Shown: piece after piece, positions 1-64,000 of the stretch | Layout of the letters: each line of letters opens with the position of its first letter | How positions within the stretch are numbered: the first letter of the stretch is position 1 | DNA from: a virus | Lineage: Duplodnaviria > Caudoviricetes | DNA: 64,000 bases | Direction: 5' to 3' (one strand) | IMG/VR virus record: IMGVR_UViG_3300020460_000012 | Position numbers and translations under genes: made by a program | Notes under the pieces: generated by a model | What the model saw: only the letters and a program-made list of their open reading frames with translations | Database searches by the model: none | Told to the model about the DNA's origin: nothing

Positions 1-3000
1 CTGTTACTGCTGTTATTATATCTCCACCGACAGCATCCACATATAGTTCTAAATCGTGTAAAGGACTGGCTCCATCAAGTGTTGTGCCAGGAATATTAAT
101 TCTGTCTCCAACCTTATAACCACTTCCTCCGTTGAATACTGTTATGTTATCATATGAACTAAAGTTTCTTCTTATATTAAATGTAGCATTAGTGCCTGTG
201 TTTGGAACATTAGTACCTGCTACACTATTATATGGTCCTGTTGGTTGTGAGGCTGTACCTGCAATGGTTATAGCAGTTATCGCTCCAGCGGCTTCATTAC
301 TTACTTGTGTAATAGTAATTGTTGCATCATTAGCAGGACTTGCGCCTCTTAAATTTGAACCTGGTATTACTAACTGTTGTCCAACAGCATATCCTGAACC
401 TGGAGTTTGTATACCATCTGTAAGGTCAACAGTATAGTCTCCTTCTCCAAGTTCAACTCTAAATGTAGCACCTGTTCCTTGTCTATTTGAGCCTACAACT
501 CCTAATGCTGTCCTTCCATTCACTGCTGTACCAGTAGTAGTATATGTTAAGATTGCACCATTTGCATCAACACTAGCTATGGTACCTGTAATATCGTTTA
601 TTGGAGAACTTCCACCTAAACCAGTGGCATTACCTGCAATAGTAAATGTTTCTCCTACAAGATAGTTTAATCCGCCGCCACCTGTAACCTGATAGCTTGC
701 TCCTGTGACTTGTACTGTAAATGTAGCATTTCCGTCACCTCCTGCGGTATTAGAAGTAAATGCAACATTTGTAAATGTTTCGTCTCTTTGCGGAGCATTT
801 GTTGTAGTAAATGCAATGCCAGTAATCCTTCCAGCTAATCCCACAGAACCAACATCGAATGTTATAGCACTTGCTCCACCGTTACCTAAAACACTATCTG
901 CAATAGTCACAGTTGATCCCTGAGCATTACCTAATCCAGGAGTAGCTATAGTAATATCTTCTAAATCAATATCTCCTGCTGTTGATATAGTGCCTACGTC
1001 CATTGTAAAAGCGGCTGCACCGCCACCTCCTAGCGAACTATCTTGAATTGTAATTGTGTCGCTTACTGAGTGTCCTGATCCTATTGTTTTTACTACTACG
1101 CTAAGAACAGCACCAATAGCGTTGACCGTGATGTCAAATGTTCCAACTACTCCTGATCCAGTACTTGTACCGCTAACATTAGTATATGTGCCAGCCGTTC
1201 TTGATGCATCACTAGCACCAAAGTTAGTCATAGTTTTATGGCCGCCTGCTGGCTGTACTATAATGTCAAATGTTGCTCCACCTCCGCCTGAAGAGGCAGT
1301 AACACCTGAGTATGTACCTGGAGTTCTATTTGTAGGTGTTTGTGTTAAGTTAGTTAAACTTAGGATTTCACCTCCTGAGCTAACTGTATTAACTGTAACA
1401 TAGTTGTTATGTGTTGCACTACCTCCTGTAGGTTGAATTACATCACCTCCTAATACTATGCTATCACCAACGACATATCCTGATCCGCCATTATTTATAG
1501 TAACACCAGTATAAGTTGTGTTTAAATATTCAACATTAAAGCTTGCATTTGTGCCTGCATTACCATACGGATTATGAGAAAGTGGTGTTAATATAGCAAA
1601 TCCATTAAAGCTTAATCCGCTTATTGTTGCTGTATTAATGTCACCGTCACTATTAACAGAAGTTACAAATATTGTTGCATCATTAGCTGGTGTTTCTCCG
1701 CCTAGCAAATTACCTAGGACTTTAATAGTATCTCCTGCTACATAACCGTATCCGCCATTTGCTACACTATTCAATACGTAAGTGTTACTTGAATCTCCTG
1801 AAGGAGATATATTAAAAGTAGCATCTGCTCCATTAGCTGATACATTTGAACCGCTTATTTCAGTATAGTTTACAACATTACCAATTCTTGTATTAACAAA
1901 ATTACCGCTGAACTGTACTCCTAGTCCTGAAGCACCAGTACCTATTGTTTGCACATATATTGCTGTACCGTCTCCTCTATCAACAGCCATATTTGCAGCC
2001 AAACCTGCTGTGTCTGTAACTTGCAAAGTATCAGTGTTTGGTGCCGCATTTGCTGTTGTAGTCAAAGTTAAAAATGTTCCGCCGCCTGCACTTGTATCAA
2101 TAATTTGTGTTACTTGTGAACCAGCAGGGATACTAGCTTGTGTTAATGGAGAACCTACTTCTGGTGCCGCGCCGTCAAACGGTAAAATAGTGCTTCCACT
2201 TGCTACAGCTAATTGTGTCGTAAAACTTCCCGATGAACCATTACTAGCTATAGTAAATGTTGGCTGACTTATTGATGCTCCAGTATAAAATCCAGCTTTG
2301 CGTAATTGACAGTATGTTGTAACTAAAACTTCACCGTTATTTGTTCCTACTTTGGCCTTTGCATAATAGTTAAAAGTTTTATCACCCGTTACGCTATTAA
2401 TTACAAATGAGCCTTCTGCTCTAGCGGCTCCAACAACACTATCTTCTAATGCTTTAATTGTAATAGGTTGTCCGTCTTCAAATCCGTGTGCAACTACTGT
2501 AGTGACAGTAATTAAACTAGCACCTATGCCTCCAGTACCTGTACTTGCGTCAGTCGTTACATTTTGTACTGCTGTATTTGTTGCAGGTATTTCATAAACA
2601 CTTGGATACCCTCTAAGTGTACCTATAGCTGACCATTTAGTAGGCTGTAACCCATATTCGAAGTCAGCGTCAAGCATACTAAGAGGATGGGCAATACGCA
2701 TACGCTCAATTGCATCAGTACCAAAATCATATGGTCTTACTTGTACAACACTTTTCCCATTTTCTACTTTTTCTACAAAAACTTGTAGATGATCAGTTGC
2801 GTCATGAGAGGTAGTATTGTAATTAAAATATATTCTTGTAATTGCATCAGTTGTTTGTAAGTATGTTCCAAAATCAGAATCATAACCTTTGGTAATTAAT
2901 TTTGCTGTACCACCGTTTTCTGCATTAGAAAAGTTATATATGATTTCATTTTTTGTTGTGTTAGTAACAAGTAATAATTCGTCTAAACCCCAACGACCTT

Positions 3001-3565
3001 GGACTTTAATATTTCCTACTCCTGTATCTACTAAAACAGGGAGCTGATCTAATCCTAAATTTATTACATTTATGACTATTCCAGCAAGTTCGTTTATCCT
3101 AACTATAGCACCAGCTTCTGCATTGTCGCCAGTTGTATCTGTAGTTTGTATTACCTGTGTTTGATTACCAGAATATGCACTATTTGTAAATAAAAAGTCT
3201 CTAATTATATCTCTAATTTTTTCATATGTTTTTACTTCAGCTTGTCTATCACCATCGAATTGCGATACAGTACCTTCCCAAAAATCACTAGCGACTTTCC
3301 TTGTTTCTTCATTTCCGCCATATCTTAAGTCCCATGCCCAAGCATCGATAACTTTTCCTATTTCTGTTTCCCACTGTGTTACACTATAAGTATATCCTGA
3401 AAATCCTGTGGCTCCTGCTGTAACTTGCGCCTCTATCCATGCAACCGCTTCTTTTTGTAAGTAATATTTGTTCCCCCAAAGCAAAGCATATGCATTTGGA
3501 TATACGTATCCTGTTGCACTCATTCCTGGCTTAAATACGTAATTTTTTATTTGTGTCTTTGCCAT
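1..3565 (-). CDS. Large tail fibre / virion structural protein, partial (runs off the left edge, >1180 aa)
   Basis: Not in the ORF track. ATG at 3565 reads MAKTQIKNYVFKPGMSATGYVYPNAYAL. Gly/Thr-rich, with repeated modules such as GGSGYVVGDSIVLGG, GSGYAVGQQLVIPGSNLRGASPANDATITI and GGSVYKVGDRINIPG. In-frame antisense shadow ORFs (132..437, 705..923 etc.) are consistent with one long ORF. Confidence 0.8.
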   Translation of the reverse strand, partial: MAKTQIKNYVFKPGMSATGYVYPNAYALLWGNKYYLQKEAVAWIEAQVTAGATGFSGYTYSVTQWETEIGKVIDAWAWDLRYGGNEETRKVASDFWEGTVSQFDGDRQAEVKTYEKIRDIIRDFLFTNSAYSGNQTQVIQTTDTTGDNAEAGAIVRINELAGIVINVINLGLDQLPVLVDTGVGNIKVQGRWGLDELLLVTNTTKNEIIYNFSNAENGGTAKLITKGYDSDFGTYLQTTDAITRIYFNYNTTSHDATDHLQVFVEKVENGKSVVQVRPYDFGTDAIERMRIAHPLSMLDADFEYGLQPTKWSAIGTLRGYPSVYEIPATNTAVQNVTTDASTGTGGIGASLITVTTVVAHGFEDGQPITIKALEDSVVGAARAEGSFVINSVTGDKTFNYYAKAKVGTNNGEVLVTTYCQLRKAGFYTGASISQPTFTIASNGSSGSFTTQLAVASGSTILPFDGAAPEVGSPLTQASIPAGSQVTQIIDTSAGGGTFLTLTTTANAAPNTDTLQVTDTAGLAANMAVDRGDGTAIYVQTIGTGASGLGVQFSGNFVNTRIGNVVNYTEISGSNVSANGADATFNISPSGDSSNTYVLNSVANGGYGYVAGDTIKVLGNLLGGETPANDATIFVTSVNSDGDINTATISGLSFNGFAILTPLSHNPYGNAGTNASFNVEYLNTTYTGVTINNGGSGYVVGDSIVLGGDVIQPTGGSATHNNYVTVNTVSSGGEILSLTNLTQTPTNRTPGTYSGVTASSGGGGATFDIIVQPAGGHKTMTNFGASDASRTAGTYTNVSGTSTGSGVVGTFDITVNAIGAVLSVVVKTIGSGHSVSDTITIQDSSLGGGGAAAFTMDVGTISTAGDIDLEDITIATPGLGNAQGSTVTIADSVLGNGGASAITFDVGSVGLAGRITGIAFTTTNAPQRDETFTNVAFTSNTAGGDGNATFTVQVTGASYQVTGGGGLNYLVGETFTIAGNATGLGGSSPINDITGTIASVDANGAILTYTTTGTAVNGRTALGVVGSNRQGTGATFRVELGEGDYTVDLTDGIQTPGSGYAVGQQLVIPGSNLRGASPANDATITITQVSNEAAGAITAITIAGTASQPTGPYNSVAGTNVPNTGTNATFNIRRNFSSYDNITVFNGGSGYKVGDRINIPGTTLDGASPLHDLELYVDAVGGDIITAVT

Positions 3566-3571
3566 ATTCTT

Positions 3572-4444
3572 TTAAATCCCAAATGCTATCGCAAACGCTG
3601 TTGATGTTTCATCTACATATTTTTTGTTTGGCACTGCTGTTACTCCTGATACTGCGCCACTTAGTGTTGCGGTTGTAAAAGATGCTGTTGATGGTGTAGT
3701 TGCACCTATTGTTGTATTATCAATTGTACTGTTATTTATAGGTCCTACTATTCTTCCGTTTACACTATCGACTAACAAAGTACTGTTATCTGAATATACA
3801 GAGCCATTAAGATCTCCTGTTACTCCGCCAGTAGCTGATATCATACTAGCAACACTCATTGTACCGCCAATATTTGCATTTCCTACTACGCCCAAACCTC
3901 CGGATACTTTTAAAGCACCAGTTGAAACACTTGTACTTTGTGTAGTATTTGTGATACTAACTTCACTAAAGTTTCTTGCTTGATCTAAAACTGTAATTAC
4001 ACCATACACTGTACCATCTACATTACCATAATACAATGTATCTGGTGCAGATAAAGGAATAGTCCATGTTAGTCTTCCTGAGCTTTTTCCTTGTGCAGAG
4101 TCTCCAACTGTACTATCACTGTGCCTTAAACCACTACTATAAACTGCTGTTGATCCAGGTGTAACACTACTAAAGATTTTAAAAACTAAAGTTGTAAATG
4201 CTAAATCTATTGTAGATGTTTGATTTCTATATACGGTTATGCCAGGTTGATTATTTAATTGGCCATCAAATCTGAAATTGCCTGCGGCTTCCACAAAGTC
4301 GTAATCTGCCGCTAATCCTGCTTCAGAATTATCTACAGATAAAGTTAAAGTACTAGCAGATATATTTCCGTTAGCGTCTACTGTAAAATTAGGGCTCTTG
4401 AACCCGTATTCTGATCTAAAAGGCGTATTAACTGTCGTTGGCAT
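3572..4444 (-). CDS. Virion structural protein (tail-associated), 290 aa
   Basis: Contains a beta-sandwich motif (GRLTWTIPLSAPDTLYY) and fibre-type segments (STGALKVSGGLGVVGNANIGG; IDNTTIGATTPSTASFT). Preceded by TAAATA at 4463-4468 and a GGAG RBS. Confidence 0.65.
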   Translation of the reverse strand: MPTTVNTPFRSEYGFKSPNFTVDANGNISASTLTLSVDNSEAGLAADYDFVEAAGNFRFDGQLNNQPGITVYRNQTSTIDLAFTTLVFKIFSSVTPGSTAVYSSGLRHSDSTVGDSAQGKSSGRLTWTIPLSAPDTLYYGNVDGTVYGVITVLDQARNFSEVSITNTTQSTSVSTGALKVSGGLGVVGNANIGGTMSVASMISATGGVTGDLNGSVYSDNSTLLVDSVNGRIVGPINNSTIDNTTIGATTPSTASFTTATLSGAVSGVTAVPNKKYVDETSTAFAIAFGI

Positions 4445-4483
4445 TCTTTACTCCATATAGTATATTTAGCCTAGTTATGAATG

Positions 4484-4885
4484 TCAACTAGTTAATGGAT
4501 TTTGGTTTTGAAAGTAATTTGCAGTGTAAATAAACTTCGCACCTTCATATCCTGTTTTAGCTGTTATAAGTAAGTCAACATATGATTGATTTACTGTGAC
4601 TGACAGGTCTACAAGATCGTTGCCTAAATTGCTACGAGAAAATGCATTTAGATTAGCATAGTCTACACCTACTGCAACAATACACTTGATTATTTCTTTA
4701 TTAGCATTGTTATAGTCTATTGAGATTGTAAATTCTGCTGTGCTAAATTCACCTGCATGCCAGCGTTCTACTTGTGTATTTGTATAAGCTTGTTTCCATG
4801 GACCATTATGAGAGGTAGCACCATTATTGCGAAGAAGTAATGTTTTTTTAATTCCGTCTTTAAAGTAATTTGCAATGTTAAACAT
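4484..4885 (-). CDS. Small hypothetical, probably structural protein, 133 aa
   Basis: Clean ORF with AAGGA RBS and TAAATA at 4904-4909; beta-rich composition; structural gene context. Confidence 0.55.
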   Translation of the reverse strand: MFNIANYFKDGIKKTLLLRNNGATSHNGPWKQAYTNTQVERWHAGEFSTAEFTISIDYNNANKEIIKCIVAVGVDYANLNAFSRSNLGNDLVDLSVTVNQSYVDLLITAKTGYEGAKFIYTANYFQNQNPLTS

Positions 4886-4909
4886 AATGATCCTTTGTCA
4901 TTATATTTA

Positions 4910-6715
4910 TCAGTTATTTACTATGATTAGTTTTCCAAATTCTGGCAAGTATAGATACTCAATATCACTGGTAGCAAGTGTGCGTATTGCATCATCAAGG
5001 GTTTCTACTAATGGTTCACCGCCTAAGTTAAAACTTGTGTTAAAAATAATTGGAACGTTTGTTTTATCTTTAAATGCTTTAATAATATCGTAATAATGTG
5101 GATTTTGATCTCTACTTACAGTTTGAATGCGACAAGTTCCGTCTACATGGATAATTGCAGGAATTTTTTCTTCTACACCTTCTTGACAATTTACAGCATA
5201 CATCATTGTAGGACTGCTATCCATTCCTCGTAAATCAAACCAATCATGTGCATCTTCTTCTAGTATACTGCCAGCAAAAGGCCTGAAATATTCTCTACGT
5301 TTTACTGCATTTACAAAATCTTTTCCGTCTTTATAAGTAGGGTCAAACATCAAGCTTCTATTACCTAATGCACGTGGTCCATTTTCTGATCGCCCTTGAA
5401 AACAAGCAACAATATTTTTTGTAGTCATAAGTTCGACTACATCTTCATGATTTGCATCTTTAATTTCAGCATCATATTTTTCAACTGTGCTATAAATTTC
5501 TTGTTCTGAATATTCATATTTAGGACCTAAAAATACGTTATCTGCTCTTGCATTAACTTTTGTATCTTGGGATACTTTATAATGCTGAAGTAATGCCGCA
5601 CCCATTGCTGTGCCTGCATCATTAGAAATAGGCTCTACATAAATTTCAATGCCTTCATCTTTTAAAGCTTCTAAGTAATGATAATTAGCTACACAGTTTA
5701 AACCGTATCCTCCGCTTATCACAACTTTTTTACATCTTGATTTTTCAACAGCATGTCTAATTAGCTTTACTACTGCTTCTTGTGTTTCTTGTTGTACAGC
5801 ATATGCTAAGTCTCTTCTATTTTCTAAGTAAGTAACATCTTCCTGATCAAATGCTAATTCTTCATTATCTAACTCTGCATACATTCCTTTGTTAACAACA
5901 GCTCCATTAGGATATCTTGGTACTATTAAACTTCTACTAGTTGTTGGAATTGGTAGTGTTACTTCGTTATCCATAATAGCAGGAATATTATCGTTAGGTT
6001 TACCGTAGGGTGAAAGGCCCATAGTTTTACCTGCTTCAATAGCTTGAAAGCCACAGTATTCAGTAACAGCTTCATATGCTTTAACAATTCCTGCACGATC
6101 ATGAATAAAAGCAGTATAATTTGTATTAGGCTCGCCCCAATTAGTGGCATCCCAATTATCAACTACTGCACCTGGTATAGCTTCTCTTGCACCTATACTT
6201 TTGTGTAGAGTTTTAAATTTATCAGGATACTGACATTTGTAAATACTTTCTGTTTCCCAAATAGTCATACTATTGCCCTCGTGGGTCAATGGAAAAAACG
6301 TACCAGCTCCATCAACAATAACCGCTACAGCTTCGTCAAATCCTGATCTATAAAAAGCCATTGCCGCATGCATTTTGTGATGATACATTGCTACATCAAT
6401 TACTTCTGCTCTGCTTGATGGATCTTGTGTATGCAATAAACCTATTTTTCTAGCTAAACCTGTGTAAACATCTTCACCAGAGTAATCTAATTTACCAGCA
6501 GTTTCTTCTAATCCAGTAGTATGTGCAATTACTAAGTAATCTAATCTGTCAGTATATTCTTTTATTTTAAGAATACTAGCCAATGGTCCGCCATCGTATT
6601 TTAATCTAGTAAGTCTTTCTTCTTCGATACTAAAAACAATTTTGCCATCTTTTAACAAACATACACCTGCGTTATGTCCTCTAGCTATTCCTGCGATCCA
6701 TATTGGTTTAGTCAT
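4910..6715 (-). CDS. Carbamoyltransferase, NodU/CmcH/TobZ family
   Basis: Family motifs present: HNAGVCLLKDG..EEERLTRLK, HHKMHAA, IVDGAG, GKTMGLSPYG, SGGYGLNCVAN, DAGTAMGAA, GRSENGPRALGNRS, KRREYFRPFA, HVDGTCRIQTV, NTSFNLGGEPLVET. Confidence 0.95.
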   Translation of the reverse strand: MTKPIWIAGIARGHNAGVCLLKDGKIVFSIEEERLTRLKYDGGPLASILKIKEYTDRLDYLVIAHTTGLEETAGKLDYSGEDVYTGLARKIGLLHTQDPSSRAEVIDVAMYHHKMHAAMAFYRSGFDEAVAVIVDGAGTFFPLTHEGNSMTIWETESIYKCQYPDKFKTLHKSIGAREAIPGAVVDNWDATNWGEPNTNYTAFIHDRAGIVKAYEAVTEYCGFQAIEAGKTMGLSPYGKPNDNIPAIMDNEVTLPIPTTSRSLIVPRYPNGAVVNKGMYAELDNEELAFDQEDVTYLENRRDLAYAVQQETQEAVVKLIRHAVEKSRCKKVVISGGYGLNCVANYHYLEALKDEGIEIYVEPISNDAGTAMGAALLQHYKVSQDTKVNARADNVFLGPKYEYSEQEIYSTVEKYDAEIKDANHEDVVELMTTKNIVACFQGRSENGPRALGNRSLMFDPTYKDGKDFVNAVKRREYFRPFAGSILEEDAHDWFDLRGMDSSPTMMYAVNCQEGVEEKIPAIIHVDGTCRIQTVSRDQNPHYYDIIKAFKDKTNVPIIFNTSFNLGGEPLVETLDDAIRTLATSDIEYLYLPEFGKLIIVNN

Positions 6716-7684
6716 TTAATATCCTGTTGTTTCCATTAAGTTTATATCATTTTCAAAACAATAATTTCTTACTTGCTCTCTAAAGGTAAACAAATCTATG
6801 TCCGGCACTGATTTATAAATGCTGTTTATGCCTTTGATTATACTACTTTGTTTATCATTAAATTTAATATTTTTCTTCAAAGCTGGCAACAATATTTCCA
6901 ATAGCCACGAAGCCGCGCCGTCTGTAGAAGGATGAGGATCCCACCAATAAGGTTGCTGTTTCTTTGTAGAAGCATTTGTGTTACCAAACTTGTATACACG
7001 ATTAGAGTCGGTTAAGAATTGTTCCTTTCCTAATTTTTGTCCTTCCCAAACATGATTACCAATAGGTTTTAACCAATACTCTTTATTATCATTCCATATC
7101 ATGTTTACATAATGTTCAAATTCAGGATATCTTTCTAGTAGATTACCTTCTGCATCAGTTGATTCTCCGTCGCCATTAAAATTTAAAAAATCTGCACCTA
7201 ATTTTTGAAAATCTCCTATACTAGTCATAAACCATGTACAGCCTACAGATTTTAAAAGTGCTTGAGCAAGTGTTATTGCATTTAGTGAATACATAACGTA
7301 TGTCTGCTCACTAAAAAAATGATCTAACCATACTCTGTTATATATAGATGTATTATGCATGTTAAACATAGAACCTTTAGTTAACCAAGCCGATTCTTTA
7401 TTTTTTTCCGGAAGTCCAGAATCTATCCAAGTCTTACTAGTTTTTTTGAATAAGTGATAATCATTTCTTAAATGGGAAGACCATTGTACAATTATTGTAT
7501 CGTCTTTTGTAAATTTGTTTTTTGAATGGCATTCAGCTAATCTCTGTGCAATACCAAGATTGCCTATACCAGGAAGCCCCCAGTTTTCTGCCTTGTCATA
7601 ATCTGTATCGTAGCATAGTATTGTTGCCCACGTCGGCCAATCAACTAGAGAGAAACTACAACCGAATGTGAAAAGTCTAGCCAA
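6716..7684 (-). CDS. SGNH/GDSL-hydrolase-like protein (possible glycan acyltransferase/esterase)
   Basis: N-terminal FTFGCSFS (block I-like), GLPGIGN (block II-like), IIVQWS, C-terminal WDPHP (block V D-x-HP-like). Translationally coupled to both neighbours. Confidence 0.55.
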   Translation of the reverse strand: MARLFTFGCSFSLVDWPTWATILCYDTDYDKAENWGLPGIGNLGIAQRLAECHSKNKFTKDDTIIVQWSSHLRNDYHLFKKTSKTWIDSGLPEKNKESAWLTKGSMFNMHNTSIYNRVWLDHFFSEQTYVMYSLNAITLAQALLKSVGCTWFMTSIGDFQKLGADFLNFNGDGESTDAEGNLLERYPEFEHYVNMIWNDNKEYWLKPIGNHVWEGQKLGKEQFLTDSNRVYKFGNTNASTKKQQPYWWDPHPSTDGAASWLLEILLPALKKNIKFNDKQSSIIKGINSIYKSVPDIDLFTFREQVRNYCFENDINLMETTGY

Positions 7685-7686
7685 GA

Positions 7687-8622
7687 TTACTCGCCTAAAT
7701 GCTTATCGATTTCTTCTACAATATGGGTTTCTATTTTGTCATTCATTTGCATAATGCCTTCGTTTACTCTGTCTGAAAATTCATCTACAGTCACTCTAAT
7801 CGGGCTGTATACTCTTGAAAGTTCGCCCATGTCCATTATATTAAATGATTCACAATTTGGATAGGAAGTATTAATAGGAAATGTACTTCCAATGACAACC
7901 GTGGACGGAATACCTGTTGCATAAGCAAGATGTTGTCCTACACTATCACAGCCCACAAAGTAATCAGCTTCGGCTATTAATGCTGTCCAAGTTCTCAAAT
8001 CAGTTCCTTTAGGTACAGCAATTGGTCTGTCTACACCATGTTCTTTAAAGTCAATAGCTATTTCTCCCATAAAAATTATACCATAGTTTTTAGAAAGTGC
8101 CTTAACCATGTTGACTAAATTTGTAGGCTCAATACTTCTACCGCTAAAATCTGTTAGCATGCCGCCTTCTTCAATAATACCTTTACCAAAAGGTTGAATA
8201 ACAATTATTTTTTCTCTTTCGGTTTTTTCTCTTACTTCTTTTATTACTGTAGAAGCCCGCATAAGTTCACCTTTACTAAGCTTAATAGTGGGCTTAGGTA
8301 AGTCTCTTACACCTTGATTGTTGATTGCAATATCATATGCTTGTGATAAACTGCATTTTTGATTATAGTATTCCCAAACCCTGTATGGTTCTGGACTAAG
8401 CATATTCATATCTTTGAGCTTATCTTCGAATAAATTTTTGTGCCAATGATCATATGCTTTTGCATGTAGCACAGGATGTCCTTTAAAAAAATCAGAACCT
8501 CCCTCACATACAACTAAAAAGTTGTCATCTGGATTTTCTTCGTGAAACTTTTCAAGTGCAGGAATCGAGCAAACAACTCTTCCTGCTCCACCATTAATAA
8601 AAATTGCAGTGCTTCTTGCCAT
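7687..8622 (-). CDS. Glycosyltransferase family 9-like (heptosyltransferase fold)
   Basis: N-terminal INGGAGRVVCSIPALEKF and C-terminal ALIAEADYFVGCDSVGQHLAYATGIPSTVVIG match the GT9 pattern (lI..ad.fvg.DSg..HlA.A.g.p...l.G). Confidence 0.85.
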   Translation of the reverse strand: MARSTAIFINGGAGRVVCSIPALEKFHEENPDDNFLVVCEGGSDFFKGHPVLHAKAYDHWHKNLFEDKLKDMNMLSPEPYRVWEYYNQKCSLSQAYDIAINNQGVRDLPKPTIKLSKGELMRASTVIKEVREKTEREKIIVIQPFGKGIIEEGGMLTDFSGRSIEPTNLVNMVKALSKNYGIIFMGEIAIDFKEHGVDRPIAVPKGTDLRTWTALIAEADYFVGCDSVGQHLAYATGIPSTVVIGSTFPINTSYPNCESFNIMDMGELSRVYSPIRVTVDEFSDRVNEGIMQMNDKIETHIVEEIDKHLGE

Positions 8623-8712
8623 ATTTATAGATCCTATCGTTAGTAAACATAGTAGTTAATTGCTACTATGAATATTTAGCGACCAAAGATTTATAAATTA
8701 GATAAAGTGACT

Positions 8713-9756
8713 TTATTCTACTGCTGTTGATAATGCTGGATTATAAGTTTTTTCAGCTTCTTCAAATGCATGTGCATCTTCTGTATCTGTTGCTACACTA
8801 TTAGCTTTAGTAACTTTTTTCCAGCTTGTAGGTCTTGTAAACAATGGTGATTCTCTCCATTTTACTTTCCAAGGATCAACTTGTTTAACTTTAGTAAGAG
8901 TAACTTTTGCTCCTGTTCCGCTTCCGTTTGTTACAAAGAAACATTCTGTGTAAACTGCGGCTTCTGGATGATATAATGCTCTCTTATTTTCAACACTAAA
9001 CTCTGTAATTGCTCCTGAACCACTTACTTTAGTAACAGTAAGTTTCACTTCGTCAACTACTTGTGTGTTTTTATATTTAGGATCTTGTACTAATAACACA
9101 TCTCCGACACTATAACCAGAACCACCTGTTGGCACTGTAGCTGTCCATGCAACACCAACTGTTTCAGTAATATCTCTTAGATATGTTCTATATTCTTGTA
9201 TTTTTGTAATTAATCCTGAAGGCAAATCTTCACTGTAAAGTCTATCACTGTTCTGTAACTGGTTGTCTCTAAAAGCAACTTTCTCTTCCCATGTCATAAT
9301 AGGTTTTCTCCAAGGTAACGGAGTTACCCATTGCTCTGCTTGAGGAGAATACTCAATTTCTGTAATTTCGTAAGTATGATTAGGTACGGGATACTTATCT
9401 CTTACATATGGTGTATCTTGTCCTGGTACATCTTCTTCTATGTCAGGAATTGAATGGGGATCAACGCCTTCAAATAAGCCAGCTATAATACATTCAGTAT
9501 TAGAATCTTCAGGTCTTACTTCTACCATATAATGATCACCTTGTGGAAATGGTATCTCGCCATTAAATAATTGCTGACCTACTTCTCCTCCTGATTCACA
9601 ACGTATAAGTTTATTTGTAATACTATCAACCCATACATATACTTTATCAGGACCTTTGTAAATTACTCTTGCTTTTTTACCTAGGTCGTTAGTTTGGTGA
9701 TATATATCATCAGGTAAATCGTAAGTAAATTCTTTTGTTATTTCATTTATAGCCAT
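8713..9756 (-). CDS. Tail fibre assembly chaperone-like protein B, with an inserted fibre-type module
   Basis: Carries the motif RDNQLQNSD...DLP....YRTYLRDI typical of phage tail assembly chaperone domains. Its N-terminus (FTYDLP..YKGPDKVYVWVD) is shared with 11328..11999. Confidence 0.6.
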   Translation of the reverse strand: MAINEITKEFTYDLPDDIYHQTNDLGKKARVIYKGPDKVYVWVDSITNKLIRCESGGEVGQQLFNGEIPFPQGDHYMVEVRPEDSNTECIIAGLFEGVDPHSIPDIEEDVPGQDTPYVRDKYPVPNHTYEITEIEYSPQAEQWVTPLPWRKPIMTWEEKVAFRDNQLQNSDRLYSEDLPSGLITKIQEYRTYLRDITETVGVAWTATVPTGGSGYSVGDVLLVQDPKYKNTQVVDEVKLTVTKVSGSGAITEFSVENKRALYHPEAAVYTECFFVTNGSGTGAKVTLTKVKQVDPWKVKWRESPLFTRPTSWKKVTKANSVATDTEDAHAFEEAEKTYNPALSTAVE

Positions 9757-9765
9757 AATTATTCC

Positions 9766-10566
9766 CTACCAGTATACCACATAAATCATTCCGCCGCCAC
9801 CAACGCCGCCACATCTACATGTACCGTCATTAGTCCAGCCTGTCATTCCTCCACCGCCTGGGTGCATGCCCATCATCATACATGCTTGTCCACAACAACT
9901 AGAGTATGATCCACAAATGCCACCATGGCAACTGTTACAGCATGTTGAAGTACCTTGTGGTCTAGGTCCTGGTGTACCGTATGCACTACCTACATGTTGC
10001 CAACCTGCTTCGATACAAAATTGGCTACTACGATATGCACCTGTTACACTAGTTTGACATTCTAATGTGGTTATTCCTGAACCACTTATATAATTGTTTG
10101 AACAACATGCACACATAGAACAACAAGAATAACAGTTTGTAGCTAAATGACACCTTGTATATCTAGCAGAGCATAATCCGCCTTCTACGCACATACACCA
10201 AGTTCCGTCACCATTACAAACATATGACGAACATCCGTGGAATCCTGCACAACAACTCATATTAGCACCAGATGTACCAGCTGAACACATTCTAATTTGA
10301 TCGCCTGCAGAAACATCAGTTTCGACCATCATATAGCCGCCACCGCCGCCACCGCCGCCTTGTGTACAACAACAGCTATAGCCACCGCCTGCACCGCCGC
10401 TCCATACTTCAAATACTGCCTTTGTTACACCTGCTGGCACTGTCCAAAGATAACAACATCCTCCGTTGTGTGGTAACCACTTATTTGTATTTTGTATATA
10501 AAATTCTTGTGGTTTGATAACACCGCCTGTTTCGTAACCGTATATTAAATTTGTTAATTGACTCAT
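9766..10566 (-). CDS. Cys/Gly-rich virion (fibre-associated) protein C
   Basis: NGGCCYLWTVPAGVTKAVFEVWSGGAGGGYSCCC...GGGGMIYVVYW is the glycine-rich-domain frame of phage fibre proteins; about 31 Cys in 266 aa (hand count). Confidence 0.7.
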   Translation of the reverse strand: MSQLTNLIYGYETGGVIKPQEFYIQNTNKWLPHNGGCCYLWTVPAGVTKAVFEVWSGGAGGGYSCCCTQGGGGGGGGYMMVETDVSAGDQIRMCSAGTSGANMSCCAGFHGCSSYVCNGDGTWCMCVEGGLCSARYTRCHLATNCYSCCSMCACCSNNYISGSGITTLECQTSVTGAYRSSQFCIEAGWQHVGSAYGTPGPRPQGTSTCCNSCHGGICGSYSSCCGQACMMMGMHPGGGGMTGWTNDGTCRCGGVGGGGMIYVVYW

Positions 10567-10576
10567 GTTCTATTCC

Positions 10577-11326
10577 TTACGATGCTACGTGCCATTCTAC
10601 TATAATTAAACCTCCGGCTCCTGCCGCACCACAACCGCAATAGCTGTTATGACTTGACGCCGTTCCGCCACCGCTGCCTGGCCAATAAGCATATCCTTGT
10701 TGTCCACAACCACAGCAATAACCTGAACATGCGTCTCTTGCTGGACGGAAAAAATCTCCTGTAAATGGTGCTTGTGGTGCCCAGTTCCATGCTGTTCCTG
10801 AACAAAATGCTGTACCTTTAAAAGCACCGGACATTCCGCATATTCCAAATCCGCCACACCATGAGCCGCATTCATATGCTGAACAACCCATATAGCTGTT
10901 TCCAATTGGACCCCAGCAATAATTACATCCTACTTTACCTGCACTTGCACAAATAACATTAGCGGCTTCTGTTACACCATAAGCATAACTAGGATATCCT
11001 GGACATCCAGTGTTTGTATTTGCACAAGTAGTTGAACCGCCTGCACAAAATCTGTACTGCTGTCCTGCTACAGTGTTAATAATTTTTCTTGCATAGCTTC
11101 CTGCTCCGCCTGGAATACCAAAGAAACAGCAACAGTTACCTGCGCCGCCTCCGCCGCCGCCCCACATTTCCACTGCAAACCATGTAACGCCAGTTGGTAC
11201 TGTCCATAAACAACAGCATCCGCCATTTTCCATATTGTCTACACTTGTGTGATAGACTACCATTGAATCAACAGCTACGGTGCCGCCACCGCCTCCATAT
11301 TGTAACATTGTTTTCAGTGCTGACAT
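10577..11326 (-). CDS. Cys/Gly-rich virion (fibre-associated) protein B
   Basis: NGGCCCLWTVPTGVTWFAVEMWGGGGGGAGNCCC...GAGGLIIVEW; about 23 Cys in 249 aa (hand count). Confidence 0.7.
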   Translation of the reverse strand: MSALKTMLQYGGGGGTVAVDSMVVYHTSVDNMENGGCCCLWTVPTGVTWFAVEMWGGGGGGAGNCCCFFGIPGGAGSYARKIINTVAGQQYRFCAGGSTTCANTNTGCPGYPSYAYGVTEAANVICASAGKVGCNYCWGPIGNSYMGCSAYECGSWCGGFGICGMSGAFKGTAFCSGTAWNWAPQAPFTGDFFRPARDACSGYCCGCGQQGYAYWPGSGGGTASSHNSYCGCGAAGAGGLIIVEWHVAS

Positions 11327-11327
11327 A

Positions 11328-11999
11328 TTATTCTGCCTTCGTATCTGGTGCTAACGGAAATTCAACTTTCCAAGCTTCTACTTCGTCTGATTCACCTTTT
11401 TTATAAACTGTTGGTAGATCCCTAAGTGCTTGTCTGTAAGTAACCCATGGTGTTTTTACAGCATCGGGCATATCTGGTGAAATTTTACCGTCGGAAGCTT
11501 CTAGCTGTGAATCTCTTTGTAATATAATGTCATCCCAATCAACTGGTGAAGTTTTGTAACCTGCTGACCATGTTTTTGCATCTAAATCATAAACACATTC
11601 GCTTTCGTCGACGTATGTTTCTCCAATTTCTGGCTTACCATTATATTTTATGGTGTAATCACCGTATGTTTCTGTAACTGTTGTTTGATCATTTGTTACA
11701 ATAGTTGAATCAGCAACTCTAAAAATTGCCATCATTAAAGGATCATCTGCAAGAGTTACTTCAACTCTTGTAGTACCTACTGGTACAGGAACATCTGCTC
11801 CTTCATCTCTTTCTGTTAGTTCTCCTGGACTTCTAATTCTTTTGCCCTTGTTGTCACCGTCTGTATCAACAAATACATAAACCTTGTCTGGTCCATTGTA
11901 TGTAGCAGAAGCTGTTAGTCCATCACTATCACTAGAATCAAACATCTTGTTTGGCAATTTGTAATCAAATGTTTTACTAGCTATTGTATTTTCTGGCAT
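11328..11999 (-). CDS. Tail fibre assembly chaperone-like protein A
   Basis: C-terminal WDDIILQRDSQLEASDGKISPDMP....WVTYRQALRDLP is the classic phage tail assembly chaperone motif. Confidence 0.7.
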   Translation of the reverse strand: MPENTIASKTFDYKLPNKMFDSSDSDGLTASATYNGPDKVYVFVDTDGDNKGKRIRSPGELTERDEGADVPVPVGTTRVEVTLADDPLMMAIFRVADSTIVTNDQTTVTETYGDYTIKYNGKPEIGETYVDESECVYDLDAKTWSAGYKTSPVDWDDIILQRDSQLEASDGKISPDMPDAVKTPWVTYRQALRDLPTVYKKGESDEVEAWKVEFPLAPDTKAE

Positions 12000-12018
12000 T
12001 TTCTTTCCTCACACATTA

Positions 12019-12825
12019 TTAATTATAGTATACATACACTTGGCCACCGCCACCTGGTTGTCCATCACAGTGTGAACCTCCGCAAGCTATTCCGCTTGTT
12101 CCTGGTCCTCCAGGAAATTTATTTCCTGTAAATGGATCACCACTTGTACACATTACATATCGTCCTTGTTGATACCAACAAGAACATAAATCTTCGTTCA
12201 TTTGTCCAGGCTGATTAAATCCTGAATGGGTCCAATAATAATACTGCGTATGACAGTATGTATTTCTTGTACCATGCCCACCAATACCTGGCATAATTAT
12301 TCCTTTGTTAGCATCTGCAACATAACCTTGTGTAGCACTAGATGAACCGCCTTGTATTCTTCCAAAACAGCAAGTATATGCATTGTATGGGCTCTGGAAC
12401 CCTGGCTGTTGTGATCCTTCATCACCTCCACATGCACAAATTATAGTTGCGGCCGCTGTTACATCATAAACATATGATGGACAACCATAACAGCTAGTAT
12501 TTGATTTATTATATGCACAACCAGTTGACGATCCTGCACAAATTCTATATTGACAACCTGCTTGGGTATCCATTTGATACCAAACATAAGAACCACTAGT
12601 TCCTTGATAAGCTTCAAAACTACAACAACATCCATCATTACCTGATGAACCACCGCCCCATAGTTTAAACACAAGACTTGTTATACCTGCAGGCACAGTC
12701 CACAAACAACAGCAACCTCCGTTGGCGGCACTTGTATGCGATGTATTCCATACTCTAAGTCTTTGAGGTATGTTACCTACGCTTTGTGGTCCTATATCGG
12801 CCAGTAGTGTTGTTAAAGCAGTCAT
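12019..12825 (-). CDS. Cys/Gly-rich virion (fibre-associated) protein A
   Basis: NGGCCCLWTVPAGITSLVFKLWGGGSSGNDGCCC...GGGGQVYVYY; about 21 Cys in 268 aa (hand count). Confidence 0.7.
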   Translation of the reverse strand: MTALTTLLADIGPQSVGNIPQRLRVWNTSHTSAANGGCCCLWTVPAGITSLVFKLWGGGSSGNDGCCCSFEAYQGTSGSYVWYQMDTQAGCQYRICAGSSTGCAYNKSNTSCYGCPSYVYDVTAAATIICACGGDEGSQQPGFQSPYNAYTCCFGRIQGGSSSATQGYVADANKGIIMPGIGGHGTRNTYCHTQYYYWTHSGFNQPGQMNEDLCSCWYQQGRYVMCTSGDPFTGNKFPGGPGTSGIACGGSHCDGQPGGGGQVYVYYN

Positions 12826-12850
12826 TGACTAACTCCCTGATTAATCTTAC

Positions 12851-13171
12851 TTATGAGCCACATAATACCCAACCATAAGTAGCCCCAGAATACACTAGTA
12901 TCGGCGAAGCATTATTAATATCAATAATAAGATCCGAAGCATCATTTTGAATTTCTTGCCCGTTTCTTGCTACTGTGATATTTGACGATCCAGCTGTTCC
13001 AGAAATATCAACTACTTGAATAGTATCATTTTCTGTTGGACTTGCTGGAAGGGTTACTGTAATGCCACCAGCTGTACATAAAATACGCTGATTAACTGCC
13101 GCGTTTACACTAGTACCTGTGACAACATTTGTAGTTGCGTAGTTAAGTGTGCTTGTTAAATATCTTCCCAT
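12851..13171 (-). CDS. Small tail-fibre attachment-domain protein, 106 aa
   Basis: GGITVTLPASPTENDTIQVVDISGTAGSSNITVARNG...LVYSGATYGW resembles the N-terminal repeat of T4-like proximal tail fibres. TAAATA at 13189-13194. Confidence 0.65.
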   Translation of the reverse strand: MGRYLTSTLNYATTNVVTGTSVNAAVNQRILCTAGGITVTLPASPTENDTIQVVDISGTAGSSNITVARNGQEIQNDASDLIIDINNASPILVYSGATYGWVLCGS

Positions 13172-13191
13172 TATATTGTCCTTTTATATAT

Positions 13192-13509
13192 TTATGCCGT
13201 TGTCTCAATACCCATAGCTACTACACTTACGTTGCTTGAGCTAGCGTATGCAACTATTTTCTTACCGGCGTCAACGACTATACCAGTGCGTTCTAATACG
13301 TTTTTTGGATTCAGTTCAACATCATACTCAATGTACTCATCTGCACCTGGAGTGCTTGTATCACAAATTGCTAAACGAAGCAAGACTACGGCGTTGCCTC
13401 TATTGACAAAATTAACACTAGCTACTGCATAGGTGCTTGCCGGACAAGTGTAAATATCAGTATTCGTTGCGCCTGTTAAATCCGCTGTTCCTAATCTTCC
13501 TGTGGCCAT
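13192..13509 (-). CDS. Small beta-sandwich virion protein (paralogue of 23657..23986 and 27617..27982)
   Basis: TNTDIYTCPASTYAVASVNFVNRG..EYIEYDVELNPKNVLERTGIVVDAGKKI; GGAG RBS. Confidence 0.6.
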   Translation of the reverse strand: MATGRLGTADLTGATNTDIYTCPASTYAVASVNFVNRGNAVVLLRLAICDTSTPGADEYIEYDVELNPKNVLERTGIVVDAGKKIVAYASSSNVSVVAMGIETTA

Positions 13510-13523
13510 TTGTTATATCTCCA

Positions 13524-16500
13524 TTATGCGTTAATAAACATATTTAAGGCTACGGGTGATCCACTCACCCCACCTGTATAGTTTACCTGTGCTGTTATAT
13601 TTATCTCTTGATTGGTTGTATGCGATATTGTCTGACCAGTTATATTAACTTGACCAGCAGTAATCGAGTTCACATTTAGTTCACCAGCACCGCCACCAAT
13701 TTGACTTGCTATATAAGTTTTAATAGCTCTCTGTGTTGGAACAATACTGTCACTGTTGGCTGTAAACGTACCATCAGTTGAAAACTCAGTAATTGTGGCA
13801 CTAGTACCACCTAAACTTATTTCACCGAGTTGTAATTCTTGTAATCCACTAACATTAAAGGCATCAGCATTTAGTGTTGCTCTACCTGTAGACTGTTCAA
13901 CGCTGAATAATTCTCCTACTCTAAAGTTACCGTCCTGATCAGTTGAGGTATAAAATACTCTACCACCACCAAAATCTTTAGTCTCGTCTGTTTGATCAGC
14001 TGGTGTACTTGGAGTTCCAGGATAGTTTGTAGTTGTTGTATTACCAGTACCTACGTCTAAGAAATCATGTCCTGTTAATCTAACCTGACTATATCTTCTA
14101 CGTATAGTTATACCTTCATCATGTTCTGGTGCTTCTGTTACAGTAATATCTGGACTTACTTGTAGTAATGCTTCATAATTACCCGCACTACCAGTTACTT
14201 GTGTTACTCCTACAAGTTTATACCATTTTCCTGCTATACCTGCAATCTCTACATTAGCTCCTTGTACTGGAGTTTCAGTTAAGTTTTTAACTTTGACATA
14301 TTGTCCAGGTTGATAGTTATCTGCATAACCATTTGCTGATGCTACTGTAGCTGTAGCAGTTGTATATCCTGTACCTCTGTTACTAAAAGTAGGTTGTCCT
14401 AACACACCGCTACCTGTCCTTACTGTATGAGGTACGTCAACAGTATTATTAGGATCAGTCAGTGTCATTGTTGGTGTACTACTATATCCAGAACCAGGAT
14501 GCCAAATCTTAATTTGTGTTACTTTTCCATCTTCAATTTTTGCTCTAGCTTTAGCAATATCAGCATATGCACTTACGCCGCCGCCGCTAAACACTACTCT
14601 AGGTTCAATTATATATTCTGTAGTTGCATCAAGAGCTGATACAATACCTGCTCCGTATACACTATCCCAACCTGCTGTTCCGTCGCTGTTTTTTAACACT
14701 GTTGCGACTTTTGTGCCTGAATCATATGTATTAATATATGCATATTGACCTGCACCTGTGCCGCTTACAATCCAAATAGCCATACCTGCATACATTGCAT
14801 TTGTTGCGGTATCTGTGTTACTAAGAGTAATTTGTGTTGCTGTGCCTACTTGTGCATTATTAGTAGCGGTTACGTATCCAGCGCCACCTAAATCGCTTGA
14901 TGGGTCTGTAAGTCTAACTTGATAAACAGCACCGTTATAAACATTTTCTGCACTTATAGCCGCATCATTATTGCCTCCGACTATTGTTGTAGTTGTATCA
15001 CCATCTGCATAGCTTACTCCTGCATTTAAATATTCAAAGAATAGTATCTGATTTTTGTCAGTAACTATATTTTCAATTTTAGCTTCTGTTGACTGGTTAG
15101 TAACTTTACCTGTCACTGCTGTTTCTGTGCTATCAATACCTTCTGCTACACATCCAAAGTCACCATATGAGCTGTTACCGTTTGTTGCACGTATCTTGCC
15201 GCCGTTTTCTGATAGATATCCTATGTGTGCATAATAAGAGAACACACTAACAAGTTCTGCTCTACCTAAGTTTGTTACCCAAGCACCAATACCATCACTA
15301 ATAATTTGTGTAAAGTCGTTTGCAACTATTGAGTCATTTCCGCCGTCATGTAGGTCTCCGTCAATCTTAAGACCAATACAACCTGTACCAAATGTTGTTA
15401 CATTTTGTATATATGGGGATCTAGTTAAAATATGTGCATCTGTATCTGCTGGACCATATCCTGGATCTAAGCTAATATATGCACCTGCACTTGGTCGTTT
15501 AGTACCATAGGAGTTTGCACTACCTAAAGTACCAGACAAGCCACTTACTGTACAGTTTCTTAAGCCTGAACCGTTTCTCATAAAGAACATATTTTCTGTA
15601 CTAGAGCCACTTACAGAGTTGCTATACAACAATGCCGCATTTATCATTCTCCAGTTTCCTGTATATTCTAAATCATATTTCATTGCGTCAATATATCTGT
15701 TAACATCTCTTGTACAAGCCGCTATAGTATATGTGTAGCTAGGATATTGCACTGCAATATAAGCATGTACTTCTGCAACTAAAAATGTTCTGTTAGCTTC
15801 TATAGCTTCTATAGCATATCTATAACCTGTATCATATGTAGGTGTATTTGTACCTCTGGTTGTAGGAACTGTGGAATCACCAGTTACTCCATTTACCCTA
15901 TAATCAATATAGTCTTCAAGTTCTTGGAATAATGCTGTAGCCGCAGTACCTGCCGCACTTGAACCTGCGGGTCTTGATGTTACTTGTGTTTCAGCATTTC
16001 CTGCTGATTTTGTAACTGAACCGTTTGTTACAATATCACTTATAATTGCTTTTAATCTTTGTATTGCCGCTATACTTTTTGGCACATCAGTAGCTTGTGT
16101 TTGCTGACCTGCTGGTTGTATTTTTGTTGAACGTAATTCGTCACCTATCAATGCTGTATTTGCAGGGCATAGTATAGGAAGAGTTTCTTGAAATGTTCCG
16201 CTCTTAATATAGAGTGAATTGTTAGGTATCACAGCTGATGCCATATTTGTTGTATTACCAGCTGTCACTGCCGCTGTTAAAATATTAGCTAAACTTGTTG
16301 CAGTTGATAAATCATCTGACTCTTCTGTGTAATTTGTATCTGTTTGCTGTGTAGCTGTTACAGAACCTTGCAAAGTTTGATAATCAGATGCTGGAGCCGC
16401 ATTGCTTAATACTGCATCTGCAACAACTAATACTCTTGCAATCATTGCATTAAATTCTGTTATTTTACCAGTAATAGTTGCATCTGCATGTATAGCTGTA

Positions 16501-18296
16501 GTTAACTCTCTTGTGCGTACATTGCCTCCGTGACTCAAATCATAAACAAGTGCATCAACTAATCTACCAACAAATTGCATCCATGTTGCCTTAGTATATG
16601 TGAACGAACCTGTATATGGACTTGTGTTATTTGCTATTCCGTGATCTACGAATTCAACAGCATCGTGCATTATGTAACTTCTATTAATGTGTAACAGTCT
16701 CTTCGCCGCAGGACGCTGTGCTCCGTCCCATAATTGCTGTGTTGCATATTGTATTGTTTTCCACGGACGATCTAAAGTAAGTCCGTATGCACTCGCTGGA
16801 CTATCTACTCCAGCAGTAGGATGTACATAATAAACATTGTTTAGCCTACCAAAGTAACCCCATTCTGGTGCATTACCAGCGGCATTTACTTTAAGTACTT
16901 GTCCTTCAGCACCAATTGGTAATCTTGTAGGACCTGCACCACTATAGTAAACTAAATCACCTTGTGTAGTTAAGTTGCCTGATTCTGCACCTGCGACTAA
17001 TGCATTCCAGTACACACCGCCTGTGTCATTGTCTGGACGTTTAGCTGTATCAGATGTGTGAGCTAAAATACAAACATAGCTGTTAACACCATATCTAATA
17101 GAATCACCTTTATCATATAGTGTAGCTGTTGCCCATGCATTTTTCCATTTAAATCCTTCGTTAAGGAGTTCCCAGTATGTTCCGTTAGGTGGTCTTTGTC
17201 CTGTATGATCTTGTATACATAGATATGTAAATCCGCCTAGTCGTACTACATCACCTACTCTATATTCTTCTGCAGAACTATCATCTCCCCAATCTTGGGC
17301 ATGTTTGAATCCTGTAGTAAATAAAGACCAGTCTGTTGAATTTGCTGGTGGATGACCTTGACCAACGTTATTTGTTTTAGAAACATATGAATAACCGCCG
17401 TAAGTAACAAAGTCGCCTGGTTGATATGTTGTTGTACCACTCCAACTATCTTCAAATTCTAAACCTTCAACAAACTGTGACCATTTATTTTCGTCGGCTG
17501 CAAAAGTAGATTGGCTTGTGTGATAAGTGATACAAATCCATGTGCCGCCGCCATACTTAACAATGTCATTTATTTTGTATCGTGTATTCGTTGACCAGTC
17601 TGTTTTGTATTCTAATCCTTTGTTTAGATAGTCCCATTTACTTTGATCATTTTCTAAACCTAAACCTACAGAAGCCGCTGACGTGTGTCCTTGATTACAG
17701 ACATATACTTGTCCGCCATAACGTACTATGTCATTTACGACATATCTAGTATTAATGTTCCAATCATTTTTCCAGTAAAATCCTTCAGAAAATATATTCC
17801 ATTTTGCTTGGTCATTTTCTAGTCCTAAAGTAGTTGTACTTGCAGATGTATGAGCAGTTACACAAGTATAAATTGTACCGTTATACTTTACAATATCGTT
17901 TACTTTATATCTTGTATTAATACTCCAATCAGCTTTGTAATCAAAACCTTCAGCAAATAAGTCCCAGCTTCCTTGATTAGCTTCTAATCCTAAAGTAGCA
18001 GTAGCGGCAGAAGTATGCTCTGCATTTGCTATATATAGATATCCTCCATATTTTACTATGTCGTTAATTTTGTAAAGAGTGCTTGTAGACCAGTTACCTT
18101 TCCACTCAGTTCCATCGGAAATTTTATTCCAATTAGTTGCTTGGTTAGTAGAAAATAGTGCTGGAGCAGTATGCCCTTTAATACAAATATATGTATTACC
18201 GCCATTTCTAACAATATCATCTTTGTAGTAGGTCGTGGAAGCTGTCCAATTATTCTTCCATATAAACCTAATTCTACCTAATTTAAATTCAGCCAT
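13524..18296 (-). CDS. Giant tail fibre/spike protein 1 (1590 aa) with Trp-rich carbohydrate-binding-like repeats and a beta-helix
   Basis: About eight W......Y..xDIV.Y.G..Y.C...HT repeats (CBM5/12, ChiC-like), a central beta-helix-like region (FFMRNGSGLRNCTVSGL...NDFTQIISDGIG) and C-terminal YSQVRLTGHDFLDVG. TAAATA at 18321-18326. Confidence 0.8.
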   Translation of the reverse strand: MAEFKLGRIRFIWKNNWTASTTYYKDDIVRNGGNTYICIKGHTAPALFSTNQATNWNKISDGTEWKGNWSTSTLYKINDIVKYGGYLYIANAEHTSAATATLGLEANQGSWDLFAEGFDYKADWSINTRYKVNDIVKYNGTIYTCVTAHTSASTTTLGLENDQAKWNIFSEGFYWKNDWNINTRYVVNDIVRYGGQVYVCNQGHTSAASVGLGLENDQSKWDYLNKGLEYKTDWSTNTRYKINDIVKYGGGTWICITYHTSQSTFAADENKWSQFVEGLEFEDSWSGTTTYQPGDFVTYGGYSYVSKTNNVGQGHPPANSTDWSLFTTGFKHAQDWGDDSSAEEYRVGDVVRLGGFTYLCIQDHTGQRPPNGTYWELLNEGFKWKNAWATATLYDKGDSIRYGVNSYVCILAHTSDTAKRPDNDTGGVYWNALVAGAESGNLTTQGDLVYYSGAGPTRLPIGAEGQVLKVNAAGNAPEWGYFGRLNNVYYVHPTAGVDSPASAYGLTLDRPWKTIQYATQQLWDGAQRPAAKRLLHINRSYIMHDAVEFVDHGIANNTSPYTGSFTYTKATWMQFVGRLVDALVYDLSHGGNVRTRELTTAIHADATITGKITEFNAMIARVLVVADAVLSNAAPASDYQTLQGSVTATQQTDTNYTEESDDLSTATSLANILTAAVTAGNTTNMASAVIPNNSLYIKSGTFQETLPILCPANTALIGDELRSTKIQPAGQQTQATDVPKSIAAIQRLKAIISDIVTNGSVTKSAGNAETQVTSRPAGSSAAGTAATALFQELEDYIDYRVNGVTGDSTVPTTRGTNTPTYDTGYRYAIEAIEANRTFLVAEVHAYIAVQYPSYTYTIAACTRDVNRYIDAMKYDLEYTGNWRMINAALLYSNSVSGSSTENMFFMRNGSGLRNCTVSGLSGTLGSANSYGTKRPSAGAYISLDPGYGPADTDAHILTRSPYIQNVTTFGTGCIGLKIDGDLHDGGNDSIVANDFTQIISDGIGAWVTNLGRAELVSVFSYYAHIGYLSENGGKIRATNGNSSYGDFGCVAEGIDSTETAVTGKVTNQSTEAKIENIVTDKNQILFFEYLNAGVSYADGDTTTTIVGGNNDAAISAENVYNGAVYQVRLTDPSSDLGGAGYVTATNNAQVGTATQITLSNTDTATNAMYAGMAIWIVSGTGAGQYAYINTYDSGTKVATVLKNSDGTAGWDSVYGAGIVSALDATTEYIIEPRVVFSGGGVSAYADIAKARAKIEDGKVTQIKIWHPGSGYSSTPTMTLTDPNNTVDVPHTVRTGSGVLGQPTFSNRGTGYTTATATVASANGYADNYQPGQYVKVKNLTETPVQGANVEIAGIAGKWYKLVGVTQVTGSAGNYEALLQVSPDITVTEAPEHDEGITIRRRYSQVRLTGHDFLDVGTGNTTTTNYPGTPSTPADQTDETKDFGGGRVFYTSTDQDGNFRVGELFSVEQSTGRATLNADAFNVSGLQELQLGEISLGGTSATITEFSTDGTFTANSDSIVPTQRAIKTYIASQIGGGAGELNVNSITAGQVNITGQTISHTTNQEINITAQVNYTGGVSGSPVALNMFINA

Positions 18297-18329
18297 TTAG
18301 CACTCCATAAACCTTATATATATTTATCA

Positions 18330-21300
18330 TTATATGTTTGTCCTATCATTTCCGCTATCAGCACCATGAGTAAAGTATTGCATTGCCGCTATTGATCCTT
18401 TAGTAGGTTTATCATGATGTCCTCTAGCAGTTAAATGTATCATATTACTAGTAGTTGACATAGTGTCTGCTGTAACACTAATTGAACCCGACACAAGTTT
18501 GTTAGTGTTTGCATTACTACTACCACCTGATACTCTTGATTGCAAATATTTTCCTATTGCTCTTTGTGTAGGTACAATAGTATTTGCATTAGCAATAAAT
18601 GTAGGCTCTTTCGAAAATTCGTTAATTATAACTTGTGTTCCACCTACTACAATTCCGCCTAGTGTTAGCTGTGTCAATCCAGTTAAAGTAAAGTAAGAAG
18701 CATTAAGTGTAATAATACCTGTATCTTGTTCAACTTTAAATTGTTCACCAACTCTAAAGTTACCGTCTTGGTCTGTCGAAGTATAAAATACTCTACCAGC
18801 ATTAGCTTCTCTTACTTCGTTTTGTTGTTGTGGATCGTTTGTAGCATTATAGCCTTCTACATATCTATTAGGATAATCTGTGTCTCCTATGTTACCAGAA
18901 CCAACATCTAAGAAATCATGTCCTGTCAATCTAACTTGACTGTACTGTTGACGTATAGTAATAGCAGTATTATGCTCAGGCGATTCTGCTCTACCTAGTG
19001 TAGGACTTATAGTCAGTGTTAGATTATAATTTCCTGAACTTCCTGATTGTGCATCGATGCTAGAAACTTTATAGTCAACATCGTTTATTCCGCTTATTAC
19101 TAAGTTATCGCCTGGTCCGGGAACTAAACTTACTCCTTTTAGTTTTAATGTGCCTCCTATTTGGAAACTATCTGCATGACCAAAACCTGCTATTGTACAA
19201 GAAGCAGTAATGTAAGAAGTACCTCTGTTACCAAATACTGGTTGAGGAAGAACGCCATCGTTTATTCTTGCTACTTGTACAGAATTAATTGTTGCTTGTG
19301 GATCATAAACTGTCACTGTTGGAGCCGAAGCGTAATCACTGCCAGGTTCATATACAAAAAACTCGTTAATTTTATCTGACTTAACTACTGCTCTAGCAAA
19401 CGGTTTCGCTCCCCAACCTGTGACTAGGTTCCAATTAGCATTATTGTCTGCAATTACTACCCAATTATTTAATGCTGTACTGTATCCTGCTCCTGACCAA
19501 CTTGCACTTTCTGTTGCAAGGTAATCAGAACTATCATCACTTGTAATTCTCCATACAACTCCGTCTTGTGACTTTGCTAATTGATTACCTGTACCTATGG
19601 CCATAAATGTTCCGCCACTTGATTTGCCATCTACTATACCTGATTGTCCTTTGTGTCCTTCACTGTAAAAAATTCTTGTAAAGTCAGTAGAGCCCGGTAT
19701 ACTGTATTCATACCAATATATTCCATCAAAACTTATTGCTGTTTTAGTTTCTGTGCTTACATCACCCGGGTCTATAGCAACAAATCTACCATTACCAAAA
19801 ATGACGTCAGTGTAACCAACAGGTAATCTTCCTGTTGCTCCTGCGTCATATTGAGTAGACAAACCTGATGAGAATCTAGTAGTGTTAATTGCAACACCTC
19901 CTTTTGAACCTGTGTTTAAATAAACAAATGTTCCATCTGGACCTCCTACACCTGGACCGTATGCGACCTTAGTATAACTGTATAGTGCCGAATCATTTGA
20001 TGCATTAGTTGGCGTATGGTATTGATAGCTTCCAAAATTATTACCTGAGTACCAAACTCTATAATTACCAAAAGCAAATCCTGTACGCTGATTTGTATCA
20101 CCTGGTATAATTGCGCCATCTTTTAATTCAACCCCTGCCATATTTGCAGTATAAGAAGGTAAACTAGTTGCATGTGATTTTGCCGCTACACCGAATTGAT
20201 ATATTGTCCCTGCACCTCCTGAGCCTCCGTTGTCTTCCGCAAAAATTAATACTTGACTACCCCAAGAATCATATTGCACTGCGACTACATCCTTCCCTGT
20301 AAATCTCACTGCTGGAGTACTCCATGTAATTCCGTCTGCTGAATGTGAAGTATACGTATCTCCAGCACCACCTGCTGTTACAGCTACAAAGCAACTTCCA
20401 GCATCGAACCATATTACCTCTTTCCATATTGTACTACTTGGTGCAGTAATCTGTGTAGCAGTTAATGGATGATCACTAAATGTAACTCTTGGTTCAATAC
20501 TGTATCTTGTATTTGTGCCTAGTAATGTTTCAATAGGCCAACCTGGATTTATATGATCCCATCCTGCTGAACCGTCTGATTCTCTACTTACTTGTGCAAC
20601 TTTAGATACATCGTTATAACTAGAAATATATCCATATTGACCTACACCTACACCAGAATTAATAAAAATTCTCATGCCATTGTATTTTGACGGACTACCG
20701 TCTGTATCTGCGGCCGCTAAAGTAATACTTGTTGCATCACCGCCTTGAGCATTATTCAATTTATATTGATAATTATTTCCGCCTGCCGCACTTGAATCAC
20801 CAGGGTCTAGCAATCTAATTTCAGATACTGCGCCATCTCTAGTTTCTTCGTATGTAGCTGTTGCATTTACACCTTGTCCAGCAAAAGTAACTGTTGAAGC
20901 GTTTGATCCGCTTGCTTTATTTTTATAAGTTCTACCTGCATTTTTATATTCTAATGCTAGTATCATATTTTGATTATCAGTTATAACATTTGCACTTGCT
21001 TCTGAAGCTTGGTTATCCACATTTCCTGTTATTGCTGTTTCAGTTGTATCATATCCTTCTGCTACACTTCCAAATGTTCCATATGAGTTATTACCATTTG
21101 TTGCACGTAGTTTTCCACCTTCATCTGCCAAATAACCTATATGACAATAATATGTGAATACACTTACTAATTCTGATCTACCGTTATTTGTTGCCCAGTA
21201 CCCTATACCATCGCTTATTATTTGTGTAAAATCATTTGCAACAATTGATTTGTAACCTGAATTATGTAATGCTCCATCTATTTTTAATCCTACACATCCT

Positions 21301-23255
21301 GTGCCAAATGTTGTAATGTTTTGTATGTATGGAGACTTACTTGTAATATGCGTATTAGTATCACTTATTCCTGTGCCTGGGTCTAGACTTACATATGCTC
21401 CTGCATTTGGACGCTTTGTACCGTATGCATTAACTGTGCCTAAAGTACCAGTCAATCCTTGCAAAGTCATGTTACGCATGCCTGCTCCATTGCTAACGTA
21501 AAACATGTTATTTGCTTCACGTCCTGCCGCAGGTTGCACTGTAACACTTCTAAGTTCGTCTCCTACTAATGTTGTTTCTTTTGGAATTGATATCGGGGTA
21601 AGCTCGTCATAATATCCAGCTGTTACAAATACAGTTGCTGGAGCCCTATTTGCCCAGTCTGCATTAATATAATCACATGCATATTTTATTGTTCTAAAAG
21701 GAGCGTTGACTGTTGTTCCGCTGTTAGCACTATCAACACCAGTTACACCAACGTAATAAACTTTTGATACAGGTCCATAGTCTTGCCATATTGTGTTATT
21801 ACTTACGGCCTTTAATGTCGCACCTGGAGCACCAATAGCTAGTCTAGTAGTCTGTGATGCATCTCTTACACGTATATCTCCATCTGTTGTTAAAACGTTC
21901 CCGTCAATACCTGCAAGCATTAATTGCCAATAGTTTTCATGTTCGTTAGCCATGTCAAGATCAGGTCTGTTGTCAGATTCTGTACCAGCATGTCTTGCTA
22001 TACAATAGTATGCACTTCCGTCATAAGTTACAATATCTCCTACATAGTATTGTACATTATCAACCCAATCACTTTTCCATTTGTGTCCAGGCACTAATAT
22101 TTGCCACTTTGCAGAGCTATCTGGATATTCTGATATAGAATTAGTTACACAAATATACAAATAACCACCGTTTCTAACTACATCACCTGTGTAGTATTGT
22201 GTGACATGATTGTACTCACCTTGATGTTTGTAACCTTCTTTTGTAAGCTCCCAGTCTCCTGTATCTTGTAATTTTCCGTTTACACTAGGTACACTACCTA
22301 AATTGTTTTGTAAACAAGTATAAACATAACCGCCATATAAAACTATATCGCCTTTTTGATATTCAGTTGCTTGATTCCATAATAGTTCATAACCAAAACC
22401 GGGTAACCAAACAGACCAATAACTACTTGCTTCATCAGTTCTAAACAAAGCACTTGCTGTATGACCTACTAGACATTTCCAAATAGTTTCACCATATTTG
22501 ACTAAATCATTTTTTCTATACCTAGTGCCTGTTGTCCATTCTACTTTATATTCAAATTGATCTAATACTACTTCCCATTTAGGTAGATCTGCTTCAAGTC
22601 CTCCACTTTCACCTGCATTAGAAGTATGATATACTGTACAACGATATACTATACCATTATACCTAACAACATCGTCTACCATATATCTTGTGTTTACAGT
22701 CCAATCTGCACGCCAATTATCTGATCTTGCTACTATTTCCCAACTTATCTGATCTTGTTCTAAGCCATCGGTTACGTTTGAGGCAGATGTATGTTTTGCT
22801 ATACAACGATAGGTTATACCATTGTAAATTACTATGTCTCCTAGATCGTAGAAAAATCCTGTAGTCCAAGTATTTGTCCAATTATCAGTCGTTGCAACAA
22901 TGGTCCATTTACTATAGTCTGTATGTGGACCTTGTGAGGTCACTACGTTAGAAGTATGAGCTTCGATACATCTGTAAACATATCCTTCCCATTTTATAAT
23001 TTCGCCTACACTGTAGTATGTGTTATTGACCCAGTCTCCTCTCCACATCATGCCGTCAAGCATAAGTTCCCATTTTGGAGTTGCATGATTTAAATCTGTA
23101 TAAAATCCAGTAGCTACTGCTTGCGAAGTATGTCCTACAAGACAAACATATGATTTGCCTTGATAGATTACTATATCATCTTTTCTATATACTGTAGAAA
23201 TTGCCCAGATATTTTTCCATCTAAACCTAATTCTATCAATATTAAATTCTGCCAT
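18330..23255 (-). CDS. Giant tail fibre/spike protein 2 (1641 aa), paralogue of 13524..18296, with an Asp-box insert
   Basis: Same N-terminal Trp repeats, beta-helix and YSQVRLTGHDFLDVG end; additional S-x-D-G-x-x-W motifs (SADGITW, SFDGIYW, SQDGVVW). Confidence 0.8.
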   Translation of the reverse strand: MAEFNIDRIRFRWKNIWAISTVYRKDDIVIYQGKSYVCLVGHTSQAVATGFYTDLNHATPKWELMLDGMMWRGDWVNNTYYSVGEIIKWEGYVYRCIEAHTSNVVTSQGPHTDYSKWTIVATTDNWTNTWTTGFFYDLGDIVIYNGITYRCIAKHTSASNVTDGLEQDQISWEIVARSDNWRADWTVNTRYMVDDVVRYNGIVYRCTVYHTSNAGESGGLEADLPKWEVVLDQFEYKVEWTTGTRYRKNDLVKYGETIWKCLVGHTASALFRTDEASSYWSVWLPGFGYELLWNQATEYQKGDIVLYGGYVYTCLQNNLGSVPSVNGKLQDTGDWELTKEGYKHQGEYNHVTQYYTGDVVRNGGYLYICVTNSISEYPDSSAKWQILVPGHKWKSDWVDNVQYYVGDIVTYDGSAYYCIARHAGTESDNRPDLDMANEHENYWQLMLAGIDGNVLTTDGDIRVRDASQTTRLAIGAPGATLKAVSNNTIWQDYGPVSKVYYVGVTGVDSANSGTTVNAPFRTIKYACDYINADWANRAPATVFVTAGYYDELTPISIPKETTLVGDELRSVTVQPAAGREANNMFYVSNGAGMRNMTLQGLTGTLGTVNAYGTKRPNAGAYVSLDPGTGISDTNTHITSKSPYIQNITTFGTGCVGLKIDGALHNSGYKSIVANDFTQIISDGIGYWATNNGRSELVSVFTYYCHIGYLADEGGKLRATNGNNSYGTFGSVAEGYDTTETAITGNVDNQASEASANVITDNQNMILALEYKNAGRTYKNKASGSNASTVTFAGQGVNATATYEETRDGAVSEIRLLDPGDSSAAGGNNYQYKLNNAQGGDATSITLAAADTDGSPSKYNGMRIFINSGVGVGQYGYISSYNDVSKVAQVSRESDGSAGWDHINPGWPIETLLGTNTRYSIEPRVTFSDHPLTATQITAPSSTIWKEVIWFDAGSCFVAVTAGGAGDTYTSHSADGITWSTPAVRFTGKDVVAVQYDSWGSQVLIFAEDNGGSGGAGTIYQFGVAAKSHATSLPSYTANMAGVELKDGAIIPGDTNQRTGFAFGNYRVWYSGNNFGSYQYHTPTNASNDSALYSYTKVAYGPGVGGPDGTFVYLNTGSKGGVAINTTRFSSGLSTQYDAGATGRLPVGYTDVIFGNGRFVAIDPGDVSTETKTAISFDGIYWYEYSIPGSTDFTRIFYSEGHKGQSGIVDGKSSGGTFMAIGTGNQLAKSQDGVVWRITSDDSSDYLATESASWSGAGYSTALNNWVVIADNNANWNLVTGWGAKPFARAVVKSDKINEFFVYEPGSDYASAPTVTVYDPQATINSVQVARINDGVLPQPVFGNRGTSYITASCTIAGFGHADSFQIGGTLKLKGVSLVPGPGDNLVISGINDVDYKVSSIDAQSGSSGNYNLTLTISPTLGRAESPEHNTAITIRQQYSQVRLTGHDFLDVGSGNIGDTDYPNRYVEGYNATNDPQQQNEVREANAGRVFYTSTDQDGNFRVGEQFKVEQDTGIITLNASYFTLTGLTQLTLGGIVVGGTQVIINEFSKEPTFIANANTIVPTQRAIGKYLQSRVSGGSSNANTNKLVSGSISVTADTMSTTSNMIHLTARGHHDKPTKGSIAAMQYFTHGADSGNDRTNI

Positions 23256-23268
23256 TAGCTTTTCCTAC

Positions 23269-23646
23269 CTAGTATGTTATCTCACCGCTAGATGATGCAC
23301 CATCATCGTATGTGTGATCTTCGTTTACTCTTACACAAAGTTCTCCTTCAGCATTAATATAATACCAAATATCTCTGTCATCGTGTTTAAATTGTTCATA
23401 ATTTAAATTTTCATATACTAAATTATGATTATAATCTCTTCCTTCAAAAAATTCTTGCCCTTCTTCAAAATTAGGATAGTTATCTGTTGGGTCTCCAATT
23501 TTGTTTATTTGTACTACATCATCTTGTCCAAGCTGATCTACTTTAGCTAAAAATAATTCTCCGTTATCAGTCCTACGCAATCCGTAAAAAAATCTTTTAT
23601 CGCTTTGTGCGTAGTATTGTTCTTGTGAAGCTCCTATATATGCCAT
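23269..23646 (-). CDS. Hypothetical protein, 125 aa
   Basis: Clean ORF, GGAAAA RBS, tightly packed in the structural operon. Confidence 0.55.
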   Translation of the reverse strand: MAYIGASQEQYYAQSDKRFFYGLRRTDNGELFLAKVDQLGQDDVVQINKIGDPTDNYPNFEEGQEFFEGRDYNHNLVYENLNYEQFKHDDRDIWYYINAEGELCVRVNEDHTYDDGASSSGEITY

Positions 23647-23656
23647 TTATTTTTCC

Positions 23657-23986
23657 TTATACAATATCCACATAACTTAAAACAGCATCAACTGAATTAC
23701 TTTTATTTGACTGTAATAACAATGTATTGTTAGGAGCCAAGATTAATTTTTCAGCAGGGCCTAATGGTTTAAGTGTAGACTTTGGTGGTACTAATACATC
23801 TTTTAAGTAATAACCCTCACTACTTGCATCATCACCAATTAAAACGCTTACGCTTACTGCACCAGTAGTAGTATTTGCAAGACTTATACCAATTATAGTC
23901 GAACGTGTACTAGCATTAGTTTCTATTGCTACTATCTTCATTGTTCCTATGTCTTTTACTACTTTATTTTTAAACGTTGTTGCCAT
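23657..23986 (-). CDS. Small beta-sandwich virion protein
   Basis: STIIGISLANTT...YYLKDVLVPPKSTL...EKLILAPNNTL; similar to 13192..13509 and 27617..27982. Confidence 0.6.
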   Translation of the reverse strand: MATTFKNKVVKDIGTMKIVAIETNASTRSTIIGISLANTTTGAVSVSVLIGDDASSEGYYLKDVLVPPKSTLKPLGPAEKLILAPNNTLLLQSNKSNSVDAVLSYVDIV

Positions 23987-23990
23987 TATA

Positions 23991-25457
23991 TTATCCTAAA
24001 CTTATGACCAATTCTAATGCAATATTTTCAGCATCACCTAATGATATACCTGCACCTGCACCTGCAACTGAACTCCAGCTACCGTCATAAACTTCAACTC
24101 TTGATTCTGCTGTATTATATCTTACCATTCCGATTTCAGGTGCTCCAGGCCTTTGTCCTGATGTACCTACTGGTAAAACAAATCCGCCTGTACCTCCAAA
24201 TTTTACATATCCTGTGCCTGTTTGTAAGAATTCAGTTACACCGCCATTTGTTAAATTTGTAATTGTGTTGTCTTTAATTGCAAGTGTACCATCAAATACA
24301 ACACTACCTGTTCCATTAGCATCTAGATTTAAATCTGTATTAGTTGCGGAAGTACTAACTGTAGAACCATCTATAGTAATATCATCTACTACAACTTTAG
24401 GAGCATTTAATCTAGTGCTGTTAATATCAACTACTGTGCTTCCTGACACATTAAATCTAATAGTATTATCATTTGCACCTGGTGTTAATTCAGCTGTAAT
24501 ATTTGTATTTCCGTCTAAATCTTGAACACCGTTTAATATAATCCAATTAGAGCCGTTATATCCTTCAAAATTGTTATTATCTGTGTTGTATCTTATTTTT
24601 CCTACAGCAGGAGTAGGTCTTTGTGCAGTGGTGCCTGAAGGAATCTTAAAGGATCCTGTACCTGTAATGTTAATGTTTCCGCTACCTGGTGCAAAGGTTA
24701 AATCTGTTGTGCTTGATATAGTTGAATCTTTAAAAGTAAGATCATCTATTACTACGCTACCTGTTCCGTTTGCTCTAAGTTCTAAATCAGCATTTGATAC
24801 ACTTGTTTGTATTACACTTCCTGCAATATTTACATCGCCTATATTTGCTTGATTTGATTGAACATCATTTACATATGCATTATTCCATTTCTTTGTGCTT
24901 GAACCTATATTATATGTATTAGTAGCATCAGGAATAATATTACTAGCAATATCAGCATTGAAAGTTACATTATCTGTATCTGCATCACCAATTGTAATAT
25001 TGCCATTAGCTGTGATATTACCTGTAGCTGTAATATTGCCTTGTACGTTAGTATCTCCTATTATTTCTACAGTACCTACACCATTAGGAACAAACTCTAT
25101 GTTTGCGTTAGACTCATTAGTAGATATAATATTATCTCTTATATCAATCGAATCTATTGTTAATCTCTTGTTGTAAACAACATTATCAGCTGTACCTAAT
25201 ACAAGAGTAGGACTCGTAGAGCTAATAGTATTGCCATTAAATTGCACTGTGCCAATACTGCTTGCACCGCTTACGTTAATTGTTGGAGCTCTTGTAGTTC
25301 CGCCTACATCTAGATCGTACTGAGGGTTTGCGTTGTTTATTCCTACGCGGCTGTTATTTACATCTAAGTAAAGTAAATTCGTCTCAAAAGCTAAGTTAAC
25401 CCCATTTCTAAGTAGGTTAGCTTTTAAGAGCGGACCACTTATGCGACCAATAGCCAT
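23991..25457 (-). CDS. Tail fibre-like structural protein (488 aa)
   Basis: MAIGRISGPLLKANLLRNG start; repeats of IPSGTTAQRP..G.IRYNT and DL.L.ANGTGSV. Confidence 0.7.
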   Translation of the reverse strand: MAIGRISGPLLKANLLRNGVNLAFETNLLYLDVNNSRVGINNANPQYDLDVGGTTRAPTINVSGASSIGTVQFNGNTISSTSPTLVLGTADNVVYNKRLTIDSIDIRDNIISTNESNANIEFVPNGVGTVEIIGDTNVQGNITATGNITANGNITIGDADTDNVTFNADIASNIIPDATNTYNIGSSTKKWNNAYVNDVQSNQANIGDVNIAGSVIQTSVSNADLELRANGTGSVVIDDLTFKDSTISSTTDLTFAPGSGNINITGTGSFKIPSGTTAQRPTPAVGKIRYNTDNNNFEGYNGSNWIILNGVQDLDGNTNITAELTPGANDNTIRFNVSGSTVVDINSTRLNAPKVVVDDITIDGSTVSTSATNTDLNLDANGTGSVVFDGTLAIKDNTITNLTNGGVTEFLQTGTGYVKFGGTGGFVLPVGTSGQRPGAPEIGMVRYNTAESRVEVYDGSWSSVAGAGAGISLGDAENIALELVISLG

Positions 25458-25461
25458 CTCT

Positions 25462-25572
25462 TCTCCTCAATACGGGGATCCTGTCCCTCTAGCCTAGTTT
25501 TCATCCTTTCGGCTCTTTGCCGGCTAACCACAGTTTGACCCTGCAAGTATTGGTCATACGTTGCATTAATAG
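25462..25572 (-). promoter_or_regulatory. Structured 5' leader (candidate cis-regulatory RNA) of gene 23991..25457
   Basis: GC-rich island between TAAATA (25573-25578) and the GAGGAG RBS (25463-25468). Stems TGACC/GGTCA, TAGCC/GGCTA, CGGC-AAAGA-GCCG, GGGA/TCCC; CAATAC is complementary to GTATTG abutting the RBS. Confidence 0.6.
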
Positions 25573-25594
25573 TATTTAGCGATTTTCTGGATAA

Positions 25595-27064
25595 TTAGCC
25601 TAGTATTATAGTATATTGTAAAGAAAGTTCATTCATATACTCTTCTGATACAGTACCGCCTTGTCCTGCAGATAAAACATATTGTACACCATCCCAGCTT
25701 TCTAATGTACTAGTATCTGTATTCCATCGTGTGTCTCCTATAGCAGGATTTGGAATTCTGTTTGCAGTTGTACCGTATGGTATCACCATACCTCCAGTAC
25801 CACCTGATTTGAAGTAGCCTTGTCCAGTAGGTATAAATTCTAAAGCGCCATTGGTTGTATTGGTAATATTTCCTTGCTCAAATTTTATACTGTCTATTAC
25901 AACACTTCCTGTTCCGTTAGGAGTAAAATTTAAATTTGTGTTACCACTATCTGTTGTAATAGTATTAGCATTTGCACTTACACTATCTACTAGCAAGCCT
26001 GTCAAATTAATACCTTGAGAATCTATAGAGCCAGATGCAATGTTATTTGCCCTAAATAAAATTGTATCGTTTGTCGGGTGAGCAGTAACATTTGTAGCCG
26101 CATCATCAGAATATACACCCCCAAAAGAAACATAACCTGTGGGAGCTCTACCTTCATACAATCCTGTATCTGTATTATATCTTAAACCTCCTGCATTAGT
26201 TGGTCTTTGAGCACTTGTGCCTGCAGGAAGGAGTACTGCTGTAGTAGAATTAAAAATAAGTTCTCCTGCTGTTACAACATCAATGTCTGTTGCACTAGAA
26301 GATATAGTGTCATTAAGCACATCAACTGAATCTAATCTAACTTTTCTGCTAGCGTCTGTATGATTTAAAGTTAAATTTCCATCAGTTTGATTTATTTTAA
26401 TTACATTTGTATCTATAGTTAAACTAGCTGATGATAATGAAGCAGAATTAAGTACATTAGTATGTGTTTGATTCCAATACTTTGTTGTAGAACCAAGCTC
26501 TGATACATCGTTGACATCTGGTAGTAAATGACTGTTGACATCACTTTGAAATGTAATAGAGTCATCATCACTATCACCTAAAGTTAAATCTCCTCCAAAT
26601 GTGATGTTTCCGGTAGAATGTAAATTGCCTGTAATATTCCAATCTGAATATATTTCAACAGATCCTGTGCCGCTAGGATCTAGTATTATATTTTCGTTCG
26701 ATTGGTTAGAACGTATACTGTTAAAATTAATAGTAAGATTGTCAGTTTGCAATCCTGCAAGAAAAATATTGTTAGTAGCATCTAAATTAATATCGCCACT
26801 ATTTTGATAAATTCTATTTGTGTCAATAGTAAAATTTTGTATATTTAAGTAATCAGCATTAACGCCAGTTGTTCTAATAGCACTTGGTACATCTAATGCA
26901 TATGTTGCCGCAGGTGATTCTGTATTAATACCTACTCTGCCGTTAACAACATCAAGATGAATTAATGCTGTAGAACCGCTTGTATTTTTAAAATTTAAAT
27001 TTGATCCGTCACGTAAAAGATTGTCTTTTAGTACTCCGCCACCGATTCTACCTAATTGAGACAC
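25595..27064 (-). CDS. Tail fibre-like structural protein (489 aa), paralogue of 23991..25457
   Basis: MSQLGRIGGGVLKDNLLRDG start; LLPAGTSAQRP..GGLRYNT and IPYGTTANR..GDTRWNT. TATAAATA at 27082-27089. Confidence 0.7.
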   Translation of the reverse strand: MSQLGRIGGGVLKDNLLRDGSNLNFKNTSGSTALIHLDVVNGRVGINTESPAATYALDVPSAIRTTGVNADYLNIQNFTIDTNRIYQNSGDINLDATNNIFLAGLQTDNLTINFNSIRSNQSNENIILDPSGTGSVEIYSDWNITGNLHSTGNITFGGDLTLGDSDDDSITFQSDVNSHLLPDVNDVSELGSTTKYWNQTHTNVLNSASLSSASLTIDTNVIKINQTDGNLTLNHTDASRKVRLDSVDVLNDTISSSATDIDVVTAGELIFNSTTAVLLPAGTSAQRPTNAGGLRYNTDTGLYEGRAPTGYVSFGGVYSDDAATNVTAHPTNDTILFRANNIASGSIDSQGINLTGLLVDSVSANANTITTDSGNTNLNFTPNGTGSVVIDSIKFEQGNITNTTNGALEFIPTGQGYFKSGGTGGMVIPYGTTANRIPNPAIGDTRWNTDTSTLESWDGVQYVLSAGQGGTVSEEYMNELSLQYTIILG

Positions 27065-27093
27065 GTATTTCTCCTATACTGTATTTATAGGAT

Positions 27094-27615
27094 CTACTTG
27101 TCGAAATTGTGTAGTACTGTTACTGGTTTACCTGCGGGTACTGGAGTACCAAATACTATATACCATCCTGCGGCATAAGGTGTATTTGGGCCTGAAGAAG
27201 GATTTTGTACTAAAGTGTAGTTAGTTGTTGCAACTTGCAAAACATTTTCAACAAGTACAAGCACACTTGCGGCACTTGCTGGTACAGGATAATCTGTATC
27301 TCCTGAATTAAGTACGCCAAATGTTGTTTCTGTGCCGTCTCCTGTGCCTAAGTTTTGTTGGACTATTCCAACTGGGTTGGGTTCGTTATATCTTAGATTC
27401 TTCCATGCACCATTTTCATAAACTTCAAACTCATTGTTGTCTGTGTTGTATCTTAATTGTCCGTTAGCAGATGAGCTTGGACGTTGTGCAGTAGTTCCTA
27501 TAGGAACCACTAACGCCGCTGTACCATCAATTACGCCTAGTCCAGCTGTGCTAAATTTAACACTTGCACCTTGTAGGTTTCTGGTATTCAGAGTTTGTTG
27601 CTTCAAAAAACGCAT
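27094..27615 (-). CDS. Tail-associated structural protein, 173 aa
   Basis: VVPIGTTAQRPSSSANGQLRYNT module and GDGTETTF...VLVLVENVLQ motif typical of large-phage fibre/baseplate proteins. Confidence 0.6.
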   Translation of the reverse strand: MRFLKQQTLNTRNLQGASVKFSTAGLGVIDGTAALVVPIGTTAQRPSSSANGQLRYNTDNNEFEVYENGAWKNLRYNEPNPVGIVQQNLGTGDGTETTFGVLNSGDTDYPVPASAASVLVLVENVLQVATTNYTLVQNPSSGPNTPYAAGWYIVFGTPVPAGKPVTVLHNFDK

Positions 27616-27616
27616 A

Positions 27617-27982
27617 TTAGACTTCCAAAAAGCTTACTGTAGCAGATAAAGTTGTTAAACCTGATCCTGCATCTGGGCTACCAATAAGAACAATTTTGTC
27701 TCCTTGATCTAAAACTATTTTTTCAGAATCAAATGTAAATGTTTCTTTTGCTGGTAGGTTCAAATCATGCAAAACTCTAGTTACTGCATTTGATAAAGCA
27801 GAACCTGACTTAACTAAATGCATATCTACAGTAGCGGCTGTAGTTGTACTATTATTACAAATTAAAATATTTGTAATTGCATAAGTTTTTCCAGTAGGTA
27901 CAGCACCTGCTGGCGATCCTACGCCTGTTGGATCTAATATCTCTGTATTTGTTGTTTTTACTTGTGCTGATATAATTGCCAT
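27617..27982 (-). CDS. Small beta-sandwich virion protein
   Basis: TYAITNILICNN...LHDLNLPAKETFTFDSEKIVLDQGDKI; same family as 13192..13509 and 23657..23986. Confidence 0.6.
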   Translation of the reverse strand: MAIISAQVKTTNTEILDPTGVGSPAGAVPTGKTYAITNILICNNSTTTAATVDMHLVKSGSALSNAVTRVLHDLNLPAKETFTFDSEKIVLDQGDKIVLIGSPDAGSGLTTLSATVSFLEV

Positions 27983-27990
27983 GTCTTTTC

Positions 27991-28953
27991 CTAAAATAGC
28001 ATACTAAAAAGTATGCTTCTATTTTTACTTATCAGTTCGTCTCTAGTACCTTGTGCGTTAACGAAAAATACTCCGGACTTACCGTGCGATTGTGTCTGCA
28101 TATATAACATATTACCGTCTGCAGGTTGCGTTGGTACAGATACTGCTTGCCTTACATGCAAAGTATCATCGACTTGCACTACACCAGTACCTGGAGAACT
28201 TATTACTAAGTCAGTGTTACTTACTGTAGTTTCAAGGATAGAACCTACAATCCTAACTTCAGGAAGTTCTAATCTATCTTCAAACAGTCTTGTATTAATA
28301 TTGCCATCAATTGAAAAGTTTACAACACTAGGTTGGCCAGTTACGTCTGTATCTGCAATAGCTATAGCAGTTTGTGTTCCTACATTACCTTGACCAATTG
28401 TTGAAATATTAACAGTACCAAATGCATTAGTAATTGCATCATCTACATATTTTTTATTTGTAAGGTCGTCGTCATCTGTAACTTGTAATTCATAATTATT
28501 TGTACCTGTTACACTTACTGTACCTGTACCAGAATTAATTAAGTATAAATCTCCGCCGCCTGTATTAATATTATTTGTTCTTATACCTATTAGTGCATTA
28601 TTTGCATCTTTAAATACAAATCCGCCTGTCTTAGTGGTATCAGTTACAGGATCAGACCATGTTATATTTTCATTAAATGTAAACAACACATTAGTAAATG
28701 TGCCACGATCCATTTCTAAACCAGAATCATCAAGAGTTATTCCTGCTCCTGTTTCTCCTTTGTTTAACGTAATAATATTATCTTTAACATCTAAGTTTTG
28801 AGACGTGACAGTAGTAGAAGATCCTTGCACAGTTAAATTTCCTGTGACAATTACTTCTCCTACCTGATTACCTGTATCAAGAGTTATAGTCCCACTGTCT
28901 TGGACAGCAAGACTATAATTTCCTGTTGGTATACTTACATATTTCCCGGCCAT
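27991..28953 (-). CDS. Virion structural protein, 320 aa
   Basis: GNLTVQGSSTTVTSQNLDVKDNIITLNKGETGAG motif common in large-phage tail proteins. Confidence 0.6.
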   Translation of the reverse strand: MAGKYVSIPTGNYSLAVQDSGTITLDTGNQVGEVIVTGNLTVQGSSTTVTSQNLDVKDNIITLNKGETGAGITLDDSGLEMDRGTFTNVLFTFNENITWSDPVTDTTKTGGFVFKDANNALIGIRTNNINTGGGDLYLINSGTGTVSVTGTNNYELQVTDDDDLTNKKYVDDAITNAFGTVNISTIGQGNVGTQTAIAIADTDVTGQPSVVNFSIDGNINTRLFEDRLELPEVRIVGSILETTVSNTDLVISSPGTGVVQVDDTLHVRQAVSVPTQPADGNMLYMQTQSHGKSGVFFVNAQGTRDELISKNRSILFSMLF

Positions 28954-28977
28954 TAATAATAATCCCTATTATTAATA

Positions 28978-29427
28978 CTATGCGTCTTCAGTGAAATCTG
29001 TATCGTCAGTACCTGCCTTAGTATCATCATCACCAGCTTCTTCAACTTGAACAGCACCGTCTGCTCCTGCAACCGTAAAGTTCCAAGAAATACTAGTACC
29101 GTCTAGTGCGTTTGAACCAGTAGCAGATGGTTGCTTTACAGTAACTTTTCTGCCTGCGATTTTTGATACACCATATGTTTCATCGTCATCACCTTTAACA
29201 GAAATAGTCATTTCTGTACCAGTTAATGCGGCTGGTAATTTACCAGTTACAAGTGTGCGATCATAGCTACCGCCGTCTTCTGTTGCACGTACTCTAAACT
29301 TCTTGCTACCAAGTTGTTTTACAATATGCCCTTCAACGACTGCTGATCCATCATGAAAGTTAACTTTTATTTCATTTCCGGAAGCTGTTGGCGTTCCAAA
29401 AAATCTTTTGTTTAGTGGTCTTCCCAT
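28978..29427 (-). CDS. Conserved-looking hypothetical (virion) protein, 149 aa
   Basis: MGRPLNKRFFG start; strong AAGGAG RBS; own late promoter (TAAATA 29515-29520) and structured leader. Confidence 0.6.
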   Translation of the reverse strand: MGRPLNKRFFGTPTASGNEIKVNFHDGSAVVEGHIVKQLGSKKFRVRATEDGGSYDRTLVTGKLPAALTGTEMTISVKGDDDETYGVSKIAGRKVTVKQPSATGSNALDGTSISWNFTVAGADGAVQVEEAGDDDTKAGTDDTDFTEDA

Positions 29428-29439
29428 TTGTTTTCTCCT

Positions 29440-29512
29440 TAATAAGTTGACGTTCTAGGTCTACGGGGTTGGATCCCCATAAGTCCTCATCTAGAGGCTC
29501 TCCTCTTGACAT
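29440..29512 (-). promoter_or_regulatory. Structured 5' leader of gene 28978..29427
   Basis: Hairpins GAGG-AGAG-CCTC (29494-29505) and ATGGGG-ATCCAA-CCCCGT (29463-29480), the latter enclosed by TCTAG/CTAGA; located between the late promoter and the RBS. Confidence 0.5.
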
Positions 29513-29531
29513 AGTATTTATCATTAGATAC

Positions 29532-29564
29532 AAAAGAAAAAGGCCCGCTTGAGGCGAGCCTTTT
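29532..29564 (-). terminator. Rho-independent terminator ending the stand-alone ncRNA
   Basis: Minus strand AAAAGGCTCGC-CTCAA-GCGGGCC-TTTTTCTTTT. Confidence 0.85.
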
Positions 29565-29788
29565 AAGATAAGCAAAGTAGGGAGGACTCGGTTATACCTC
29601 CAACCCCTCGACCGAGATGCCATTCTCAAATCCAGGGAACCTATTTCCGCTCGGTAGAGCGATGTGACTCAGCGTATTTCTACTACCAAGCCTGGGTACC
29701 ACCCCTAAACAGTCAAGTTCGACGCTCTGGTAAACGCCTCTTCCTTGCACTACAAACATTGACTAGCTAAGTCTTTGTTGCTTATGTT
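29565..29788 (-). ncRNA. Candidate stand-alone structured ncRNA (~230-250 nt), family not recognised
   Basis: Own sigma70-type promoter and terminator; terminal stem ATAAGCAA/TTGCTTAT (29778-29785 with 29568-29575); several internal hairpins with G-U wobbles on the minus strand; no credible ORF. Confidence 0.7.
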
Positions 29789-29791
29789 ACT

Positions 29792-29819
29792 AATATAACA
29801 TCTTTATAATAAATGTCAA
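29792..29819 (-). promoter_or_regulatory. sigma70-type promoter of the ncRNA
   Basis: TTGACA (29814-29819), 16 nt spacer ending in TG-T, then TATATT (29792-29797). Confidence 0.65.
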
Positions 29820-29840
29820 CCTCTTTTTTAAAAAAAAGTC

Positions 29841-29872
29841 AAAAAAATAGGTCCTATAAAAGGACCTATTTT
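29841..29872 (-). terminator. Rho-independent terminator after the major capsid gene
   Basis: AAAATAGGTCCT-TTTAT-AGGACCTATTTTTTT on the minus strand, about 25 nt after the gp23 stop. Confidence 0.85.
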
Positions 29873-29897
29873 AATCTCGTATATTACGACAGTAATA

Positions 29898-31073
29898 TTA
29901 GCTAAAGCTAACGTTACCAGAAGTAATAGCTACTGCGCCGAGGTAATCAGCCGCGTTACCAAGAGACGAAGCAGTATTTGATAATTCAATATACCCGTAT
30001 CTTGTCATAAAGCTAACTGTTGGCTCAAATGTGGACGGATCCAACACAACGCCTGAGCTCATTAGCGGAATATATGGGCAATAGAATGCTGCCGCATCAG
30101 ACTCGCTTGCGCCTTTATAACCAACAAGTACGTTAGCATTGTCAGCCGCATATGTGTTTACATATACTTTCATAGCGTTGTTTAAAGTACCAACCATCTT
30201 AGTGTTAGTTGGAGCTTCGAATGAACCTTCAGTTGTTCTTGCGAACGCTGAAGTAGTTGCACTTTGTAGAATTGTAAGTGCAAATGGACTTACAACAGCC
30301 CAGTTACCTGCGCCTCTACGTGTACGCTGAGCGATTTGGTTTGACACTCTGTTGATTTGAACAGCTAATGCCGCATGCTCATCACCAACGAAAGTAGCAG
30401 TACCAGATACCGCCGCTTGGTCATATGTTTGACCAGCTGAACCTGCAAGAGTATTCAAGCTAGCAATAACCTCTTGGTCAATTTCAGCGGTAATTTCTTG
30501 TGCAAGAGCAGCCATAATTTCTGCTTCTACATCAATACCGTGCATTGACTGAGCGTCTTGAGCCGCTTCAAAAGTCCAGCGAGCTGATAGCTTTCTGGTT
30601 TTTGCTTCGACTGTTTGCTTCAAGATTTGGATTGATAGCTTGCTTCCACCAGCGCCTTCAAGCGTTGATGTATTATCAGCTTTGCCTGTTGTAGCATTAC
30701 CGGAATAAGCTTCCGCAATCTTGAATGGTGAAAGTGCTTCTTCACCTGCTGTAGCACCGGACGCACCTGAGCCTACAGTTTCTGCGTATCTTACACGCAA
30801 TGTGTGGATTTGACCCACTGGACCAGTCATCGGTTGAACACCAACAAGTTCGTTAGCAATAACGGTTGGCATTACACGTCTGATGACGGGTAAGATAACT
30901 CTGTTAAGAGTTGCGACATTACCGGCGGATGTTGTACCTGCAACAGCTGTCTCAGACAAATACTTGCGAGTATTTTCTAAGGTAGCACCCATTACAGCTT
31001 TCTTATTGCCTTGTAGGCCTTCCAAAAGTGCAGTTTTGGTATCCTGCCAGCGACTTTCTAATAGTTCTGACAT
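29898..31073 (-). CDS. gp23: Major capsid protein (T4 gp23-like)
   Basis: LPVIRRVMPTVIANELVGVQPMTGPVGQIHTLR, KTRKLSARWTFEAAQD, AEITAEIDQE, AAFYCPYIPL, FMTRYG. Confidence 0.95.
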   Translation of the reverse strand: MSELLESRWQDTKTALLEGLQGNKKAVMGATLENTRKYLSETAVAGTTSAGNVATLNRVILPVIRRVMPTVIANELVGVQPMTGPVGQIHTLRVRYAETVGSGASGATAGEEALSPFKIAEAYSGNATTGKADNTSTLEGAGGSKLSIQILKQTVEAKTRKLSARWTFEAAQDAQSMHGIDVEAEIMAALAQEITAEIDQEVIASLNTLAGSAGQTYDQAAVSGTATFVGDEHAALAVQINRVSNQIAQRTRRGAGNWAVVSPFALTILQSATTSAFARTTEGSFEAPTNTKMVGTLNNAMKVYVNTYAADNANVLVGYKGASESDAAAFYCPYIPLMSSGVVLDPSTFEPTVSFMTRYGYIELSNTASSLGNAADYLGAVAITSGNVSFS

Positions 31074-31083
31074 AATTATCTCC

Positions 31084-32184
31084 TTAATTTAATCCAGCCA
31101 AACGTTTAATGTCAATAACATTGTTATTTACATCTGCTTGCTGTTGTGAACTAACGTTAGTTTCTTCTCTGTTGCCTGTGATTTCTGTGCCTTCTGTAAG
31201 TACTGCCTTCTTAGCTGGAGTATTACCGTCGATAACCGCTGGTAGATACTTATCAAACTGAGACTTTAGTCTATTAGTCTGAACTGATTCCAGTAAATCA
31301 ATCATAATTTCTTGTTGATCTTTAGCCAAAGGCTTAATCAACTCGTTAATTACTTCTTTTCTTTGCGTTGACTCAACAATCTTCTGTTTTTCAGTAGCTG
31401 TTGCTTCTGCAATTTCTTTCGCTTTCTTTGCAAACTCCTTAGCTTCTGCAAGTTGCTTATTTTTCATGTCTACAACTTTTAGAAGTTTTGCAGTTTCTGA
31501 TTTTTCGTTAAGGTAACTAGTACCATACTCAGATGCAAAGCTTTCGAAAATCTTACGACCGAAGTCGTTTTTACGTGCAGTGTCAATATCTTCTTTAAGC
31601 TGACTAATCTCTGACTTAAGAGCTTTTTCAACTGTTTCGGATACTGCTTTTGCACCTCTTTCGACAAAGTCAGCTTTGACTTTAGCGAAGTGTTTTTTAG
31701 CTTCACGTACTAAACGTACTTTTGTTTCAGCTAAATCTTTTTTGTCTTCTTGGAATTCGGATATTTCTTTAGCCAAGGCTTCTACAACAAATTCTTCTAA
31801 CTTAGCAATATTTTCTGCTTGTAGTTTTTTATCTGTATGTAGGTCTTTGATTTCAGTAGCTAATTGCTCAGCAACAAAACCTTTGAGTAAGTCTGCATTT
31901 TTACGCTGTGCTACAGCAAATTTTGCTTTTGCTTCAGCTAATTGCTTGCGATCTTCTGCAAACTCTGCAATCTCAGCTTGAAGACGCTCAGAAAGCATGT
32001 TATCAATGGCATCAACCATTGTATTTTTATCATGCTCGTACTTTTGTGCAAATTCTTCACGTAATTCAGCAGTTACCTGCATTTTATTTTCTTGAATTTT
32101 TGCATTCCATGCTTCTTCAATCTCAGCCTTAATTTCGGATGATACCACGTCATTTTCAAAAAGTGTTTTTAGTGCATCTATCAT
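31084..32184 (-). CDS. gp22: Prohead core scaffold protein (gp22-like)
   Basis: Coiled-coil, Glu/Lys-rich; position between the protease and MCP; GRKIFESFASEY and C-terminal IKRLAGL. Confidence 0.8.
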   Translation of the reverse strand: MIDALKTLFENDVVSSEIKAEIEEAWNAKIQENKMQVTAELREEFAQKYEHDKNTMVDAIDNMLSERLQAEIAEFAEDRKQLAEAKAKFAVAQRKNADLLKGFVAEQLATEIKDLHTDKKLQAENIAKLEEFVVEALAKEISEFQEDKKDLAETKVRLVREAKKHFAKVKADFVERGAKAVSETVEKALKSEISQLKEDIDTARKNDFGRKIFESFASEYGTSYLNEKSETAKLLKVVDMKNKQLAEAKEFAKKAKEIAEATATEKQKIVESTQRKEVINELIKPLAKDQQEIMIDLLESVQTNRLKSQFDKYLPAVIDGNTPAKKAVLTEGTEITGNREETNVSSQQQADVNNNVIDIKRLAGLN

Positions 32185-32198
32185 ACCATTCTCCTAGT

Positions 32199-32831
32199 TT
32201 ATTGGAGTTTACTAATCAGATTGATTAGTGATTCCTTAAGATACTTTTGTGCCTTTGGATCGTGTTTAGTTGCCTGTGCTAATTCGTATGCCTTCATTCC
32301 TCCACGTGCATTCATTAGATGCTCGTATATTGGTGTTGGATATGCACCAGGGGCGCTTGGCTGTGCCACAACGTCCACGGTGATTATTTCAAAGTCGGAA
32401 ACTTCTCCGCTTCCATCTTCCATAACATTGCCCGAACCCCTTGATGAGACTCCTAATTTTACTCCGCTTTCAAGCATTGTTTTAACTAGTTGTCCCATCG
32501 GGGTTGGTAATACTTTTAGTTTACCGTAACCATTTGCATCGTCCATCCACATTTCTGTGATCATGTGTGATACACGGTCAAGGTTGATGTTAAGTCCTTC
32601 TGGATGATCTACTTCTCCGAGAACTGAATATCCTCCAGTAATTTGATCGTTGAGAGTTTTGACAGCCCTGCCTATTTCGGATACAGGATACACTCGCTGA
32701 TTGGCATTTCTTATACCGCCTTGGATAACAATACCTTTCATATAAAGGTCTTTGCCACCACTATCGTTGTCGGCAGTTTCAATAACCATTTTAGCCTGGT
32801 CAAATGTCAAGTTCTCTCGTAAGTTAATCAT
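32199..32831 (-). CDS. gp21: Prohead protease (gp21-like)
   Basis: GIVIQGGIRNANQRVYP, LGEVDHP, RVSHMIT, TPMGQLVKTML..GVKLGVSSRGSG, DVVAQPSAPGA. Confidence 0.93.
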   Translation of the reverse strand: MINLRENLTFDQAKMVIETADNDSGGKDLYMKGIVIQGGIRNANQRVYPVSEIGRAVKTLNDQITGGYSVLGEVDHPEGLNINLDRVSHMITEMWMDDANGYGKLKVLPTPMGQLVKTMLESGVKLGVSSRGSGNVMEDGSGEVSDFEIITVDVVAQPSAPGAYPTPIYEHLMNARGGMKAYELAQATKHDPKAQKYLKESLINLISKLQ

Positions 32832-32846
32832 TCAAATTTCCTTAAC

Positions 32847-33848
32847 TTAACCGCCAACAACAGGTTTTTTGTTATCAGCGTCTTCTGGCTTGCTTTTCTT
32901 CTCTGCACCATGTCCTGGTTGTGCTTTTAATGACTTAGAAGCTTTACCACCTGGTACATTTACATTGCCGCCGTCTTGGTCTTTTGGACTTGCGTCTCCT
33001 AGACCAGCATGCTCGCCACCGCTTTCTTCAGCACCTTGTGCTATGTTACTTGCTGTGCCTCCCATGTTATTTGGGCTTGCGACTGTGCTTTTTGCATTAG
33101 CACCATTGTCTCCGCCTATTTTTTGAGCGTCTAAACCGCCGCCGGATACTTTTTCTACGTACTCACGCATTTCTTCTCCAGCAGTTTTTGGAGTTTTAGA
33201 CTCCTCAACTTCTTCATCAGTAGCTTCTTCTACTTCATCAGTAGCTTCTTCTACTTCTTCGTCTGATGCTTCTTCTACTTCATCTTCTGAAGCTTCAAAA
33301 GCTGATGCTTCTTCAGGCTCTTCATCACCTGGCTCTTCATCGCCACCTTCATCGCCTGCCATCATTTTTTCAAATTCTGCTTTAAGATCTTCAAGTGCAT
33401 CTTCTAGATCTTCAACACGATCTTCAACGTCACCTTCTGGCTCATCGTCGCCGCCTTCGTCGTCGTCGCCGCCTTCGTCGTCCATTCCAAGATCTGACAT
33501 CATATCATCTGTTGGATCTGCTTCTACAGCTACGGCTGTAGGATCAGCTTCAACTTCAAATTCGTCTAAGTCAAAGTTTTCTTCAACTTCGTCATCTTTT
33601 GCTTCGTCGACTTCTTCATCTGACGCTTCGTCTACTTCTTCATCAGAAGCTTCATCAACTTCCTCATCTGAAGCTTCATCTACAGCTTCATCAGTAGCTT
33701 CGTCAACGTCTTTATCGTCTTCTAGAAGTCCTTCGTAAATATCTCTGGATTTTTCCACTACAATCTCGTGGAATAGTTTTTCTGCCGCCTCTTTGTCTTC
33801 ATTGACAAGGAGTTCTAGCATTTGTTCAAATTTATTGCGATCTGCCAT
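32847..33848 (-). CDS. Highly acidic prohead core protein (positional analogue of gp67/gp68)
   Basis: Very Asp/Glu-rich with DEEVDEAS and DEEVEEAT repeats; head-module position; late promoter TAAATA at 33903-33908. Confidence 0.6.
   Translation of the reverse strand: MADRNKFEQMLELLVNEDKEAAEKLFHEIVVEKSRDIYEGLLEDDKDVDEATDEAVDEASDEEVDEASDEEVDEASDEEVDEAKDDEVEENFDLDEFEVEADPTAVAVEADPTDDMMSDLGMDDEGGDDDEGGDDEPEGDVEDRVEDLEDALEDLKAEFEKMMAGDEGGDEEPGDEEPEEASAFEASEDEVEEASDEEVEEATDEVEEATDEEVEESKTPKTAGEEMREYVEKVSGGGLDAQKIGGDNGANAKSTVASPNNMGGTASNIAQGAEESGGEHAGLGDASPKDQDGGNVNVPGGKASKSLKAQPGHGAEKKSKPEDADNKKPVVGG
33185..33700 (-). repeat. Coding tandem repeats (DEEVDEAS, DEEVEEAT, GGDDDE)
   Basis: Degenerate 21-24 bp units such as tcttctacttcatcagtagc and ttcatctgaagcttc within the acidic scaffold gene. 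Confidence 0.7.
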
Positions 33849-33967
33849 TTTACTCTCCTATAATGTATTATGCATACCGAATCGGTATGGGCTGTCATAA
33901 TATATTTACTTTTTTTGCAGAAAACTACGTAGATATAGGCTCAAAACGAGCCATTTTGACTAGTTTG

Positions 33968-34681
33968 TCAGATTTTAAAGGAATTTTTGAAATCCCTTAT
34001 GTGAATATTCTCCACATTTTCTAATTTTGTCAGCTCAGGAGGAGTAAAAAATGCTTCTCCTAACACTCTTATATATCTCTTTTTTGGAAAATTTTGGCAA
34101 GTAATTGTAGTTTGTTTAAGCCAATTTCCAAAATATGTTGCTTTTTCAGTGGGACTTTTGTAGTTAGGAGTACCTGCATATATGTTGTTTACAAGCTGTC
34201 CGGTGCCTTCGAAATCAAATCCTAAGATGTAGATAGTATCATATTCAGTCATATCTGAAGCAAACCATAATGCTGTTGGTCCACTACTCCATCCCTTAGA
34301 CGGTTGAAAAAAGTTAAATCCTGTCATATTAGCATATGCTCTATTAGGATTAGTCCATGTTTCTACTTTATGCTGTATACCTTCTCTATTAATTTCTAAT
34401 ATCATTTTAGTATCAACAGCTACAAGATAATCTGGAATAAAATCTCTATAAAGAGCATTACATCCGTATATTTTACCAAATGGACGCAAAGTTTCTAAAT
34501 TTATAGGAGATCTACTAGTGCCATTACCTATTACAAATGCAATTTTATTATTCGTTGGTGCATTAACAATTTGATTCTGAATATGTTCAGAATTATTAGA
34601 TAGGCTTTGTTTTTTGGCTTTGGCTAAGTTTTTCCGAGCTTTACGTTGCTCTTTGGTCTCGCCAGGAATATATTTTTTCAT
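33968..34681 (-). CDS. Maf/DUF115-like (GT-like, sialyltransferase-related fold) protein
   Basis: AFVIGNGTS..IYGCNALYRDFIPDYLVAVD, WSSGPTAL, IYILGFDF..NNIYAGT match the Maf_flag10/MptE-like pattern. Confidence 0.6.
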   Translation of the reverse strand: MKKYIPGETKEQRKARKNLAKAKKQSLSNNSEHIQNQIVNAPTNNKIAFVIGNGTSRSPINLETLRPFGKIYGCNALYRDFIPDYLVAVDTKMILEINREGIQHKVETWTNPNRAYANMTGFNFFQPSKGWSSGPTALWFASDMTEYDTIYILGFDFEGTGQLVNNIYAGTPNYKSPTEKATYFGNWLKQTTITCQNFPKKRYIRVLGEAFFTPPELTKLENVENIHIRDFKNSFKI

Positions 34682-34692
34682 TCATCTTACTT

Positions 34693-34935
34693 TTATGCAG
34701 TTTCTGCGTTAGCCGCAATACCATACATTTGCTTTACAAATTGTAACTCTTTAAGTTTTTCTTCTGTATGCAGTTCAGATGCTTTACGTATTCTATTGAT
34801 TTGAAAAAGTTTTAGTCTTGATTTACGTGTATCGTCTTTTTCAACAGGAGTGTCATCGTATTCAGCTTGGTAGCGTTTATCTTCTACTGGCTCAATAGTT
34901 TCTCTGTCAAAATAAAATAATTCACGTAGTATCAT
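34693..34935 (-). CDS. Small head-module protein, 80 aa
   Basis: MILRELF start; TATAAATA at 34941-34948; immediately after the portal. Confidence 0.55.
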   Translation of the reverse strand: MILRELFYFDRETIEPVEDKRYQAEYDDTPVEKDDTRKSRLKLFQINRIRKASELHTEEKLKELQFVKQMYGIAANAETA

Positions 34936-34943
34936 GTTAGTAT

Positions 34944-36695
34944 TTATACCGTTTGGTCTGTTGTTGCTGGAGCCGGCGCGGCATCTCCTCCAGTTGCAGT
35001 TTCGGGTGCATCACCTGCTCCTCCATCAATCGGAGCCGCTTCGTCACCTTGGACTTCGTCTTCCATGTTTCCAAGATCGTCACCTATAGTTGCTGGACTA
35101 ATACCAGCATCTCTCATTTCTGCAGAAGCTTCACCCGGAATAGGATCTAAGTTTTCTTCGTTTTCTTCTCTCCATAGTCTTTCATTCTCAGCAAGTTCTT
35201 CATCTGACATACCTAAGAAGCGTTTTAGTGCAAATCTATTAGACATATATGGTATAGCCGCCATTTGAGTATATGTAGGCACCCTTGCATTATCAATTTC
35301 TGCTTGTCTATAGCTTGCAAAGTTTTGTGGTGGTTGAAACTTTAGATCAAACATTGAAGTATCAACGTTTAATCCTTTTTCTAATAAGTATCTTTTAAAT
35401 TCTTGATCAAACTCTTCAACGAGTAAGTTTTGTAAACGTTCACAATATGTGTTAAATCTTAACTCTTGTATGTAAGCAGTTCCGACTCTACCATCGTTGT
35501 ATTGAGAAGCACTGTCGTCAGCGCCTGTGGGTAAATATGAACTCGGGATTCGTAAACCGCGTACAAGCTTATTAGTAAAATATCTAAGGTCATCTATTTC
35601 TCCTAAGTTTGTACCGCCTGGAAGTGTTTCAACTTTTGATCCTCGTCCTTCAGCTGTTTGTGGAAAAAAGTAATCTTCGTTGATTGACAAAGGATTGTAT
35701 GAACTGTCTATGACATTAGTTCCGCCCCCAGTCTGCGATGGTATACGTCTTTGATGTATTTCCGTCTTTACACGCTCTACAAATTGCATAGCAAGGTGTG
35801 ATGGCATGTTGCCCACATCAACATAAAAAACTCTTCTTTCAGGAGCACGTTGTACTCTGTAAATTATAATAGCATCTTCTAGTAATTCTTTTTGTTTATA
35901 AACTTTAAATATTGTTTCTAATAAAGAATTACCAAAAGGATAGTTATTATCTAAACCTTCACTCAAACTTAAATGCACTACATGTTTTGCATCTACAGTT
36001 ACTTCGCCGTCATCAGTAGTAAATCTACTTCCGCTCATGCTTGATTGAGGTTGTCCTACCATTCCTCTTGCGCCACCAATTCCATTATACTGTTGACTTC
36101 CACTAGTTATATTTCCAGTAGTATGATAAGGAGTAGTAGCAATACCGTCTTTAAAATTAAAGTTGATATTTTTTATTACATATTGTTCTGGAAGTTTTCC
36201 TTCACTTTCATTTACAATAATACGTGTTACATTAGCTGGATCAACATGAAACCATCTTTTTGTTTCTGGATCTCTTACAAAAAATTGATCACCATACTTA
36301 AAGCTATTACGTACTGTACGAAACATTTTTGTTTCAAAATTTTGTAGCTTACACCATTGCCTTAAATATTGTCCAATAATATTAACTTCGTTATTTGTTG
36401 CTTTATTTTTATAATCTACCATAAAAGGTGTATTATTTGCTTTATTTTTTTGTGTGCAAAATTCAGCAAGAATATCCAAAGCCGCATTTACTTCTGAGTC
36501 TTGGTCCATAGTGTTGTATTGTGCATATCTCTCAACACGATTTGGACTACCTACATATACATCAGGAAGATAGCTTGAATAATTTGATCTAGCGGGACCA
36601 GCTAGGTTTCCACTGCTACGAGCAGTAAATGGACTATAGCTCCCGTTTGAATTGTCACCTGTTGGTATAGGTGTAAAATATTTCTTCCAACTCAA
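34944..36695 (-). CDS. gp20: Portal protein (T4 gp20-like)
   Basis: LLEDAIIIYRVQRAPERRVFYVDVGNMP, EDYFFPQTAEGRGSKVETLPGG, DDLRYFTNKLVRGLRIPSS. TTG start overlaps the upstream TGA. Confidence 0.95.
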   Translation of the reverse strand: MSWKKYFTPIPTGDNSNGSYSPFTARSSGNLAGPARSNYSSYLPDVYVGSPNRVERYAQYNTMDQDSEVNAALDILAEFCTQKNKANNTPFMVDYKNKATNNEVNIIGQYLRQWCKLQNFETKMFRTVRNSFKYGDQFFVRDPETKRWFHVDPANVTRIIVNESEGKLPEQYVIKNINFNFKDGIATTPYHTTGNITSGSQQYNGIGGARGMVGQPQSSMSGSRFTTDDGEVTVDAKHVVHLSLSEGLDNNYPFGNSLLETIFKVYKQKELLEDAIIIYRVQRAPERRVFYVDVGNMPSHLAMQFVERVKTEIHQRRIPSQTGGGTNVIDSSYNPLSINEDYFFPQTAEGRGSKVETLPGGTNLGEIDDLRYFTNKLVRGLRIPSSYLPTGADDSASQYNDGRVGTAYIQELRFNTYCERLQNLLVEEFDQEFKRYLLEKGLNVDTSMFDLKFQPPQNFASYRQAEIDNARVPTYTQMAAIPYMSNRFALKRFLGMSDEELAENERLWREENEENLDPIPGEASAEMRDAGISPATIGDDLGNMEDEVQGDEAAPIDGGAGDAPETATGGDAAPAPATTDQTV

Positions 36696-44788: not shown

Positions 44789-46557
44789 TCTACTACATCT
44801 ATATCGTTTGCGTAACTAGTGTAACCATTTTCTTTTACTACTCTAAGAACATGATTAACCCTGCCAATTAATTCGTCTTTGTGTGATATCAAGTAAATAT
44901 TTTTATCTCGTTCTCTACCCATCTTTTTCAAGATAGCCAAACTATTCTCAACTCCTGCTGTATCCATTCCGCTATCTATAAGCTCATCGATAAACAATAA
45001 ATTTACATTTTGATATAAACTTTCCCATACATCTCTAAAAGCAAAACTTAAACCAAGAATTAACCTATTACGTTCGCCTCTACTTAGATTATCAAAGTCT
45101 AAATCTTGTCCTAACTGTGTAATTTCAACAGTTAAATCGTTTTGGAACACAACTTGGTGTGGTAAACCAATCTTATCTAAGTAATATGTAAGTCTATTGT
45201 TTAGATAAGCTAAGTTTTGATCAATAATTTTCTTACGAATGAAACTATCTTTGTTTGTTAATAGTTTAAATAAAAATTCTTGGTGATCTTTATAGCTTGT
45301 TAGCTCATTTACGGCATCCCAGTTTACTTCTTGTATAGCTGTAGCTTTTAAATCATCAATTTGTTCCTGATAGGGATTATTTTCTGATTGTGTTCTAGCT
45401 AAAGACTCTTTTAAGTTTTCAACATTACTTCGATGTTCATATGCTTCTTTTGCTGTGTCATAAAATGTTTTAGGTTTACCATTTATATCGCCTATTTCGT
45501 CAAGTGAGTCTACAACGTCAGTGCATTTGGTACTAATTTCTGTTTGATATGCAACGGCATCTTCTAATTCTTTTGTTTTTGTGGCTAGTATTTCTTGTTT
45601 TTTATCTTCATTTAAGGGCTGATTACATGCATAACATATAGCATTATCAAGTCCTGCGATGTCTAAAGTGACTTTTTCTACAGACTTATCTGCACGTACT
45701 AATGCAGGTTCTAATGTACTTAATTCCTTTTTAAGAGCCAAAATAGTGTTGTTATGCTCCGTCCAATTAGATAATTTTTCATGACAATCTAGTTCAGTAT
45801 CAATATCTAGTTTATCTAATTCATCAATAGCTTTAGTAAGATTTTCACAGTCTTTTTTATGTTTTGCAGACCAAGCTCGCTGTCTTTGAGCTAGTTGTTC
45901 TATACTTGCTTTTATTTTTTCGTTAGAAGTTTCAATAGCTTCTATCTTTAATGTTTCTTGTGTAATTGCATCTTTTGTATCTTTAATTTTTTCTTTTAGT
46001 GCATTAGATTTATCAGTTAAAATTGTAATTCCAAGTAGTTGTTCGATAATTGCACGTTGATCATTCTGTCGCATAGACAGAAAAGGTTCAGTATAAGTGT
46101 TTAGTGCTACAATATGTTTGAACATATCGTGACTCATACCTAATAAGTCATTAATTGTTTCTTGTGTTTTACGTGAATCGCCTTGTGATTCGTCAATTAG
46201 TTCTTGTTCTTGATCATTTATATAAAATTTAAGCAAATTAGGGCCTCTGCCACGCTCGACCCTATAATCTACGCCGTCCTTTTCAAAATGCAAGGTTACT
46301 AACATACCTTTGCCGTTAGTTTTATTAATTAGGTTGTTTCTTTTAATATTTGTAAGAGCCATACCGTATAATGCATAGCTAAGTGCATTAATTATGGTAG
46401 TTTTACCTGTACCATTTCGCGAACCACTATCGTCGCCACCTTGATCTAAGTTTTCTCCAAGCACAAGTGTAAGTTGTTGTTGATCAAAATCAACAGCCTG
46501 AGTCTGATTACCTACACTCATAAAGTTTTTTACAGTTAAATCTTTAATTTTTATCAT
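44785..46557 (-). CDS. gp46: Recombination endonuclease ATPase subunit (gp46/SbcC/Rad50)
   Basis: KNFMSVGN, Walker A NGTGKTT, zinc hook CYAC, signature LSRGE, Walker B LFIDE, ISHK. Confidence 0.95.
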   Translation of the reverse strand: MIKIKDLTVKNFMSVGNQTQAVDFDQQQLTLVLGENLDQGGDDSGSRNGTGKTTIINALSYALYGMALTNIKRNNLINKTNGKGMLVTLHFEKDGVDYRVERGRGPNLLKFYINDQEQELIDESQGDSRKTQETINDLLGMSHDMFKHIVALNTYTEPFLSMRQNDQRAIIEQLLGITILTDKSNALKEKIKDTKDAITQETLKIEAIETSNEKIKASIEQLAQRQRAWSAKHKKDCENLTKAIDELDKLDIDTELDCHEKLSNWTEHNNTILALKKELSTLEPALVRADKSVEKVTLDIAGLDNAICYACNQPLNEDKKQEILATKTKELEDAVAYQTEISTKCTDVVDSLDEIGDINGKPKTFYDTAKEAYEHRSNVENLKESLARTQSENNPYQEQIDDLKATAIQEVNWDAVNELTSYKDHQEFLFKLLTNKDSFIRKKIIDQNLAYLNNRLTYYLDKIGLPHQVVFQNDLTVEITQLGQDLDFDNLSRGERNRLILGLSFAFRDVWESLYQNVNLLFIDELIDSGMDTAGVENSLAILKKMGRERDKNIYLISHKDELIGRVNHVLRVVKENGYTSYANDIDVVE

Positions 46558-47567
46558 TCTAAGCCGTTGTAAATATCCATTAGTGTTACTTTGTCAAAAT
46601 CTACAGTATCTAACTCTGCAATTTCACCTGCTACAATTTGATCTACACTTACAAATTGTGATATATCTAAATCTGTTGATATTTCGTCAATTTGTTTTTG
46701 TGGTATTAGCGTTAATTCTCTACAGTTGTAATCTTTAACAAATGTTTCTTTTATAAAGCTTGCCTCTTCATAAGATATTGGAACATCAATAGTTACACGA
46801 AGATACATTTTTGGTTTTATTAGCTTATCAGTATTTTCAAGAAGTTGTCTCAAACCATATGTACGATATTTTGGACAATCAAGCCAATTTATGTATTCTG
46901 GCTCTTTATTATTTTCTCGATCTAAAATCATCATGCCTCTTTCATCATCTCCTGCATCTGCATAATTGTGCGGAAAGGCATTTCCGATATAATTAATTTT
47001 TCCTTGGTGTTGTCTTTTATGAAAATGTCCACTAAAAACATATTCTTGATGTTTAAAATGTTCTACTTTAAGATCTCCGTGATCTGGCATTTTGACAAGT
47101 GCATTCATATAAAAACTAGGAAGCTCAAAATGTCCAAAAAGATATTTTGCTTTAATGTTGCTTATTTTTTTGTATTCGTCTTCAACTAACCAAGGCACAA
47201 GTGCAACATCTTCAACTACAGTAATTTTATCTACAAATGTTATTCCAGGAATATGCTTTGCAAATGCTGTACTGTTAACATCTCGTTTATCTTTGTAATA
47301 TAAATCGTGATTACCGTCAAAAAAGAAAAATTGTTCAAATGCTTTACCCAATTTTTCCATTGAACGTATAGTTGCGTCCATGGTTGTTAAATTTAATGAA
47401 TTTCTATTATGGTGCCAGTCGCCACAAAAAATTCCAGTCTCACAACCGTTTTCTTTTGCAGTTTGAATGTACCAGTCTATAAAATCTTCACAATCGTCGT
47501 TATGTACACGACTATTCCCTTTTAAGCCAAAGTGAATGTCTGTGAAGACTGCGGCTTTCTTAAACAA
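46554..47567 (-). CDS. gp47: Recombination endonuclease nuclease subunit (gp47/SbcD/Mre11)
   Basis: TDIHFG, GDWHH, GNHD, FGHFE, SGHFH, YIGN phosphoesterase motifs; TTG start. Confidence 0.95.
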   Translation of the reverse strand: MFKKAAVFTDIHFGLKGNSRVHNDDCEDFIDWYIQTAKENGCETGIFCGDWHHNRNSLNLTTMDATIRSMEKLGKAFEQFFFFDGNHDLYYKDKRDVNSTAFAKHIPGITFVDKITVVEDVALVPWLVEDEYKKISNIKAKYLFGHFELPSFYMNALVKMPDHGDLKVEHFKHQEYVFSGHFHKRQHQGKINYIGNAFPHNYADAGDDERGMMILDRENNKEPEYINWLDCPKYRTYGLRQLLENTDKLIKPKMYLRVTIDVPISYEEASFIKETFVKDYNCRELTLIPQKQIDEISTDLDISQFVSVDQIVAGEIAELDTVDFDKVTLMDIYNGLE

Positions 47568-47594
47568 ATTTAGTATACTCCAATCTACAGTAAC

Positions 47595-47623
47595 ATTATA
47601 TAGTATTTTTGTACGGCTGTCAA
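47595..47623 (-). promoter_or_regulatory. Perfect sigma70 consensus promoter for gp47-gp46-(GIY-YIG)
   Basis: TTGACA (47618-47623), 17 nt, TATAAT (47595-47600). Confidence 0.85.
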
Positions 47624-47626
47624 CCT

Positions 47627-48478
47627 CTATTTTGAAGTTTTATCTGTGAAAACACTAGTACCTGCTTCTTCATTTCTTTTTACACTAGCTTCCCACTCTC
47701 CTTGGTGCTGTCTAGTATAGCTAGGATTTAGATCATTCATTTCAAGAATATCGTCTCTAATGTTTTGATTCCTTTTTTCTATATTAATAACACGTACAAA
47801 CGAATTTGTAACTGCCGCTGTATAATATGCAAAAGGATTTTGGCTTTTTGATTCATCAAATTGCAATCCAATTTGAGTTAATTGTAAAATTGCTTGACCT
47901 TTCATTTCGTCATTATATGTGTAACCTCTAACATTTCCTCTTGTAGCATATCTATCTACAAGTTTCATCCACATCATAGCTAAATGATCAGTTGCCTTTC
48001 CGTGTGATTTGGAAAAATATCCATTCTCCATGCCTCCAACCCAATGACTTTTTCCTACTAGTTGTAGTTCATCGTTATCGTTAAATTTATAATGAACAAA
48101 AGGTGGAAAATTAAGCTTTTCTTTAGTATCTGCTATTGTTTTTGGATTTTTTTTGCGTCCAGCTTCATCTGGTATGTGATCAAATGTCATTACCCTAAAA
48201 ATAAGCTCTTCTTTGGTTATTTTTTGGTAAGGAACTTCACACTCTGCCTGTTTTACTTTTTCTCCAGCTAATTTTCTGCGTTCGTACTCAGCTTGACTAA
48301 GCTTTTTTGCTTTATTTCTTTTAGCTTCAGCAATAGTCCTTATATTAATCTTTTCAACATCAGGCAAGATAATATCGTAATTTGCATACTCCGGGTCTGT
48401 ATAGCTGTTAAAGGTATTTTTTGATTTGTGGATCTGCGTCAATATATCTTTGTTGTTTAAATAGTTCTTTTTTCGCAT
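47627..48478 (-). CDS. gp55: Late-transcription sigma factor (T4 gp55-like)
   Basis: YLNNKDIL N-terminus; RGYTYNDEM..QAIL...FDESKSQNPFAYYT..VTNSFVRVINIEKRNQ. Start reassigned to the ATG at 48478 (GGAG RBS). Confidence 0.85.
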   Translation of the reverse strand: MRKKNYLNNKDILTQIHKSKNTFNSYTDPEYANYDIILPDVEKINIRTIAEAKRNKAKKLSQAEYERRKLAGEKVKQAECEVPYQKITKEELIFRVMTFDHIPDEAGRKKNPKTIADTKEKLNFPPFVHYKFNDNDELQLVGKSHWVGGMENGYFSKSHGKATDHLAMMWMKLVDRYATRGNVRGYTYNDEMKGQAILQLTQIGLQFDESKSQNPFAYYTAAVTNSFVRVINIEKRNQNIRDDILEMNDLNPSYTRQHQGEWEASVKRNEEAGTSVFTDKTSK

Positions 48479-48503
48479 CATTACTCCAGTTGATTTACTA
48501 TTT

Positions 48504-48539
48504 ATTATAATATACTCTGTTAACTTTGTCAACTAAATA
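48504..48539. promoter_or_regulatory. Perfect sigma70 promoter for gp55 back-to-back with a plus-strand late promoter
   Basis: Minus: TTGACA (48527-48532), 17 nt, TATAAT (48504-48509). Plus: TAAATA (48534-48539). Confidence 0.8.
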
Positions 48540-48559
48540 CTAGTGGAGATTTAAAATAA

Positions 48560-49498
48560 ATGGCAATAAGTGGATTTAATCAACTAGCAAATAGAATAGC
48601 ATCTACAGCAGATACCATTTCTACAACCGCACAAACTATAAACGCTTTTAATAGAGGCTTAGGAAGTGGTGGTAATCTGATGAATACAGTTGCAAGTATA
48701 GGTAGGGGAGCTCAAACAGTTTCCAATACAGTAACAGCCGCCCAAGCTTTTTTAGGCGGATCTACTAGAGGTAACTTAGGAAGTTCAATACGCATGTTCG
48801 GTAATGCATCGCAAGGTGTAAGATTTAATGCGGCACCACCTGATCCTATGGTAAAACGTGCTATTGTATCAAATAGTGTGAATCCTAATTTCGACGGAGG
48901 CGACTGGCGAGTTTCTATTAGTGTGCCACCAGAAATACAAGGAGGACCTATTCTTGCTCCTTTAACAATGGAAGGTGGAAACTCAAAAATGGTTTTTCCA
49001 TTTAATCCTACAATACTTTTAGGTCATAGTGCAAACTATTCACCAATTACTCCAACACATACAAACTATGCCTATAATGCTTACCAAAACAGTCAAGTAG
49101 ATAACATTACTATTACAGGTGAATTTTACAACGAGAACGAAAATGATGCGAAATATTGGGTAGCAGTATTACATTTTTTAAGATCTGTAACAAAGATGTT
49201 TTATGGCGATAGTAATCCTCAAGGTAATCCACCTCCTGTATGCAGATTAAACGGATACGGGCCACATGTGCTTAGTAATATTCCTATTGTAGTAACAAAC
49301 TTTACAACAGACTTACCAGCAGATGTAGATTACATTGAGTGTACTGTACCTGGTGCATCAAAAAGAGACTTAGTACCTGTACAATCACAGTTTACAGTTA
49401 CAGTAATGCCACAATACTCAAGAAGATCAACAGCTAAGTTTAATCTTCAACAGTTTGCAAATGGCGACTTTACTACTGGCACAGAGGGCTTTGTATAA
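48560..49498 (+). CDS. Baseplate tail-tube cap / tube initiator (gp48/gp54-like)
   Basis: MVFPFNPTI, HFLRSVTKMFYG, PPPVCRLNGYG..NIPIVVTNFTTDLP.DVDYI; first gene of the baseplate operon. Confidence 0.7.
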   Translation: MAISGFNQLANRIASTADTISTTAQTINAFNRGLGSGGNLMNTVASIGRGAQTVSNTVTAAQAFLGGSTRGNLGSSIRMFGNASQGVRFNAAPPDPMVKRAIVSNSVNPNFDGGDWRVSISVPPEIQGGPILAPLTMEGGNSKMVFPFNPTILLGHSANYSPITPTHTNYAYNAYQNSQVDNITITGEFYNENENDAKYWVAVLHFLRSVTKMFYGDSNPQGNPPPVCRLNGYGPHVLSNIPIVVTNFTTDLPADVDYIECTVPGASKRDLVPVQSQFTVTVMPQYSRRSTAKFNLQQFANGDFTTGTEGFV

Positions 49499-49794
49499 TG
49501 ACAAATAAACTAGGCCCATACAAAAATACTCCTGTAACAAATACAGGATTTTTAGATATTTTTAAACCTGTACCTATTCCTGTAGCTGGCAATGATGTAT
49601 TATATGAAATATTACCTCAATACAATTACAGACCAGATTTATTAGCTTATGATCTTTACGGAAAAAAAGAATTATGGTGGGTGTTTGCTCAGCGTAATTT
49701 AGACGTGTTAAAAGATCCTATTTTTGACTTTGTTGCTGGTACAAAAATTTATCTTCCACAAGGATCAAATTTAAGACAATCTATAGGATATTAA
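49498..49794 (+). CDS. gp53: Baseplate wedge subunit gp53-like (LysM-like)
   Basis: YRPDLLAYDLYGKKELWWVFAQRN..DPIFDF..GTKIYLP. Confidence 0.8.
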   Translation: MTNKLGPYKNTPVTNTGFLDIFKPVPIPVAGNDVLYEILPQYNYRPDLLAYDLYGKKELWWVFAQRNLDVLKDPIFDFVAGTKIYLPQGSNLRQSIGY

Positions 49795-52700
49795 ATGGCT
49801 TCTTTTTTTAAAAAGTTAACTAAGGCCGCTAGCACTATTTCAACAATAAAAAGTGTTACAAATTCTGTTAGCACAGGAAACTTTGGTAGCCTTGCTAACA
49901 CTGCAATTAATATAGCTAGCAATCAAAATAATATCACACAGCAAATTAATTCAATAAGTGGCTTTGGAAAAGTAGCATCTCAATTTGCAAGCACAGCAGG
50001 AAAGTCATCATTATTTGGACAAGACTTTACAGGAGGTACATTTGGGTTTCCGCAAAATAGAGGAAACTTTAATTTCGGTACAATTTTAGGAGGTGCTTTA
50101 GAATTAGAAGGCTTAGTAAATAGTCCAATTAGAATTATTCCTAAAAGTGCCGCAGAGATTTTTAATTTAGAAGGAGGCAGATTTGATTTTTTACGCCAAG
50201 CCGCTTCTGACCTATCAGAATTAAGTGCATACAGTGATTTCGTGGACGATAGTTTTTATGATCCTAGAGATCCTGTTAAAAAATCCGGTGCATCAAAAAG
50301 CAGAATAGAAAATCCTTTACGTAATTTTAGTTCATACAATTATAAGTTTACAATGGGAATATTAAGTGCAAAAGAATTTAATAATCCTAATTTGTATAGG
50401 GAAGCAGACGGATTTCAAAACTATATTATTAAAAGTACTGGAGGTCAATTAGAAAAACGCTATCAAGTTTTAGACGAAGTTGAAAGAAGCCCAGTTGGCC
50501 ATGGTGAATACTTTATTGAAGATTTCAATTATGAAGGATTAGTGGCACCTAATCCCGCTACCGGTGTGACAACAGGTATGCTTATACAGTTCAAAGTAAT
50601 AGAACCATTTAGTATGGGAAATTTTACAGAAGCAATAGTAGGGGCTAGTGCATCTTTAGGTTATAAAAATTATTTCTCAGCTCCTTTTTGTGTGAGACTA
50701 GACTTTTCAGGTTGGGGTGAAGAACAAGAACAATTAAAATTAAAGCCTATATTTTTACCTCTCAAAATAAATCAAATGGATATGAGAGTTACAGGACAAG
50801 GTTGTGAATATGATGTATCAGCTGTGCCATTTACTGATTTAGGATTAGCAGATAATATTAATAAAATTATGACTAATGTAAATGCACCAGGAAACATTGT
50901 GCATGAAATATTACAAACAGGTGAAGATTCTTTATCTAATAATTTAAACAAAAGAATAGAAGTTTTAGAAGAATCAAATGTAATCCCCGGGTATGATAGA
51001 TACTTAATTTGCTTTCCAAAAAACCGTGACAGTATTTTAAAATATTTAGAAACTGGTAGACAAAAAGTTGAAGAAACTACAGCATTACAAGAAGAGGTTA
51101 CAAAACAAGGATTAGCATCAGAAGAAGAAATTGATCAAGAACTATTATTCAACCAACAATCAGTTACTGATAAAAAGAAAATAGAACCATCATCTCAGAT
51201 GTTTGAAACTTTGCTAGCATATGCAAGTGATGAAACAAACATGAATGAAATAGGATTATCTGCTATTGTAAAAGATGATGCAGAAGGCGGCGATGCACCT
51301 ATGGCAACATTTAACGGTGCATATTCTGGTGCAGGAGCAGAGCCAGAACGTGCTAAATTAATTAGAAAAGATGCCGCTGTAGCACAACAACCTACCAAAG
51401 GTAGGATTACACAGTTTTCACAAGGTGAGTCTATAATAAGTGCTATAGAAAAAACATTACTTAACAGTGAATATTGTAAAGAAAATGCAGTAAAAGAAAG
51501 TGATAGTAAAGGTGTTAAAAGGTGGTTTAGAATTGATCCCTATGTGTATTTAGAAGAAAACAAAACAACTGAAGAGAAAGTAGGTAGACCGCCTGCTGTA
51601 TTCATTTATTGTGTATATCCTTATGAAACTGATGAAGCTAAATTTTTAGGACCAAAACAGATTCCTAAGAATACAGCAGGATTAAGGCAATCTGCCGCAA
51701 AAGAATACAATTATACCTATACAGGTAATAATGAAGATGTATTGAGATTTGATATAGAATTTAACACTGCTTTTATGAAAACTGCCCTTGCAGGCTACGG
51801 TAATAACTCTGGAGCAATGCAGGCTGAAGCAAGTCAATCTAAGGTTATTTCTGATAGTAGTCCTAAAGGAGCCAAACTTGCTGAAACTCCTCCTGAAGCA
51901 ACAGATGCTGTCGAACAATCTGCAGGCACTCAAGAAGTCACACGTTCCGAATCAAACAATGCTACAAGAAGTTTAGATATACGTAGACAAGTAGCTGAAC
52001 AATTTCATGATTCTATTACAAATCAAATTACAGATATGATCAGCGTAGAAATGGACATATGGGGAGATCCGTTTTTTATGCCTCAAGAAATAGGCAACTA
52101 TGCTCCTAAACAATCAGGTGCTTCTCCTAATTCAACAGAAGATGGAACAATGACATATACTAAAGGTGAAGTATTTGTAGTTGTAAATTTTAGGACACCA
52201 TTTGATTATCAAGTAGATGGAGCGTTAATGGACCAACCAGTAATAGTTCCGCAATTTAGTGGATTGTTTAGTGTATGGAAAACAACAAGTACGTTTAGTA
52301 ACGGACAGTTTACACAAACATTAAATTTAATTAGAAGATATGGACAGTCACAAGAATCTACCCCAAATAATAAAGGACTTATTCAAATTGAAGAAGATGC
52401 AAAAATGAAAGAAACATTGCCTAATAGTTCTAAAGTAGACGATAGTCAAAAATTAGGTAGCAATACTCCTTCTGAAACACAAACTGCTGTTAACCAAGCT
52501 TCAAATTTACTTACACAAATAGAAAATTCAGGATCATCAGTAGTAGGCGATGTTACAGGTGCAATAGCTAACCAAGCCCAAATAAGCCAAGGTATTGTAG
52601 CTAATCTAACAAGTTCAGGATCAGTAGCATCACAGGCTATTTCAAATCTAACAAGTTCAGGATCAGTAGCATCACAGGCTATTTCAAATCTAACAGGCTC

Positions 52701-53124
52701 GGGGGCAGTAGCATCGCAAGCACTTTCAAAATTTACTGTGCCTACAACAGCTAATCTTTCTGTTGATAACTTCGGCTTTAACAAATTTAAAACAAGTGAT
52801 ATAATAGGAGATACTAGTCAACTTGTTAATGATGCATTAGTAAATGCTATTCCATCATTTGGCCAAGTTAGTGTTGACTTGTCTACGCCTCAAGGTCAAT
52901 TAGGTGTGCTTACAAATACTATCAACAAAGGATTTGATGATATATTAGGAACAAAACCAAGTCCTGCAATAGTTGATGCAACTGAAGAACTTAAAGGATT
53001 AGCCACAAGTGTAGCAAGTATTGATTTAGGACCATCAATAAATCCAGAATCTATTACAAAAGATCAGACACAAGCACTACTAAAAATAGCTCAAGCTAAA
53101 AGAATGAGAGGAACAGTAACATAA
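49795..53124 (+). CDS. Baseplate hub protein (gp27/gpD-like), 1109 aa
   Basis: NPLRNFSSYNY, SVEMDIWGDPFF, FSGLFSVWKTTSTFSNGQFTQTLNLIR; lies between gp53 and the spike gene. Confidence 0.6.
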   Translation: MASFFKKLTKAASTISTIKSVTNSVSTGNFGSLANTAINIASNQNNITQQINSISGFGKVASQFASTAGKSSLFGQDFTGGTFGFPQNRGNFNFGTILGGALELEGLVNSPIRIIPKSAAEIFNLEGGRFDFLRQAASDLSELSAYSDFVDDSFYDPRDPVKKSGASKSRIENPLRNFSSYNYKFTMGILSAKEFNNPNLYREADGFQNYIIKSTGGQLEKRYQVLDEVERSPVGHGEYFIEDFNYEGLVAPNPATGVTTGMLIQFKVIEPFSMGNFTEAIVGASASLGYKNYFSAPFCVRLDFSGWGEEQEQLKLKPIFLPLKINQMDMRVTGQGCEYDVSAVPFTDLGLADNINKIMTNVNAPGNIVHEILQTGEDSLSNNLNKRIEVLEESNVIPGYDRYLICFPKNRDSILKYLETGRQKVEETTALQEEVTKQGLASEEEIDQELLFNQQSVTDKKKIEPSSQMFETLLAYASDETNMNEIGLSAIVKDDAEGGDAPMATFNGAYSGAGAEPERAKLIRKDAAVAQQPTKGRITQFSQGESIISAIEKTLLNSEYCKENAVKESDSKGVKRWFRIDPYVYLEENKTTEEKVGRPPAVFIYCVYPYETDEAKFLGPKQIPKNTAGLRQSAAKEYNYTYTGNNEDVLRFDIEFNTAFMKTALAGYGNNSGAMQAEASQSKVISDSSPKGAKLAETPPEATDAVEQSAGTQEVTRSESNNATRSLDIRRQVAEQFHDSITNQITDMISVEMDIWGDPFFMPQEIGNYAPKQSGASPNSTEDGTMTYTKGEVFVVVNFRTPFDYQVDGALMDQPVIVPQFSGLFSVWKTTSTFSNGQFTQTLNLIRRYGQSQESTPNNKGLIQIEEDAKMKETLPNSSKVDDSQKLGSNTPSETQTAVNQASNLLTQIENSGSSVVGDVTGAIANQAQISQGIVANLTSSGSVASQAISNLTSSGSVASQAISNLTGSGAVASQALSKFTVPTTANLSVDNFGFNKFKTSDIIGDTSQLVNDALVNAIPSFGQVSVDLSTPQGQLGVLTNTINKGFDDILGTKPSPAIVDATEELKGLATSVASIDLGPSINPESITKDQTQALLKIAQAKRMRGTVT
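52603..52720 (+). repeat. 42 bp coding tandem repeat (NLTSSGSVASQAIS) x~3
   Basis: aatctaacaagttcaggatcagtagcatcacaggctatttca exact at 52603-52644 and 52645-52686, then a degenerate third copy. Confidence 0.9.
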
Positions 53125-53789
53125 TGTCAGACTCACCTCAAGATAATACATATACTATAAATGATGCTCCATCAATAGGTGCAGATCCTAATGCTAATCC
53201 TCACGCTTTTAAAGTAAGGGGAGACACTTTTTATCAAACTATAACACCTTCTGGTGTAGTTACAAAAGATCAGGTGTTTGCAACTAAAACTACAGACGAT
53301 GTTATACCACCAGAAGCTGTTGAGCAATATAGTGCTTATTTAATTTTATCAAATAAAGTTAAACCTATTAGTAATTTAACTCCAGAAGAATTTTCTATTA
53401 ATCAACAATACATAGAAGAAGCTGTAAAAAGGAGAAATAAGGCATTAGATTTAATTGGTGGAACAGAATATACAGAAGAAAATTTGAATGTAATTGCAAA
53501 ACAAAAACCTTTAGCAACATCAGTACCAGATTTTCAAGTAGATGCTAGTGGCAACACAGCTCCTTCAGTAGTCAGCAAAGATTTTGCACACCTACCTGCT
53601 GATGCAGGTGTTTATTCTTATCAACAAATTGACTTATATGACGATAGATATGATTTTGAAACAGGAAAGAAAATACGTGTAGGAGTTGCAGGCGGAATAG
53701 CAGGCGGTGCAGGTAATACTACAACAGAAGGTAATACAGAATCTACAGTAGAACAATCAGAGTATCCTAATTATGGTCCTCCGATGTAA
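53124..53789 (+). CDS. Hypothetical baseplate-operon protein, 221 aa
   Basis: TAATG-coupled to the hub gene; no motif recognised. Confidence 0.5.
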   Translation: MSDSPQDNTYTINDAPSIGADPNANPHAFKVRGDTFYQTITPSGVVTKDQVFATKTTDDVIPPEAVEQYSAYLILSNKVKPISNLTPEEFSINQQYIEEAVKRRNKALDLIGGTEYTEENLNVIAKQKPLATSVPDFQVDASGNTAPSVVSKDFAHLPADAGVYSYQQIDLYDDRYDFETGKKIRVGVAGGIAGGAGNTTTEGNTESTVEQSEYPNYGPPM

Positions 53790-53813
53790 TAATTATAGTA
53801 AACTGGATATATA

Positions 53814-56279
53814 ATGGCTAGAGGCGAATATACAAGAACCCCCCATCAAAACAGGAAATTTAGAGATCCTGGACCATACGAAGCTGTGGTTGTAAATCAT
53901 TTAGATGTAAGATATATGGGCGGTCTTGAGGTTGAACTTATAAAGTATGCTGGATCTGGCGGTACTCCTGAAAAAGGCGGAGAACTTGTGCAAGTAAGGT
54001 ACCTAAGTCCATTTTATGGAATCACACCTGCATCTGGATTAACACCTAACGATGGTTATCAAAATACCCAAAAAAGTTATGGAATGTGGGCGGTACCTCC
54101 CGATATAGGCACCCGCGTACTTGTAATATTTGCAGAAGGAAATCCTAATCTAGGGTATTGGATTGGTTGTATACCTGACGATTACATGAACTTTATGGTT
54201 CCTGATGGCAGAGCTAGTACAGAACAAACCACGGCACTTACACCAGAAAATATTAAAGGTGCAAAATTACCAGTTGGAGAATATAATAAAGCATTTGAAG
54301 ATGGATCTTTAGTTGATCCTACTTTATTTGAGAAACCTTACAATAAAGACTTTACAGAAGTGTTAGAAACACAAGGGCTTTTATTCGATGAGTCAAGAGG
54401 TACTACAACTTCAAGTGCAAGAAGAGAAATGCCAAGTATGGTTTTTGGTATAAGCACTCCTGGACCACTCGATAAAAGAGACGGTTCTCCGCAGGTAACA
54501 ATAGGTCCAGCAGATGACAAAGTAAATGTACCCTATAATAGACTAGGCGGTTCAAGTTTAGTTATGGATGATGGTGATCCGTCATTTATTAGAAAAACAC
54601 ACCCTGAAGATGGTCCTCCTATCTATATGAATTTAATGAAAGAAGAAACCGGTGGCAAGTTTACTATACCTCAAAATGAATTGGTACGATTACGTACTAG
54701 GACAGGTCATCAAATTTTAATGCATAACTCAGAAGATTTAATTTATATTGGTAATGCTAGGGGAACTACTTGGATAGAAATGACAAGTGACGGAAAAATT
54801 GATATACATGCACAGGATAGTGTAAGCATAATGACAGATAATGATCTAAACATTACAGCGGAAAGAGATATCAATTTTGAAGCTGGTAGAAATATTAACA
54901 TGAAAGCTACTGCACGTTACAGTAAAGGAGAACCTATTGATACAAAAGGGCTAGAAAGCGGACGAATACATTTAGAGGCGCAACATAATCATAATTTACT
55001 TGTTGGTAAAGATTCTAAAATTACTGTAGTTGGAAATATGCATACTGGAGTAGGTGAAAACCAGTTTATATCTAGCGGAAAATACTTGCATGTAAACACA
55101 GGGCAAGACAATAGATTTACAGCAGGAGGATATACGCATTTACATTCAGGAAAAGAACATCGAGAAACTGCCACATTTATACATATGAACGGACCAGGAG
55201 CCGCAGTTGCTAATCAAGCAGATCTTGTAAAGCAATTAGAAACTGTACAGTTACCTTATATTTTTCCTGGCACATTAAACCCTGTTGCTTACGATAGTAT
55301 TTTAACTAGAGCTCCGCAACACGAACCTTGGCCACATCATGAAAATTTAGATCCAACTGCATTTAAAAAACCAGAAACTGATAGAGAACAACCAGGTGGC
55401 TTACCTACTTCTGAAAGAGTGCTTACTCCTGATACGTTTTTTAAAAATAAAGGTGGAAGAATATCAAGTGCATTTGTAAGTGGCTCAGGAGGTAATCTTG
55501 ATAGTGGATACCAATCAACTGCTGGCGGCACAGGTTCTGGAGTTGGTACTACACCAATTGATGATTATTCGAGTAATTTTGAATTTAGTGAAGAATTAGG
55601 CTCACTAAGTTCTAAGTATGAATCTAAAGGCAATCCTACAGCAATAGGTTTTGACAAAACAGGAGGTTGGAGTTACGGAACATATCAGCTTGCAACAAGA
55701 CCTGGAGCATTCAAAGGCTACATGCGTTATTTGAAGGCAAAACACAAACAAGTATATGAAGTATTACAAACAGCAGGCGGAAATTCTGCGGCTATGAATG
55801 GAATAGACACCTTTAGAGAAACTTGGCAATTAGCAATGTCTGAAAAAGATAAAGCAGAAACGCAACATGCTTATGCTGTTATACAATATTTTGTGCCAGC
55901 GGCAGATAAAGTGACCAATAGCACAGGTATTGACGTAAGGTTAAAGTCAAAAACTTTACAAGACGTACTATGGTCTACTTCTGTTCAACACGGTGCAGGA
56001 GGTTGTAATAAAATTTTCAAAAGAGCAATACAAAGATGCGGTACTAAGACTCCTACAGATGATGCACTGATAGTAGCAGTCTATAATGAAAGAGCCGCAG
56101 ATAATGGAAGAAAATATTTTGGAAGTAGTAATAATAATATTAGACAAAGTGTTGTAAAAAGATTTAATAATGAAAAATTAGATGCTTTAAAAAGTTTAGA
56201 ATTAGAATTAAAAGCCGCAACACAGGCACAACAAGGTAGTACCCCAGGTGCAGTCACACTGCCTGTGGGCCCGCAATAA
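53814..56279 (+). CDS. gp5: Central spike (gp5/VgrG-like) with a C-terminal lysozyme-like domain
   Basis: OB-fold (YLSPFYG..SYGMWAVPPDIGTRVLVIFAEG..YWIGC), RLRTRTGHQILMH, beta-helix repeats, then LSSKYES..GGWSYGTYQ. Confidence 0.8.
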   Translation: MARGEYTRTPHQNRKFRDPGPYEAVVVNHLDVRYMGGLEVELIKYAGSGGTPEKGGELVQVRYLSPFYGITPASGLTPNDGYQNTQKSYGMWAVPPDIGTRVLVIFAEGNPNLGYWIGCIPDDYMNFMVPDGRASTEQTTALTPENIKGAKLPVGEYNKAFEDGSLVDPTLFEKPYNKDFTEVLETQGLLFDESRGTTTSSARREMPSMVFGISTPGPLDKRDGSPQVTIGPADDKVNVPYNRLGGSSLVMDDGDPSFIRKTHPEDGPPIYMNLMKEETGGKFTIPQNELVRLRTRTGHQILMHNSEDLIYIGNARGTTWIEMTSDGKIDIHAQDSVSIMTDNDLNITAERDINFEAGRNINMKATARYSKGEPIDTKGLESGRIHLEAQHNHNLLVGKDSKITVVGNMHTGVGENQFISSGKYLHVNTGQDNRFTAGGYTHLHSGKEHRETATFIHMNGPGAAVANQADLVKQLETVQLPYIFPGTLNPVAYDSILTRAPQHEPWPHHENLDPTAFKKPETDREQPGGLPTSERVLTPDTFFKNKGGRISSAFVSGSGGNLDSGYQSTAGGTGSGVGTTPIDDYSSNFEFSEELGSLSSKYESKGNPTAIGFDKTGGWSYGTYQLATRPGAFKGYMRYLKAKHKQVYEVLQTAGGNSAAMNGIDTFRETWQLAMSEKDKAETQHAYAVIQYFVPAADKVTNSTGIDVRLKSKTLQDVLWSTSVQHGAGGCNKIFKRAIQRCGTKTPTDDALIVAVYNERAADNGRKYFGSSNNNIRQSVVKRFNNEKLDALKSLELELKAATQAQQGSTPGAVTLPVGPQ

Positions 56280-56294
56280 TAGGGTAAATACAGT

Positions 56295-56732
56295 ATGAGT
56301 GAATTAGAAAAAAATCTATTTAAGCGTGTTACTGTAACACAAAAGCAAAAGGATGCTGTAAATGGTCGTGCCTATAGAGGGTTTTCAACTGTTGATGGTA
56401 AAAAAGAAGGTTTTGCAAAATACGATTTTGATCTAATAAAACAAGATCTTATAAATCATTTTCATATTAGACAGGGTGAAAAGTTAAGTGATCCTAGTTT
56501 TGGCACTATTATATGGGATATGTTGTATGAACCTTTTACAACAGACGTACAAGAAGCTATTGTAGATGATGTAACAACTATTGTAAACTATGATCCAAGG
56601 TTAAGTGTTGATGAAATAGTAGTAGATACCTATGAAAAAGGTATTACTGTTGAATGTGTAGTAGTATTCCTACCTTATAACATTTCAGAGCAGTTACGAT
56701 TTACGTTTGATCAGGCCAATGGCTTGCTGTAA
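56295..56732 (+). CDS. gp25: Baseplate wedge subunit gp25-like
   Basis: DLIKQDLINHFHIRQGEKLSDPSFGTIIWDMLYEP..IVNYDPR; TAAATA at 56285-56290. Confidence 0.9.
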   Translation: MSELEKNLFKRVTVTQKQKDAVNGRAYRGFSTVDGKKEGFAKYDFDLIKQDLINHFHIRQGEKLSDPSFGTIIWDMLYEPFTTDVQEAIVDDVTTIVNYDPRLSVDEIVVDTYEKGITVECVVVFLPYNISEQLRFTFDQANGLL

Positions 56733-56788
56733 ATTATATACGCACTTATCTGTAACAGATAAATATCATAGTAAAAGAGGAAAAAGAC

Positions 56789-59700
56789 ATGTCGTCAACA
56801 GATAGACAGACAAGATTATTAGTATCTGAAGACTGGAAGAGAATTTATCAAGCATTTCGTAATGCAGATTTTCAGAGTTACGATTTTGACAATCTTCGTC
56901 GTACTATGATAAATTATCTTAGACAAAACTATCCTGAAGATTTCAATGATTACATAGAATCTTCAGAATATCTCGCATTGATTGAAATGATAGCTTTCCT
57001 CGGCCAAAATTTAAGTTTCAGAGTAGATTTAAATGCTAGAGAAAATTTCTTAGAAACGGCCGAAAGACGAGAAAGTATATTACGTTTAGCACGTATGCTT
57101 TCGTATAATCCGAGACGTAATCAAGCCGCTAATGGCTTACTTAAAGTTAATACAATTAAAACTACAGAATCTATTATTGATTCAAGCGGTATTAATCTTG
57201 CTAGTACAGTTATTAAATGGAATGATCAATCTAACACAAATTACTTTGAGCAATTTCTTAAAATATTAAATTCAGCATTGCCTGTTACAAATAACATAGG
57301 TAATCCTTTGAAAAGTGCAAGTATTGCAAATGTAATTACCCAACAATATAGATTTAATGCTACAAACACAACCTCTGCAGTTTTTCCTTTTACAAAAAGG
57401 GTTGAAGGAGTAAGCACTAGATATGAAGTGGTAAGTGCAGGTATATCAGGAGAGGATATTGTAGAAGAAGCTCCTATTCCGGGAAATAGTCCAGCATTTT
57501 TATTCCGTGACGACGGGCAAGGCGCAGGTAGTAGTAACACAGGGTTTTTTATGCACTTCAGACAAGGCAAATTAGATAGCTCTAACTTTAGCATTACATC
57601 ACCTGTACCAAATCAGTCAGTTGCTATAGATGTTACTGATATTAATGATACAGATATATGGTTGTACAATGTCGATTCTAATGGTTTTGAAACAGATTTT
57701 TGGACTAAAATTGAAGCAGTAGAAGGTAATAATATTATATACAACAATTTATTTGAAGGTATAAAAAATGTTTATGCTGTTAATACTCGTGTAGGCGATA
57801 GAGTAAATTTAGTATTTTCAGATGGAGTATTTGGTAATTTACCAACAGGTAATTTTAAAATATATTACAGGACAAGTGCTAATGCAGGTAGCGTAATTAC
57901 ACCAGGAGCAATAGGAAATGTAAATATTGATATTCCTTACCAAAATAAATCAGGTGGACTAGAAACACTTACTTTAGGTTTGCGTTTAAATTATACTATC
58001 ACAAATGGAAGTGCAACAGAATCTAATACTGAAATAAAAAATAATGCTCCAGCAACTTACTATACACAAAATAGGTTGATAACAGGAGAAGATTATAATA
58101 TCGGTCCCTTATCAGTAAGCCAAGAAATTATTAAAACAAAAAGTACTAATAGGATTAGTAGCGGAGTAAGCAGATATTTTGATTTAAAAGATAGTTCTGG
58201 AAAATACAGTAACACAAGTCTATTTGCAGACGATGGCGTTTTATACAAAGAAATATTTTTAGAAAAAACACAGTTTACTTTTACAACACAGAGTGATATT
58301 GAAGGAATCATTAATAATACAATAGAACCTATACTAGGTGCGGCTAATACTAAAAACTTTTATTTAGATCAATTTCCAAAAACTATTGTATCTGATTTAA
58401 ATGCAAAATGGAATCAGCAATCACTTGCAACTAATCAAGCTACAGGAAGATTCTTAGATAGTACAGATTCTCCTTATATGACAGGCACATTCACTGCAAA
58501 TAGTTTAAGGTATATAGAGCCAGGAGCATTATGTAGATTTACGGCACCAACAGGCTTTCATTTTATGAAAGATGGAACACTAATGACAGGTACAGCAGAC
58601 CATTTTGGATCTAGCACTTATAAATGGGCTAAAGTTATTTCAGTAGACGGCGACGGAACAACAATAGATACCGTAACTGATACTGGTCCTATAGTTTTTA
58701 ATGATAATATTCCTTCTAATGCTATTTTAGATAGAATTATTCCAAACTTTTCACGTGTCTTAGTAGATTCTATAAAAGTACAAATTATAGATCAAACTTT
58801 TGCTTATAAGGATTTTGGTTTAAGGTATGACTTAGAAGATAGACAGTGGAAACTTATAACAACAGAAAATTTAAATACAATATTAGACTTTTCTACAGGC
58901 AAAGCAGGAGATTCTACAGGGCAAAATTTAGACTCTAGTTGGTTTTTATATTTTAAAACTGACGGAGAAACTTATAATATCACTTATCGTAACTTAAAAT
59001 ATGTTATAGAAAGTGCAGACGAAATTAGATTTTATTTTGACGGTATAGACAAAGTTTATAATCCTGCTACAGGACAAGTAGTAAGAGATAAGATTGACAT
59101 TTTAAATATTAATACTAAACCTGCTAGTACAAGTCCTTTTACAAATGATTTTTCTTGGTCAGTTTCAGGAGCATATAGAGATCCAGATGGGTATGTTGAT
59201 TCACGTAAAATAGAAGTACAGTTTATAGATTTAGATGATGACGGCACTGTAGACAATCCTGAGATCTTTGATGAGATTGTATCTCCTGATACTGTTACTA
59301 CGCTACAAAAAACTATATTTCAAAAGAAATATACAACATCAGACGGTGTAGAAGATTTCAAATATTTTGATAATGCATCAAATGAGATTACTATTGTTGC
59401 AAATGAAGCGGCTATTGCTCCTTATAGTACTAGGACAGAAGGACAAATATTTTATTTGGATGATGAGAAAGTATTTAAAAAGTTACAAAAGTCCTTGAAC
59501 AATACAGTATTAAATTCAGATTACAAAGCATTTATTGGCAGAGGCGGTTTAAAGTTCCATTATGTTCATGTCGCAGACAGTAGCTATAGAATTGACCCAA
59601 GTGCAAGTAATCTAATTGATACTTATTTGCTAACAAAGACCTACGATAACAATATAAGAAAGTTTATCGCAGGAGAAGTTGCAACACTACCTATGCCACA

Positions 59701-60391
59701 AAGTAATGATGAATTGTATAGGAGTTATGGAGCTTCTTTAGAAAAAATAAAAAGTATAAGTGATGAAATTATTTACTATCCTGCAAAATATAAAATATTA
59801 TTTGGATCAAAAGCACCGGCGGATTTACAAGTGAAATTTAAAATTGTTAAAAATAGAGATGTTGTTACAAACGATAACGAATTAAAATCAAATTTGATAG
59901 AAGCTGTAAATAGATTCTTCGCAATAGAAAATTGGGATTTTGGAGAAACATTTTACTTCCAAGAACTTAGTGCATATATTATGACAGAACTATCACCTAA
60001 GTTAGCTTCTGTTTTGATTGTACCTAATCAAGGCACACAATCCTTTGGTAGCTTATTTGAAATAAAATCAGAACCAGATGAGATTTTTGTAAGTGCCGCT
60101 ACGGTTGCTGATGTTGAAACTATAACTGAAATTACTGCAAAGGAAATCCAAGCAAGTGGTACAGTTATCACAAGCTCGACTACAACTTCTACTACAACAG
60201 GAATAACAAGTTCAGCTTCTACATCTACTACAGCTAGCACAGGTGGAGGTTTAGTTACATCTAGTAGTTCAACAAGTTCAAGTAGTTCTAGCTCAAGTAG
60301 TTCTAGTTCAGGAGGCAACGGTTCAGGTAGCTCAGGAGGCAACGGTTCAGGTGGTTCAGGTTCAGGCGGCGGTGGAGGCTATAGCTATTAA
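56789..60391 (+). CDS. gp6: Baseplate wedge protein gp6-like (1200 aa)
   Basis: DFQSYDFDNLRRTMINYLR, AERRESILRLARMLSYNP, VFSDGVFGNLP, APATYYTQNRLITGEDY, NWDFGETFYF; TAAATA at 56760-56765. Confidence 0.85.
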   Translation: MSSTDRQTRLLVSEDWKRIYQAFRNADFQSYDFDNLRRTMINYLRQNYPEDFNDYIESSEYLALIEMIAFLGQNLSFRVDLNARENFLETAERRESILRLARMLSYNPRRNQAANGLLKVNTIKTTESIIDSSGINLASTVIKWNDQSNTNYFEQFLKILNSALPVTNNIGNPLKSASIANVITQQYRFNATNTTSAVFPFTKRVEGVSTRYEVVSAGISGEDIVEEAPIPGNSPAFLFRDDGQGAGSSNTGFFMHFRQGKLDSSNFSITSPVPNQSVAIDVTDINDTDIWLYNVDSNGFETDFWTKIEAVEGNNIIYNNLFEGIKNVYAVNTRVGDRVNLVFSDGVFGNLPTGNFKIYYRTSANAGSVITPGAIGNVNIDIPYQNKSGGLETLTLGLRLNYTITNGSATESNTEIKNNAPATYYTQNRLITGEDYNIGPLSVSQEIIKTKSTNRISSGVSRYFDLKDSSGKYSNTSLFADDGVLYKEIFLEKTQFTFTTQSDIEGIINNTIEPILGAANTKNFYLDQFPKTIVSDLNAKWNQQSLATNQATGRFLDSTDSPYMTGTFTANSLRYIEPGALCRFTAPTGFHFMKDGTLMTGTADHFGSSTYKWAKVISVDGDGTTIDTVTDTGPIVFNDNIPSNAILDRIIPNFSRVLVDSIKVQIIDQTFAYKDFGLRYDLEDRQWKLITTENLNTILDFSTGKAGDSTGQNLDSSWFLYFKTDGETYNITYRNLKYVIESADEIRFYFDGIDKVYNPATGQVVRDKIDILNINTKPASTSPFTNDFSWSVSGAYRDPDGYVDSRKIEVQFIDLDDDGTVDNPEIFDEIVSPDTVTTLQKTIFQKKYTTSDGVEDFKYFDNASNEITIVANEAAIAPYSTRTEGQIFYLDDEKVFKKLQKSLNNTVLNSDYKAFIGRGGLKFHYVHVADSSYRIDPSASNLIDTYLLTKTYDNNIRKFIAGEVATLPMPQSNDELYRSYGASLEKIKSISDEIIYYPAKYKILFGSKAPADLQVKFKIVKNRDVVTNDNELKSNLIEAVNRFFAIENWDFGETFYFQELSAYIMTELSPKLASVLIVPNQGTQSFGSLFEIKSEPDEIFVSAATVADVETITEITAKEIQASGTVITSSTTTSTTTGITSSASTSTTASTGGGLVTSSSSTSSSSSSSSSSSSGGNGSGSSGGNGSGGSGSGGGGGYSY

Positions 60392-63300
60392 TGTCATACG
60401 ATGATAATCAAAAGGATTTAACTCCTCCTATACCCGGCGAAAAAGTTAAGAATATAGGTATTAATTTTTTGCCGAAGTTTTTCCGTACGGAAGCAAATAA
60501 AAAGTTTTTACAAGGGACTATTGATCAGCTTGTACAGCCAGGAGTAGCAGAAAAAGTAAGTGGATATATTGGTAGGGAAACTGCAAAAGCATTTCAACCT
60601 ACTGACAACTATATTGGTGATGTTACTAATGATAGGAAGAACTACCAATTAGAACCTGCCGCTGTAATTAAAGATAATTTTGATAATGTTTTATTTTATA
60701 AAGATTATAATGACTATGTAAATCAATTAGGCGCATTTGGTTCGAATAACGACAATCATAGTAGACTTAATAATCAAGATTCTTACGGATGGAATCCTAA
60801 TATTGATTGGGATAAATTTGTAAACTTTAGAGAGTATTATTGGTTACCAAATGGTCCTACAAGTGTAGCTGTAAGAGGACAAAATAAAGAAGTTGTAAGT
60901 ACTTACACTGTAACAACTTCAGATCAAGGTGATAATATCTCATATGTTTTTAATGACGGTTTAACAGTAAATCCAACAATTAAATTATATAAAGGGCAAA
61001 CTTATAGATTTGAAATAGACACTCCTGGGCATCCAATAGCATTTGCTATTACAAGATCTTTTACTCCTGGAAGTGCAATACTTACAGCAGGATCAGAAGG
61101 AATTAGGGCCGATGGACAGTTTGATGCAAAATTGTACGGCAACAATTATGATCAAGGAGAATATGTTGTATTGCCTAGCAGTGGGTCTGTAACATTTGAA
61201 GCAGACGAAAATGTTAGTACTTTGTATCCTACAGGTATTACAAAATATGGAAAAGAAGGAGAAGTAATTTCTGTTGTATATGTAGAAGAAGGCACGATAG
61301 AATTTACTGTACCAGAAAATGCTCCTGATAGACTTTATTATGTAAGTCAAAATAGTGTTGATACAAGTGGTCTTATAAGAATATACGATATAGCGGAAAA
61401 TAGTGCAATAAATGTAGCTGATGAAATTTTAGGCAAAAAAACTTATTCAAGTGCAAATAATGTAAAATTATCAAATGGCATGAAACTTACGTTTCAAGGC
61501 GAAGTTACACCTGCAAAGTATGCTACAGGACAATGGTATGTTGAAGGTGTAGGATCACAAATAAAATTAATTAATAGTAAAGACTTAATTATTCCTGCGG
61601 CATATTCTACAAATAAGCTTGTTCCTTTTGATACTGATAAATTTGATGAATTACCGTTTGCTGATGCTAAAGCATTTGCCGCTACAAAAGATTATATCAC
61701 AGTAAATAGGGCAAGTCCAGATAGAAATGCATGGAGTAGGTATAATTGCTGGTATCATAAAGATGTAATTTTAGCTAGTGAATCATATAATAGCTTACCT
61801 ACAACACTCGACGAAAGCACTAGAGCTAAACGTCCTATTATTGAATATGAAGCAGGACTTAAATTAAACAACTTTGGTGTGTCAGCAAAGAATGATGTTG
61901 ATTTAGTAGATGTCTTTACCAAAGACGTTTTTAGTACTATAGAAGGATCAACTGGTTACAATGTTGATGGTGTAGATTTGTCTGATGGCATGCGTGTATT
62001 GTTTACAGCAGATACAGATATTTTAGTGTCTGGAAGAATATATGAAGTTAAATTTGTTACTATTAATAATGTAAGACAGATAAACCTTAAAACAGTAAGT
62101 GACACAGATCCTATTGACTTAGAAACAGTGCTTGTTACACAAGGTTCTAAGTATGCAGGTACAAGCTTTCATTACAACGGAACATTGTGGGTTCAATCTC
62201 AGCAAAAAACTATTACTAACCAGCATCCATTATTTGAGGTATTTGATGCTAACACAAATAGTTTTAGTGATACAACTTATTATGGTTCTACAACATTTAC
62301 AGGAACCAAAATATTTTCATACAAGCAAGGAATTGGCACTAACGATACAGAGTTAGGCTTTCCGTTATCTTACAAGTCAATTAATAATTCTGGTGATATT
62401 GTTTTTAACTTTAATTTGTTAAACGATACATTTACATATCAAACTGATACAGATTTATTTACGCAAGCAATTTCTACAGGATACTTAAAAAAATACAAAA
62501 GCCTTACAGAATTTGATTACGTAAATGGGTTTAGCAGTATTGCAACTAGCACAAGACAAATGGTGCTAAAACAATACACATCTACAGATATTAAAAATAA
62601 TAATTTCGAAATTGATGCATATAAAAAAGCAGGCGATCTTAATGATCTAATTGTACATGTATATTTGGACAATAAATTAAAGATAATAAATCAAGATTAT
62701 GAGATTGACAGAGCTAATGGGTTTGCACATGTACGTTTTTATAATGATTTAAAATCCGGACAAGTCATAAAAATTAAAACACATAGCTCATCAGCAAAAG
62801 TTAATGGTCATTATGAATTTCCACACAACTTAGAAAGAAATCCTCTCAATGAGGATATTACAGAATTTACCCTTGGCGAAGTAATTGATCATGTTGATAC
62901 CATGATTGAAGATATACAAGGATTTAGCGGAGAATATCCTGGAAGAAGTAATTTACGAGATGTAGGAGAAACTGATCAATTTGGTAAAAGATTTGTAAAG
63001 CATAGTGGTCCTATTAACATACCTCTTTATCATATAACAAATAAAGAGTTTAACATTGTAAAAGCTTTGAGGTATTCAAAAAATGAATATAGTAGATTCA
63101 AAAGAAAGTTTTTAGAAACTGCAAATAGTTTAGGATATGACGGTCCTATAAAACAGCATGTTGATAAAATTTTAAATGAAATAAACAAAGAAAAAATAAA
63201 ATCAGAACCTTTTTACTTTTCGGATATGTTAGGATACGGTGATGCTAATGTAATTAAGTATACAGTTGTAGATGCAAGAACAACAACATACCCAATTACT

Positions 63301-64000
63301 TCACCTTTTAATTTAACCGATTTAAGTGCAAAAAGTATTAACATATATCTAAATGGAATACAATTAGAGTATGGATTAGATTATACATTTAATTCAGACG
63401 GTTATGCTGTTATCACAGCTAGTAAAGTTGAAGATGATATAATTGAAATTTATGAGTATGAATCAACTGATGGCAGTTTTATAGCACCTACTCCTAGTAA
63501 ATTAGGATTGTATCCTAAGTACTATCCAGAATTAACAATAGATGATTCATATATTCAGTCATCTACAACTAACACTGGTCCTTTTAAAGTTTACGGCAGA
63601 GAAGAACAAACTACAAAAACACATAAAGGAAAAGTAGGTTGGTTTTATCCTTTGTATACTTCTGAAGAAGCCGCTATAGCCGCAGATTCAGATTCAAGTG
63701 CAGATACAGGTTCTGCACACAAACATGTGTTTGAAGGATTATCACAAATTTTCTATATGCCTTCTACAGAAGTAAATCATGCTGTACAAGATTCCGATTT
63801 GTACGATGAATATCCTGTAGGTGTTGCAATGATACGCGGTCATGACGGAAGTTATATAAAAGCGTACAAAGATTTTAGAGATGAATTAATACTAGAATTA
63901 GAAAGACGTATTTTTAATAACATAAAAGTTGATTATTCTAAAGCTTTACTTGATATACAGGACTTTATTGGCGGCGAATATAGAACATCTGAATTTTCTA
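60391..64000 (+). CDS. Giant baseplate wedge / structural protein (gp7-like position), partial (runs off the right edge, >1200 aa)
   Basis: Not in the ORF track. TAATG-coupled ATG at 60391 (MSYDDNQKDLTPP..FLPKFFRTEANKKFL). In frame at every point checked to the window end (..DFIGGEYRTSEFS); contains DWDKFVNFREYYW and YITVNRASPDRNAWSRYN. Confidence 0.8.
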   Translation, partial: MSYDDNQKDLTPPIPGEKVKNIGINFLPKFFRTEANKKFLQGTIDQLVQPGVAEKVSGYIGRETAKAFQPTDNYIGDVTNDRKNYQLEPAAVIKDNFDNVLFYKDYNDYVNQLGAFGSNNDNHSRLNNQDSYGWNPNIDWDKFVNFREYYWLPNGPTSVAVRGQNKEVVSTYTVTTSDQGDNISYVFNDGLTVNPTIKLYKGQTYRFEIDTPGHPIAFAITRSFTPGSAILTAGSEGIRADGQFDAKLYGNNYDQGEYVVLPSSGSVTFEADENVSTLYPTGITKYGKEGEVISVVYVEEGTIEFTVPENAPDRLYYVSQNSVDTSGLIRIYDIAENSAINVADEILGKKTYSSANNVKLSNGMKLTFQGEVTPAKYATGQWYVEGVGSQIKLINSKDLIIPAAYSTNKLVPFDTDKFDELPFADAKAFAATKDYITVNRASPDRNAWSRYNCWYHKDVILASESYNSLPTTLDESTRAKRPIIEYEAGLKLNNFGVSAKNDVDLVDVFTKDVFSTIEGSTGYNVDGVDLSDGMRVLFTADTDILVSGRIYEVKFVTINNVRQINLKTVSDTDPIDLETVLVTQGSKYAGTSFHYNGTLWVQSQQKTITNQHPLFEVFDANTNSFSDTTYYGSTTFTGTKIFSYKQGIGTNDTELGFPLSYKSINNSGDIVFNFNLLNDTFTYQTDTDLFTQAISTGYLKKYKSLTEFDYVNGFSSIATSTRQMVLKQYTSTDIKNNNFEIDAYKKAGDLNDLIVHVYLDNKLKIINQDYEIDRANGFAHVRFYNDLKSGQVIKIKTHSSSAKVNGHYEFPHNLERNPLNEDITEFTLGEVIDHVDTMIEDIQGFSGEYPGRSNLRDVGETDQFGKRFVKHSGPINIPLYHITNKEFNIVKALRYSKNEYSRFKRKFLETANSLGYDGPIKQHVDKILNEINKEKIKSEPFYFSDMLGYGDANVIKYTVVDARTTTYPITSPFNLTDLSAKSINIYLNGIQLEYGLDYTFNSDGYAVITASKVEDDIIEIYEYESTDGSFIAPTPSKLGLYPKYYPELTIDDSYIQSSTTNTGPFKVYGREEQTTKTHKGKVGWFYPLYTSEEAAIAADSDSSADTGSAHKHVFEGLSQIFYMPSTEVNHAVQDSDLYDEYPVGVAMIRGHDGSYIKAYKDFRDELILELERRIFNNIKVDYSKALLDIQDFIGGEYRTSEFS

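Follow-up and report, generated by a model that had tools for sequence, protein, structure and literature searches.

The whole stretch of DNA analyzed here, termed the window (64,000 nucleotides of a giant marine phage, IMG/VR virus record IMGVR_UViG_3300020460_000012), contains a block of tail-fibre genes in which three co-oriented minus-strand genes form a compact cassette. This cassette and the features relevant to its interpretation are the following:

4484..4885, minus strand: conserved gene for a 133-aa protein, directly after the carbamoyltransferase gene in most relatives
4903..4910, minus strand: ATAAATAT, overlapping the stop codon of gene 3, 18 nt before the next gene
4910..6715, minus strand: gene 3 (601 aa, ATG start), predicted ATP- and carbamoyl-phosphate-dependent O-carbamoyltransferase (CT) of the NodU/CmcH/TobZ family
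6716..7684, minus strand: gene 2 (322 aa, TTG start), SGNH-fold protein, putative O-acyl esterase or transferase
7687..8622, minus strand: gene 1 (311 aa, ATG start), distant GT9-like GT-B glycosyltransferase (GT), putative heptosyltransferase
8672..8679, minus strand: CTAAATAT, candidate core of a gp55-type late promoter, 50 nt upstream of the start codon of GT
8713..9756, minus strand: tail-fibre assembly-chaperone-like gene with a C-terminal extra domain (phrog_9740, 1e-26; PF16778 weak)
9766..12825, minus strand: three Gly/Cys-rich small fibre-tip paralogues and a chaperone (PF21722 weak, phrog_4205 ~1e-20)
47627..48532, minus strand: gp55-type late sigma factor (phrog_12791, 3e-78)

The tight coupling of the three genes described in the first-pass annotation was confirmed by the reading frames and their junctions, i.e., a 2-nt gap between genes 1 and 2 (...GAG TAA tc TTG) and a 0-nt gap between genes 2 and 3 (...TAT TAA ATG). 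The TTG start of gene 2 is supported by its homologues, which begin at the same residue and share the N terminus M-x-R-L-F-x-F-G-C-S. The claimed position between virion genes also holds on both sides: upstream, Gly-rich tip proteins and long fibres are encoded along with the fibre-chaperone-like protein, and downstream, a gene that weakly matches a baseplate/fibre-connector family is accompanied by one for a large virion protein of 2125 aa, 1188 of which are encoded within the window. The gene at 8713..9756 is the last of the fibre-tip array, and a chaperone-like gene precedes the GT gene in 47 to 48 of 79 loci. The 133-aa neighbour, for which no family match was found, is present at 54 of the 79 loci, mostly directly 3' of the CT gene on the same strand and in a minority upstream of the cassette on the opposite strand; it is possibly part of the cassette system.

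The largest spacer of the block (90 nt) is located 5' of the GT gene and holds the TAAATA-type motif that had been proposed as the cassette's own late promoter. The motif is present and its class is enriched; its function as a late promoter is that of a candidate, drawn from motif and context rather than from expression. Within the window, 17 of 47 TAAATA[TC] copies are fully intergenic versus about 1.9 expected (4% of the window is non-coding), which corresponds to an approximately 9-fold enrichment in intergenic DNA, and structural genes start 17 to 31 nt downstream of most copies. TAAATA[TC] is thus not a chance 6-mer here. The classic TATAAATA showed no enrichment in the window (6 found versus 10 expected). 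The gp55-type sigma factor encoded by the phage presumably reads the TAAATA motifs. The copy at 4903..4910 may represent a separate promoter for the gene g133 and would mark the 3' boundary of the cassette. Among 40 distinct relatives, 19 have a TAAATA-type motif 5' of the GT gene, three relatives have a sigma-70-like promoter at this place, and in several a terminator hairpin directly precedes the promoter-like spacer.

Gene 3 is, judged from its sequence, a full NodU/TobZ-type O-carbamoyltransferase, in agreement with its initial annotation. Both Pfam domains exceed the cut-off (Carbam_trans_N, 1e-29; Carbam_trans_C, 6e-58), phrog_1601 was matched with 3e-167, and the PDB matches comprise 7xb6 (3e-59), novobiocin CT, GdmN, and TobZ. 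The motifs GHN13, HHKMH112-116, VDGAG134, NDAG365, and GPRALGNRS446 are in place, and the protein is 61% identical to the carbamoyltransferase of S-SSM7.

The GT9 label of gene 1 survived in part. The fold and one motif argue for it, and by sequence the protein falls below the Pfam cut-off and is not a GT9 member (PF01075, E = 2.4e-4, 20.9 bits with a cut-off of 22 bits); its profile retrieved no GT9 chain from the PDB, and no residue of the protein could be assigned as the counterpart of WaaC's N-terminal catalytic Asp. The match to phrog_8954 is strong (E = 4e-146), and some sources name its more than 5000 relatives ADP-heptose:LPS heptosyltransferase. The top Foldseek matches of the AF2 model (pLDDT 80) were the GT9 structure 3tov (1.6e-11), WaaC, WaaF, and TibC (4rap, E = 4e-7), with TibC ranking below the LPS heptosyltransferases. 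In the GT9 nucleotide-sugar motif region (D226-S-V-G-Q-H231), D226, S227, Q230, and H231 are invariant among 32 homologues, and V228 and G229 are conserved in at least 90%. Gene 1 is therefore regarded as a putative, distant GT9-like GT-B enzyme, assigned by its fold and this one motif.

The designation of gene 2 as SGNH-like was verified by the fold and has no HMM support, since no sequence match was found in Pfam, NCBIfam, PHROG, or the PDB. All top Foldseek matches of its AF2 model (pLDDT 90) are SGNH/GDSL enzymes, e.g., RGAE (1deo), Axe2, PatB, and TesA, with Z scores of 10.9 to 12.5; the superposition with TesA (VIA) gave Z 12.5 and an rmsd of 3.1 over 169 of 178 TesA residues. Gene 2 shares with these enzymes the N-terminal G-x-S nucleophile, the block II glycine, and the C-terminal His, but differs in the G-C-S of block I, in R-x-D instead of G-x-N-D in block III, where the Asn is not conserved in the family alignment, in D/E-x-H instead of D-x-x-H in block V, and in insertions of about 100 residues. 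Its homologues (936 cluster representatives at E <= 1e-3) have invariant residues at G8, S10, N34, G39, G41, D62, R73, D75, and H251, and the closest Atlas clusters are 100% viral. Gene 2 is accordingly assigned to the SGNH fold and to an undescribed family that has so far turned up in viral sequences only, with a putative role as O-acyl esterase or transferase.

A survey of gene neighbourhoods, as suggested by the first-pass annotation, revealed that the three genes are conserved together as a unit of the fibre module. The order GT-SGNH-CT is kept in 52 of 74 non-redundant viral contigs with the SGNH gene, and in 50 of these 52 loci fibre genes are located no more than 6 kb away. The flanks are arranged in two ways: in 33 loci the tip genes are found upstream and share the strand of the cassette, and in 6 they are found downstream in inverted orientation, so the fibre linkage of the cassette survives a rearrangement. 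In 15 of the 74 contigs, homologues of gene 2 occur in unrelated contexts, outside any fibre or GT neighbourhood, and the SGNH gene is duplicated in some relatives. It is absent from all cultured cyanophages, so the GT-CT pair can do without it. Both the GT and the SGNH subfamily seem confined to viruses: 185,579 species genomes contained only 5 matches, all on MAG contigs of inconsistent taxonomy. The exact GT protein is also present on a contig of 338,594 bp, and the capsid protein of the carrier phage most closely resembles jumbo-phage capsid proteins.

A heptose glycan is favoured by the chemistry, as the phage has its own ADP-heptose operon and heptose genes follow the GT-CT pair in cyanophages. 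The operon (HldE-, HldD-, and GmhB-like) is located in the same genome 7.7 kb from the cassette, separate and convergent, with the 2125-aa virion gene in between; on same-genome contigs, this gene is directly followed by HAD, cupin, 2OG oxygenase, Epimerase, and PfkB+CTP_transf_like genes. The closest relative carries the same operon, and two of five more distant contigs have an HldE-like gene about 13 to 15 kb from the cassette.

The nearest known counterpart is the "LPS gene" cassette of cyanomyoviruses, composed of T4-GC 302, T4-GC 303, and heptose genes and carried by P-SSM2/P-SSM5, S-SSM7/S-SSM6a, S-CAM1, S-CAM3, and Sf-FS3 (Sullivan et al. 2010, PMC3037559). In these cyanomyoviruses, homologous GT (48 to 58% identity) and CT (48 to 61%) genes adjoin each other at the same point of a syntenic fibre block, with ADP-heptose genes nearby; in S-SSM7, S-CAM3, and P-SSM5, the heptose genes are directly 3' of the pair. 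Three genera of Kyanoviridae show synteny across the whole block of long fibre, small proteins, tip paralogues, chaperone, GT, and CT, and the genes preceding GT in S-SSM7, S-CAM3, and P-SSM5 are syntenic with the tip array at 9766..12825. Unlike the cyanomyoviruses, the present phage has an SGNH-fold gene between GT and CT, a GT that is 70 to 100 aa shorter, a heptose operon set apart from the cassette, and a jumbo-like capsid protein. The Pseudomonas LPS inner core (WaaC/WaaF and WapO) likewise combines a GT9-type fold with a NodU-family carbamoyltransferase, and its 7-O-carbamoyl HepII has been assigned to the putative carbamoyltransferase WapO (PA5005) (PMC8005017); the predicted product of the phage cassette is also an O-carbamoylated heptose. 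In contrast to the Pseudomonas core loci, the phage cassette is viral, lies in a fibre module, lacks kinases and Kdo/lipid A genes, and has a presumptive acceptor only; beyond one motif, its GT shows no relationship to WaaC/WaaF at the sequence level.

Taken together, we tentatively regard the cassette as a glycan-tailoring operon for an O-carbamoylated (and acylated) heptose, most likely on fibre proteins, with a probability of about 0.42. The gene identities at the level of family or fold, the operon arrangement, the neighbouring heptose pathway, and the conserved fibre linkage are observed, whereas we infer which sugar is donated, in what order the steps occur, that expression is late, and, most of all, what the acceptor is. 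The phage would make its own activated heptose via the HldE-like kinase/adenylyltransferase, the HldD-like epimerase, and the GmhB-like phosphatase, and gene 1 would transfer it to the acceptor. Gene 3 would convert carbamoyl phosphate and ATP to carbamoyl-AMP and then O-carbamoylate a sugar hydroxyl, yielding a carbamoyl-heptose, which is known as a substituent in the inner core of Pseudomonas LPS. The Ser-His, SGNH-fold product of gene 2 putatively acts on the same glycan and would add or remove an O-acyl group. Within the late fibre module, the operon would be expressed from a TAAATA-type promoter of its own. The likeliest acceptors would be fibre or fibre-tip proteins encoded just upstream, with the paralogue array at 9766..12825 as the best candidate. 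The bacterial autotransporter heptosyltransferases TibC and AAH, which have a GT9-like fold and O-heptosylate repetitive adhesin proteins in the cytoplasm with ADP-heptose, are functional analogues of the favoured model; no sequence similarity to the phage GT was detected. Mycobacteriophage GTs encoded beside structural genes likewise glycosylate capsid and tail-tube proteins of their own virion; they differ from the cassette in GT families, sugars, hosts, and targets and have no carbamoyl or SGNH step.

The fibre-region position could by itself be misleading, because accessory genes are known to insert preferentially into the fibre regions of T4-like cyanophages. A serious rival, which we consider the less probable reading, is remodelling of the host envelope, with a carbamoyl/acyl-heptose on a host glycolipid or surface glycan (e.g., the LPS core) masking the receptor for superinfection exclusion or keeping progeny off debris. 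Fibre linkage would be expected here as well, because the specificities for binding and for masking the receptor have to match and move together. The LPS of marine picocyanobacteria is reported to lack heptose, which speaks against such a target. LPS-core synthesis is the classical role of GT9 enzymes and WapO-type carbamoyltransferases, and the cyanophage homologues are annotated accordingly (PMC3037559), but the three cassette enzymes show no sign of relatives in cellular LPS loci. The separate, convergent heptose operon and the host-type, sigma-70-like promoter in three relatives fit envelope masking, whereas the TAAATA-type motif in about half of the relatives suggests late timing, which is ill suited to exclusion. 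Furthermore, the unrelated Vibrio N4-like podovirus SBP1 harbours a GT homologue (244 aa) flanked by genes for a tail fibre and a tail protein, with no CT or heptose genes nearby.

It is improbable that the cassette makes a soluble heptose-containing small molecule or consists of accessory genes that sit in a hyperplastic region and are functionally unrelated to fibres. O-carbamoylation is common in natural-product tailoring, and elsewhere (viral contigs, S-SSM7) SGNH and CT homologues co-occur with a Trp halogenase, 2OG-Fe(II) oxygenases, an FkbM methyltransferase, and a HAD phosphatase, with which such a molecule could be made; however, the cassette stays between fibre genes in two architectures and three phage families, and no scaffold-forming genes (PKS, NRPS, or aminocyclitol) were seen in the flanks examined.

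DNA hypermodification, i.e., glycosylation and carbamoylation of a hydroxylated or hydroxymethylated base (5-carbamoyloxymethylcytosine, glycosylated 5hmC/5hoC), is slightly less probable still and unlikely overall. The GT-B enzymes of T-even phages glycosylate DNA. Moreover, a phage NodU/TobZ-family enzyme carbamoylates 5hmC (Yang et al. 2021, PMC8670742), and phage DNA-glycosylation clusters hold sugar-activation genes resembling heptose-pathway enzymes (PMC13326640). The validated 5hmC enzyme is, however, paired with a thymidylate-synthase-family hydroxymethylase and has the motif GPRALCNTT, whereas gene 3 has a GT and a heptose pathway as partners and carries, compared by eye, the sugar-type GPRALGNRS of 7xb6; in the MetaGPA study, the carbamoyltransferases flanked by glycosyltransferases were those on unmodified contigs (PMC8670742). 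In line with the reported absence of nucleotide-modification genes nearby, no ThyA-family hydroxymethylase was found within 10 kb on either side of the cassette in the same genome or anywhere on five related contigs of 113 to 165 kb. The HldD-type epimerase points to heptose, and the cassette resides in the fibre module, not in a nucleotide-metabolism module. The earlier preference for a glycan on virion proteins or the host surface over DNA modification is accordingly sustained in part, by the conserved fibre-linked unit, the heptose chemistry, the missing hydroxymethylase, and the CT motif; this support does not extend to the virion acceptor, late expression, and the SGNH role. That the product of gene 1 is no enzyme but serves in fibre structure or assembly despite its GT fold, leaving only CT and SGNH catalytic, is very improbable: the GT9-like NDH subunit of plants, which is not an enzyme, is among its Foldseek matches (9grx_1, 7wff_a), its GT9 similarity is marginal, and the Vibrio homologue is shorter, but D226-S-x-G-x-H231 is invariant or nearly so and the co-occurrence with the ADP-heptose pathway is repeated.

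In ocean cyanophages, genes of this cassette have carried the label "LPS genes" since about 2005. If the glycan-tailoring operon proposed here indeed acts on fibre proteins, the host-recognition parts of the virion would carry a decorated heptose.

The window belongs to a marine T4-superfamily myovirus. The major capsid protein encoded at 29898-31073 shares 69% identity with its counterpart in the jumbo Sinorhizobium phage Phosso and 65% with those of PA5oct-type phages, and the portal, baseplate genes, and a late sigma factor of the gp55 type are encoded as well. Three genes within the tail-fibre block form a cassette, and the tight coupling described in the first-pass annotation is real, with gaps of 2 and 0 nt.

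Genes of the cassette (window coordinates)
7687-8622, minus strand: gene 1 (GT), open reading frame for a distant GT9-like GT-B protein of 311 aa, with a 90-nt spacer upstream
6716-7684, minus strand: gene 2 (SGNH), open reading frame for a protein of 322 aa, 2 nt from GT
4910-6715, minus strand: gene 3 (CT), open reading frame for an O-carbamoyltransferase of 601 aa, 0 nt from SGNH

Virion genes are located on both sides, as had also been claimed. Two long fibre proteins, small fibre proteins, three paralogous Gly/Cys-rich tip proteins, and two chaperone-like genes are encoded upstream. Downstream follow a conserved gene of 133 aa, a 290-aa protein that weakly matches a baseplate/fibre-connector family (6e-7), and a virion protein of 2125 aa. 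Both long fibres (1590 and 1641 aa; 13524-23255, minus strand) contain CBM_5_12 carbohydrate/chitin-binding domains according to precomputed Pfam annotation (L082), which hints at polysaccharide binding. Megablast with the cassette retrieved nothing from 50,697 phage records, and the identical GT protein is present on 32 contigs, including Tara Oceans assemblies, the largest of which comprises 338,594 bp.

With respect to gene 3, the earlier label stands without reservation, and its sequence places it unambiguously among the O-carbamoyltransferases of the NodU/CmcH/TobZ family. The Kae1-like N-terminal and YrdC-like C-terminal domains both exceed the Pfam cut-offs (PF02543, 104.5 versus 24 bits; PF16861, 195.5 versus 27 bits), the PDB matches include 7xb6 (3e-59), TobZ (1.5e-42), the novobiocin carbamoyltransferase, and GdmN, and the motifs GH.., HHxxH, DG.G, ND.G, and GPRALGxRS are all present (residues 13, 112-116, 134, 365, and 446), their equivalence to TobZ residues being judged by eye. 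The NodU equivalog model NF041651 scores 140.9 bits against a cut-off of 1000, and CT is therefore a member of the family and not an orthologue of NodU. Phage S-CAM8 encodes a 38%-identical CT (26.5-38 kb; L086) that lacks a GT9-like partner and has four 2OG-Fe(II) oxygenase genes on one side and tail-fibre genes on the other, i.e., it also adjoins fibre genes. In S-RIM44 (193.9-195.5 kb; L085), a CT beside ThyX is annotated as two open reading frames with permuted domain order, the C-terminal domain (62% identity to residues 425-600 of the window CT) preceding the N-terminal one.

The assignment of gene 1 to GT9 holds for the predicted fold and fails for sequence scores. PF01075 matches only residues 207-253 with 20.9 bits (cut-off 22), which leaves GT below the curated threshold for CAZy GT9/PF01075 membership by sequence score; NCBIfam heptosyltransferase models reach 13-17 bits against cut-offs of 170-467, and a profile of 32 GT homologues retrieved no GT9 chain and nothing relevant from the PDB. 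Foldseek comparison of the predicted model (pLDDT 80; C-terminal region 267-291 weak) revealed a GT9-like two-domain GT-B fold, with the GT9 structure 3tov ranking first (1.6e-11, TM up to 0.68), followed by WaaC (2gt1), WaaF (1psw), and TibC (4rap), all of them before other GT-B families. The likeness to the BAHT protein heptosyltransferases TibC/AAH is one of fold alone (4rap, E=4e-7; 4rb4). Beneath the Pfam match, the residues D226-S227-V-G229-Q230-H231 are invariant or at least 90% conserved among the 32 homologues; judging by eye, D226...H231 may correspond to D261...H266 of WaaC, with one extra residue compared with D-[ST]-G-x-x-H. A scan of 185,579 species genomes for relatives of GT gave only five matches, all on contigs of metagenome-assembled genomes with inconsistent taxonomy (L093-L097, labelled Chitinophagales, Methanobacteriota, Actinomycetota, and Flavobacterium). 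We regard them as most likely phage DNA binned into the wrong genomes, so that the GT subfamily looks viral. In ocean viromes, its relatives fall into more than 5000 clusters.

The term "SGNH-like" for gene 2 was likewise justified at the level of the fold, and no curated sequence model supports it. Every top Foldseek match of the predicted model (AF2 pLDDT 90; flavodoxin-like SGNH fold) is an SGNH enzyme; TesA (VIA) aligns over 169 of its 178 residues (Z 12.5, rmsd 3.1), closely followed by carbohydrate esterases and PatB. Searches of Pfam, NCBIfam, PHROGs, and the PDB by sequence, and of the PDB by profile, gave no match for gene 2; among 44 homologues, DUF6071 was weakly matched by two, and no curated SGNH/GDSL model was matched. 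The residues G8, S10, G39, G41, and H251 are invariant in these homologues and include the block I serine, block II glycine, and block V histidine, as assigned by their position in the strands of the predicted model. Position 74, where the asparagine of block III (G-x-N-D) would be expected, varies (N/H/Q/C/E) between the invariant R73 and D75 (R-x-D), and the acidic residue of block V is found at His-2 (D/E-x-H) and not at His-3 (D-x-x-H). Since the block III asparagine is not conserved and the acidic residue is displaced, gene 2 is a divergent variant of the SGNH/GDSL superfamily. The family comprises 936 representatives, its nearest Atlas clusters are all viral, and tblastn against cultured phages found no homologue of the protein. 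Additional genes of about 300 aa in the cassettes of some relatives were considered as new enzyme types and rejected; they are tandem SGNH paralogues in the order GT-SGNH-SGNH-CT (L033:6891-7802 and L032:5096-6001; hhalign against the family profile, E=4e-85 and 4e-77).

The TAAATA-type motif noted ahead of the cassette was confirmed as CTAAATAT at 8672-8679 in the spacer before GT, and the distribution of this motif class is far from random: 17 of the 47 copies of TAAATA[TC] are fully intergenic in a window with a non-coding share of 4%, and 13 copies of [ACT]TAAATA[TC] lie at most 60 nt upstream of same-strand gene starts, mostly at a distance of 17-31 nt and before structural genes. The classic T4 motif TATAAATA is not enriched in the window. 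Of 40 distinct relatives, 19 have a TAAATA-type motif in the spacer before GT and about 11 more have the GCTAAATTAT variant there; in several relatives a hairpin followed by a T-run is located just upstream. Around the cassette of the window, intrinsic terminators are no more frequent than by chance; the gene after CT is preceded by a ATAAATAT of its own that overlaps with the stop codon of CT. These observations mark the cassette as a separate transcription unit with a probable late promoter. In three relatives (L031, L033, and L043), a near-consensus sigma-70-like TTGACA-17-TATCAT replaces TAAATA before GT, and expression timing may differ between lineages. A perfect T4-type TATAAATA at 8622-8629 (minus strand) shares bases with the GT start codon (TATAAATATG); such proximity would let it serve GT only with a leaderless mRNA, and it probably represents a coincidence of the AT-rich ribosome-binding region.

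The linkage to fibre genes is conserved according to the neighbourhood survey that the first-pass annotation had proposed. The best 80 of the more than 560 viral contigs matched by the SGNH profile provided 79 distinct loci, 74 of them non-redundant; the distant SGNH homologues P0081 and P0141 were left out of the context reading, as their contigs are too short.

Arrangements at the non-redundant loci (from the best 80 of >560 SGNH-profile contigs)
GT-SGNH-CT in this order on one strand: 52 of 74
Identifiable fibre-module gene at most 6 kb away: 50 of these 52
Same-strand tip paralogues upstream, the arrangement of the window (9766-12825, minus strand): 33 of these 52
Tip paralogues downstream and inverted: 6 of these 52
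SGNH with no GT, nearby CT, or fibre gene: 15 of 74
Other partial or reordered arrangements: 7 of 74

The two arrangements of the tip genes imply that the fibre linkage survives rearrangement. In some relatives GT adjoins CT as in cyanophages, with SGNH 4 kb away. Among the 15 stand-alone SGNH homologues from the best 80 matches, some adjoin DNA polymerase B and UDP-glucose dehydrogenase, and others are found amid genes for Trp halogenase, 2OG oxygenase, FkbM methyltransferase, HAD, and distant CT proteins. SGNH and/or CT recur beside Trp halogenase, several 2OG-Fe(II) oxygenases, FkbM methyltransferase, and HAD phosphatase (L076-L078, L061, and S-SSM7 at 105-112 kb, L001), which resembles a broader "tailoring guild" of marine phage genes.

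Three genera of Kyanoviridae show synteny with the whole block, from the long fibre through CT, and in the N4-like Vibrio phage SBP1 a GT homologue with 27% identity is flanked by a tail fibre gene on one side and a tail protein gene on the other. A tblastn search with the Cys-rich tip protein against cultured phages gave no match at 1e-5, probably owing to the low-complexity filter and database size. The cassette resembles the GT-CT "LPS" cassette of cyanomyoviruses in its adjacent homologous GT and CT genes, its location in the fibre block, and the presence of heptose genes in the genome. Annotations of this GT-CT-heptose set in cyanophages date back to 2005-2010 (PMC3037559), and we found no paper explaining it. 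New are the SGNH family as a member of the cassette, the explicit carbamoyl-heptose model, and the locking of the cassette into fibre modules well beyond the cyanophages.

The heptose genes are found on contigs that carry identical gene copies and extend beyond the window, in an operon that immediately follows the 2125-aa gene and lies 7.7 kb away from the stop codon of CT.

Heptose operon (same-genome contigs)
L098:17254-20873, just outside the window, convergent to the cassette

The operon encodes a GmhB-like HAD phosphatase, a cupin, a 2OG-Fe(II) oxygenase, an HldD-like protein of the Epimerase family, a 202-aa protein, and an HldE-like protein with PfkB and cytidylyltransferase-like parts. 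It is also present on the closest viral contig, and an HldE-like gene lies about 13-15 kb from the cassette in two of five more distant contigs (31-45% complete). In S-SSM7, S-CAM3, and P-SSM5, which represent three cyanophage genera, genes for a heptose kinase/adenylyltransferase, an isomerase, and an epimerase come after the GT-CT pair. No SIS-type GmhA is encoded in the heptose operon, where the cupin takes its place, and SIS_2 was also missing from five related contigs. Possible explanations are a modified heptose as the sugar, replacement of the isomerase step, or its performance by the host. ADP-heptose is the likely donor, given the phage operon nearby and the heptose genes beside the cyanophage GT-CT pair. 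An O-carbamoyl-heptose is the likely product and has a precedent in the 7-O-carbamoyl HepII of the Pseudomonas core, which has been assigned to the putative carbamoyltransferase WapO (PMC8005017).

We propose, with a probability of roughly 0.38, that marine phages heptosylate their own tail-fibre/tip proteins with phage-made ADP-heptose and then O-carbamoylate and acylate the sugar. Decoration of fibre proteins by the cassette, taken by itself, is tentatively favoured at a little below even odds. The position in the fibre module, which is retained in three phage families and in both architectures, would fit such an acceptor, as would the late-looking candidate promoter, the separate donor operon, and the apparent virus restriction of the GT and SGNH subfamilies. 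TibC/AAH and the virion glycosylation of mycobacteriophages provide precedents. The host envelope as acceptor is the less favoured but serious alternative: GT9 enzymes and WapO belong to LPS-core synthesis, and functions in receptor binding and receptor masking would be expected to travel together.

DNA modification by the cassette, which the first-pass annotation had already disfavoured, is unlikely: no ThyA-family hydroxymethylase is encoded in the 10 kb to the left or right of the cassette in the same genome, PF00303 is lacking on five related contigs of 113-165 kb (31-45% complete), and the HldD-type epimerase and the fibre-module position favour heptose on a non-DNA acceptor. Some caution is warranted, since DNA-glycosylation clusters carry sugar-activation genes resembling heptose enzymes (PMC13326640). 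The 5hmC carbamoyltransferase is real, and what defines it is a ThyA-family hydroxymethylase as partner (PMC8670742). The carbamoyltransferases with flanking glycosyltransferases in the same study were those of unmodified contigs. By-eye comparison revealed FGPRALCNTT in the 5hmC enzyme in contrast to a sugar-type motif in the window CT (NGPRALGNRS; GPRALGNRS in 7xb6), a difference that may be linked to W408, G421, and R423, clade-specific positions by the carbamoyl-phosphate pocket in that study.

Heptosylation of the phage's own fibre and tip proteins, if true, would provide the first heptosylated virion and the first virion bearing a carbamoyl-glycan, and would account for the "LPS genes", a puzzle of cyanophage genomics ever since P-SSM2. 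The so far virus-only SGNH family would represent a new glycan O-acyl tailoring enzyme, and the accompanying 2OG oxygenases and Trp halogenases may share the same toolkit for tailoring virion proteins. The fibre-locked GT-CT pair in three phage families, the phage's own ADP-heptose, and the chemical precedent for carbamoyl-heptose together constitute a testable model, and cultured carriers exist with S-SSM7, S-CAM3, and P-SSM2. Homologues of the cassette are very abundant in ocean viromes, and model cyanophages have them as well. With the host envelope as target, the cassette would be a receptor-masking system that is genetically coupled to receptor-binding genes; if the fibres are the target, glycan decoration would be a new variable in the host range of marine phages, their particle stability, and their stickiness to marine polymers.

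Follow-up and report, generated by a model that had tools for sequence, protein, structure and literature searches.

The closest described counterpart of the proteins considered here is the tail fibre gp24 of Pam3 (PDB 7YPX, 7YFW), which combines a TNF-like sandwich with a glycine-rich lattice and central GGGG strands. In the cyanophage myovirus context of Pam3, a Tfa-type chaperone gene adjoins the fibre gene, and the pairing of gp24 with its chaperone gp25 has been described in a paper in which the words cysteine and disulfide do not occur (PMC9608196). In the Pam3 virion, Cys28 of the fibre ties it to the wedge, and the redox-sensitive disulfides of these virions set a precedent (PMC9942802). 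The window analysed in this work is a stretch of 64,000 nucleotides from a virus (Duplodnaviria; Caudoviricetes; IMG/VR record IMGVR_UViG_3300020460_000012). Three of its genes, p1, p2 and p3, encode Cys-rich proteins (Table 1) that share with Pam3 gp24 the two-part architecture and the central GGGG strands and that likewise lie beside Tfa-type chaperone genes in a cyanophage myovirus setting.

Table 1. Genes of the Cys-rich locus and its surroundings (positions are those of the window; functions are predicted)
Feature	Protein	Position	Strand	Length (aa)	Remarks
p1, putative Cys-rich TG-domain fibre-tip protein	P0003	12019-12825	-	268	ORF; 21 Cys (21/268, 7.8%)
p2, putative Cys-rich TG-domain fibre-tip protein	P0002	10577-11326	-	249	ORF; 23 Cys (23/249, 9.2%)
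p3, putative Cys-rich TG-domain fibre-tip protein	P0001	9766-10566	-	266	ORF; 31 Cys (31/266, 11.7%)
Tfa-type tail-fibre assembly chaperone 1	P0004	11328-11999	-	223	Phage_tail_APC, 34.4 bits (cut-off 26.6)
Tfa-type chaperone 2	P0005	8713-9756	-	347	Extra C-terminal domain; P0004 paralogue, BLASTP 2e-17
s106, small fibre-domain protein		12851-13171	-	106	Always directly upstream of the Cys-rich genes
s105, small fibre-domain protein		13192-13509	-	105	phrog_11338 tail fibre protein, E 9e-11
Two giant fibre proteins		13524-23255	-	1590 and 1641	CBM_5_12 repeats; same operon, upstream
GT9-like glycosyltransferase		7687-8622	-		Pfam; downstream of the Cys-rich genes
ORF between the GT9-like and carbamoyltransferase genes		6716-7684	-		
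Carbamoyltransferase		4910-6715	-		Pfam; downstream of the Cys-rich genes

The three reading frames, their Cys counts and their motifs had been pointed out in a preliminary description of this DNA, and our check of ORF positions, counts and motifs gave the same picture throughout. Among the 46 ORFs of at least 100 aa in the window, the mean Cys content is 0.86%, and p1–p3 hold the three highest values. Their Gly content is 17–21%, they are rich in aromatic residues, and CxxC, CxC and CC spacings are frequent. All three share NGGCC(C/Y)LWTVPxGxT, (F/V)(E/K)xW(G/S)GG, a second CCC and a C-terminal GGxG-hydrophobic strand. Their paralogy, also proposed earlier, is significant in BLASTP (5e-28 for P0002 and P0003, 1e-19 and 8e-16 for the other pairs); identity amounts to 39–47% across the N-terminal 100–137 residues, and the C-terminal halves have diverged.

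The AF2 models of P0003 (pLDDT 71.9) and P0001 (pLDDT 65.1) both found their best match in the Pam3 fibre, chain 7ypx_A, with Z 15.8 over 211 aa in the first case and Z 17.2 (rmsd 3.3 Å over 199 residues) in the second; the Foldseek E for the match of an AF2 model to gp24 was 1.8e-5. Both of these independent models show a TNF-like beta-sandwich and, behind it, a glycine-rich lattice. A short predicted N-terminal helix (residues 3–11 in P0003, 4–7 in P0001) precedes the sandwich, which begins near residue 20, and pLDDT is 32–65 through most of the Cys-dense C-terminal loops. The next matches were chain Q of the Bxb1 tail tip (Z 12.2–12.8) and the TG domains of ALK/LTK (Z 9–12), and everything that followed (Z of at most 5) fell far below these and Pam3. 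The BFVD matches were phage minor tail and glycine-rich-domain proteins, with proteins of S-CAM3 and P-SSM2 on top. Overall, p1–p3 are very probably small tail-fibre tip proteins, and we infer for them a location in the virion and a role in receptor binding. Their homologues in the cultured T4-like cyanophages P-SSM2 (PSSM2_304/306, with about 95 additional N-terminal residues), S-SSM7 (SSSM7_114-116) and S-CAM1 (105-107) are annotated as "hypothetical protein", and the literature searched gave no proteomic record for any of them.

At the family level, p1–p3 match Gly_rich_2 (PF21722) with E of 9.6e-5, 8.9e-5 and 0.002, respectively. The scores (22.9 bits for P0003, 23.0 for P0002 and 18.6 for P0001) are just under the curated cut-off of 24.3, and the alignments are full-length, spanning profile positions 6/7–225 of 226. 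Of 29 close relatives, 14 matched the same profile at E<=0.01, the best of them at 3.4e-7; for many relatives, a PF21722 match had been precomputed, and the Atlas neighbours of the Cys-rich proteins are viral Gly_rich_2 clusters. In addition, phrog_4205 was matched by p1 (E 6.6e-20) and p2 (E 7e-21). A sequence-profile search of the PDB returned only a chance match (E 1), so that no Pam3 fibre was found at the sequence level. The phage collection gave no match to megablast of positions 8700–13600 or to tblastn of P0002; the low-complexity filter of BLAST probably explains these misses, because P0003 and the GT9-like protein did match cultured cyanophages. The family comprises 236 representative clusters at E<1e-10.

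Gly_rich_2 and p1–p3 have the motifs WTVPxGVT and GGGG in common, as well as the terminal strand; however, typical members of the family do not have the 6–12% Cys that defines the Cys-rich subfamily, and the relative P0137 contains 0.2%. Proteins p1–p3 are thus a Cys-rich variant within a known fibre-tip fold, and they belong to a large undescribed Cys-rich branch of the family. The preliminary description had seen in them a candidate for an undescribed system. This holds for the Cys-rich subfamily, of which we found no description in the literature, but not for the fold, a known one with solved structures. Its suggestion that the Gly-rich frame is a phage fibre domain is borne out by the fold match to Pam3 gp24, by the adjoining Tfa-type chaperones and by the fibre operon itself.

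This operon is tight, with gaps of 9–19 nt or overlaps on the minus strand and the two giant fibre genes upstream, and the order p1–chaperone–p2–p3–chaperone is fixed. P0004 matches phrog_9740 as well as tail-fibre-assembly PHROGs, and tblastn found it in 37/37 group-1 and 30/30 group-2 loci, which places a chaperone in all 67 related loci tested. P0005 matches phrog_9740 with E 9.7e-27 and Phage_tail_APC with 21.4 bits, under the cut-off; its residues ~196–292 match head-decoration and Gp18 domain-I-like profiles. The PHROG matches of s106 are to tail-fibre and tail proteins, in segments that are internal or C-terminal, and its gene is kept in 37/37 group-1 and 30/30 group-2 loci and also in P-SSM2 and S-CAM1; that of s105 occurs in 37/37 and 9/30 loci, respectively. 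Each giant fibre holds seven CBM_5_12 stretches (Pfam, E 4e-46 and 5e-45), and their upstream position is conserved at related loci. The T4 late-promoter word TATAAATA showed no enrichment, with zero copies within the array, and scans for sigma-70 promoters and terminators gave chance levels only.

A link with the adjoining enzyme genes, also part of the preliminary description, was confirmed in the form of conserved synteny. The GT9-like gene accompanies the locus in 36/37 group-1 and 25/30 group-2 loci and the carbamoyltransferase gene in 35/37 and 22/30; the two follow the same order in S-SSM7, P-SSM2 and S-CAM1, and heptose-nucleotide genes come next in P-SSM2 and S-CAM1. Such linkage could mean that these enzymes act on the Cys or are assisted by them and that the GT9-like protein and the carbamoyltransferase decorate the tip, giving a set of glycosylated adhesins; S- or O-linked heptose plus carbamoyl decoration would be an example. 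We regard this as very unlikely, since the evidence consists entirely of synteny among related phages, host LPS or the giant fibres are equally possible substrates, and no acceptor motif was identified. The "LPS genes" of these cyanophages have been discussed as modifiers of host LPS (Sullivan et al. 2010, PMC3037559).

The Cys of p1–p3 are neither a chance nor a composition effect. In an alignment of 204 homologues (68 loci), Cys makes up at least 90% of each of eight columns, in proteins that are otherwise about 30% identical. No residue is better conserved than Cys within any orthologous class (0.59–0.75 identity to the reference, vs. 0.25–0.33 for all residues except Cys and Gly). In the variable C-terminal halves, conservation is limited to Cys (0.61–0.74) and Gly (0.51–0.69), with other residues at 0.17–0.26. 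The preliminary description had listed Cys positions that vary among homologues as one of the observations that would refute its reading, and as these columns are conserved, it came through that test.

What so many conserved Cys do is a different matter, and their chemistry is something we infer. In extracellular domains in which all Cys form disulfides, the number of Cys is usually even. Here, it is even in 45% of the 204 proteins and in 43% of the triplet sums, which is random parity. Joint gain and loss of Cys columns was followed by Fitch parsimony on a 204-tip tree, a test weakened by alignment noise in the loops: variable columns were gained and lost independently, and one column pair alone had at least three common parsimony events. 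With a single weak pair emerging, no map of disulfide pairing can be derived. Random parity and the lack of paired gain and loss fit poorly with a simple all-disulfide picture. The redox-dependent disulfide role put forward in the preliminary description has the precedent of the Pam3 virion (PMC9942802) in its favour. We put the chances that the Cys of p1–p3 form disulfides at about even.

Redundant ligand shells would account for the same observations better than fixed pairs do, and one might suppose that the Cys bind Zn, Fe or Cu in a metal-thiolate tip, multinuclear or shared between subunits, already in the cytoplasm. Metal, and not disulfides, would then stiffen the glycine lattice, which fits the "Ferrojan Horse" idea of marine fibres carrying trace metal. 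Folding in a reducing cytoplasm and the common CxxC, CxC and CC spacings agree with this view, as does a DSBA search of five records carrying the module: no match exceeded the cut-off, and the complete phage genomes with the module, three in number, showed no DsbA-family oxidase. Nevertheless, such a tip seems unlikely to us. Gly_rich_2 was the sole Pfam match of p1–p3 at E up to 1, with no metal-binding, Fe-S or metallothionein family among the matches; metal binding by these proteins is compatible with a missing profile match of this kind. Furthermore, there are no conserved His, Asp or Glu partners among the invariant columns, the many aromatic residues are unlike metallothioneins, and exposed thiolate clusters would presumably be prone to oxidation in oxic seawater.

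A third reading takes the Cys as small, fairly hydrophobic residues packed in a tight lattice without any cross-linking. It could draw on the absence of a pairing signal and on the Cys-poor relative P0137, in which I, A, S or T is aligned with several conserved Cys. However, relatives freely use Ser, Ala and Val at these positions, nearly all full-length sequences among the 147 matches listed have 6–12% Cys, and the near-total invariance of eight Cys at ~30% identity exceeds what packing needs, all of which makes this reading highly improbable.

Another peculiarity is the number of paralogues. Exactly three Cys-rich paralogues occur, as part of a conserved gene cassette, at each of the 78 related loci with three called, from deeply diverged phages, and three also occur in S-SSM7 and S-CAM1; P-SSM2-type phages have just two, which are longer. 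In group 1, p1, p2 and p3 form orthologous classes that are old and tied to position; 38/38 loci retain each of them, and the p3 clade is monophyletic for all 38 (support 0.955). All three classes have an invariant M1 and L4 in the N-terminal helix. Concerted evolution was considered for group 1 and rejected, within-locus paralogue identity being equal to between-locus cross-class identity. A joint complex prediction of p1, p2 and p3 scored 0.80, with one control at 0.64, an outcome that speaks neither for nor against co-assembly.

The fixed count and gene order, the separately maintained classes and the shared helix residues would all be in keeping with an obligate heterotrimer, in which p1, p2 and p3 (1:1:1, or p1 alone and p2 with p3) form one asymmetric tip. 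Such an assembly would be the heteromeric counterpart of the gp24 homotrimer of Pam3 and could go with either kind of Cys chemistry. We find it possible but rather doubtful: P-SSM2-type phages manage with two paralogues and Pam3 with a single homotrimeric fibre, the presence of two chaperones points to two or more separate assemblies, and the counts are equally well explained by three different homotrimers, each at its own baseplate or fibre site.

Taken together, we are somewhat inclined to regard p1–p3 as receptor-binding fibre tips of a T4-like cyanophage (a Kyanoviridae-like jumbo myovirus) in which the Cys serve as staples. In each protein, a short and conserved docking helix at the N-terminus would precede a TNF-like beta-sandwich and a glycine-rich lattice ("TG", as in Pam3 gp24). 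The tips would be produced late from the fibre operon, and in the reducing cytoplasm the two interleaved Tfa-type chaperones would fold and hold the Cys-rich proteins; by analogy with Pam3 gp25, these chaperones would be absent from the finished virion. The first ~135 residues, together with the central poly-Gly strands, may act as a conserved scaffold, and the C-terminal half, with hypervariable loops that keep Cys and Gly alone, as the host-binding face. In a domain with little hydrophobic core, the dense Cys could provide covalent staples, namely the eight near-universal Cys plus class-specific ones, several of which would stand for small core residues of Cys-poor relatives. These staples would most likely be disulfides formed on meeting oxic seawater or during late assembly; if they form this late, the stability of the tip, and perhaps adsorption, would therefore be redox-dependent. 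A fuller version, with a polyglycine lattice cross-linked by 20–30 Cys per chain (as a redox-latched disulfide mesh or a multinuclear metal-thiolate core), an obligately heterotrimeric tip matured by the GT9-like protein and the carbamoyltransferase, and adsorption gated by the state of the seawater, redox or metal, appears distinctly unlikely.

Proteins of this kind probably help to set the host range of cyanophages that abound in the ocean, and the homologues of p1–p3 sit in cultured phages accessible to experiment. If a disulfide mesh forms after lysis, the infectivity and decay of marine phages would depend on redox conditions, and what is so far a single precedent, Pam3, would hold for a large marine family. 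With metal bound to the Cys, trace metal would be present on every virion tip, and the long-debated metal-bearing fibres of marine phages would become directly testable. The Cys/Gly framework with its hypervariable loops might represent a compact, naturally diversified binding scaffold, and with three paralogues as a fixed set, heteromeric fibres become conceivable.

Finally, we would like to place the locus among the systems it resembles. In Pam3 gp24, a long N-terminal trimerising helix forms the trimeric shaft by which the fibre docks on the wedge of the baseplate, whereas p1–p3 are predicted to have a helix of ~10 residues in its place. Pam3 has one fibre and one chaperone, in contrast to the three paralogues and two chaperones of the window, and the one described Cys of its fibre is Cys28, compared with 21–31 Cys, including two CCC motifs, here. 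The second-best fold match, chain Q of the mycobacteriophage Bxb1 tail tip (PDB 9D93), is itself a Gly_rich_2 member. The TG domain of ALK/LTK (PDB 7NX3, 7LS0, 7LIR) has the same two-part fold over ~150 residues and is an extracellular ligand-binding module, as p1–p3 would be; however, it belongs to an animal receptor, shares 13–15% identity, has a longer glycine-rich part and binds cytokines instead of attaching virions. In gp38 of the S16/T2 type (PDB 6F45), a small tip protein, conserved Gly-rich motifs take turns with hypervariable segments responsible for host range, and short N-terminal helices attach to a second fibre protein, much as may be the case for p1–p3 (PMC9608196). Nevertheless, gp38 has a beta-helix middle domain that is not TNF-like, is monomeric and is Cys-poor (PMC9608196); its type forms a three-layer polyglycine-II sandwich capping gp37, and 6F45 was absent among the listed fold matches of our models. 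The snow-flea antifreeze protein also builds a glycine-rich lattice without a hydrophobic core, and disulfide bonds are among the factors that stabilise its Gly-rich PPII bundle (PMC11364801). It does so with one or two disulfides as against the 20–30 Cys of p1–p3, and its function and origin are unrelated to those of the phage proteins.

The three cysteine-rich paralogues claimed in the preliminary description (P0003, P0002 and P0001, occupying the positional classes p1, p2 and p3) were all found as ORFs with matching cysteine counts, and their paralogy is significant by BLASTP: pairwise comparisons reach E-values of 5e-28, 1e-19 and 8e-16, and the N-terminal 100-137 residues are 39-47% identical, while the C-terminal halves have diverged. 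They are the top three in cysteine among the 46 window ORFs of at least 100 aa (mean 0.86%), and glycine makes up 17-21% of each. The motifs NGGCC(C/Y)LWTVPxGxT and (F/V)(E/K)xW(G/S)GG, the second CCC and the final GGxG-hydrophobic strand are likewise present in all three. GC content is 0.42 at positions 10001-12000 vs about 0.36-0.39 in the flanks, which reflects the many GGN and TGY codons of the Gly/Cys-rich genes and not a foreign origin. A plus-strand ORF elsewhere with 7.1% cysteine is probably a spurious antisense frame.

Features of the window discussed in the text
Feature	Coordinates	Strand	Description
P0003 (p1)	12019-12825	minus	268 aa, 21 Cys (7.8%)
P0002 (p2)	10577-11326	minus	249 aa, 23 Cys (9.2%)
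P0001 (p3)	9766-10566	minus	266 aa, 31 Cys (11.7%)
P0004, Tfa-type chaperone 1	11328-11999	minus	Pfam Phage_tail_APC, 34.4 bits (cut-off 26.6); tail-fibre-assembly PHROGs
P0005, Tfa-type chaperone 2	8713-9756	minus	P0004 paralogue (BLASTP 2e-17) with extra C-terminal domain
s106	12851-13171	minus	Small fibre-domain protein
s105	13192-13509	minus	Small fibre-domain protein
Giant fibre	13524-18296	minus	1590 aa, seven N-terminal CBM_5_12 carbohydrate-binding repeats
Giant fibre	18330-23255	minus	1641 aa, seven N-terminal CBM_5_12 carbohydrate-binding repeats
Cassette	4910-13509		s105 to carbamoyltransferase
Connector-like ORF	3572-4444	minus	290 aa
Antisense ORF	28013-28390	plus	126 aa, 9 Cys; wholly within minus-strand gene 27991-28953

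The glycine-rich frame had been taken for a fibre-associated domain, and structure prediction supports this. AF2 models were made for two of the three paralogues, P0003 (29 homologues; pLDDT 71.9, pTM 0.73) and P0001 (21 orthologues; pLDDT 65.1, pTM 0.67), and the best solved match of both is the cyanophage Pam3 fibre gp24 (Foldseek E 1.8e-5), with VIA Z 15.8 over 211 residues for P0003 and Z 17.2 over 199 residues (rmsd 3.3 Å) for P0001. Tail-tip chain Q of mycobacteriophage Bxb1 ranks second (Z 12.2-12.8), followed by the TNF-like plus glycine-rich (TG) domains of ALK/LTK (Z 9-12); all remaining matches have Z ≤5. Predicted-structure libraries returned viral Gly_rich_2 clusters, phage minor tail proteins and uncharacterised S-CAM3 and P-SSM2 proteins. 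Gly_rich_2 (PF21722) is also the sole Pfam match of the three proteins, full-length at 1-6 bits below the cut-off, and is matched by 14 of 29 relatives (best E 3.4e-7); PHROG 4205, of unknown function, is matched at about 1e-20.

A word-indexed search returned 58 relatives, all metagenomic and 236-268 aa long save one 160-aa fragment. The profile search, exhaustive over 1.84 billion cluster representatives, gave 958 matches at E≤1e-3, 236 at E≤1e-10 and 52 at E≤1e-30; among the 147 matches listed, nearly all full-length sequences contain 6-12% cysteine. The clear exception is P0137, a giant relative of 5418 aa with seven TG repeats and 0.2% cysteine, useful as a Cys-poor contrast for the conserved cysteine positions. 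An IMG/VR scan yielded 78 loci, and when Cys-rich, Gly-rich ORFs were then counted over 81 loci, 78 of them had exactly three paralogues, each about 240-280 aa long, in the order p1-chaperone-p2-p3 (44 loci) or in tandem (34). On a 264-kb ENA contig, the entire neighbourhood is kept gene for gene.

The 68 distinct triplets, the window's included, contributed 204 proteins to a tree, which comprised two groups: group 1 (38 loci, the window among them) and group 2 (30 loci). Within group 1, p3 is monophyletic for 38/38 loci (support 0.955), with p1 and p2 each falling into clades of 30 plus 8; this topology marks the three positions as orthologous classes of ancient origin. Concerted evolution in group 1 is ruled out, since within-locus paralogue identity equals between-locus cross-class identity, and each group-1 phage has thus retained a single member of every class. 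In group 2, the genes are in tandem and cluster more by lineage, yet there are always three. Such strict three-fold paralogy invites, and fits, a model in which the paralogues form one heterotrimer; three separate homotrimers, however, account for it equally well, and two paralogues suffice in P-SSM2-type phages and one in Pam3.

In the window, the ORFs of P0004 and P0005 are interleaved with the three Cys-rich genes. The five genes are separated by gaps of 9-19 nt or overlap, and therefore form one transcription unit, inside which a promoter/terminator scan found no internal signal above chance. Two giant CBM_5_12-repeat fibres, whose homologues precede the Cys-rich genes at nearly every related locus, are encoded upstream in the same orientation, as are two ~105-aa proteins (s106 and s105) matching tail-fibre PHROGs; downstream are a GT9-like glycosyltransferase, an ORF without assignment and a carbamoyltransferase. 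The major head protein, portal and baseplate hub of a large myovirus are encoded elsewhere in the window. The extra domain of P0005 (residues about 196-292) matches head-decoration and virion-structural PHROGs and, weakly, Pfam Gp18_dom_I; being unusual for a Tfa-type chaperone, it suggests that P0005 itself might be displayed or bind a further partner. The connector-like ORF, so named for its weak match (E 6e-7) to the PHROG 'baseplate wedge tail fiber protein connector', lies downstream of the enzyme genes and precedes a fibre-sized ORF of >1188 aa running off the window.

When window proteins were compared by tblastn with 37 group-1 and 30 group-2 loci, s106 and P0004 were each found in 37/37 and 30/30, the GT9-like protein in 36/37 and 25/30, and the carbamoyltransferase in 35/37 and 22/30. 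The cassette recurs in two deeply diverged contig groups and in the cultured phages S-SSM7, P-SSM2 and S-CAM1, in the order s105, s106, two to three Cys-rich TG proteins, Tfa chaperone, GT9-like glycosyltransferase, sometimes an extra ORF, and carbamoyltransferase. Its enzymes are conserved at 48-71% identity, much above the tip proteins (30-40%).

Complete Kyanoviridae genomes were matched by tblastn with both P0003 and the GT9-like protein. S-SSM7 carries three Cys-rich genes in tandem (SSSM7_114-116; 261-264 aa, about 11% Cys), S-CAM1 has genes 105-107 (259-311 aa, 10-12% Cys), and P-SSM2 has PSSM2_304 and 306 (355-356 aa, 10% Cys), which extend about 95 residues further at the N-terminus and are separated by a chaperone-like gene. 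In all three phages, the GT9-like gene follows within 1-2 genes, then the carbamoyltransferase, directly succeeded in P-SSM2 and S-CAM1 by heptose-nucleotide genes. Further matches to both queries came from S-SSM6a, Sf-FS3 and P-SSM5; S-CAM3 matched the GT9-like protein by tblastn and the P0003 model structurally in BFVD. The Cys-rich proteins of cultured cyanophages are annotated 'hypothetical protein'; the nearby sugar genes (T4-GCs 304-308) were counted in an 'LPS gene cluster' by Sullivan et al. 2010, where the word cysteine is absent (PMC3037559). Overall, the Cys-rich variant is widespread in marine cyanophages, with a conserved cassette, and can be tested in the cultured Kyanoviridae that carry it.

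Cysteine positions are conserved among homologues. Eight columns of the alignment of all 204 proteins hold Cys in at least 90% of sequences (in P0003 numbering C39, C40, C66, C68, C96, C191 and C214, together with that of P0002 C148/P0001 C149), and 38 more do so in at least 10%, many of them fixed within one class. In the variable C-terminal halves, conservation is 0.61-0.74 for Cys, 0.51-0.69 for Gly and 0.17-0.26 for other residues; at the sequence level, the pattern is that of a fixed Cys/Gly framework bearing hypervariable loops. P0137 has I, A, S or T aligned with conserved cysteines (e.g., C96 to I, C130 to A), and therefore at least part of the cysteine set occupies core/lattice positions. 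On our reading, the cysteines would serve as covalent staples for a lattice without a hydrophobic core.

As for the chemistry, either metal/Fe-S binding or a disulfide network had been proposed. Disulfides have a precedent: fibre-to-wedge and wedge disulfides were detected in Pam3 virions by cryo-EM and MS, and a redox-dependent mechanism was put forward there on the strength of DTT reduction assays (PMC9942802); disulfides are also among the listed stabilisers of the Gly-rich PPII bundle of the snow-flea antifreeze protein (PMC11364801). The most likely reading, to which we give an even chance, is that disulfides form once the proteins are released into oxic water. Metal-thiolate sites, the main alternative, appear rather unlikely; a mixture of both is possible. 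A Pfam search of the three proteins detected no metal or Fe-S family. A DsbA-type oxidase was not found in three complete phage genomes bearing the module. An even number of cysteines occurs in only 45% of proteins and 43% of triplet sums, and across the tree the variable Cys columns are gained and lost independently, with one pair only sharing at least three events. This random parity and the lack of a pairing signal keep either chemistry a candidate.

Finally, we would like to compare the module with Pam3. A literature search on Cys-rich cyanophage tail fibres returned the Pam3 virion paper alone and no account of the Cys-rich subfamily. In Pam3, gp24 combines a helical shaft at the N-terminus with a TNF-like sandwich and a glycine-rich domain, the latter two recognising the host receptor; the chaperone gp25, whose N-terminal β-sandwich domain resembles the N-terminus of TfaMu, the tail-fibre assembly protein of phage Mu, is encoded beside gp24 and binds it 3:3 (PMC9608196). 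In the window, too, TG protein(s) precede a Tfa-type chaperone, but the long trimerising helix of gp24 is missing: the predicted helix is limited to residues 3-11 (P0003) or 4-7 (P0001), and M1 and L4 are invariant across p1, p2 and p3, which suggests a short docking peptide instead of a shaft. The proteins s105 and s106, whose matches are confined to internal or C-terminal parts of long tail-fibre proteins and whose genes always separate the giant fibres from the Cys-rich genes, may be adaptors docking these short helices. The fold is known and solved, and the Cys-rich subfamily is a new variant of that fibre-tip fold.

Follow-up and report, generated by a model that had tools for sequence, protein, structure and literature searches.

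Why should one of two adjacent fibre genes in a phage be preceded by a long, folded leader while the other has a short, plain one? The question is raised by the window, i.e., the whole stretch of 64,000 nucleotides of viral DNA that was analyzed, which covers the structural module of a T4-like myovirus and encodes the Gp23 major capsid protein and the Gp20 portal protein. The GC content of the window is ~36%, and the capsid protein is closest to those of the jumbo phages Phosso, Vibrio 2.275.O, and PA5oct (65–69% identity). Noncoding DNA makes up 4.5% of the window. A 137-nt spacer separates the full-length fibre-like paralogues P0002 and P0001, and P0001 is a PHROG virion structural protein for which no Pfam or PDB relative was found. 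Of the two adjacent paralogues only P0001 is preceded by a structured leader; P0002 has its own late box, a short and plain leader, and GGU-AGA at the codons equivalent to those discussed below. The features of the locus are collected in the table.

Features of the P0001 leader and its surroundings (window positions; elements named in the initial annotation are marked IA)
Feature	Position	Strand	Remarks
P0001, regulated gene	23991-25457	-	488-aa fibre-like virion protein, N-terminus MAIGRISG
P0002, upstream paralogue	25595-27064	-	37% identical to P0001
Late box of P0002	27082-27088	-	
Spacer P0002/P0001	25458-25594	-	137 nt
T4-type late promoter box TAAATA	25573-25578	-	ATAAATA in most homologues
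P1 hairpin UGCAA-C-GUAU / AUAC-UUGCA	25542-25565	-	predicted 5' end of transcript
TGCAA/TTGCA (IA)	25565-25561 with 25546-25542	-	base of P1
AUG at P1 base	25565-25563	-	
P1 loop GACCA	25551-25555	-	unpaired GACC in 99/122 leaders
TGACC/GGTCA (IA)	25556-25552 with 25540-25536	-	
CAATAC (IA)	25552-25547	-	
GGUC directly 3' of P1	25537-25540	-	possible competing partner of GACC loop
Single-stranded ACUGUGG	25528-25534	-	conserved
P2 domain	25489-25527	-	encloses GGCAAAG junction, P3, GAAAACUA junction
P2 stem UUAGCC/GGCUAG	25527-25522 with 25494-25489	-	sequence-constrained
TAGCC/GGCTA (IA)	25526-25522 with 25494-25490	-	P2
P3 hairpin AGCC-GAAA-GGAU	25503-25514	-	loop often GNRA tetraloop
P4 hairpin GGGA-CAGGA-UCCC	25475-25487	-	near-invariant, ends 8 nt before SD
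GGGA/TCCC (IA)	25487-25484 with 25478-25475	-	P4
Linker CGUAUUGA	25467-25474	-	variable; includes GUAUUG
GTATTG (IA)	25473-25468	-	
AGGAG (IA)	before ATG 25457	-	
SD GGAG + 5-nt spacer + ATG	25455-25466	-	SD 25463-25466, ATG 25455-25457
ORF codons 2-5 UAUUGGUCG	25444-25452	-	proposed P1-loop partner; would pair with UGACCAAUA, 25548-25556
Second GGUC(C), codons 8-9	25432-25436	-	ORF +22 to +26
freshwater-2 RNA (RF02980)	29425-29499	-	4 kb upstream of the leader
Late box before freshwater-2	29515-29509	-	
ORF after freshwater-2	28978-29427	-	149 aa
Gp23 major capsid protein	29898-31073		
Gp20 portal protein	34944-36695		

The spacer carries a promoter of its own. The late box reads (G/C/T)ATAAATA in nearly all homologous leaders and stands at a fixed distance before P1, the first helix of the leader, in 121 of 122. 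It fits the description of a T4-type late promoter, a TATAAATA-like box upstream of structural genes without a -35 element. ATAAATA is strongly enriched between genes: 10 of its 16 occurrences in the window fall within the noncoding DNA, all oriented to the downstream gene. T4 late transcription starts ~6-8 nt downstream of the box and needs gp55, gp33, and the clamp. The P0001 transcript would start near 25566, ~6-7 nt past its box. Intergenic ATAAATA in the window is oriented towards structural genes and normally placed 20-30 nt ahead of the gene start. P0001 is exceptional, with ~105 nt from late box to ATG, and no intrinsic terminator is predicted in the leader.

The other late boxes, at 4904, 8622, 18321, 27082, 29515, 39652/39678, and 43691 on the minus strand and at 56759 on the plus strand, mark the late transcription units of the module, and ATAAATA boxes should be usable for annotating operon structure in this phage clade. 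At many homologous loci (e.g., L314, L200, and L147) the upstream gene ends in a terminator-like GGGUAA...ACCC hairpin with a U-run directly before the late box, so the leader-bearing gene in such loci appears to be its own transcription unit.

Loci with relatives of P0001 carry a recognizably conserved leader. IMG/VR was scanned with two DNA patterns that were anchored on separate parts of the motif; they returned 106 and at least 120 contigs, and pooling these gave 122 distinct leaders from viral contigs. The very first pattern, TATGACC...GTGGTTA, was too loose, returning mostly chance hits, and was dropped. A covariance model built from ten gapless seeds with a hand-given structure finds exactly one copy in the window and a single copy at every one of the 100 loci searched; across 892 kb of unrelated viral sequence its only matches were the two true members, with no false hits. 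The context upstream of the leader differs between loci, and every instance precedes a gene starting with MA(I/V)GRI or a close variant.

A blastn search of 50,697 cultured phage records (INPHARED) found no leader homologue even at E = 10. The initial annotation had recognized no riboswitch class in the leader, and this assessment extends to RNA families in general. With the 4227 models of Rfam 15, the sole hit anywhere in the window that reaches a gathering threshold is the freshwater-2 RNA, which lies elsewhere; when E was relaxed to 10 for the region 25300-25750, nothing but three chance snoRNA matches appeared, all on the other strand. The c-di-GMP-I (GEMM) riboswitch, RF01051, does not appear even at this relaxed cutoff, a tRNA/tmRNA scan of the leader gave no match, and literature searches did not turn up a description of the motif. 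As judged by these searches, the leader is an uncatalogued, widespread family in uncultured aquatic T4-like (jumbo) phages. The family is abundant: public contigs of uncultured viruses hold well over 100 distinct members, and Rfam lists none.

The leader is made up of four helices, P1 to P4, followed by an exposed GGAG Shine–Dalgarno (SD) sequence and the ATG. P1 presents the loop GACCA, and the variants of its GACC (GGCC, GACU, and GAUC) are all transitions. Between P1 and the P2 domain, the single strand ACUGUGGU is present in 105 of 122 leaders; the invariance of ACUGUGG is partly due to the first search pattern, but the second scan, run without this requirement, shows it too. P4 is joined to the SD by a linker that is 3-8 nt long and occurs in 25 sequence variants among the 122 leaders. 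GGAG is found in 121 of 122 leaders, and the ATG follows it at a distance of 5 nt in 105 leaders and of 6 nt in 16. Structure prediction leaves the SD unpaired with a mean probability of 0.66, versus 0.60 when the upstream sequence is shuffled, and the native value is the higher one in 68% of leaders. The leader has a GC content of 0.50 in a genome of 36% GC. Folded alone, the leader of the window has z = -0.84 against shuffles, and by this measure the single sequence shows no more structure than chance.

The fold is carried by the comparison between homologues, the check upstream of MAIGRISG genes that the initial annotation had itself proposed. In the model-based alignment of the 122 leaders, 94.1% of cells are paired versus 79.1% in shuffles, and 289 cells show double-sided changes versus 69.5. 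The covariation score is 0.304 versus 0.083; none of 500 shuffles scores as high, and slid controls reach at most 0.056. Compensatory changes are seen in each of P1, P2, P3, and P4. In P1 all nine modelled pairs show double-sided changes, in P3 three of four do, and P4 reads GGGA/UCCC in 117 leaders and GGCA/UGCC in 5, with zero broken combinations. The middle pair of P2 (25524 with 25492) is G-C in 65 leaders, A-U in 18, U-G in 15, and A.C in 24, and no other combination occurs. A mutual-information-type scan found one extra covarying pair, which extends P2, and no tertiary pair besides.

Since the covariation alignment was fitted to the model, P1 was also tested without an alignment, and each of the 106 distinct regions forms the hairpin, which averages 10 bp; the mean z is -2.3. 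Run on a MAFFT alignment, RNAalifold recovered only P2 and P4 because MAFFT misaligned both P1 and P3; it was replaced by the hand-given structure and covariance models. The comparative evidence confirms that the gap encodes a real, conserved folded mRNA leader. With compensatory changes in its helices and a fixed place between the promoter and the ribosome-binding site (RBS) of one gene family, it has the attributes of a cis-regulatory structured leader.

Some details of the fold deserve separate mention. The A.C mismatch of P2 (UAACC/GGCUA), at the sole variable P2 pair, may represent an A+.C wobble that the helix tolerates, or else an intermediate step in its evolution. In ~80% of leaders the predicted transcript start is at or beside an AUG at the base of P1 (AAUGCA). 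A leader peptide starting there was rejected as a candidate because P1 lengths vary out of frame; with frames not conserved, a conserved leader peptide is unlikely. Leaderless initiation at this AUG, unwinding P1, is conceivable. Readings of the junctions and of P4 as a K-turn, a sarcin-ricin motif, or a tRNA-like element were dropped on consensus mismatches judged by eye.

How might such a leader act on its gene? The initial annotation had proposed an on/off switch based on pairing between CAAUAC and a GUAUUG that overlaps the start of the RBS. Every element it listed is indeed present on the minus strand at its given position, and the two hexamers are exactly complementary in the window; both occur together in 9 of the 122 homologues. 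CAAUAC had been taken for a loop, and its last four bases, AUAC, turn out to be the 3' strand of the upper P1 stem (GUAU/AUAC), the true loop being GACCA. Four of the six bases are thus already paired in P1, and the CAAUAC:GUAUUG duplex is worth just -3.5 kcal/mol. GUAUUG, part of the variable linker, is missing from half of the leaders (present in 62 of 122), and CAAUAC occurs in only 13. P1 pairs GUAUUG equally in leaders with the hexamer (31 of 62) and without it (30 of 60), and the complementarity between P1 and the linker equals the permuted null (5.80 versus 5.75, sd 0.06), which leaves no sign of co-evolution. Sequestration of the SD also fits poorly with an SD predicted to be mostly unpaired. 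The comparative data have already largely refuted this switch, which is now very improbable. The crossing stem TGACC/GGTCA exists in the window, where GGUC 3' of P1 would form a duplex with GACC of -5.4 kcal/mol, but it is not general, with this GGUC found in 36 of 122 leaders only. What survives of the idea of a switch controlling one fibre paralogue is a conserved cis-acting leader on P0001 only; a conformational clamp on translation is plausible, through the P1 loop and codons 3-5 instead.

Codons 3-5 of the ORF (AUU GGU CGC) contain (U)GGUC(G), the complement of the P1 loop GACC(A). In the window the putative duplex UGACCAAUA:UAUUGGUCG has 8 Watson-Crick pairs and a predicted energy of -10.2 kcal/mol, compared with -6.7 for P1 and the -3.5 given above for the hexamers. 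The codons involved are unusual. Gly4 is GGU in 105 of 105 leader genes, with a wobble entropy of 0.00, and the neighbouring third positions have entropies of 0.8-1.9 bits; Ser7 even alternates between the AGY and UCN codon families. Arg5 is CGN in 99 of 105, CGC being the commonest, in a phage where six structural genes of the window use AGA for 71% of arginines and CGC for 4%. GGTCG is carried by 34 of 37 clusters at 70% identity. As a matched control, 63 distinct paralogue starts were taken from these loci; they share the GRI(S/G)G peptide and have late boxes, but their leaders are short. These leaderless paralogues have AGR in 44 of 63 and CGN in 19 of 63, and they use all four Gly codons.

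The few leader genes that depart from this codon usage also differ in the loop. Exhaustive scans of IMG/VR and metagenomes gave only two independent lineages of leader genes with AGR at codon 5 (L288/L304/L326/L333 and L319), and the AGA genes of both lineages are all without a GACC-like loop. Conversely, 117-118 of 119 genes with GGUC have a GACC-like loop; two members of the GACC-less subclass retain GGUCG. The loop variants GGCC, GACU, and GAUC keep wobble pairing with the ORF, and the core of the interaction is 97.6% paired. The flanks appear to co-evolve, with 1.28 extra Watson-Crick pairs versus 1.03 in permuted pairings (p = 0.0005, by a permutation that ignores phylogeny). The fifth pair has an odds ratio of 9.9 (p = 0.0036, Fisher's test, again ignoring phylogeny) and is mismatched in about one-third of leaders. 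None of the four core loop-ORF pairs shows a double-sided compensatory change across leaders, so this helix lacks the classical proof by covariation. At the level of sequence, the comparison shows that GGUC in the ORF is under RNA-level constraint; from the same comparison we infer that the P1 loop physically pairs with it.

A second GGUC(C), at codons 8-9 (GGU CCN), begins exactly 12 nt after the first. Gly8 is GGU in 98 of 103 genes, with a wobble entropy of 0.35, and GGU is favored at this place in the leaderless paralogues too. As Gly8 is also constrained, a protein or another reader of GGUC motifs is possible. A different partner for the loop, a pseudoknot of GACCA with the invariant UGGUU before P2, was considered and rejected as the main one: both U's lie inside P2, leaving 3 bp free, and UGGUU is kept where GACC is lost.

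Taken together, the leader is best read as a cis-acting translational operator in which a clamp between the P1 loop and the ORF gates initiation and the P2-P4 core docks a trans factor, a reading to which we give a probability of roughly 60% on comparative sequence evidence. The late mRNA would start just past the T4-type late box and its leader would fold into P1-P4. P1, which drifts freely in sequence, would always present an unpaired GACC(A), and this loop would pair across ~95 nt with (U)GGUC(G) at codons 3-5. The pairing would close a long-range pseudoknot around an otherwise open RBS and occupy positions +6 to +14. Such a clamp would presumably lower or gate initiation on P0001 relative to its plain-leader sibling, and the invariant core beside the SD would serve as the docking site of a trans factor that shifts the equilibrium. 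Translational control is the natural reading because the leader adjoins the RBS and has no terminator. The near-invariance of P2 and P4, helices and loop alike, against the free drift of P1 and P3 argues for sequence-specific recognition of the core by a trans factor, and so does the persistence in GACC-less leaders of the P2-P4 core, whose function the clamp does not explain. The core would probably bind such a factor, either a phage or host protein or a small ligand.

If the factor were a small ligand, the leader would be a riboswitch: the P2-P3-P4 core would form an aptamer for a small molecule or second messenger, and the availability of the P1 loop for clamping the ORF start would depend on ligand binding. 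Junctions and loops of invariant sequence beside freely covarying P1 and P3, the latter with GNRA loops, are a pattern typical of aptamers, and the high GC content of the leader and the persistence of the core without the clamp can be read in the same way. Alternative partners for GACC are also at hand in the ORF GGUC and in the tail GGUC of some leaders. Against this, the leader matches no riboswitch class, the regulated gene encodes a virion fibre and is neither metabolic nor a transport gene, and the gene context suggests no ligand. Nothing resembling a riboswitch expression platform was found, with no terminator, a largely unpaired SD, and no conserved anti-SD pairing, and P2 and P4, invariant as helices, fit sequence-specific recognition by a protein equally well. 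A riboswitch is therefore unlikely on present evidence, and the more specific proposal, in which the GACC loop, otherwise clamped on codons 3-5, would be released or sequestered by a small host molecule or a nucleotide second messenger, is decidedly doubtful. If true, it would be the first riboswitch class controlling a phage tail-fibre gene, and fibre composition would follow the physiological state of the host.

Two further explanations were weighed. The leader could be a passive element, without any trans factor or switch, whose 5' hairpin and compact fold protect the late mRNA from 5'-end-dependent decay and keep the SD open, thereby fixing a constitutive translation rate. The position of P1 at the predicted 5' end, with its sequence free provided that pairing is kept, speaks for this, and the SD is more accessible with the native than with shuffled upstream sequence. 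Such an element accounts neither for the conservation of the GACC loop and of the codons at +10 to +13, nor for the loss of both together, nor for the near-invariance of P4 including its loop. Leaders of ~20-30 nt also suffice for other late genes of this phage, and we regard a passive element as a rather poor prospect. Alternatively, the selected object could be DNA, a cassette promoting homologous recombination and shuffling of fibre genes, with the RNA structure incidental. Promoter-stem-loop cassettes are known in T4-type phages, and here the promoter, core, and first codons show very high nucleotide identity between phages even where the fibre proteins share 60% identity or less, and the upstream context is variable. 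Yet the compensatory changes in four helices keep pairing and not sequence, and strand-specific G-U pairs are frequent in P1. Synonymous sites near the start are saturated except within GGUC, which points to position-specific selection rather than recent transfer. A DNA cassette is highly improbable as the explanation.

The translational operator proposed here has its nearest functional parallels in the E. coli rpsO/S15 and rpmI-rplT/L20 operators, in which a leader hairpin loop pairs at or just after the initiation codon. In these systems the SD can stay accessible, the pairing gates progression of the 30S subunit, and the bound protein stabilizes it. The P0001 leader would likewise pair a leader loop with the initiation region while leaving the SD open. 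It differs in that the gene encodes a phage virion fibre and no repressor protein is known, and in that the predicted partner lies wholly inside the ORF (+9 to +13), where it leaves a footprint in codon usage; there is no sequence or structural homology. Translational operators are also familiar from T4 itself, with a hairpin just 5' of the SD of gene 43, a leader pseudoknot for autogenous control in gene 32, and the RegA sites. The present phage is T4-like, and its leader has a conserved hairpin and loop a few nucleotides upstream of the SD (P4 with its 8-nt linker) and, if the clamp forms, a leader pseudoknot. Unlike the present four-helix leader, which an ATAAATA box marks as late, the T4 examples are single hairpins or pseudoknots that act on early replication genes, and there is no sequence similarity. 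A third comparison is with the preQ1-II and SAM-II/V riboswitches, SD-proximal pseudoknots that control translation: they have the same compact build, invariant junctions, and pairing of a loop to a downstream segment near the RBS. In the P0001 leader, however, the SD is outside the pairing, there is no Rfam hit, the gene context is not metabolic, and no ligand is known.

Classic phage operators act on early replication genes, and to our knowledge structured leaders regulating late phage structural genes are almost without precedent. Because only one of two adjacent fibre paralogues carries it, the P0001 leader probably determines in what proportion the alternative fibres appear on the virion, a property linked with host recognition. 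In the regulated gene, an RNA-RNA contact also appears to prevail over a strong codon preference at two positions. The resulting codon footprint is clean and computationally detectable, and it could serve as a general finder of leader-ORF interactions.

One subclass of the family lacks GACC and may follow a different regulatory logic. Its members (L248, L288, L297, L304, L326, and L333) read ACCGUGGUUAACCCGCGA..., lack P3, and have a short P1 with purine-rich, SD-like loops (AGGAA, AAGGAU, AGGGAG, and GGAGAA). Four of the six have AGA at codon 5, and the loop is complementary to the UCCCC strand of P4.

The window also holds a catalogued leader with some likeness to the one described here. The freshwater-2 RNA, 4 kb upstream, scores 55 bits against a gathering threshold of 49.9, and its covariance model (RF02980) does not match the P0001 leader at E up to 10. 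Both are multi-hairpin cis-regulatory leaders of the same phage that follow an ATAAATA box and end in AAGGAG-N-AUG, and both have a G/C hairpin ending in CCCCGUA before the SD. The freshwater-2 RNA differs in having three consecutive hairpins without an enclosing P2, and the letters the two have in common, GGAUC..CCCGUA, occupy different structural positions. It starts ~10 nt past its late box and ends at the AUG of a 149-aa ORF. This placement, after an ATAAATA box and before an ORF, makes freshwater-2 a late-gene leader beside the capsid gene in this phage and thereby provides gene context for a motif whose catalogue entries come only from metagenomes.

Follow-up and report, generated by a model that had tools for sequence, protein, structure and literature searches.

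A divergent manA-family RNA as a candidate stand-alone gene, with co-varying loop pairs, in an aquatic jumbo phage

Downstream of its gp23-type major capsid gene, the 64,000-nucleotide stretch of DNA analysed here (the window) carries what sequence comparison confirms as a self-contained cassette (29785–29532, minus strand), in which a sigma70-type promoter and a strong intrinsic terminator frame a multi-helix RNA. Judged by homology, the RNA is a divergent manA RNA (Rfam RF01745). We consider it probable, at roughly 0.6, that this cassette gives rise to a free, self-associating RNA and does not act as a switch for the adjacent gene. Family membership, fold, cassette layout and co-variation of the loops are demonstrated here.

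All elements of the unit lie on the minus strand (Table 1). The original prediction had described an RNA gene insulated by the gp23 terminator, with its own TTGACA/extended -10 promoter and its own strong terminator, and all three elements were recovered. The terminator scan returned the capsid-gene hairpin, which is also kept in relatives that lack the cassette. The promoter scan identified TTGACA-16-TGtTATATT, matching at 11 of 12 positions and including an extended -10, with a predicted transcription start near 29785. The RNA body itself is a GC-richer stretch of ~220 nt, and its own terminator starts 3 nt past helix P0; within the full transcript the terminator stem reaches a mean pair probability of 0.96 and makes no pairs with the RNA body. 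A sub-threshold Rfam match to ctRNA_p42d over this hairpin (29530–29565; 25.9 bits, cut-off 50, E = 0.0029) seems to reflect no more than a generic terminator hairpin. Beyond the terminator, the late-promoter-like box is kept in most homologues. The manA RNA of the window is thus not positioned in a 5′ UTR, with a terminator and a separate late promoter standing before the next gene. This gene, the 149-aa ORF, has a leader of its own, in which the 3′ end of the freshwater-2 model extends over the ribosome-binding site and the ATG; homologues of the ORF follow freshwater-2 in relatives. Most related loci have the freshwater-2 leader and this ORF downstream of the capsid gene, whether or not a manA cassette is present; a literature search on the freshwater-2 motif returned nothing useful.

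Table 1 Features of the manA cassette and its flanks in the window. Helix rows give the outer limits of each hairpin or the two pairing strands.
Feature	Position	Strand	Details
gp23-type major capsid gene	29898..31073	(-)	391 aa; upstream neighbour; Pfam PF07068 Gp23, 1.4e-98; phrog_138 major head protein
Capsid-gene intrinsic terminator	29837..29872	(-)	hairpin 29872-29844, 12-bp stem + T run; terminator scan; upstream cassette boundary
Promoter	29792..29831	(-)	A/T-rich tract; -35 TTGACA 29819-29814; 16-nt spacer; TG 29800-29799; -10 TATATT 29797-29792; scan match 29819-29792
manA-family RNA body	29564..29788	(-)	helices P0 to P9; Rfam RF01745, clade model R1, covariation
P0	29785-29779 with 29574-29568	(-)	ATAAGCA/TGCTTAT; pairs 5′ and 3′ ends
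P1	29777-29757	(-)	GACT/AGTC
P2	29753-29750 with 29580-29577	(-)	
P3	29747-29714	(-)	GGCGTT/AGCGTC; loop L3 UACCAG 29732-29727
P4	29712-29707 with 29646-29641	(-)	encloses three-hairpin junction
P5	29705-29694	(-)	GGG/CCC; loop L5 GUGGUA 29702-29697
P6	29692-29666	(-)	loop L6 GAAA 29680-29677
P7	29662-29647	(-)	CGCTC/GAGCG; loop L7 UACC 29656-29653
P8	29637-29604	(-)	loop L8 AUGGCA 29623-29618
P9	29601-29581	(-)	GGAGG/CCTCC; loop L9 29596-29586
Intrinsic terminator of the RNA	29528..29564	(-)	hairpin 29564-29538, 11-bp stem, 6 G-C pairs, loop CUCAA, then UUUUUCUUUU U tract
GATAAATAC T4-type late-promoter-like box	29514..29522	(-)	serves next gene; downstream cassette boundary; nine bases past terminator
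freshwater-2 RNA leader (RF02980)	29425..29499	(-)	75 nt; Rfam 55 bits, cut-off 49.9; outside manA unit
149-aa ORF (MGRPLNK...)	28978..29427	(-)	downstream neighbour; no Pfam or PHROG match

An E-value scan of Rfam matched RF01745 at 29571–29772 over the full model (positions 1–192) with 50.2 bits (E = 8.8e-12). This score does not reach the manA gathering cut-off of 55.2 bits, so the copy is absent from the gathering-threshold scan and a standard annotation run misses it; the altered register of P1, the length of P6 and the additional P0 account for part of the score loss. Homologues were collected from 80 related IMG/VR loci obtained with the capsid protein as query and from more than 80 further contigs obtained with a conserved-core pattern, and a clade-specific covariance model (R1) built from 12 hand-checked homologues found 89 copies, 74 of them distinct. 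R1 scores the window RNA at 227.6 bits. On RF01745 the homologues range from 29.7 to 79.9 bits, with five loci above the cut-off (L037, 79.9; L035, 78.6; L026, L062 and L024, 55.5–56.4), the copy in Pelagibacter phage Mosig reaches 64 bits, and the classic copies in the Prochlorococcus phages P-SSM4 and P-SSM2 reach 184 and 182 bits. In the reciprocal direction, R1 finds P-SSM4 (E = 4.7e-16) and P-SSM2 (E = 2.4e-14), aligned across the entire clade model. Homology to accepted manA members is therefore supported via intermediates and by reciprocal search, and the full-length Rfam match, the above-cut-off relatives and the reciprocal matches of the clade model together identify the window RNA as divergent manA. 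The suggestion that the RNA was possibly undescribed falls with this match to a known Rfam family, the very finding that the original prediction had named against its novelty.

Searches for other assignments were negative within their scope. No other Rfam family gave a significant match over the RNA body (29568–29785), and ARAGORN called 0 tRNA or tmRNA genes in the window, as had been expected from the letters. Among isolated phages, blastn of the window RNA matched Pelagibacter phage Mosig only, and blastn of the RNA from L037, the best Rfam scorer, gave no match. Rfam detected no manA in three long related contigs and none in S-PM2 or Syn9. One annotation in a classic copy deserves mention: in P-SSM4, the 57-aa “hypothetical protein” PSSM4_169.1 (L209:1056–1229) overlaps the 184-bit manA RNA (record 164829–165014) and is probably a spurious ORF call.

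Compared with the classic manA RNAs of P-SSM2 and P-SSM4, the window RNA has the same order of helices and shares several sequence blocks, namely AGUG past P2, GUGGUR in loop L5, an ACC-type sequence in L7, and UUG ahead of the P9 hairpin. The classic copies also carry, as in the window, a consensus promoter (TTGACA-17-TATAAT) a few nucleotides upstream of the RNA. Unlike them, the window RNA has the end-closing P0, a much longer P6 and another P1 register, it is followed by a dedicated terminator and no metabolic gene, and it resides in a jumbo phage with a PA5oct/Phosso-like capsid instead of a cyanomyovirus.

The proposed fold comprises all helices of the manA consensus secondary structure (P1, the closing helix, P3, the P4-enclosed junction with three hairpins, P8 and P9). 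The sense strand folds more stably than its shuffles (z = -2.6), and so does the antisense strand (z = -2.9); as both strands beat shuffles, stability by itself is not decisive. Covariation is. Across 71 pairs in the 74 distinct homologues, standard pairs occupy 82.1% of cells versus 62.7% in column shuffles, changes on both sides occur in 65 of the 71 pairs, and the covariation score is 0.442, whereas shuffles give 0.160 and slid partners no more than 0.12. This comparative evidence, which had been proposed as a check, confirms that the folded RNA is real, and it is covariation and not stability that settles the matter. The pairing of the 5′ and 3′ ends noticed in the original prediction corresponds to P0, a helix missing from the Rfam manA model. 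Each strand matches its own partner more closely than a permuted one (p = 0.0002), and clear compensatory variants occur, AUAUGCA/UGCAUAU and AUUAAGU/ACUUAAU among them. The five internal stems proposed there likewise correspond to covarying helices (P1, P3, P5, P7 and P9), to which P2, P4, the GAAA-capped P6 and P8 are to be added. A further proposal, a pseudoknot between ACCGAG in L9 and an upstream CTCGGT, did not hold: the complementarity is no better than with permuted partners (p = 0.5–0.8), CUCGGU is the 3′ strand of the covarying P8, and the match is lost in L026 and L024. A coding reading was also rejected, as the internal 55-aa ORF is not conserved and the longest ORF varies from 10 to 64 aa across homologues.

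The arrangement seen in the window recurs across the clade. Promoters, called at a score of at least 9.5 of 12 with a bonus of 0.5 for an extended -10, were identified upstream of the RNA in 67 of 75 distinct homologues, and the distance from the -10 end to the first base of the RNA is nearly constant. Of 66 evaluable homologues, 38 have an intrinsic terminator that starts between -5 and +16 nt relative to the 3′ end of the RNA and the other 28 have none; the predicted transcripts measure 248–271 nt. In the full transcripts of these 38 instances the terminator stem has a median pair probability of 0.97, and in 36 of them the top-ranked predicted structure leaves it free of pairs to the RNA body. 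No anti-terminator is thus predicted, leaving no recognisable expression platform. The cassette is carried by 18 of the 47 related capsid loci with sufficient flank. Three relatives that lack it (L002, L007, L008) pass straight from the capsid terminator to GATAAATAC and on to the freshwater-2 leader and the same ORF, and these identical flanks mark the promoter-RNA-terminator unit as a clean insertion or deletion. The conserved cassette architecture, the presence or absence between identical flanks and the separate late promoter together support, at the level of comparative genomics, the view that manA of the window is a stand-alone RNA gene with its own host-type promoter and its own terminator. 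To this extent the earlier proposal of a stand-alone RNA transcribed by host RNA polymerase stands, apart from its claim of novelty. Promoter type is the sole basis for supposing that transcription would be early.

Sequences downstream of manA are unrelated across homologues, some of which continue with a late promoter and a different gene. Some copies lie directly before a start codon without a terminator (Mosig, rubrerythrin; P-SSM2, purL; L135; L148; L125), and these copies running straight into a start codon make a cis role possible for some manA members. At L093:177–402 and L106:4144–4368, and also in L014, a gene that looks tRNA-like by eye follows a few bases after manA with no terminator between them; if this flank is a tRNA, manA of L093 and L106 would be co-transcribed with a stable RNA from a sigma70-type promoter. 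At L095:3912–4020, L099 and L157 a conserved, GC-richer, ORF-free sequence follows manA in place of the terminator and may be another structured RNA.

The capsid protein of the window is nearest to those of the jumbo phages Sinorhizobium phage Phosso, Vibrio phage 2.275.O and Pseudomonas phage PA5oct among isolates (65–69% identity). A pelagimyophage lineage, considered on the basis of the Mosig RNA match, was discarded after this capsid search pointed to the jumbo-phage lineage. Related contigs extend up to 209 kb at ~60% estimated completeness. In the window, TATAAATA boxes stand upstream of several structural genes and strong sigma70-type promoters are few, the manA promoter being among the best four or five in the 64 kb; other near-consensus promoters (TTGACA-17-TATAAT/TATACT) lie at 48532, 47623 and 4487 on the minus strand. 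In Mosig, an unannotated manA RNA (L081:3010–3235; MT647606 108156–108391), 75% identical to the window copy, lies 15 nt before the start of a “putative rubrerythrin” with no terminator. As the window capsid is nearest to jumbo phages whereas Mosig is filed in Kyanoviridae, this similarity suggests horizontal spread of the manA RNA between lineages.

Other structured RNAs share this habitat. The wcaG RNA (RF01761) and the glutamine riboswitch (RF01739) occur in the same kinds of marine T4-like phage genomes; their folds differ from manA, and neither matches the interval studied here. Glutamine riboswitch matches (43–55 bits, cut-off 35) were located between the capsid gene and manA in L062, L024, L037 and L016. 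In L062 (4291–4888) the riboswitch follows a 123-aa ORF and precedes a 50-aa basic ORF; by eye, the former looks like a pyruvoyl-type S-adenosylmethionine decarboxylase, and the latter is reminiscent of riboswitch-controlled glutamine-synthetase inactivating factors. ROOL, GOLLD, OLE and raiA are large, ornate, free-standing structured RNAs associated with phages or prophages, often beside tRNA genes, and some of them form RNA-only multimers. The manA cassette resembles them in being free-standing and structured and, by eye, in the tRNA-adjacent position of some homologues. They are, however, much larger and have no sequence or fold in common with manA, and Rfam gave no match to any of the four in the window.

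A recent preprint (bioRxiv 10.64898/2026.07.01.735769) bears directly on the loops of this RNA. In it, cryo-EM of five manA RNAs is reported to show pentamer-based decamers and a 60-subunit cage made of RNA only. The contacts that hold these together are kissing loops between molecules: one mode combines L5-L7′ and L8-L9′, the other L5-L7′, L3-L8′ and a contact between the GNRA loop L6 and a receptor. Assembly was demonstrated there in vitro, at high RNA and Mg, with other members of the family, and the biology of the assemblies is not addressed. We numbered the seven hairpin loops by helix order, their equivalence to L3–L9 of the preprint being inferred and the GNRA loop being taken as L6, and compared the longest Watson-Crick match within each RNA with that of permuted partners for all 21 loop pairs, a permutation that ignores phylogeny. 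Matched complementarity was detected in only three of the 21 pairs, L3-L8 (p = 0.0005), L5-L7 (p = 0.0015) and L8-L9 (p = 0.0005), with p of at least 0.08 for the remaining 18. For L8/L9, about ten distinct complementary word pairs occur across the clade, for example AGGA/UCCU, CAGA/UCUG, AUGA/UCAU, GAGA/UCUC, CUGAU/AUCAG and AUGGAA/UUCCAU. The three co-varying pairs of the clade are the contacts reported as L5-L7′, L8-L9′ and L3-L8′, and the GNRA loop on P6 likewise parallels the L6-receptor contact.

In the window RNA itself, L5 and L7 match over 4 bp (GGUA/UACC) and L3 and L8 over 3 bp (CCA/UGG), with a C where relatives have a U and pair over 5 bp (UACCA/UGGUA), and L8-L9 show almost no match. 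By its own loop matches, this RNA thus resembles the assembly type built on L5-L7 and L3-L8. It differs from the RNAs of the preprint, which are other members refolded in vitro, in its weakened L3-L8 match. Read by itself, the loop co-variation would fit contacts within one molecule and contacts between molecules equally well.

We propose an aquatic jumbo phage in which the cassette sits inserted, with the capsid-gene terminator upstream and the late promoter for the following structural gene downstream. RNA polymerase of the host type would start near 29785 and stop at the terminator near 29532, releasing a discrete RNA of ~255 nt (by its predicted ends) that P0 would close at both ends. This RNA would fold into the manA core and could display GGUA of L5 for UACC of L7, CCA of L3 for UGG of L8, and GAAA on P6. 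It may then act in trans as a free RNA particle that associates with copies of itself, although self-assembly in cells is something we infer. A free self-associating particle appears the most likely mode because the loops match the intermolecular kissing contacts of the manA cryo-EM oligomers. Extension to the family is more tentative: we would give somewhat less than even odds to the idea that manA RNAs generally are free RNA particles made by phages and not leaders, each a ~255-nt RNA with paired ends that would assemble in the infected cell through kissing of L5-L7, L3-L8 or L8-L9 into pentamer-based oligomers or cages.

The established view of the family is a different one. From its 5′-UTR positions, Weinberg et al. 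2010 (PMC2864571) judged manA likely to be a riboswitch, and Rfam types it as cis-regulatory. Applied to the window, the RNA would be an aptamer and the hairpin 29564–29538 its expression platform, such that ligand-dependent read-through from the sigma70-type promoter would allow the 149-aa ORF and the downstream structural block to be expressed early or conditionally, beside expression from the late promoter. A promoter, a complex fold and a terminator are indeed the usual layout of a transcription-attenuating riboswitch, and the copies abutting a start codon without a terminator suit such a role. In the window, however, the terminator lies past the closing helix P0 without overlapping the fold, the next gene is equipped with a separate late promoter and leader RNA, and close relatives keep the same downstream gene without the cassette. 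The independence of the terminator from the RNA body in 36 of 38 instances, the unrelated genes downstream of other copies, tRNA (by eye) among them, and the lack of any reported manA ligand in our literature search, 16 years on, also speak against it, and we regard a leader function for this copy as improbable. Slightly less improbable, yet still unlikely, is a trans-acting RNA working as a monomer, whether as a polymerase decoy in the manner of 6S RNA, as a sponge that binds a nuclease or an RNA-binding protein, or in anti-defence; its loop matches would then be intramolecular tertiary contacts. The stand-alone cassette with its strong host-type promoter would suit any abundant trans-acting RNA, the co-variation is equally compatible with contacts inside one molecule, and L5 and L7 sit in one three-way junction enclosed by P4. 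Against this stand the loop contacts of five manA RNAs, which the preprint describes as intermolecular (bioRxiv 10.64898/2026.07.01.735769), the absence of a conserved neighbouring gene that would point to a protein partner or target, and the negative Rfam result for 6S RNA and other known decoys. The functions offered in the original prediction, ribozyme, antitoxin or polymerase decoy, are not supported for the window RNA.

We judge it very improbable that the element has no functional product and is just a structured spacer, serves to stabilise the capsid mRNA at its 3′ end, or spreads as a selfish mobile insert. Its presence does vary among close relatives, and 75% RNA identity with a phage of a different family, Kyanoviridae, suggests horizontal spread. 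The capsid gene, however, has its own terminator upstream of the cassette promoter, that promoter is kept at near-consensus strength, and compensatory change in more than 60 pairs together with three loop-loop contacts indicates selection on the folded RNA.

As a discovery this is modest, the manA family being already known. For sixteen years manA has been an orphan riboswitch candidate, and with the 2026 preprint it became the first short RNA from nature with a reported icosahedral-like cage built of RNA only, in vitro and without biological context. The locus described here and its ~70 relatives add such a context, in which aquatic phages of the jumbo and T4-like kinds carry manA as an optional, self-contained gene equipped with a strong host-type promoter and, in most cases, a terminator of its own. 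New are its presence or absence between identical flanks, the helix P0, and a loop co-variation that matches the cryo-EM contacts, the only loop pairs co-varying in nature being the three by which the published assemblies are held together. These findings argue for re-typing Rfam manA from “cis-regulatory” to “gene”, and they make both the reality of the cage in cells and its benefit to the phage directly testable. If manA RNAs do assemble in this way, the natural co-variation of these loops would be the first evidence of in vivo selection on the assemblies seen by cryo-EM.
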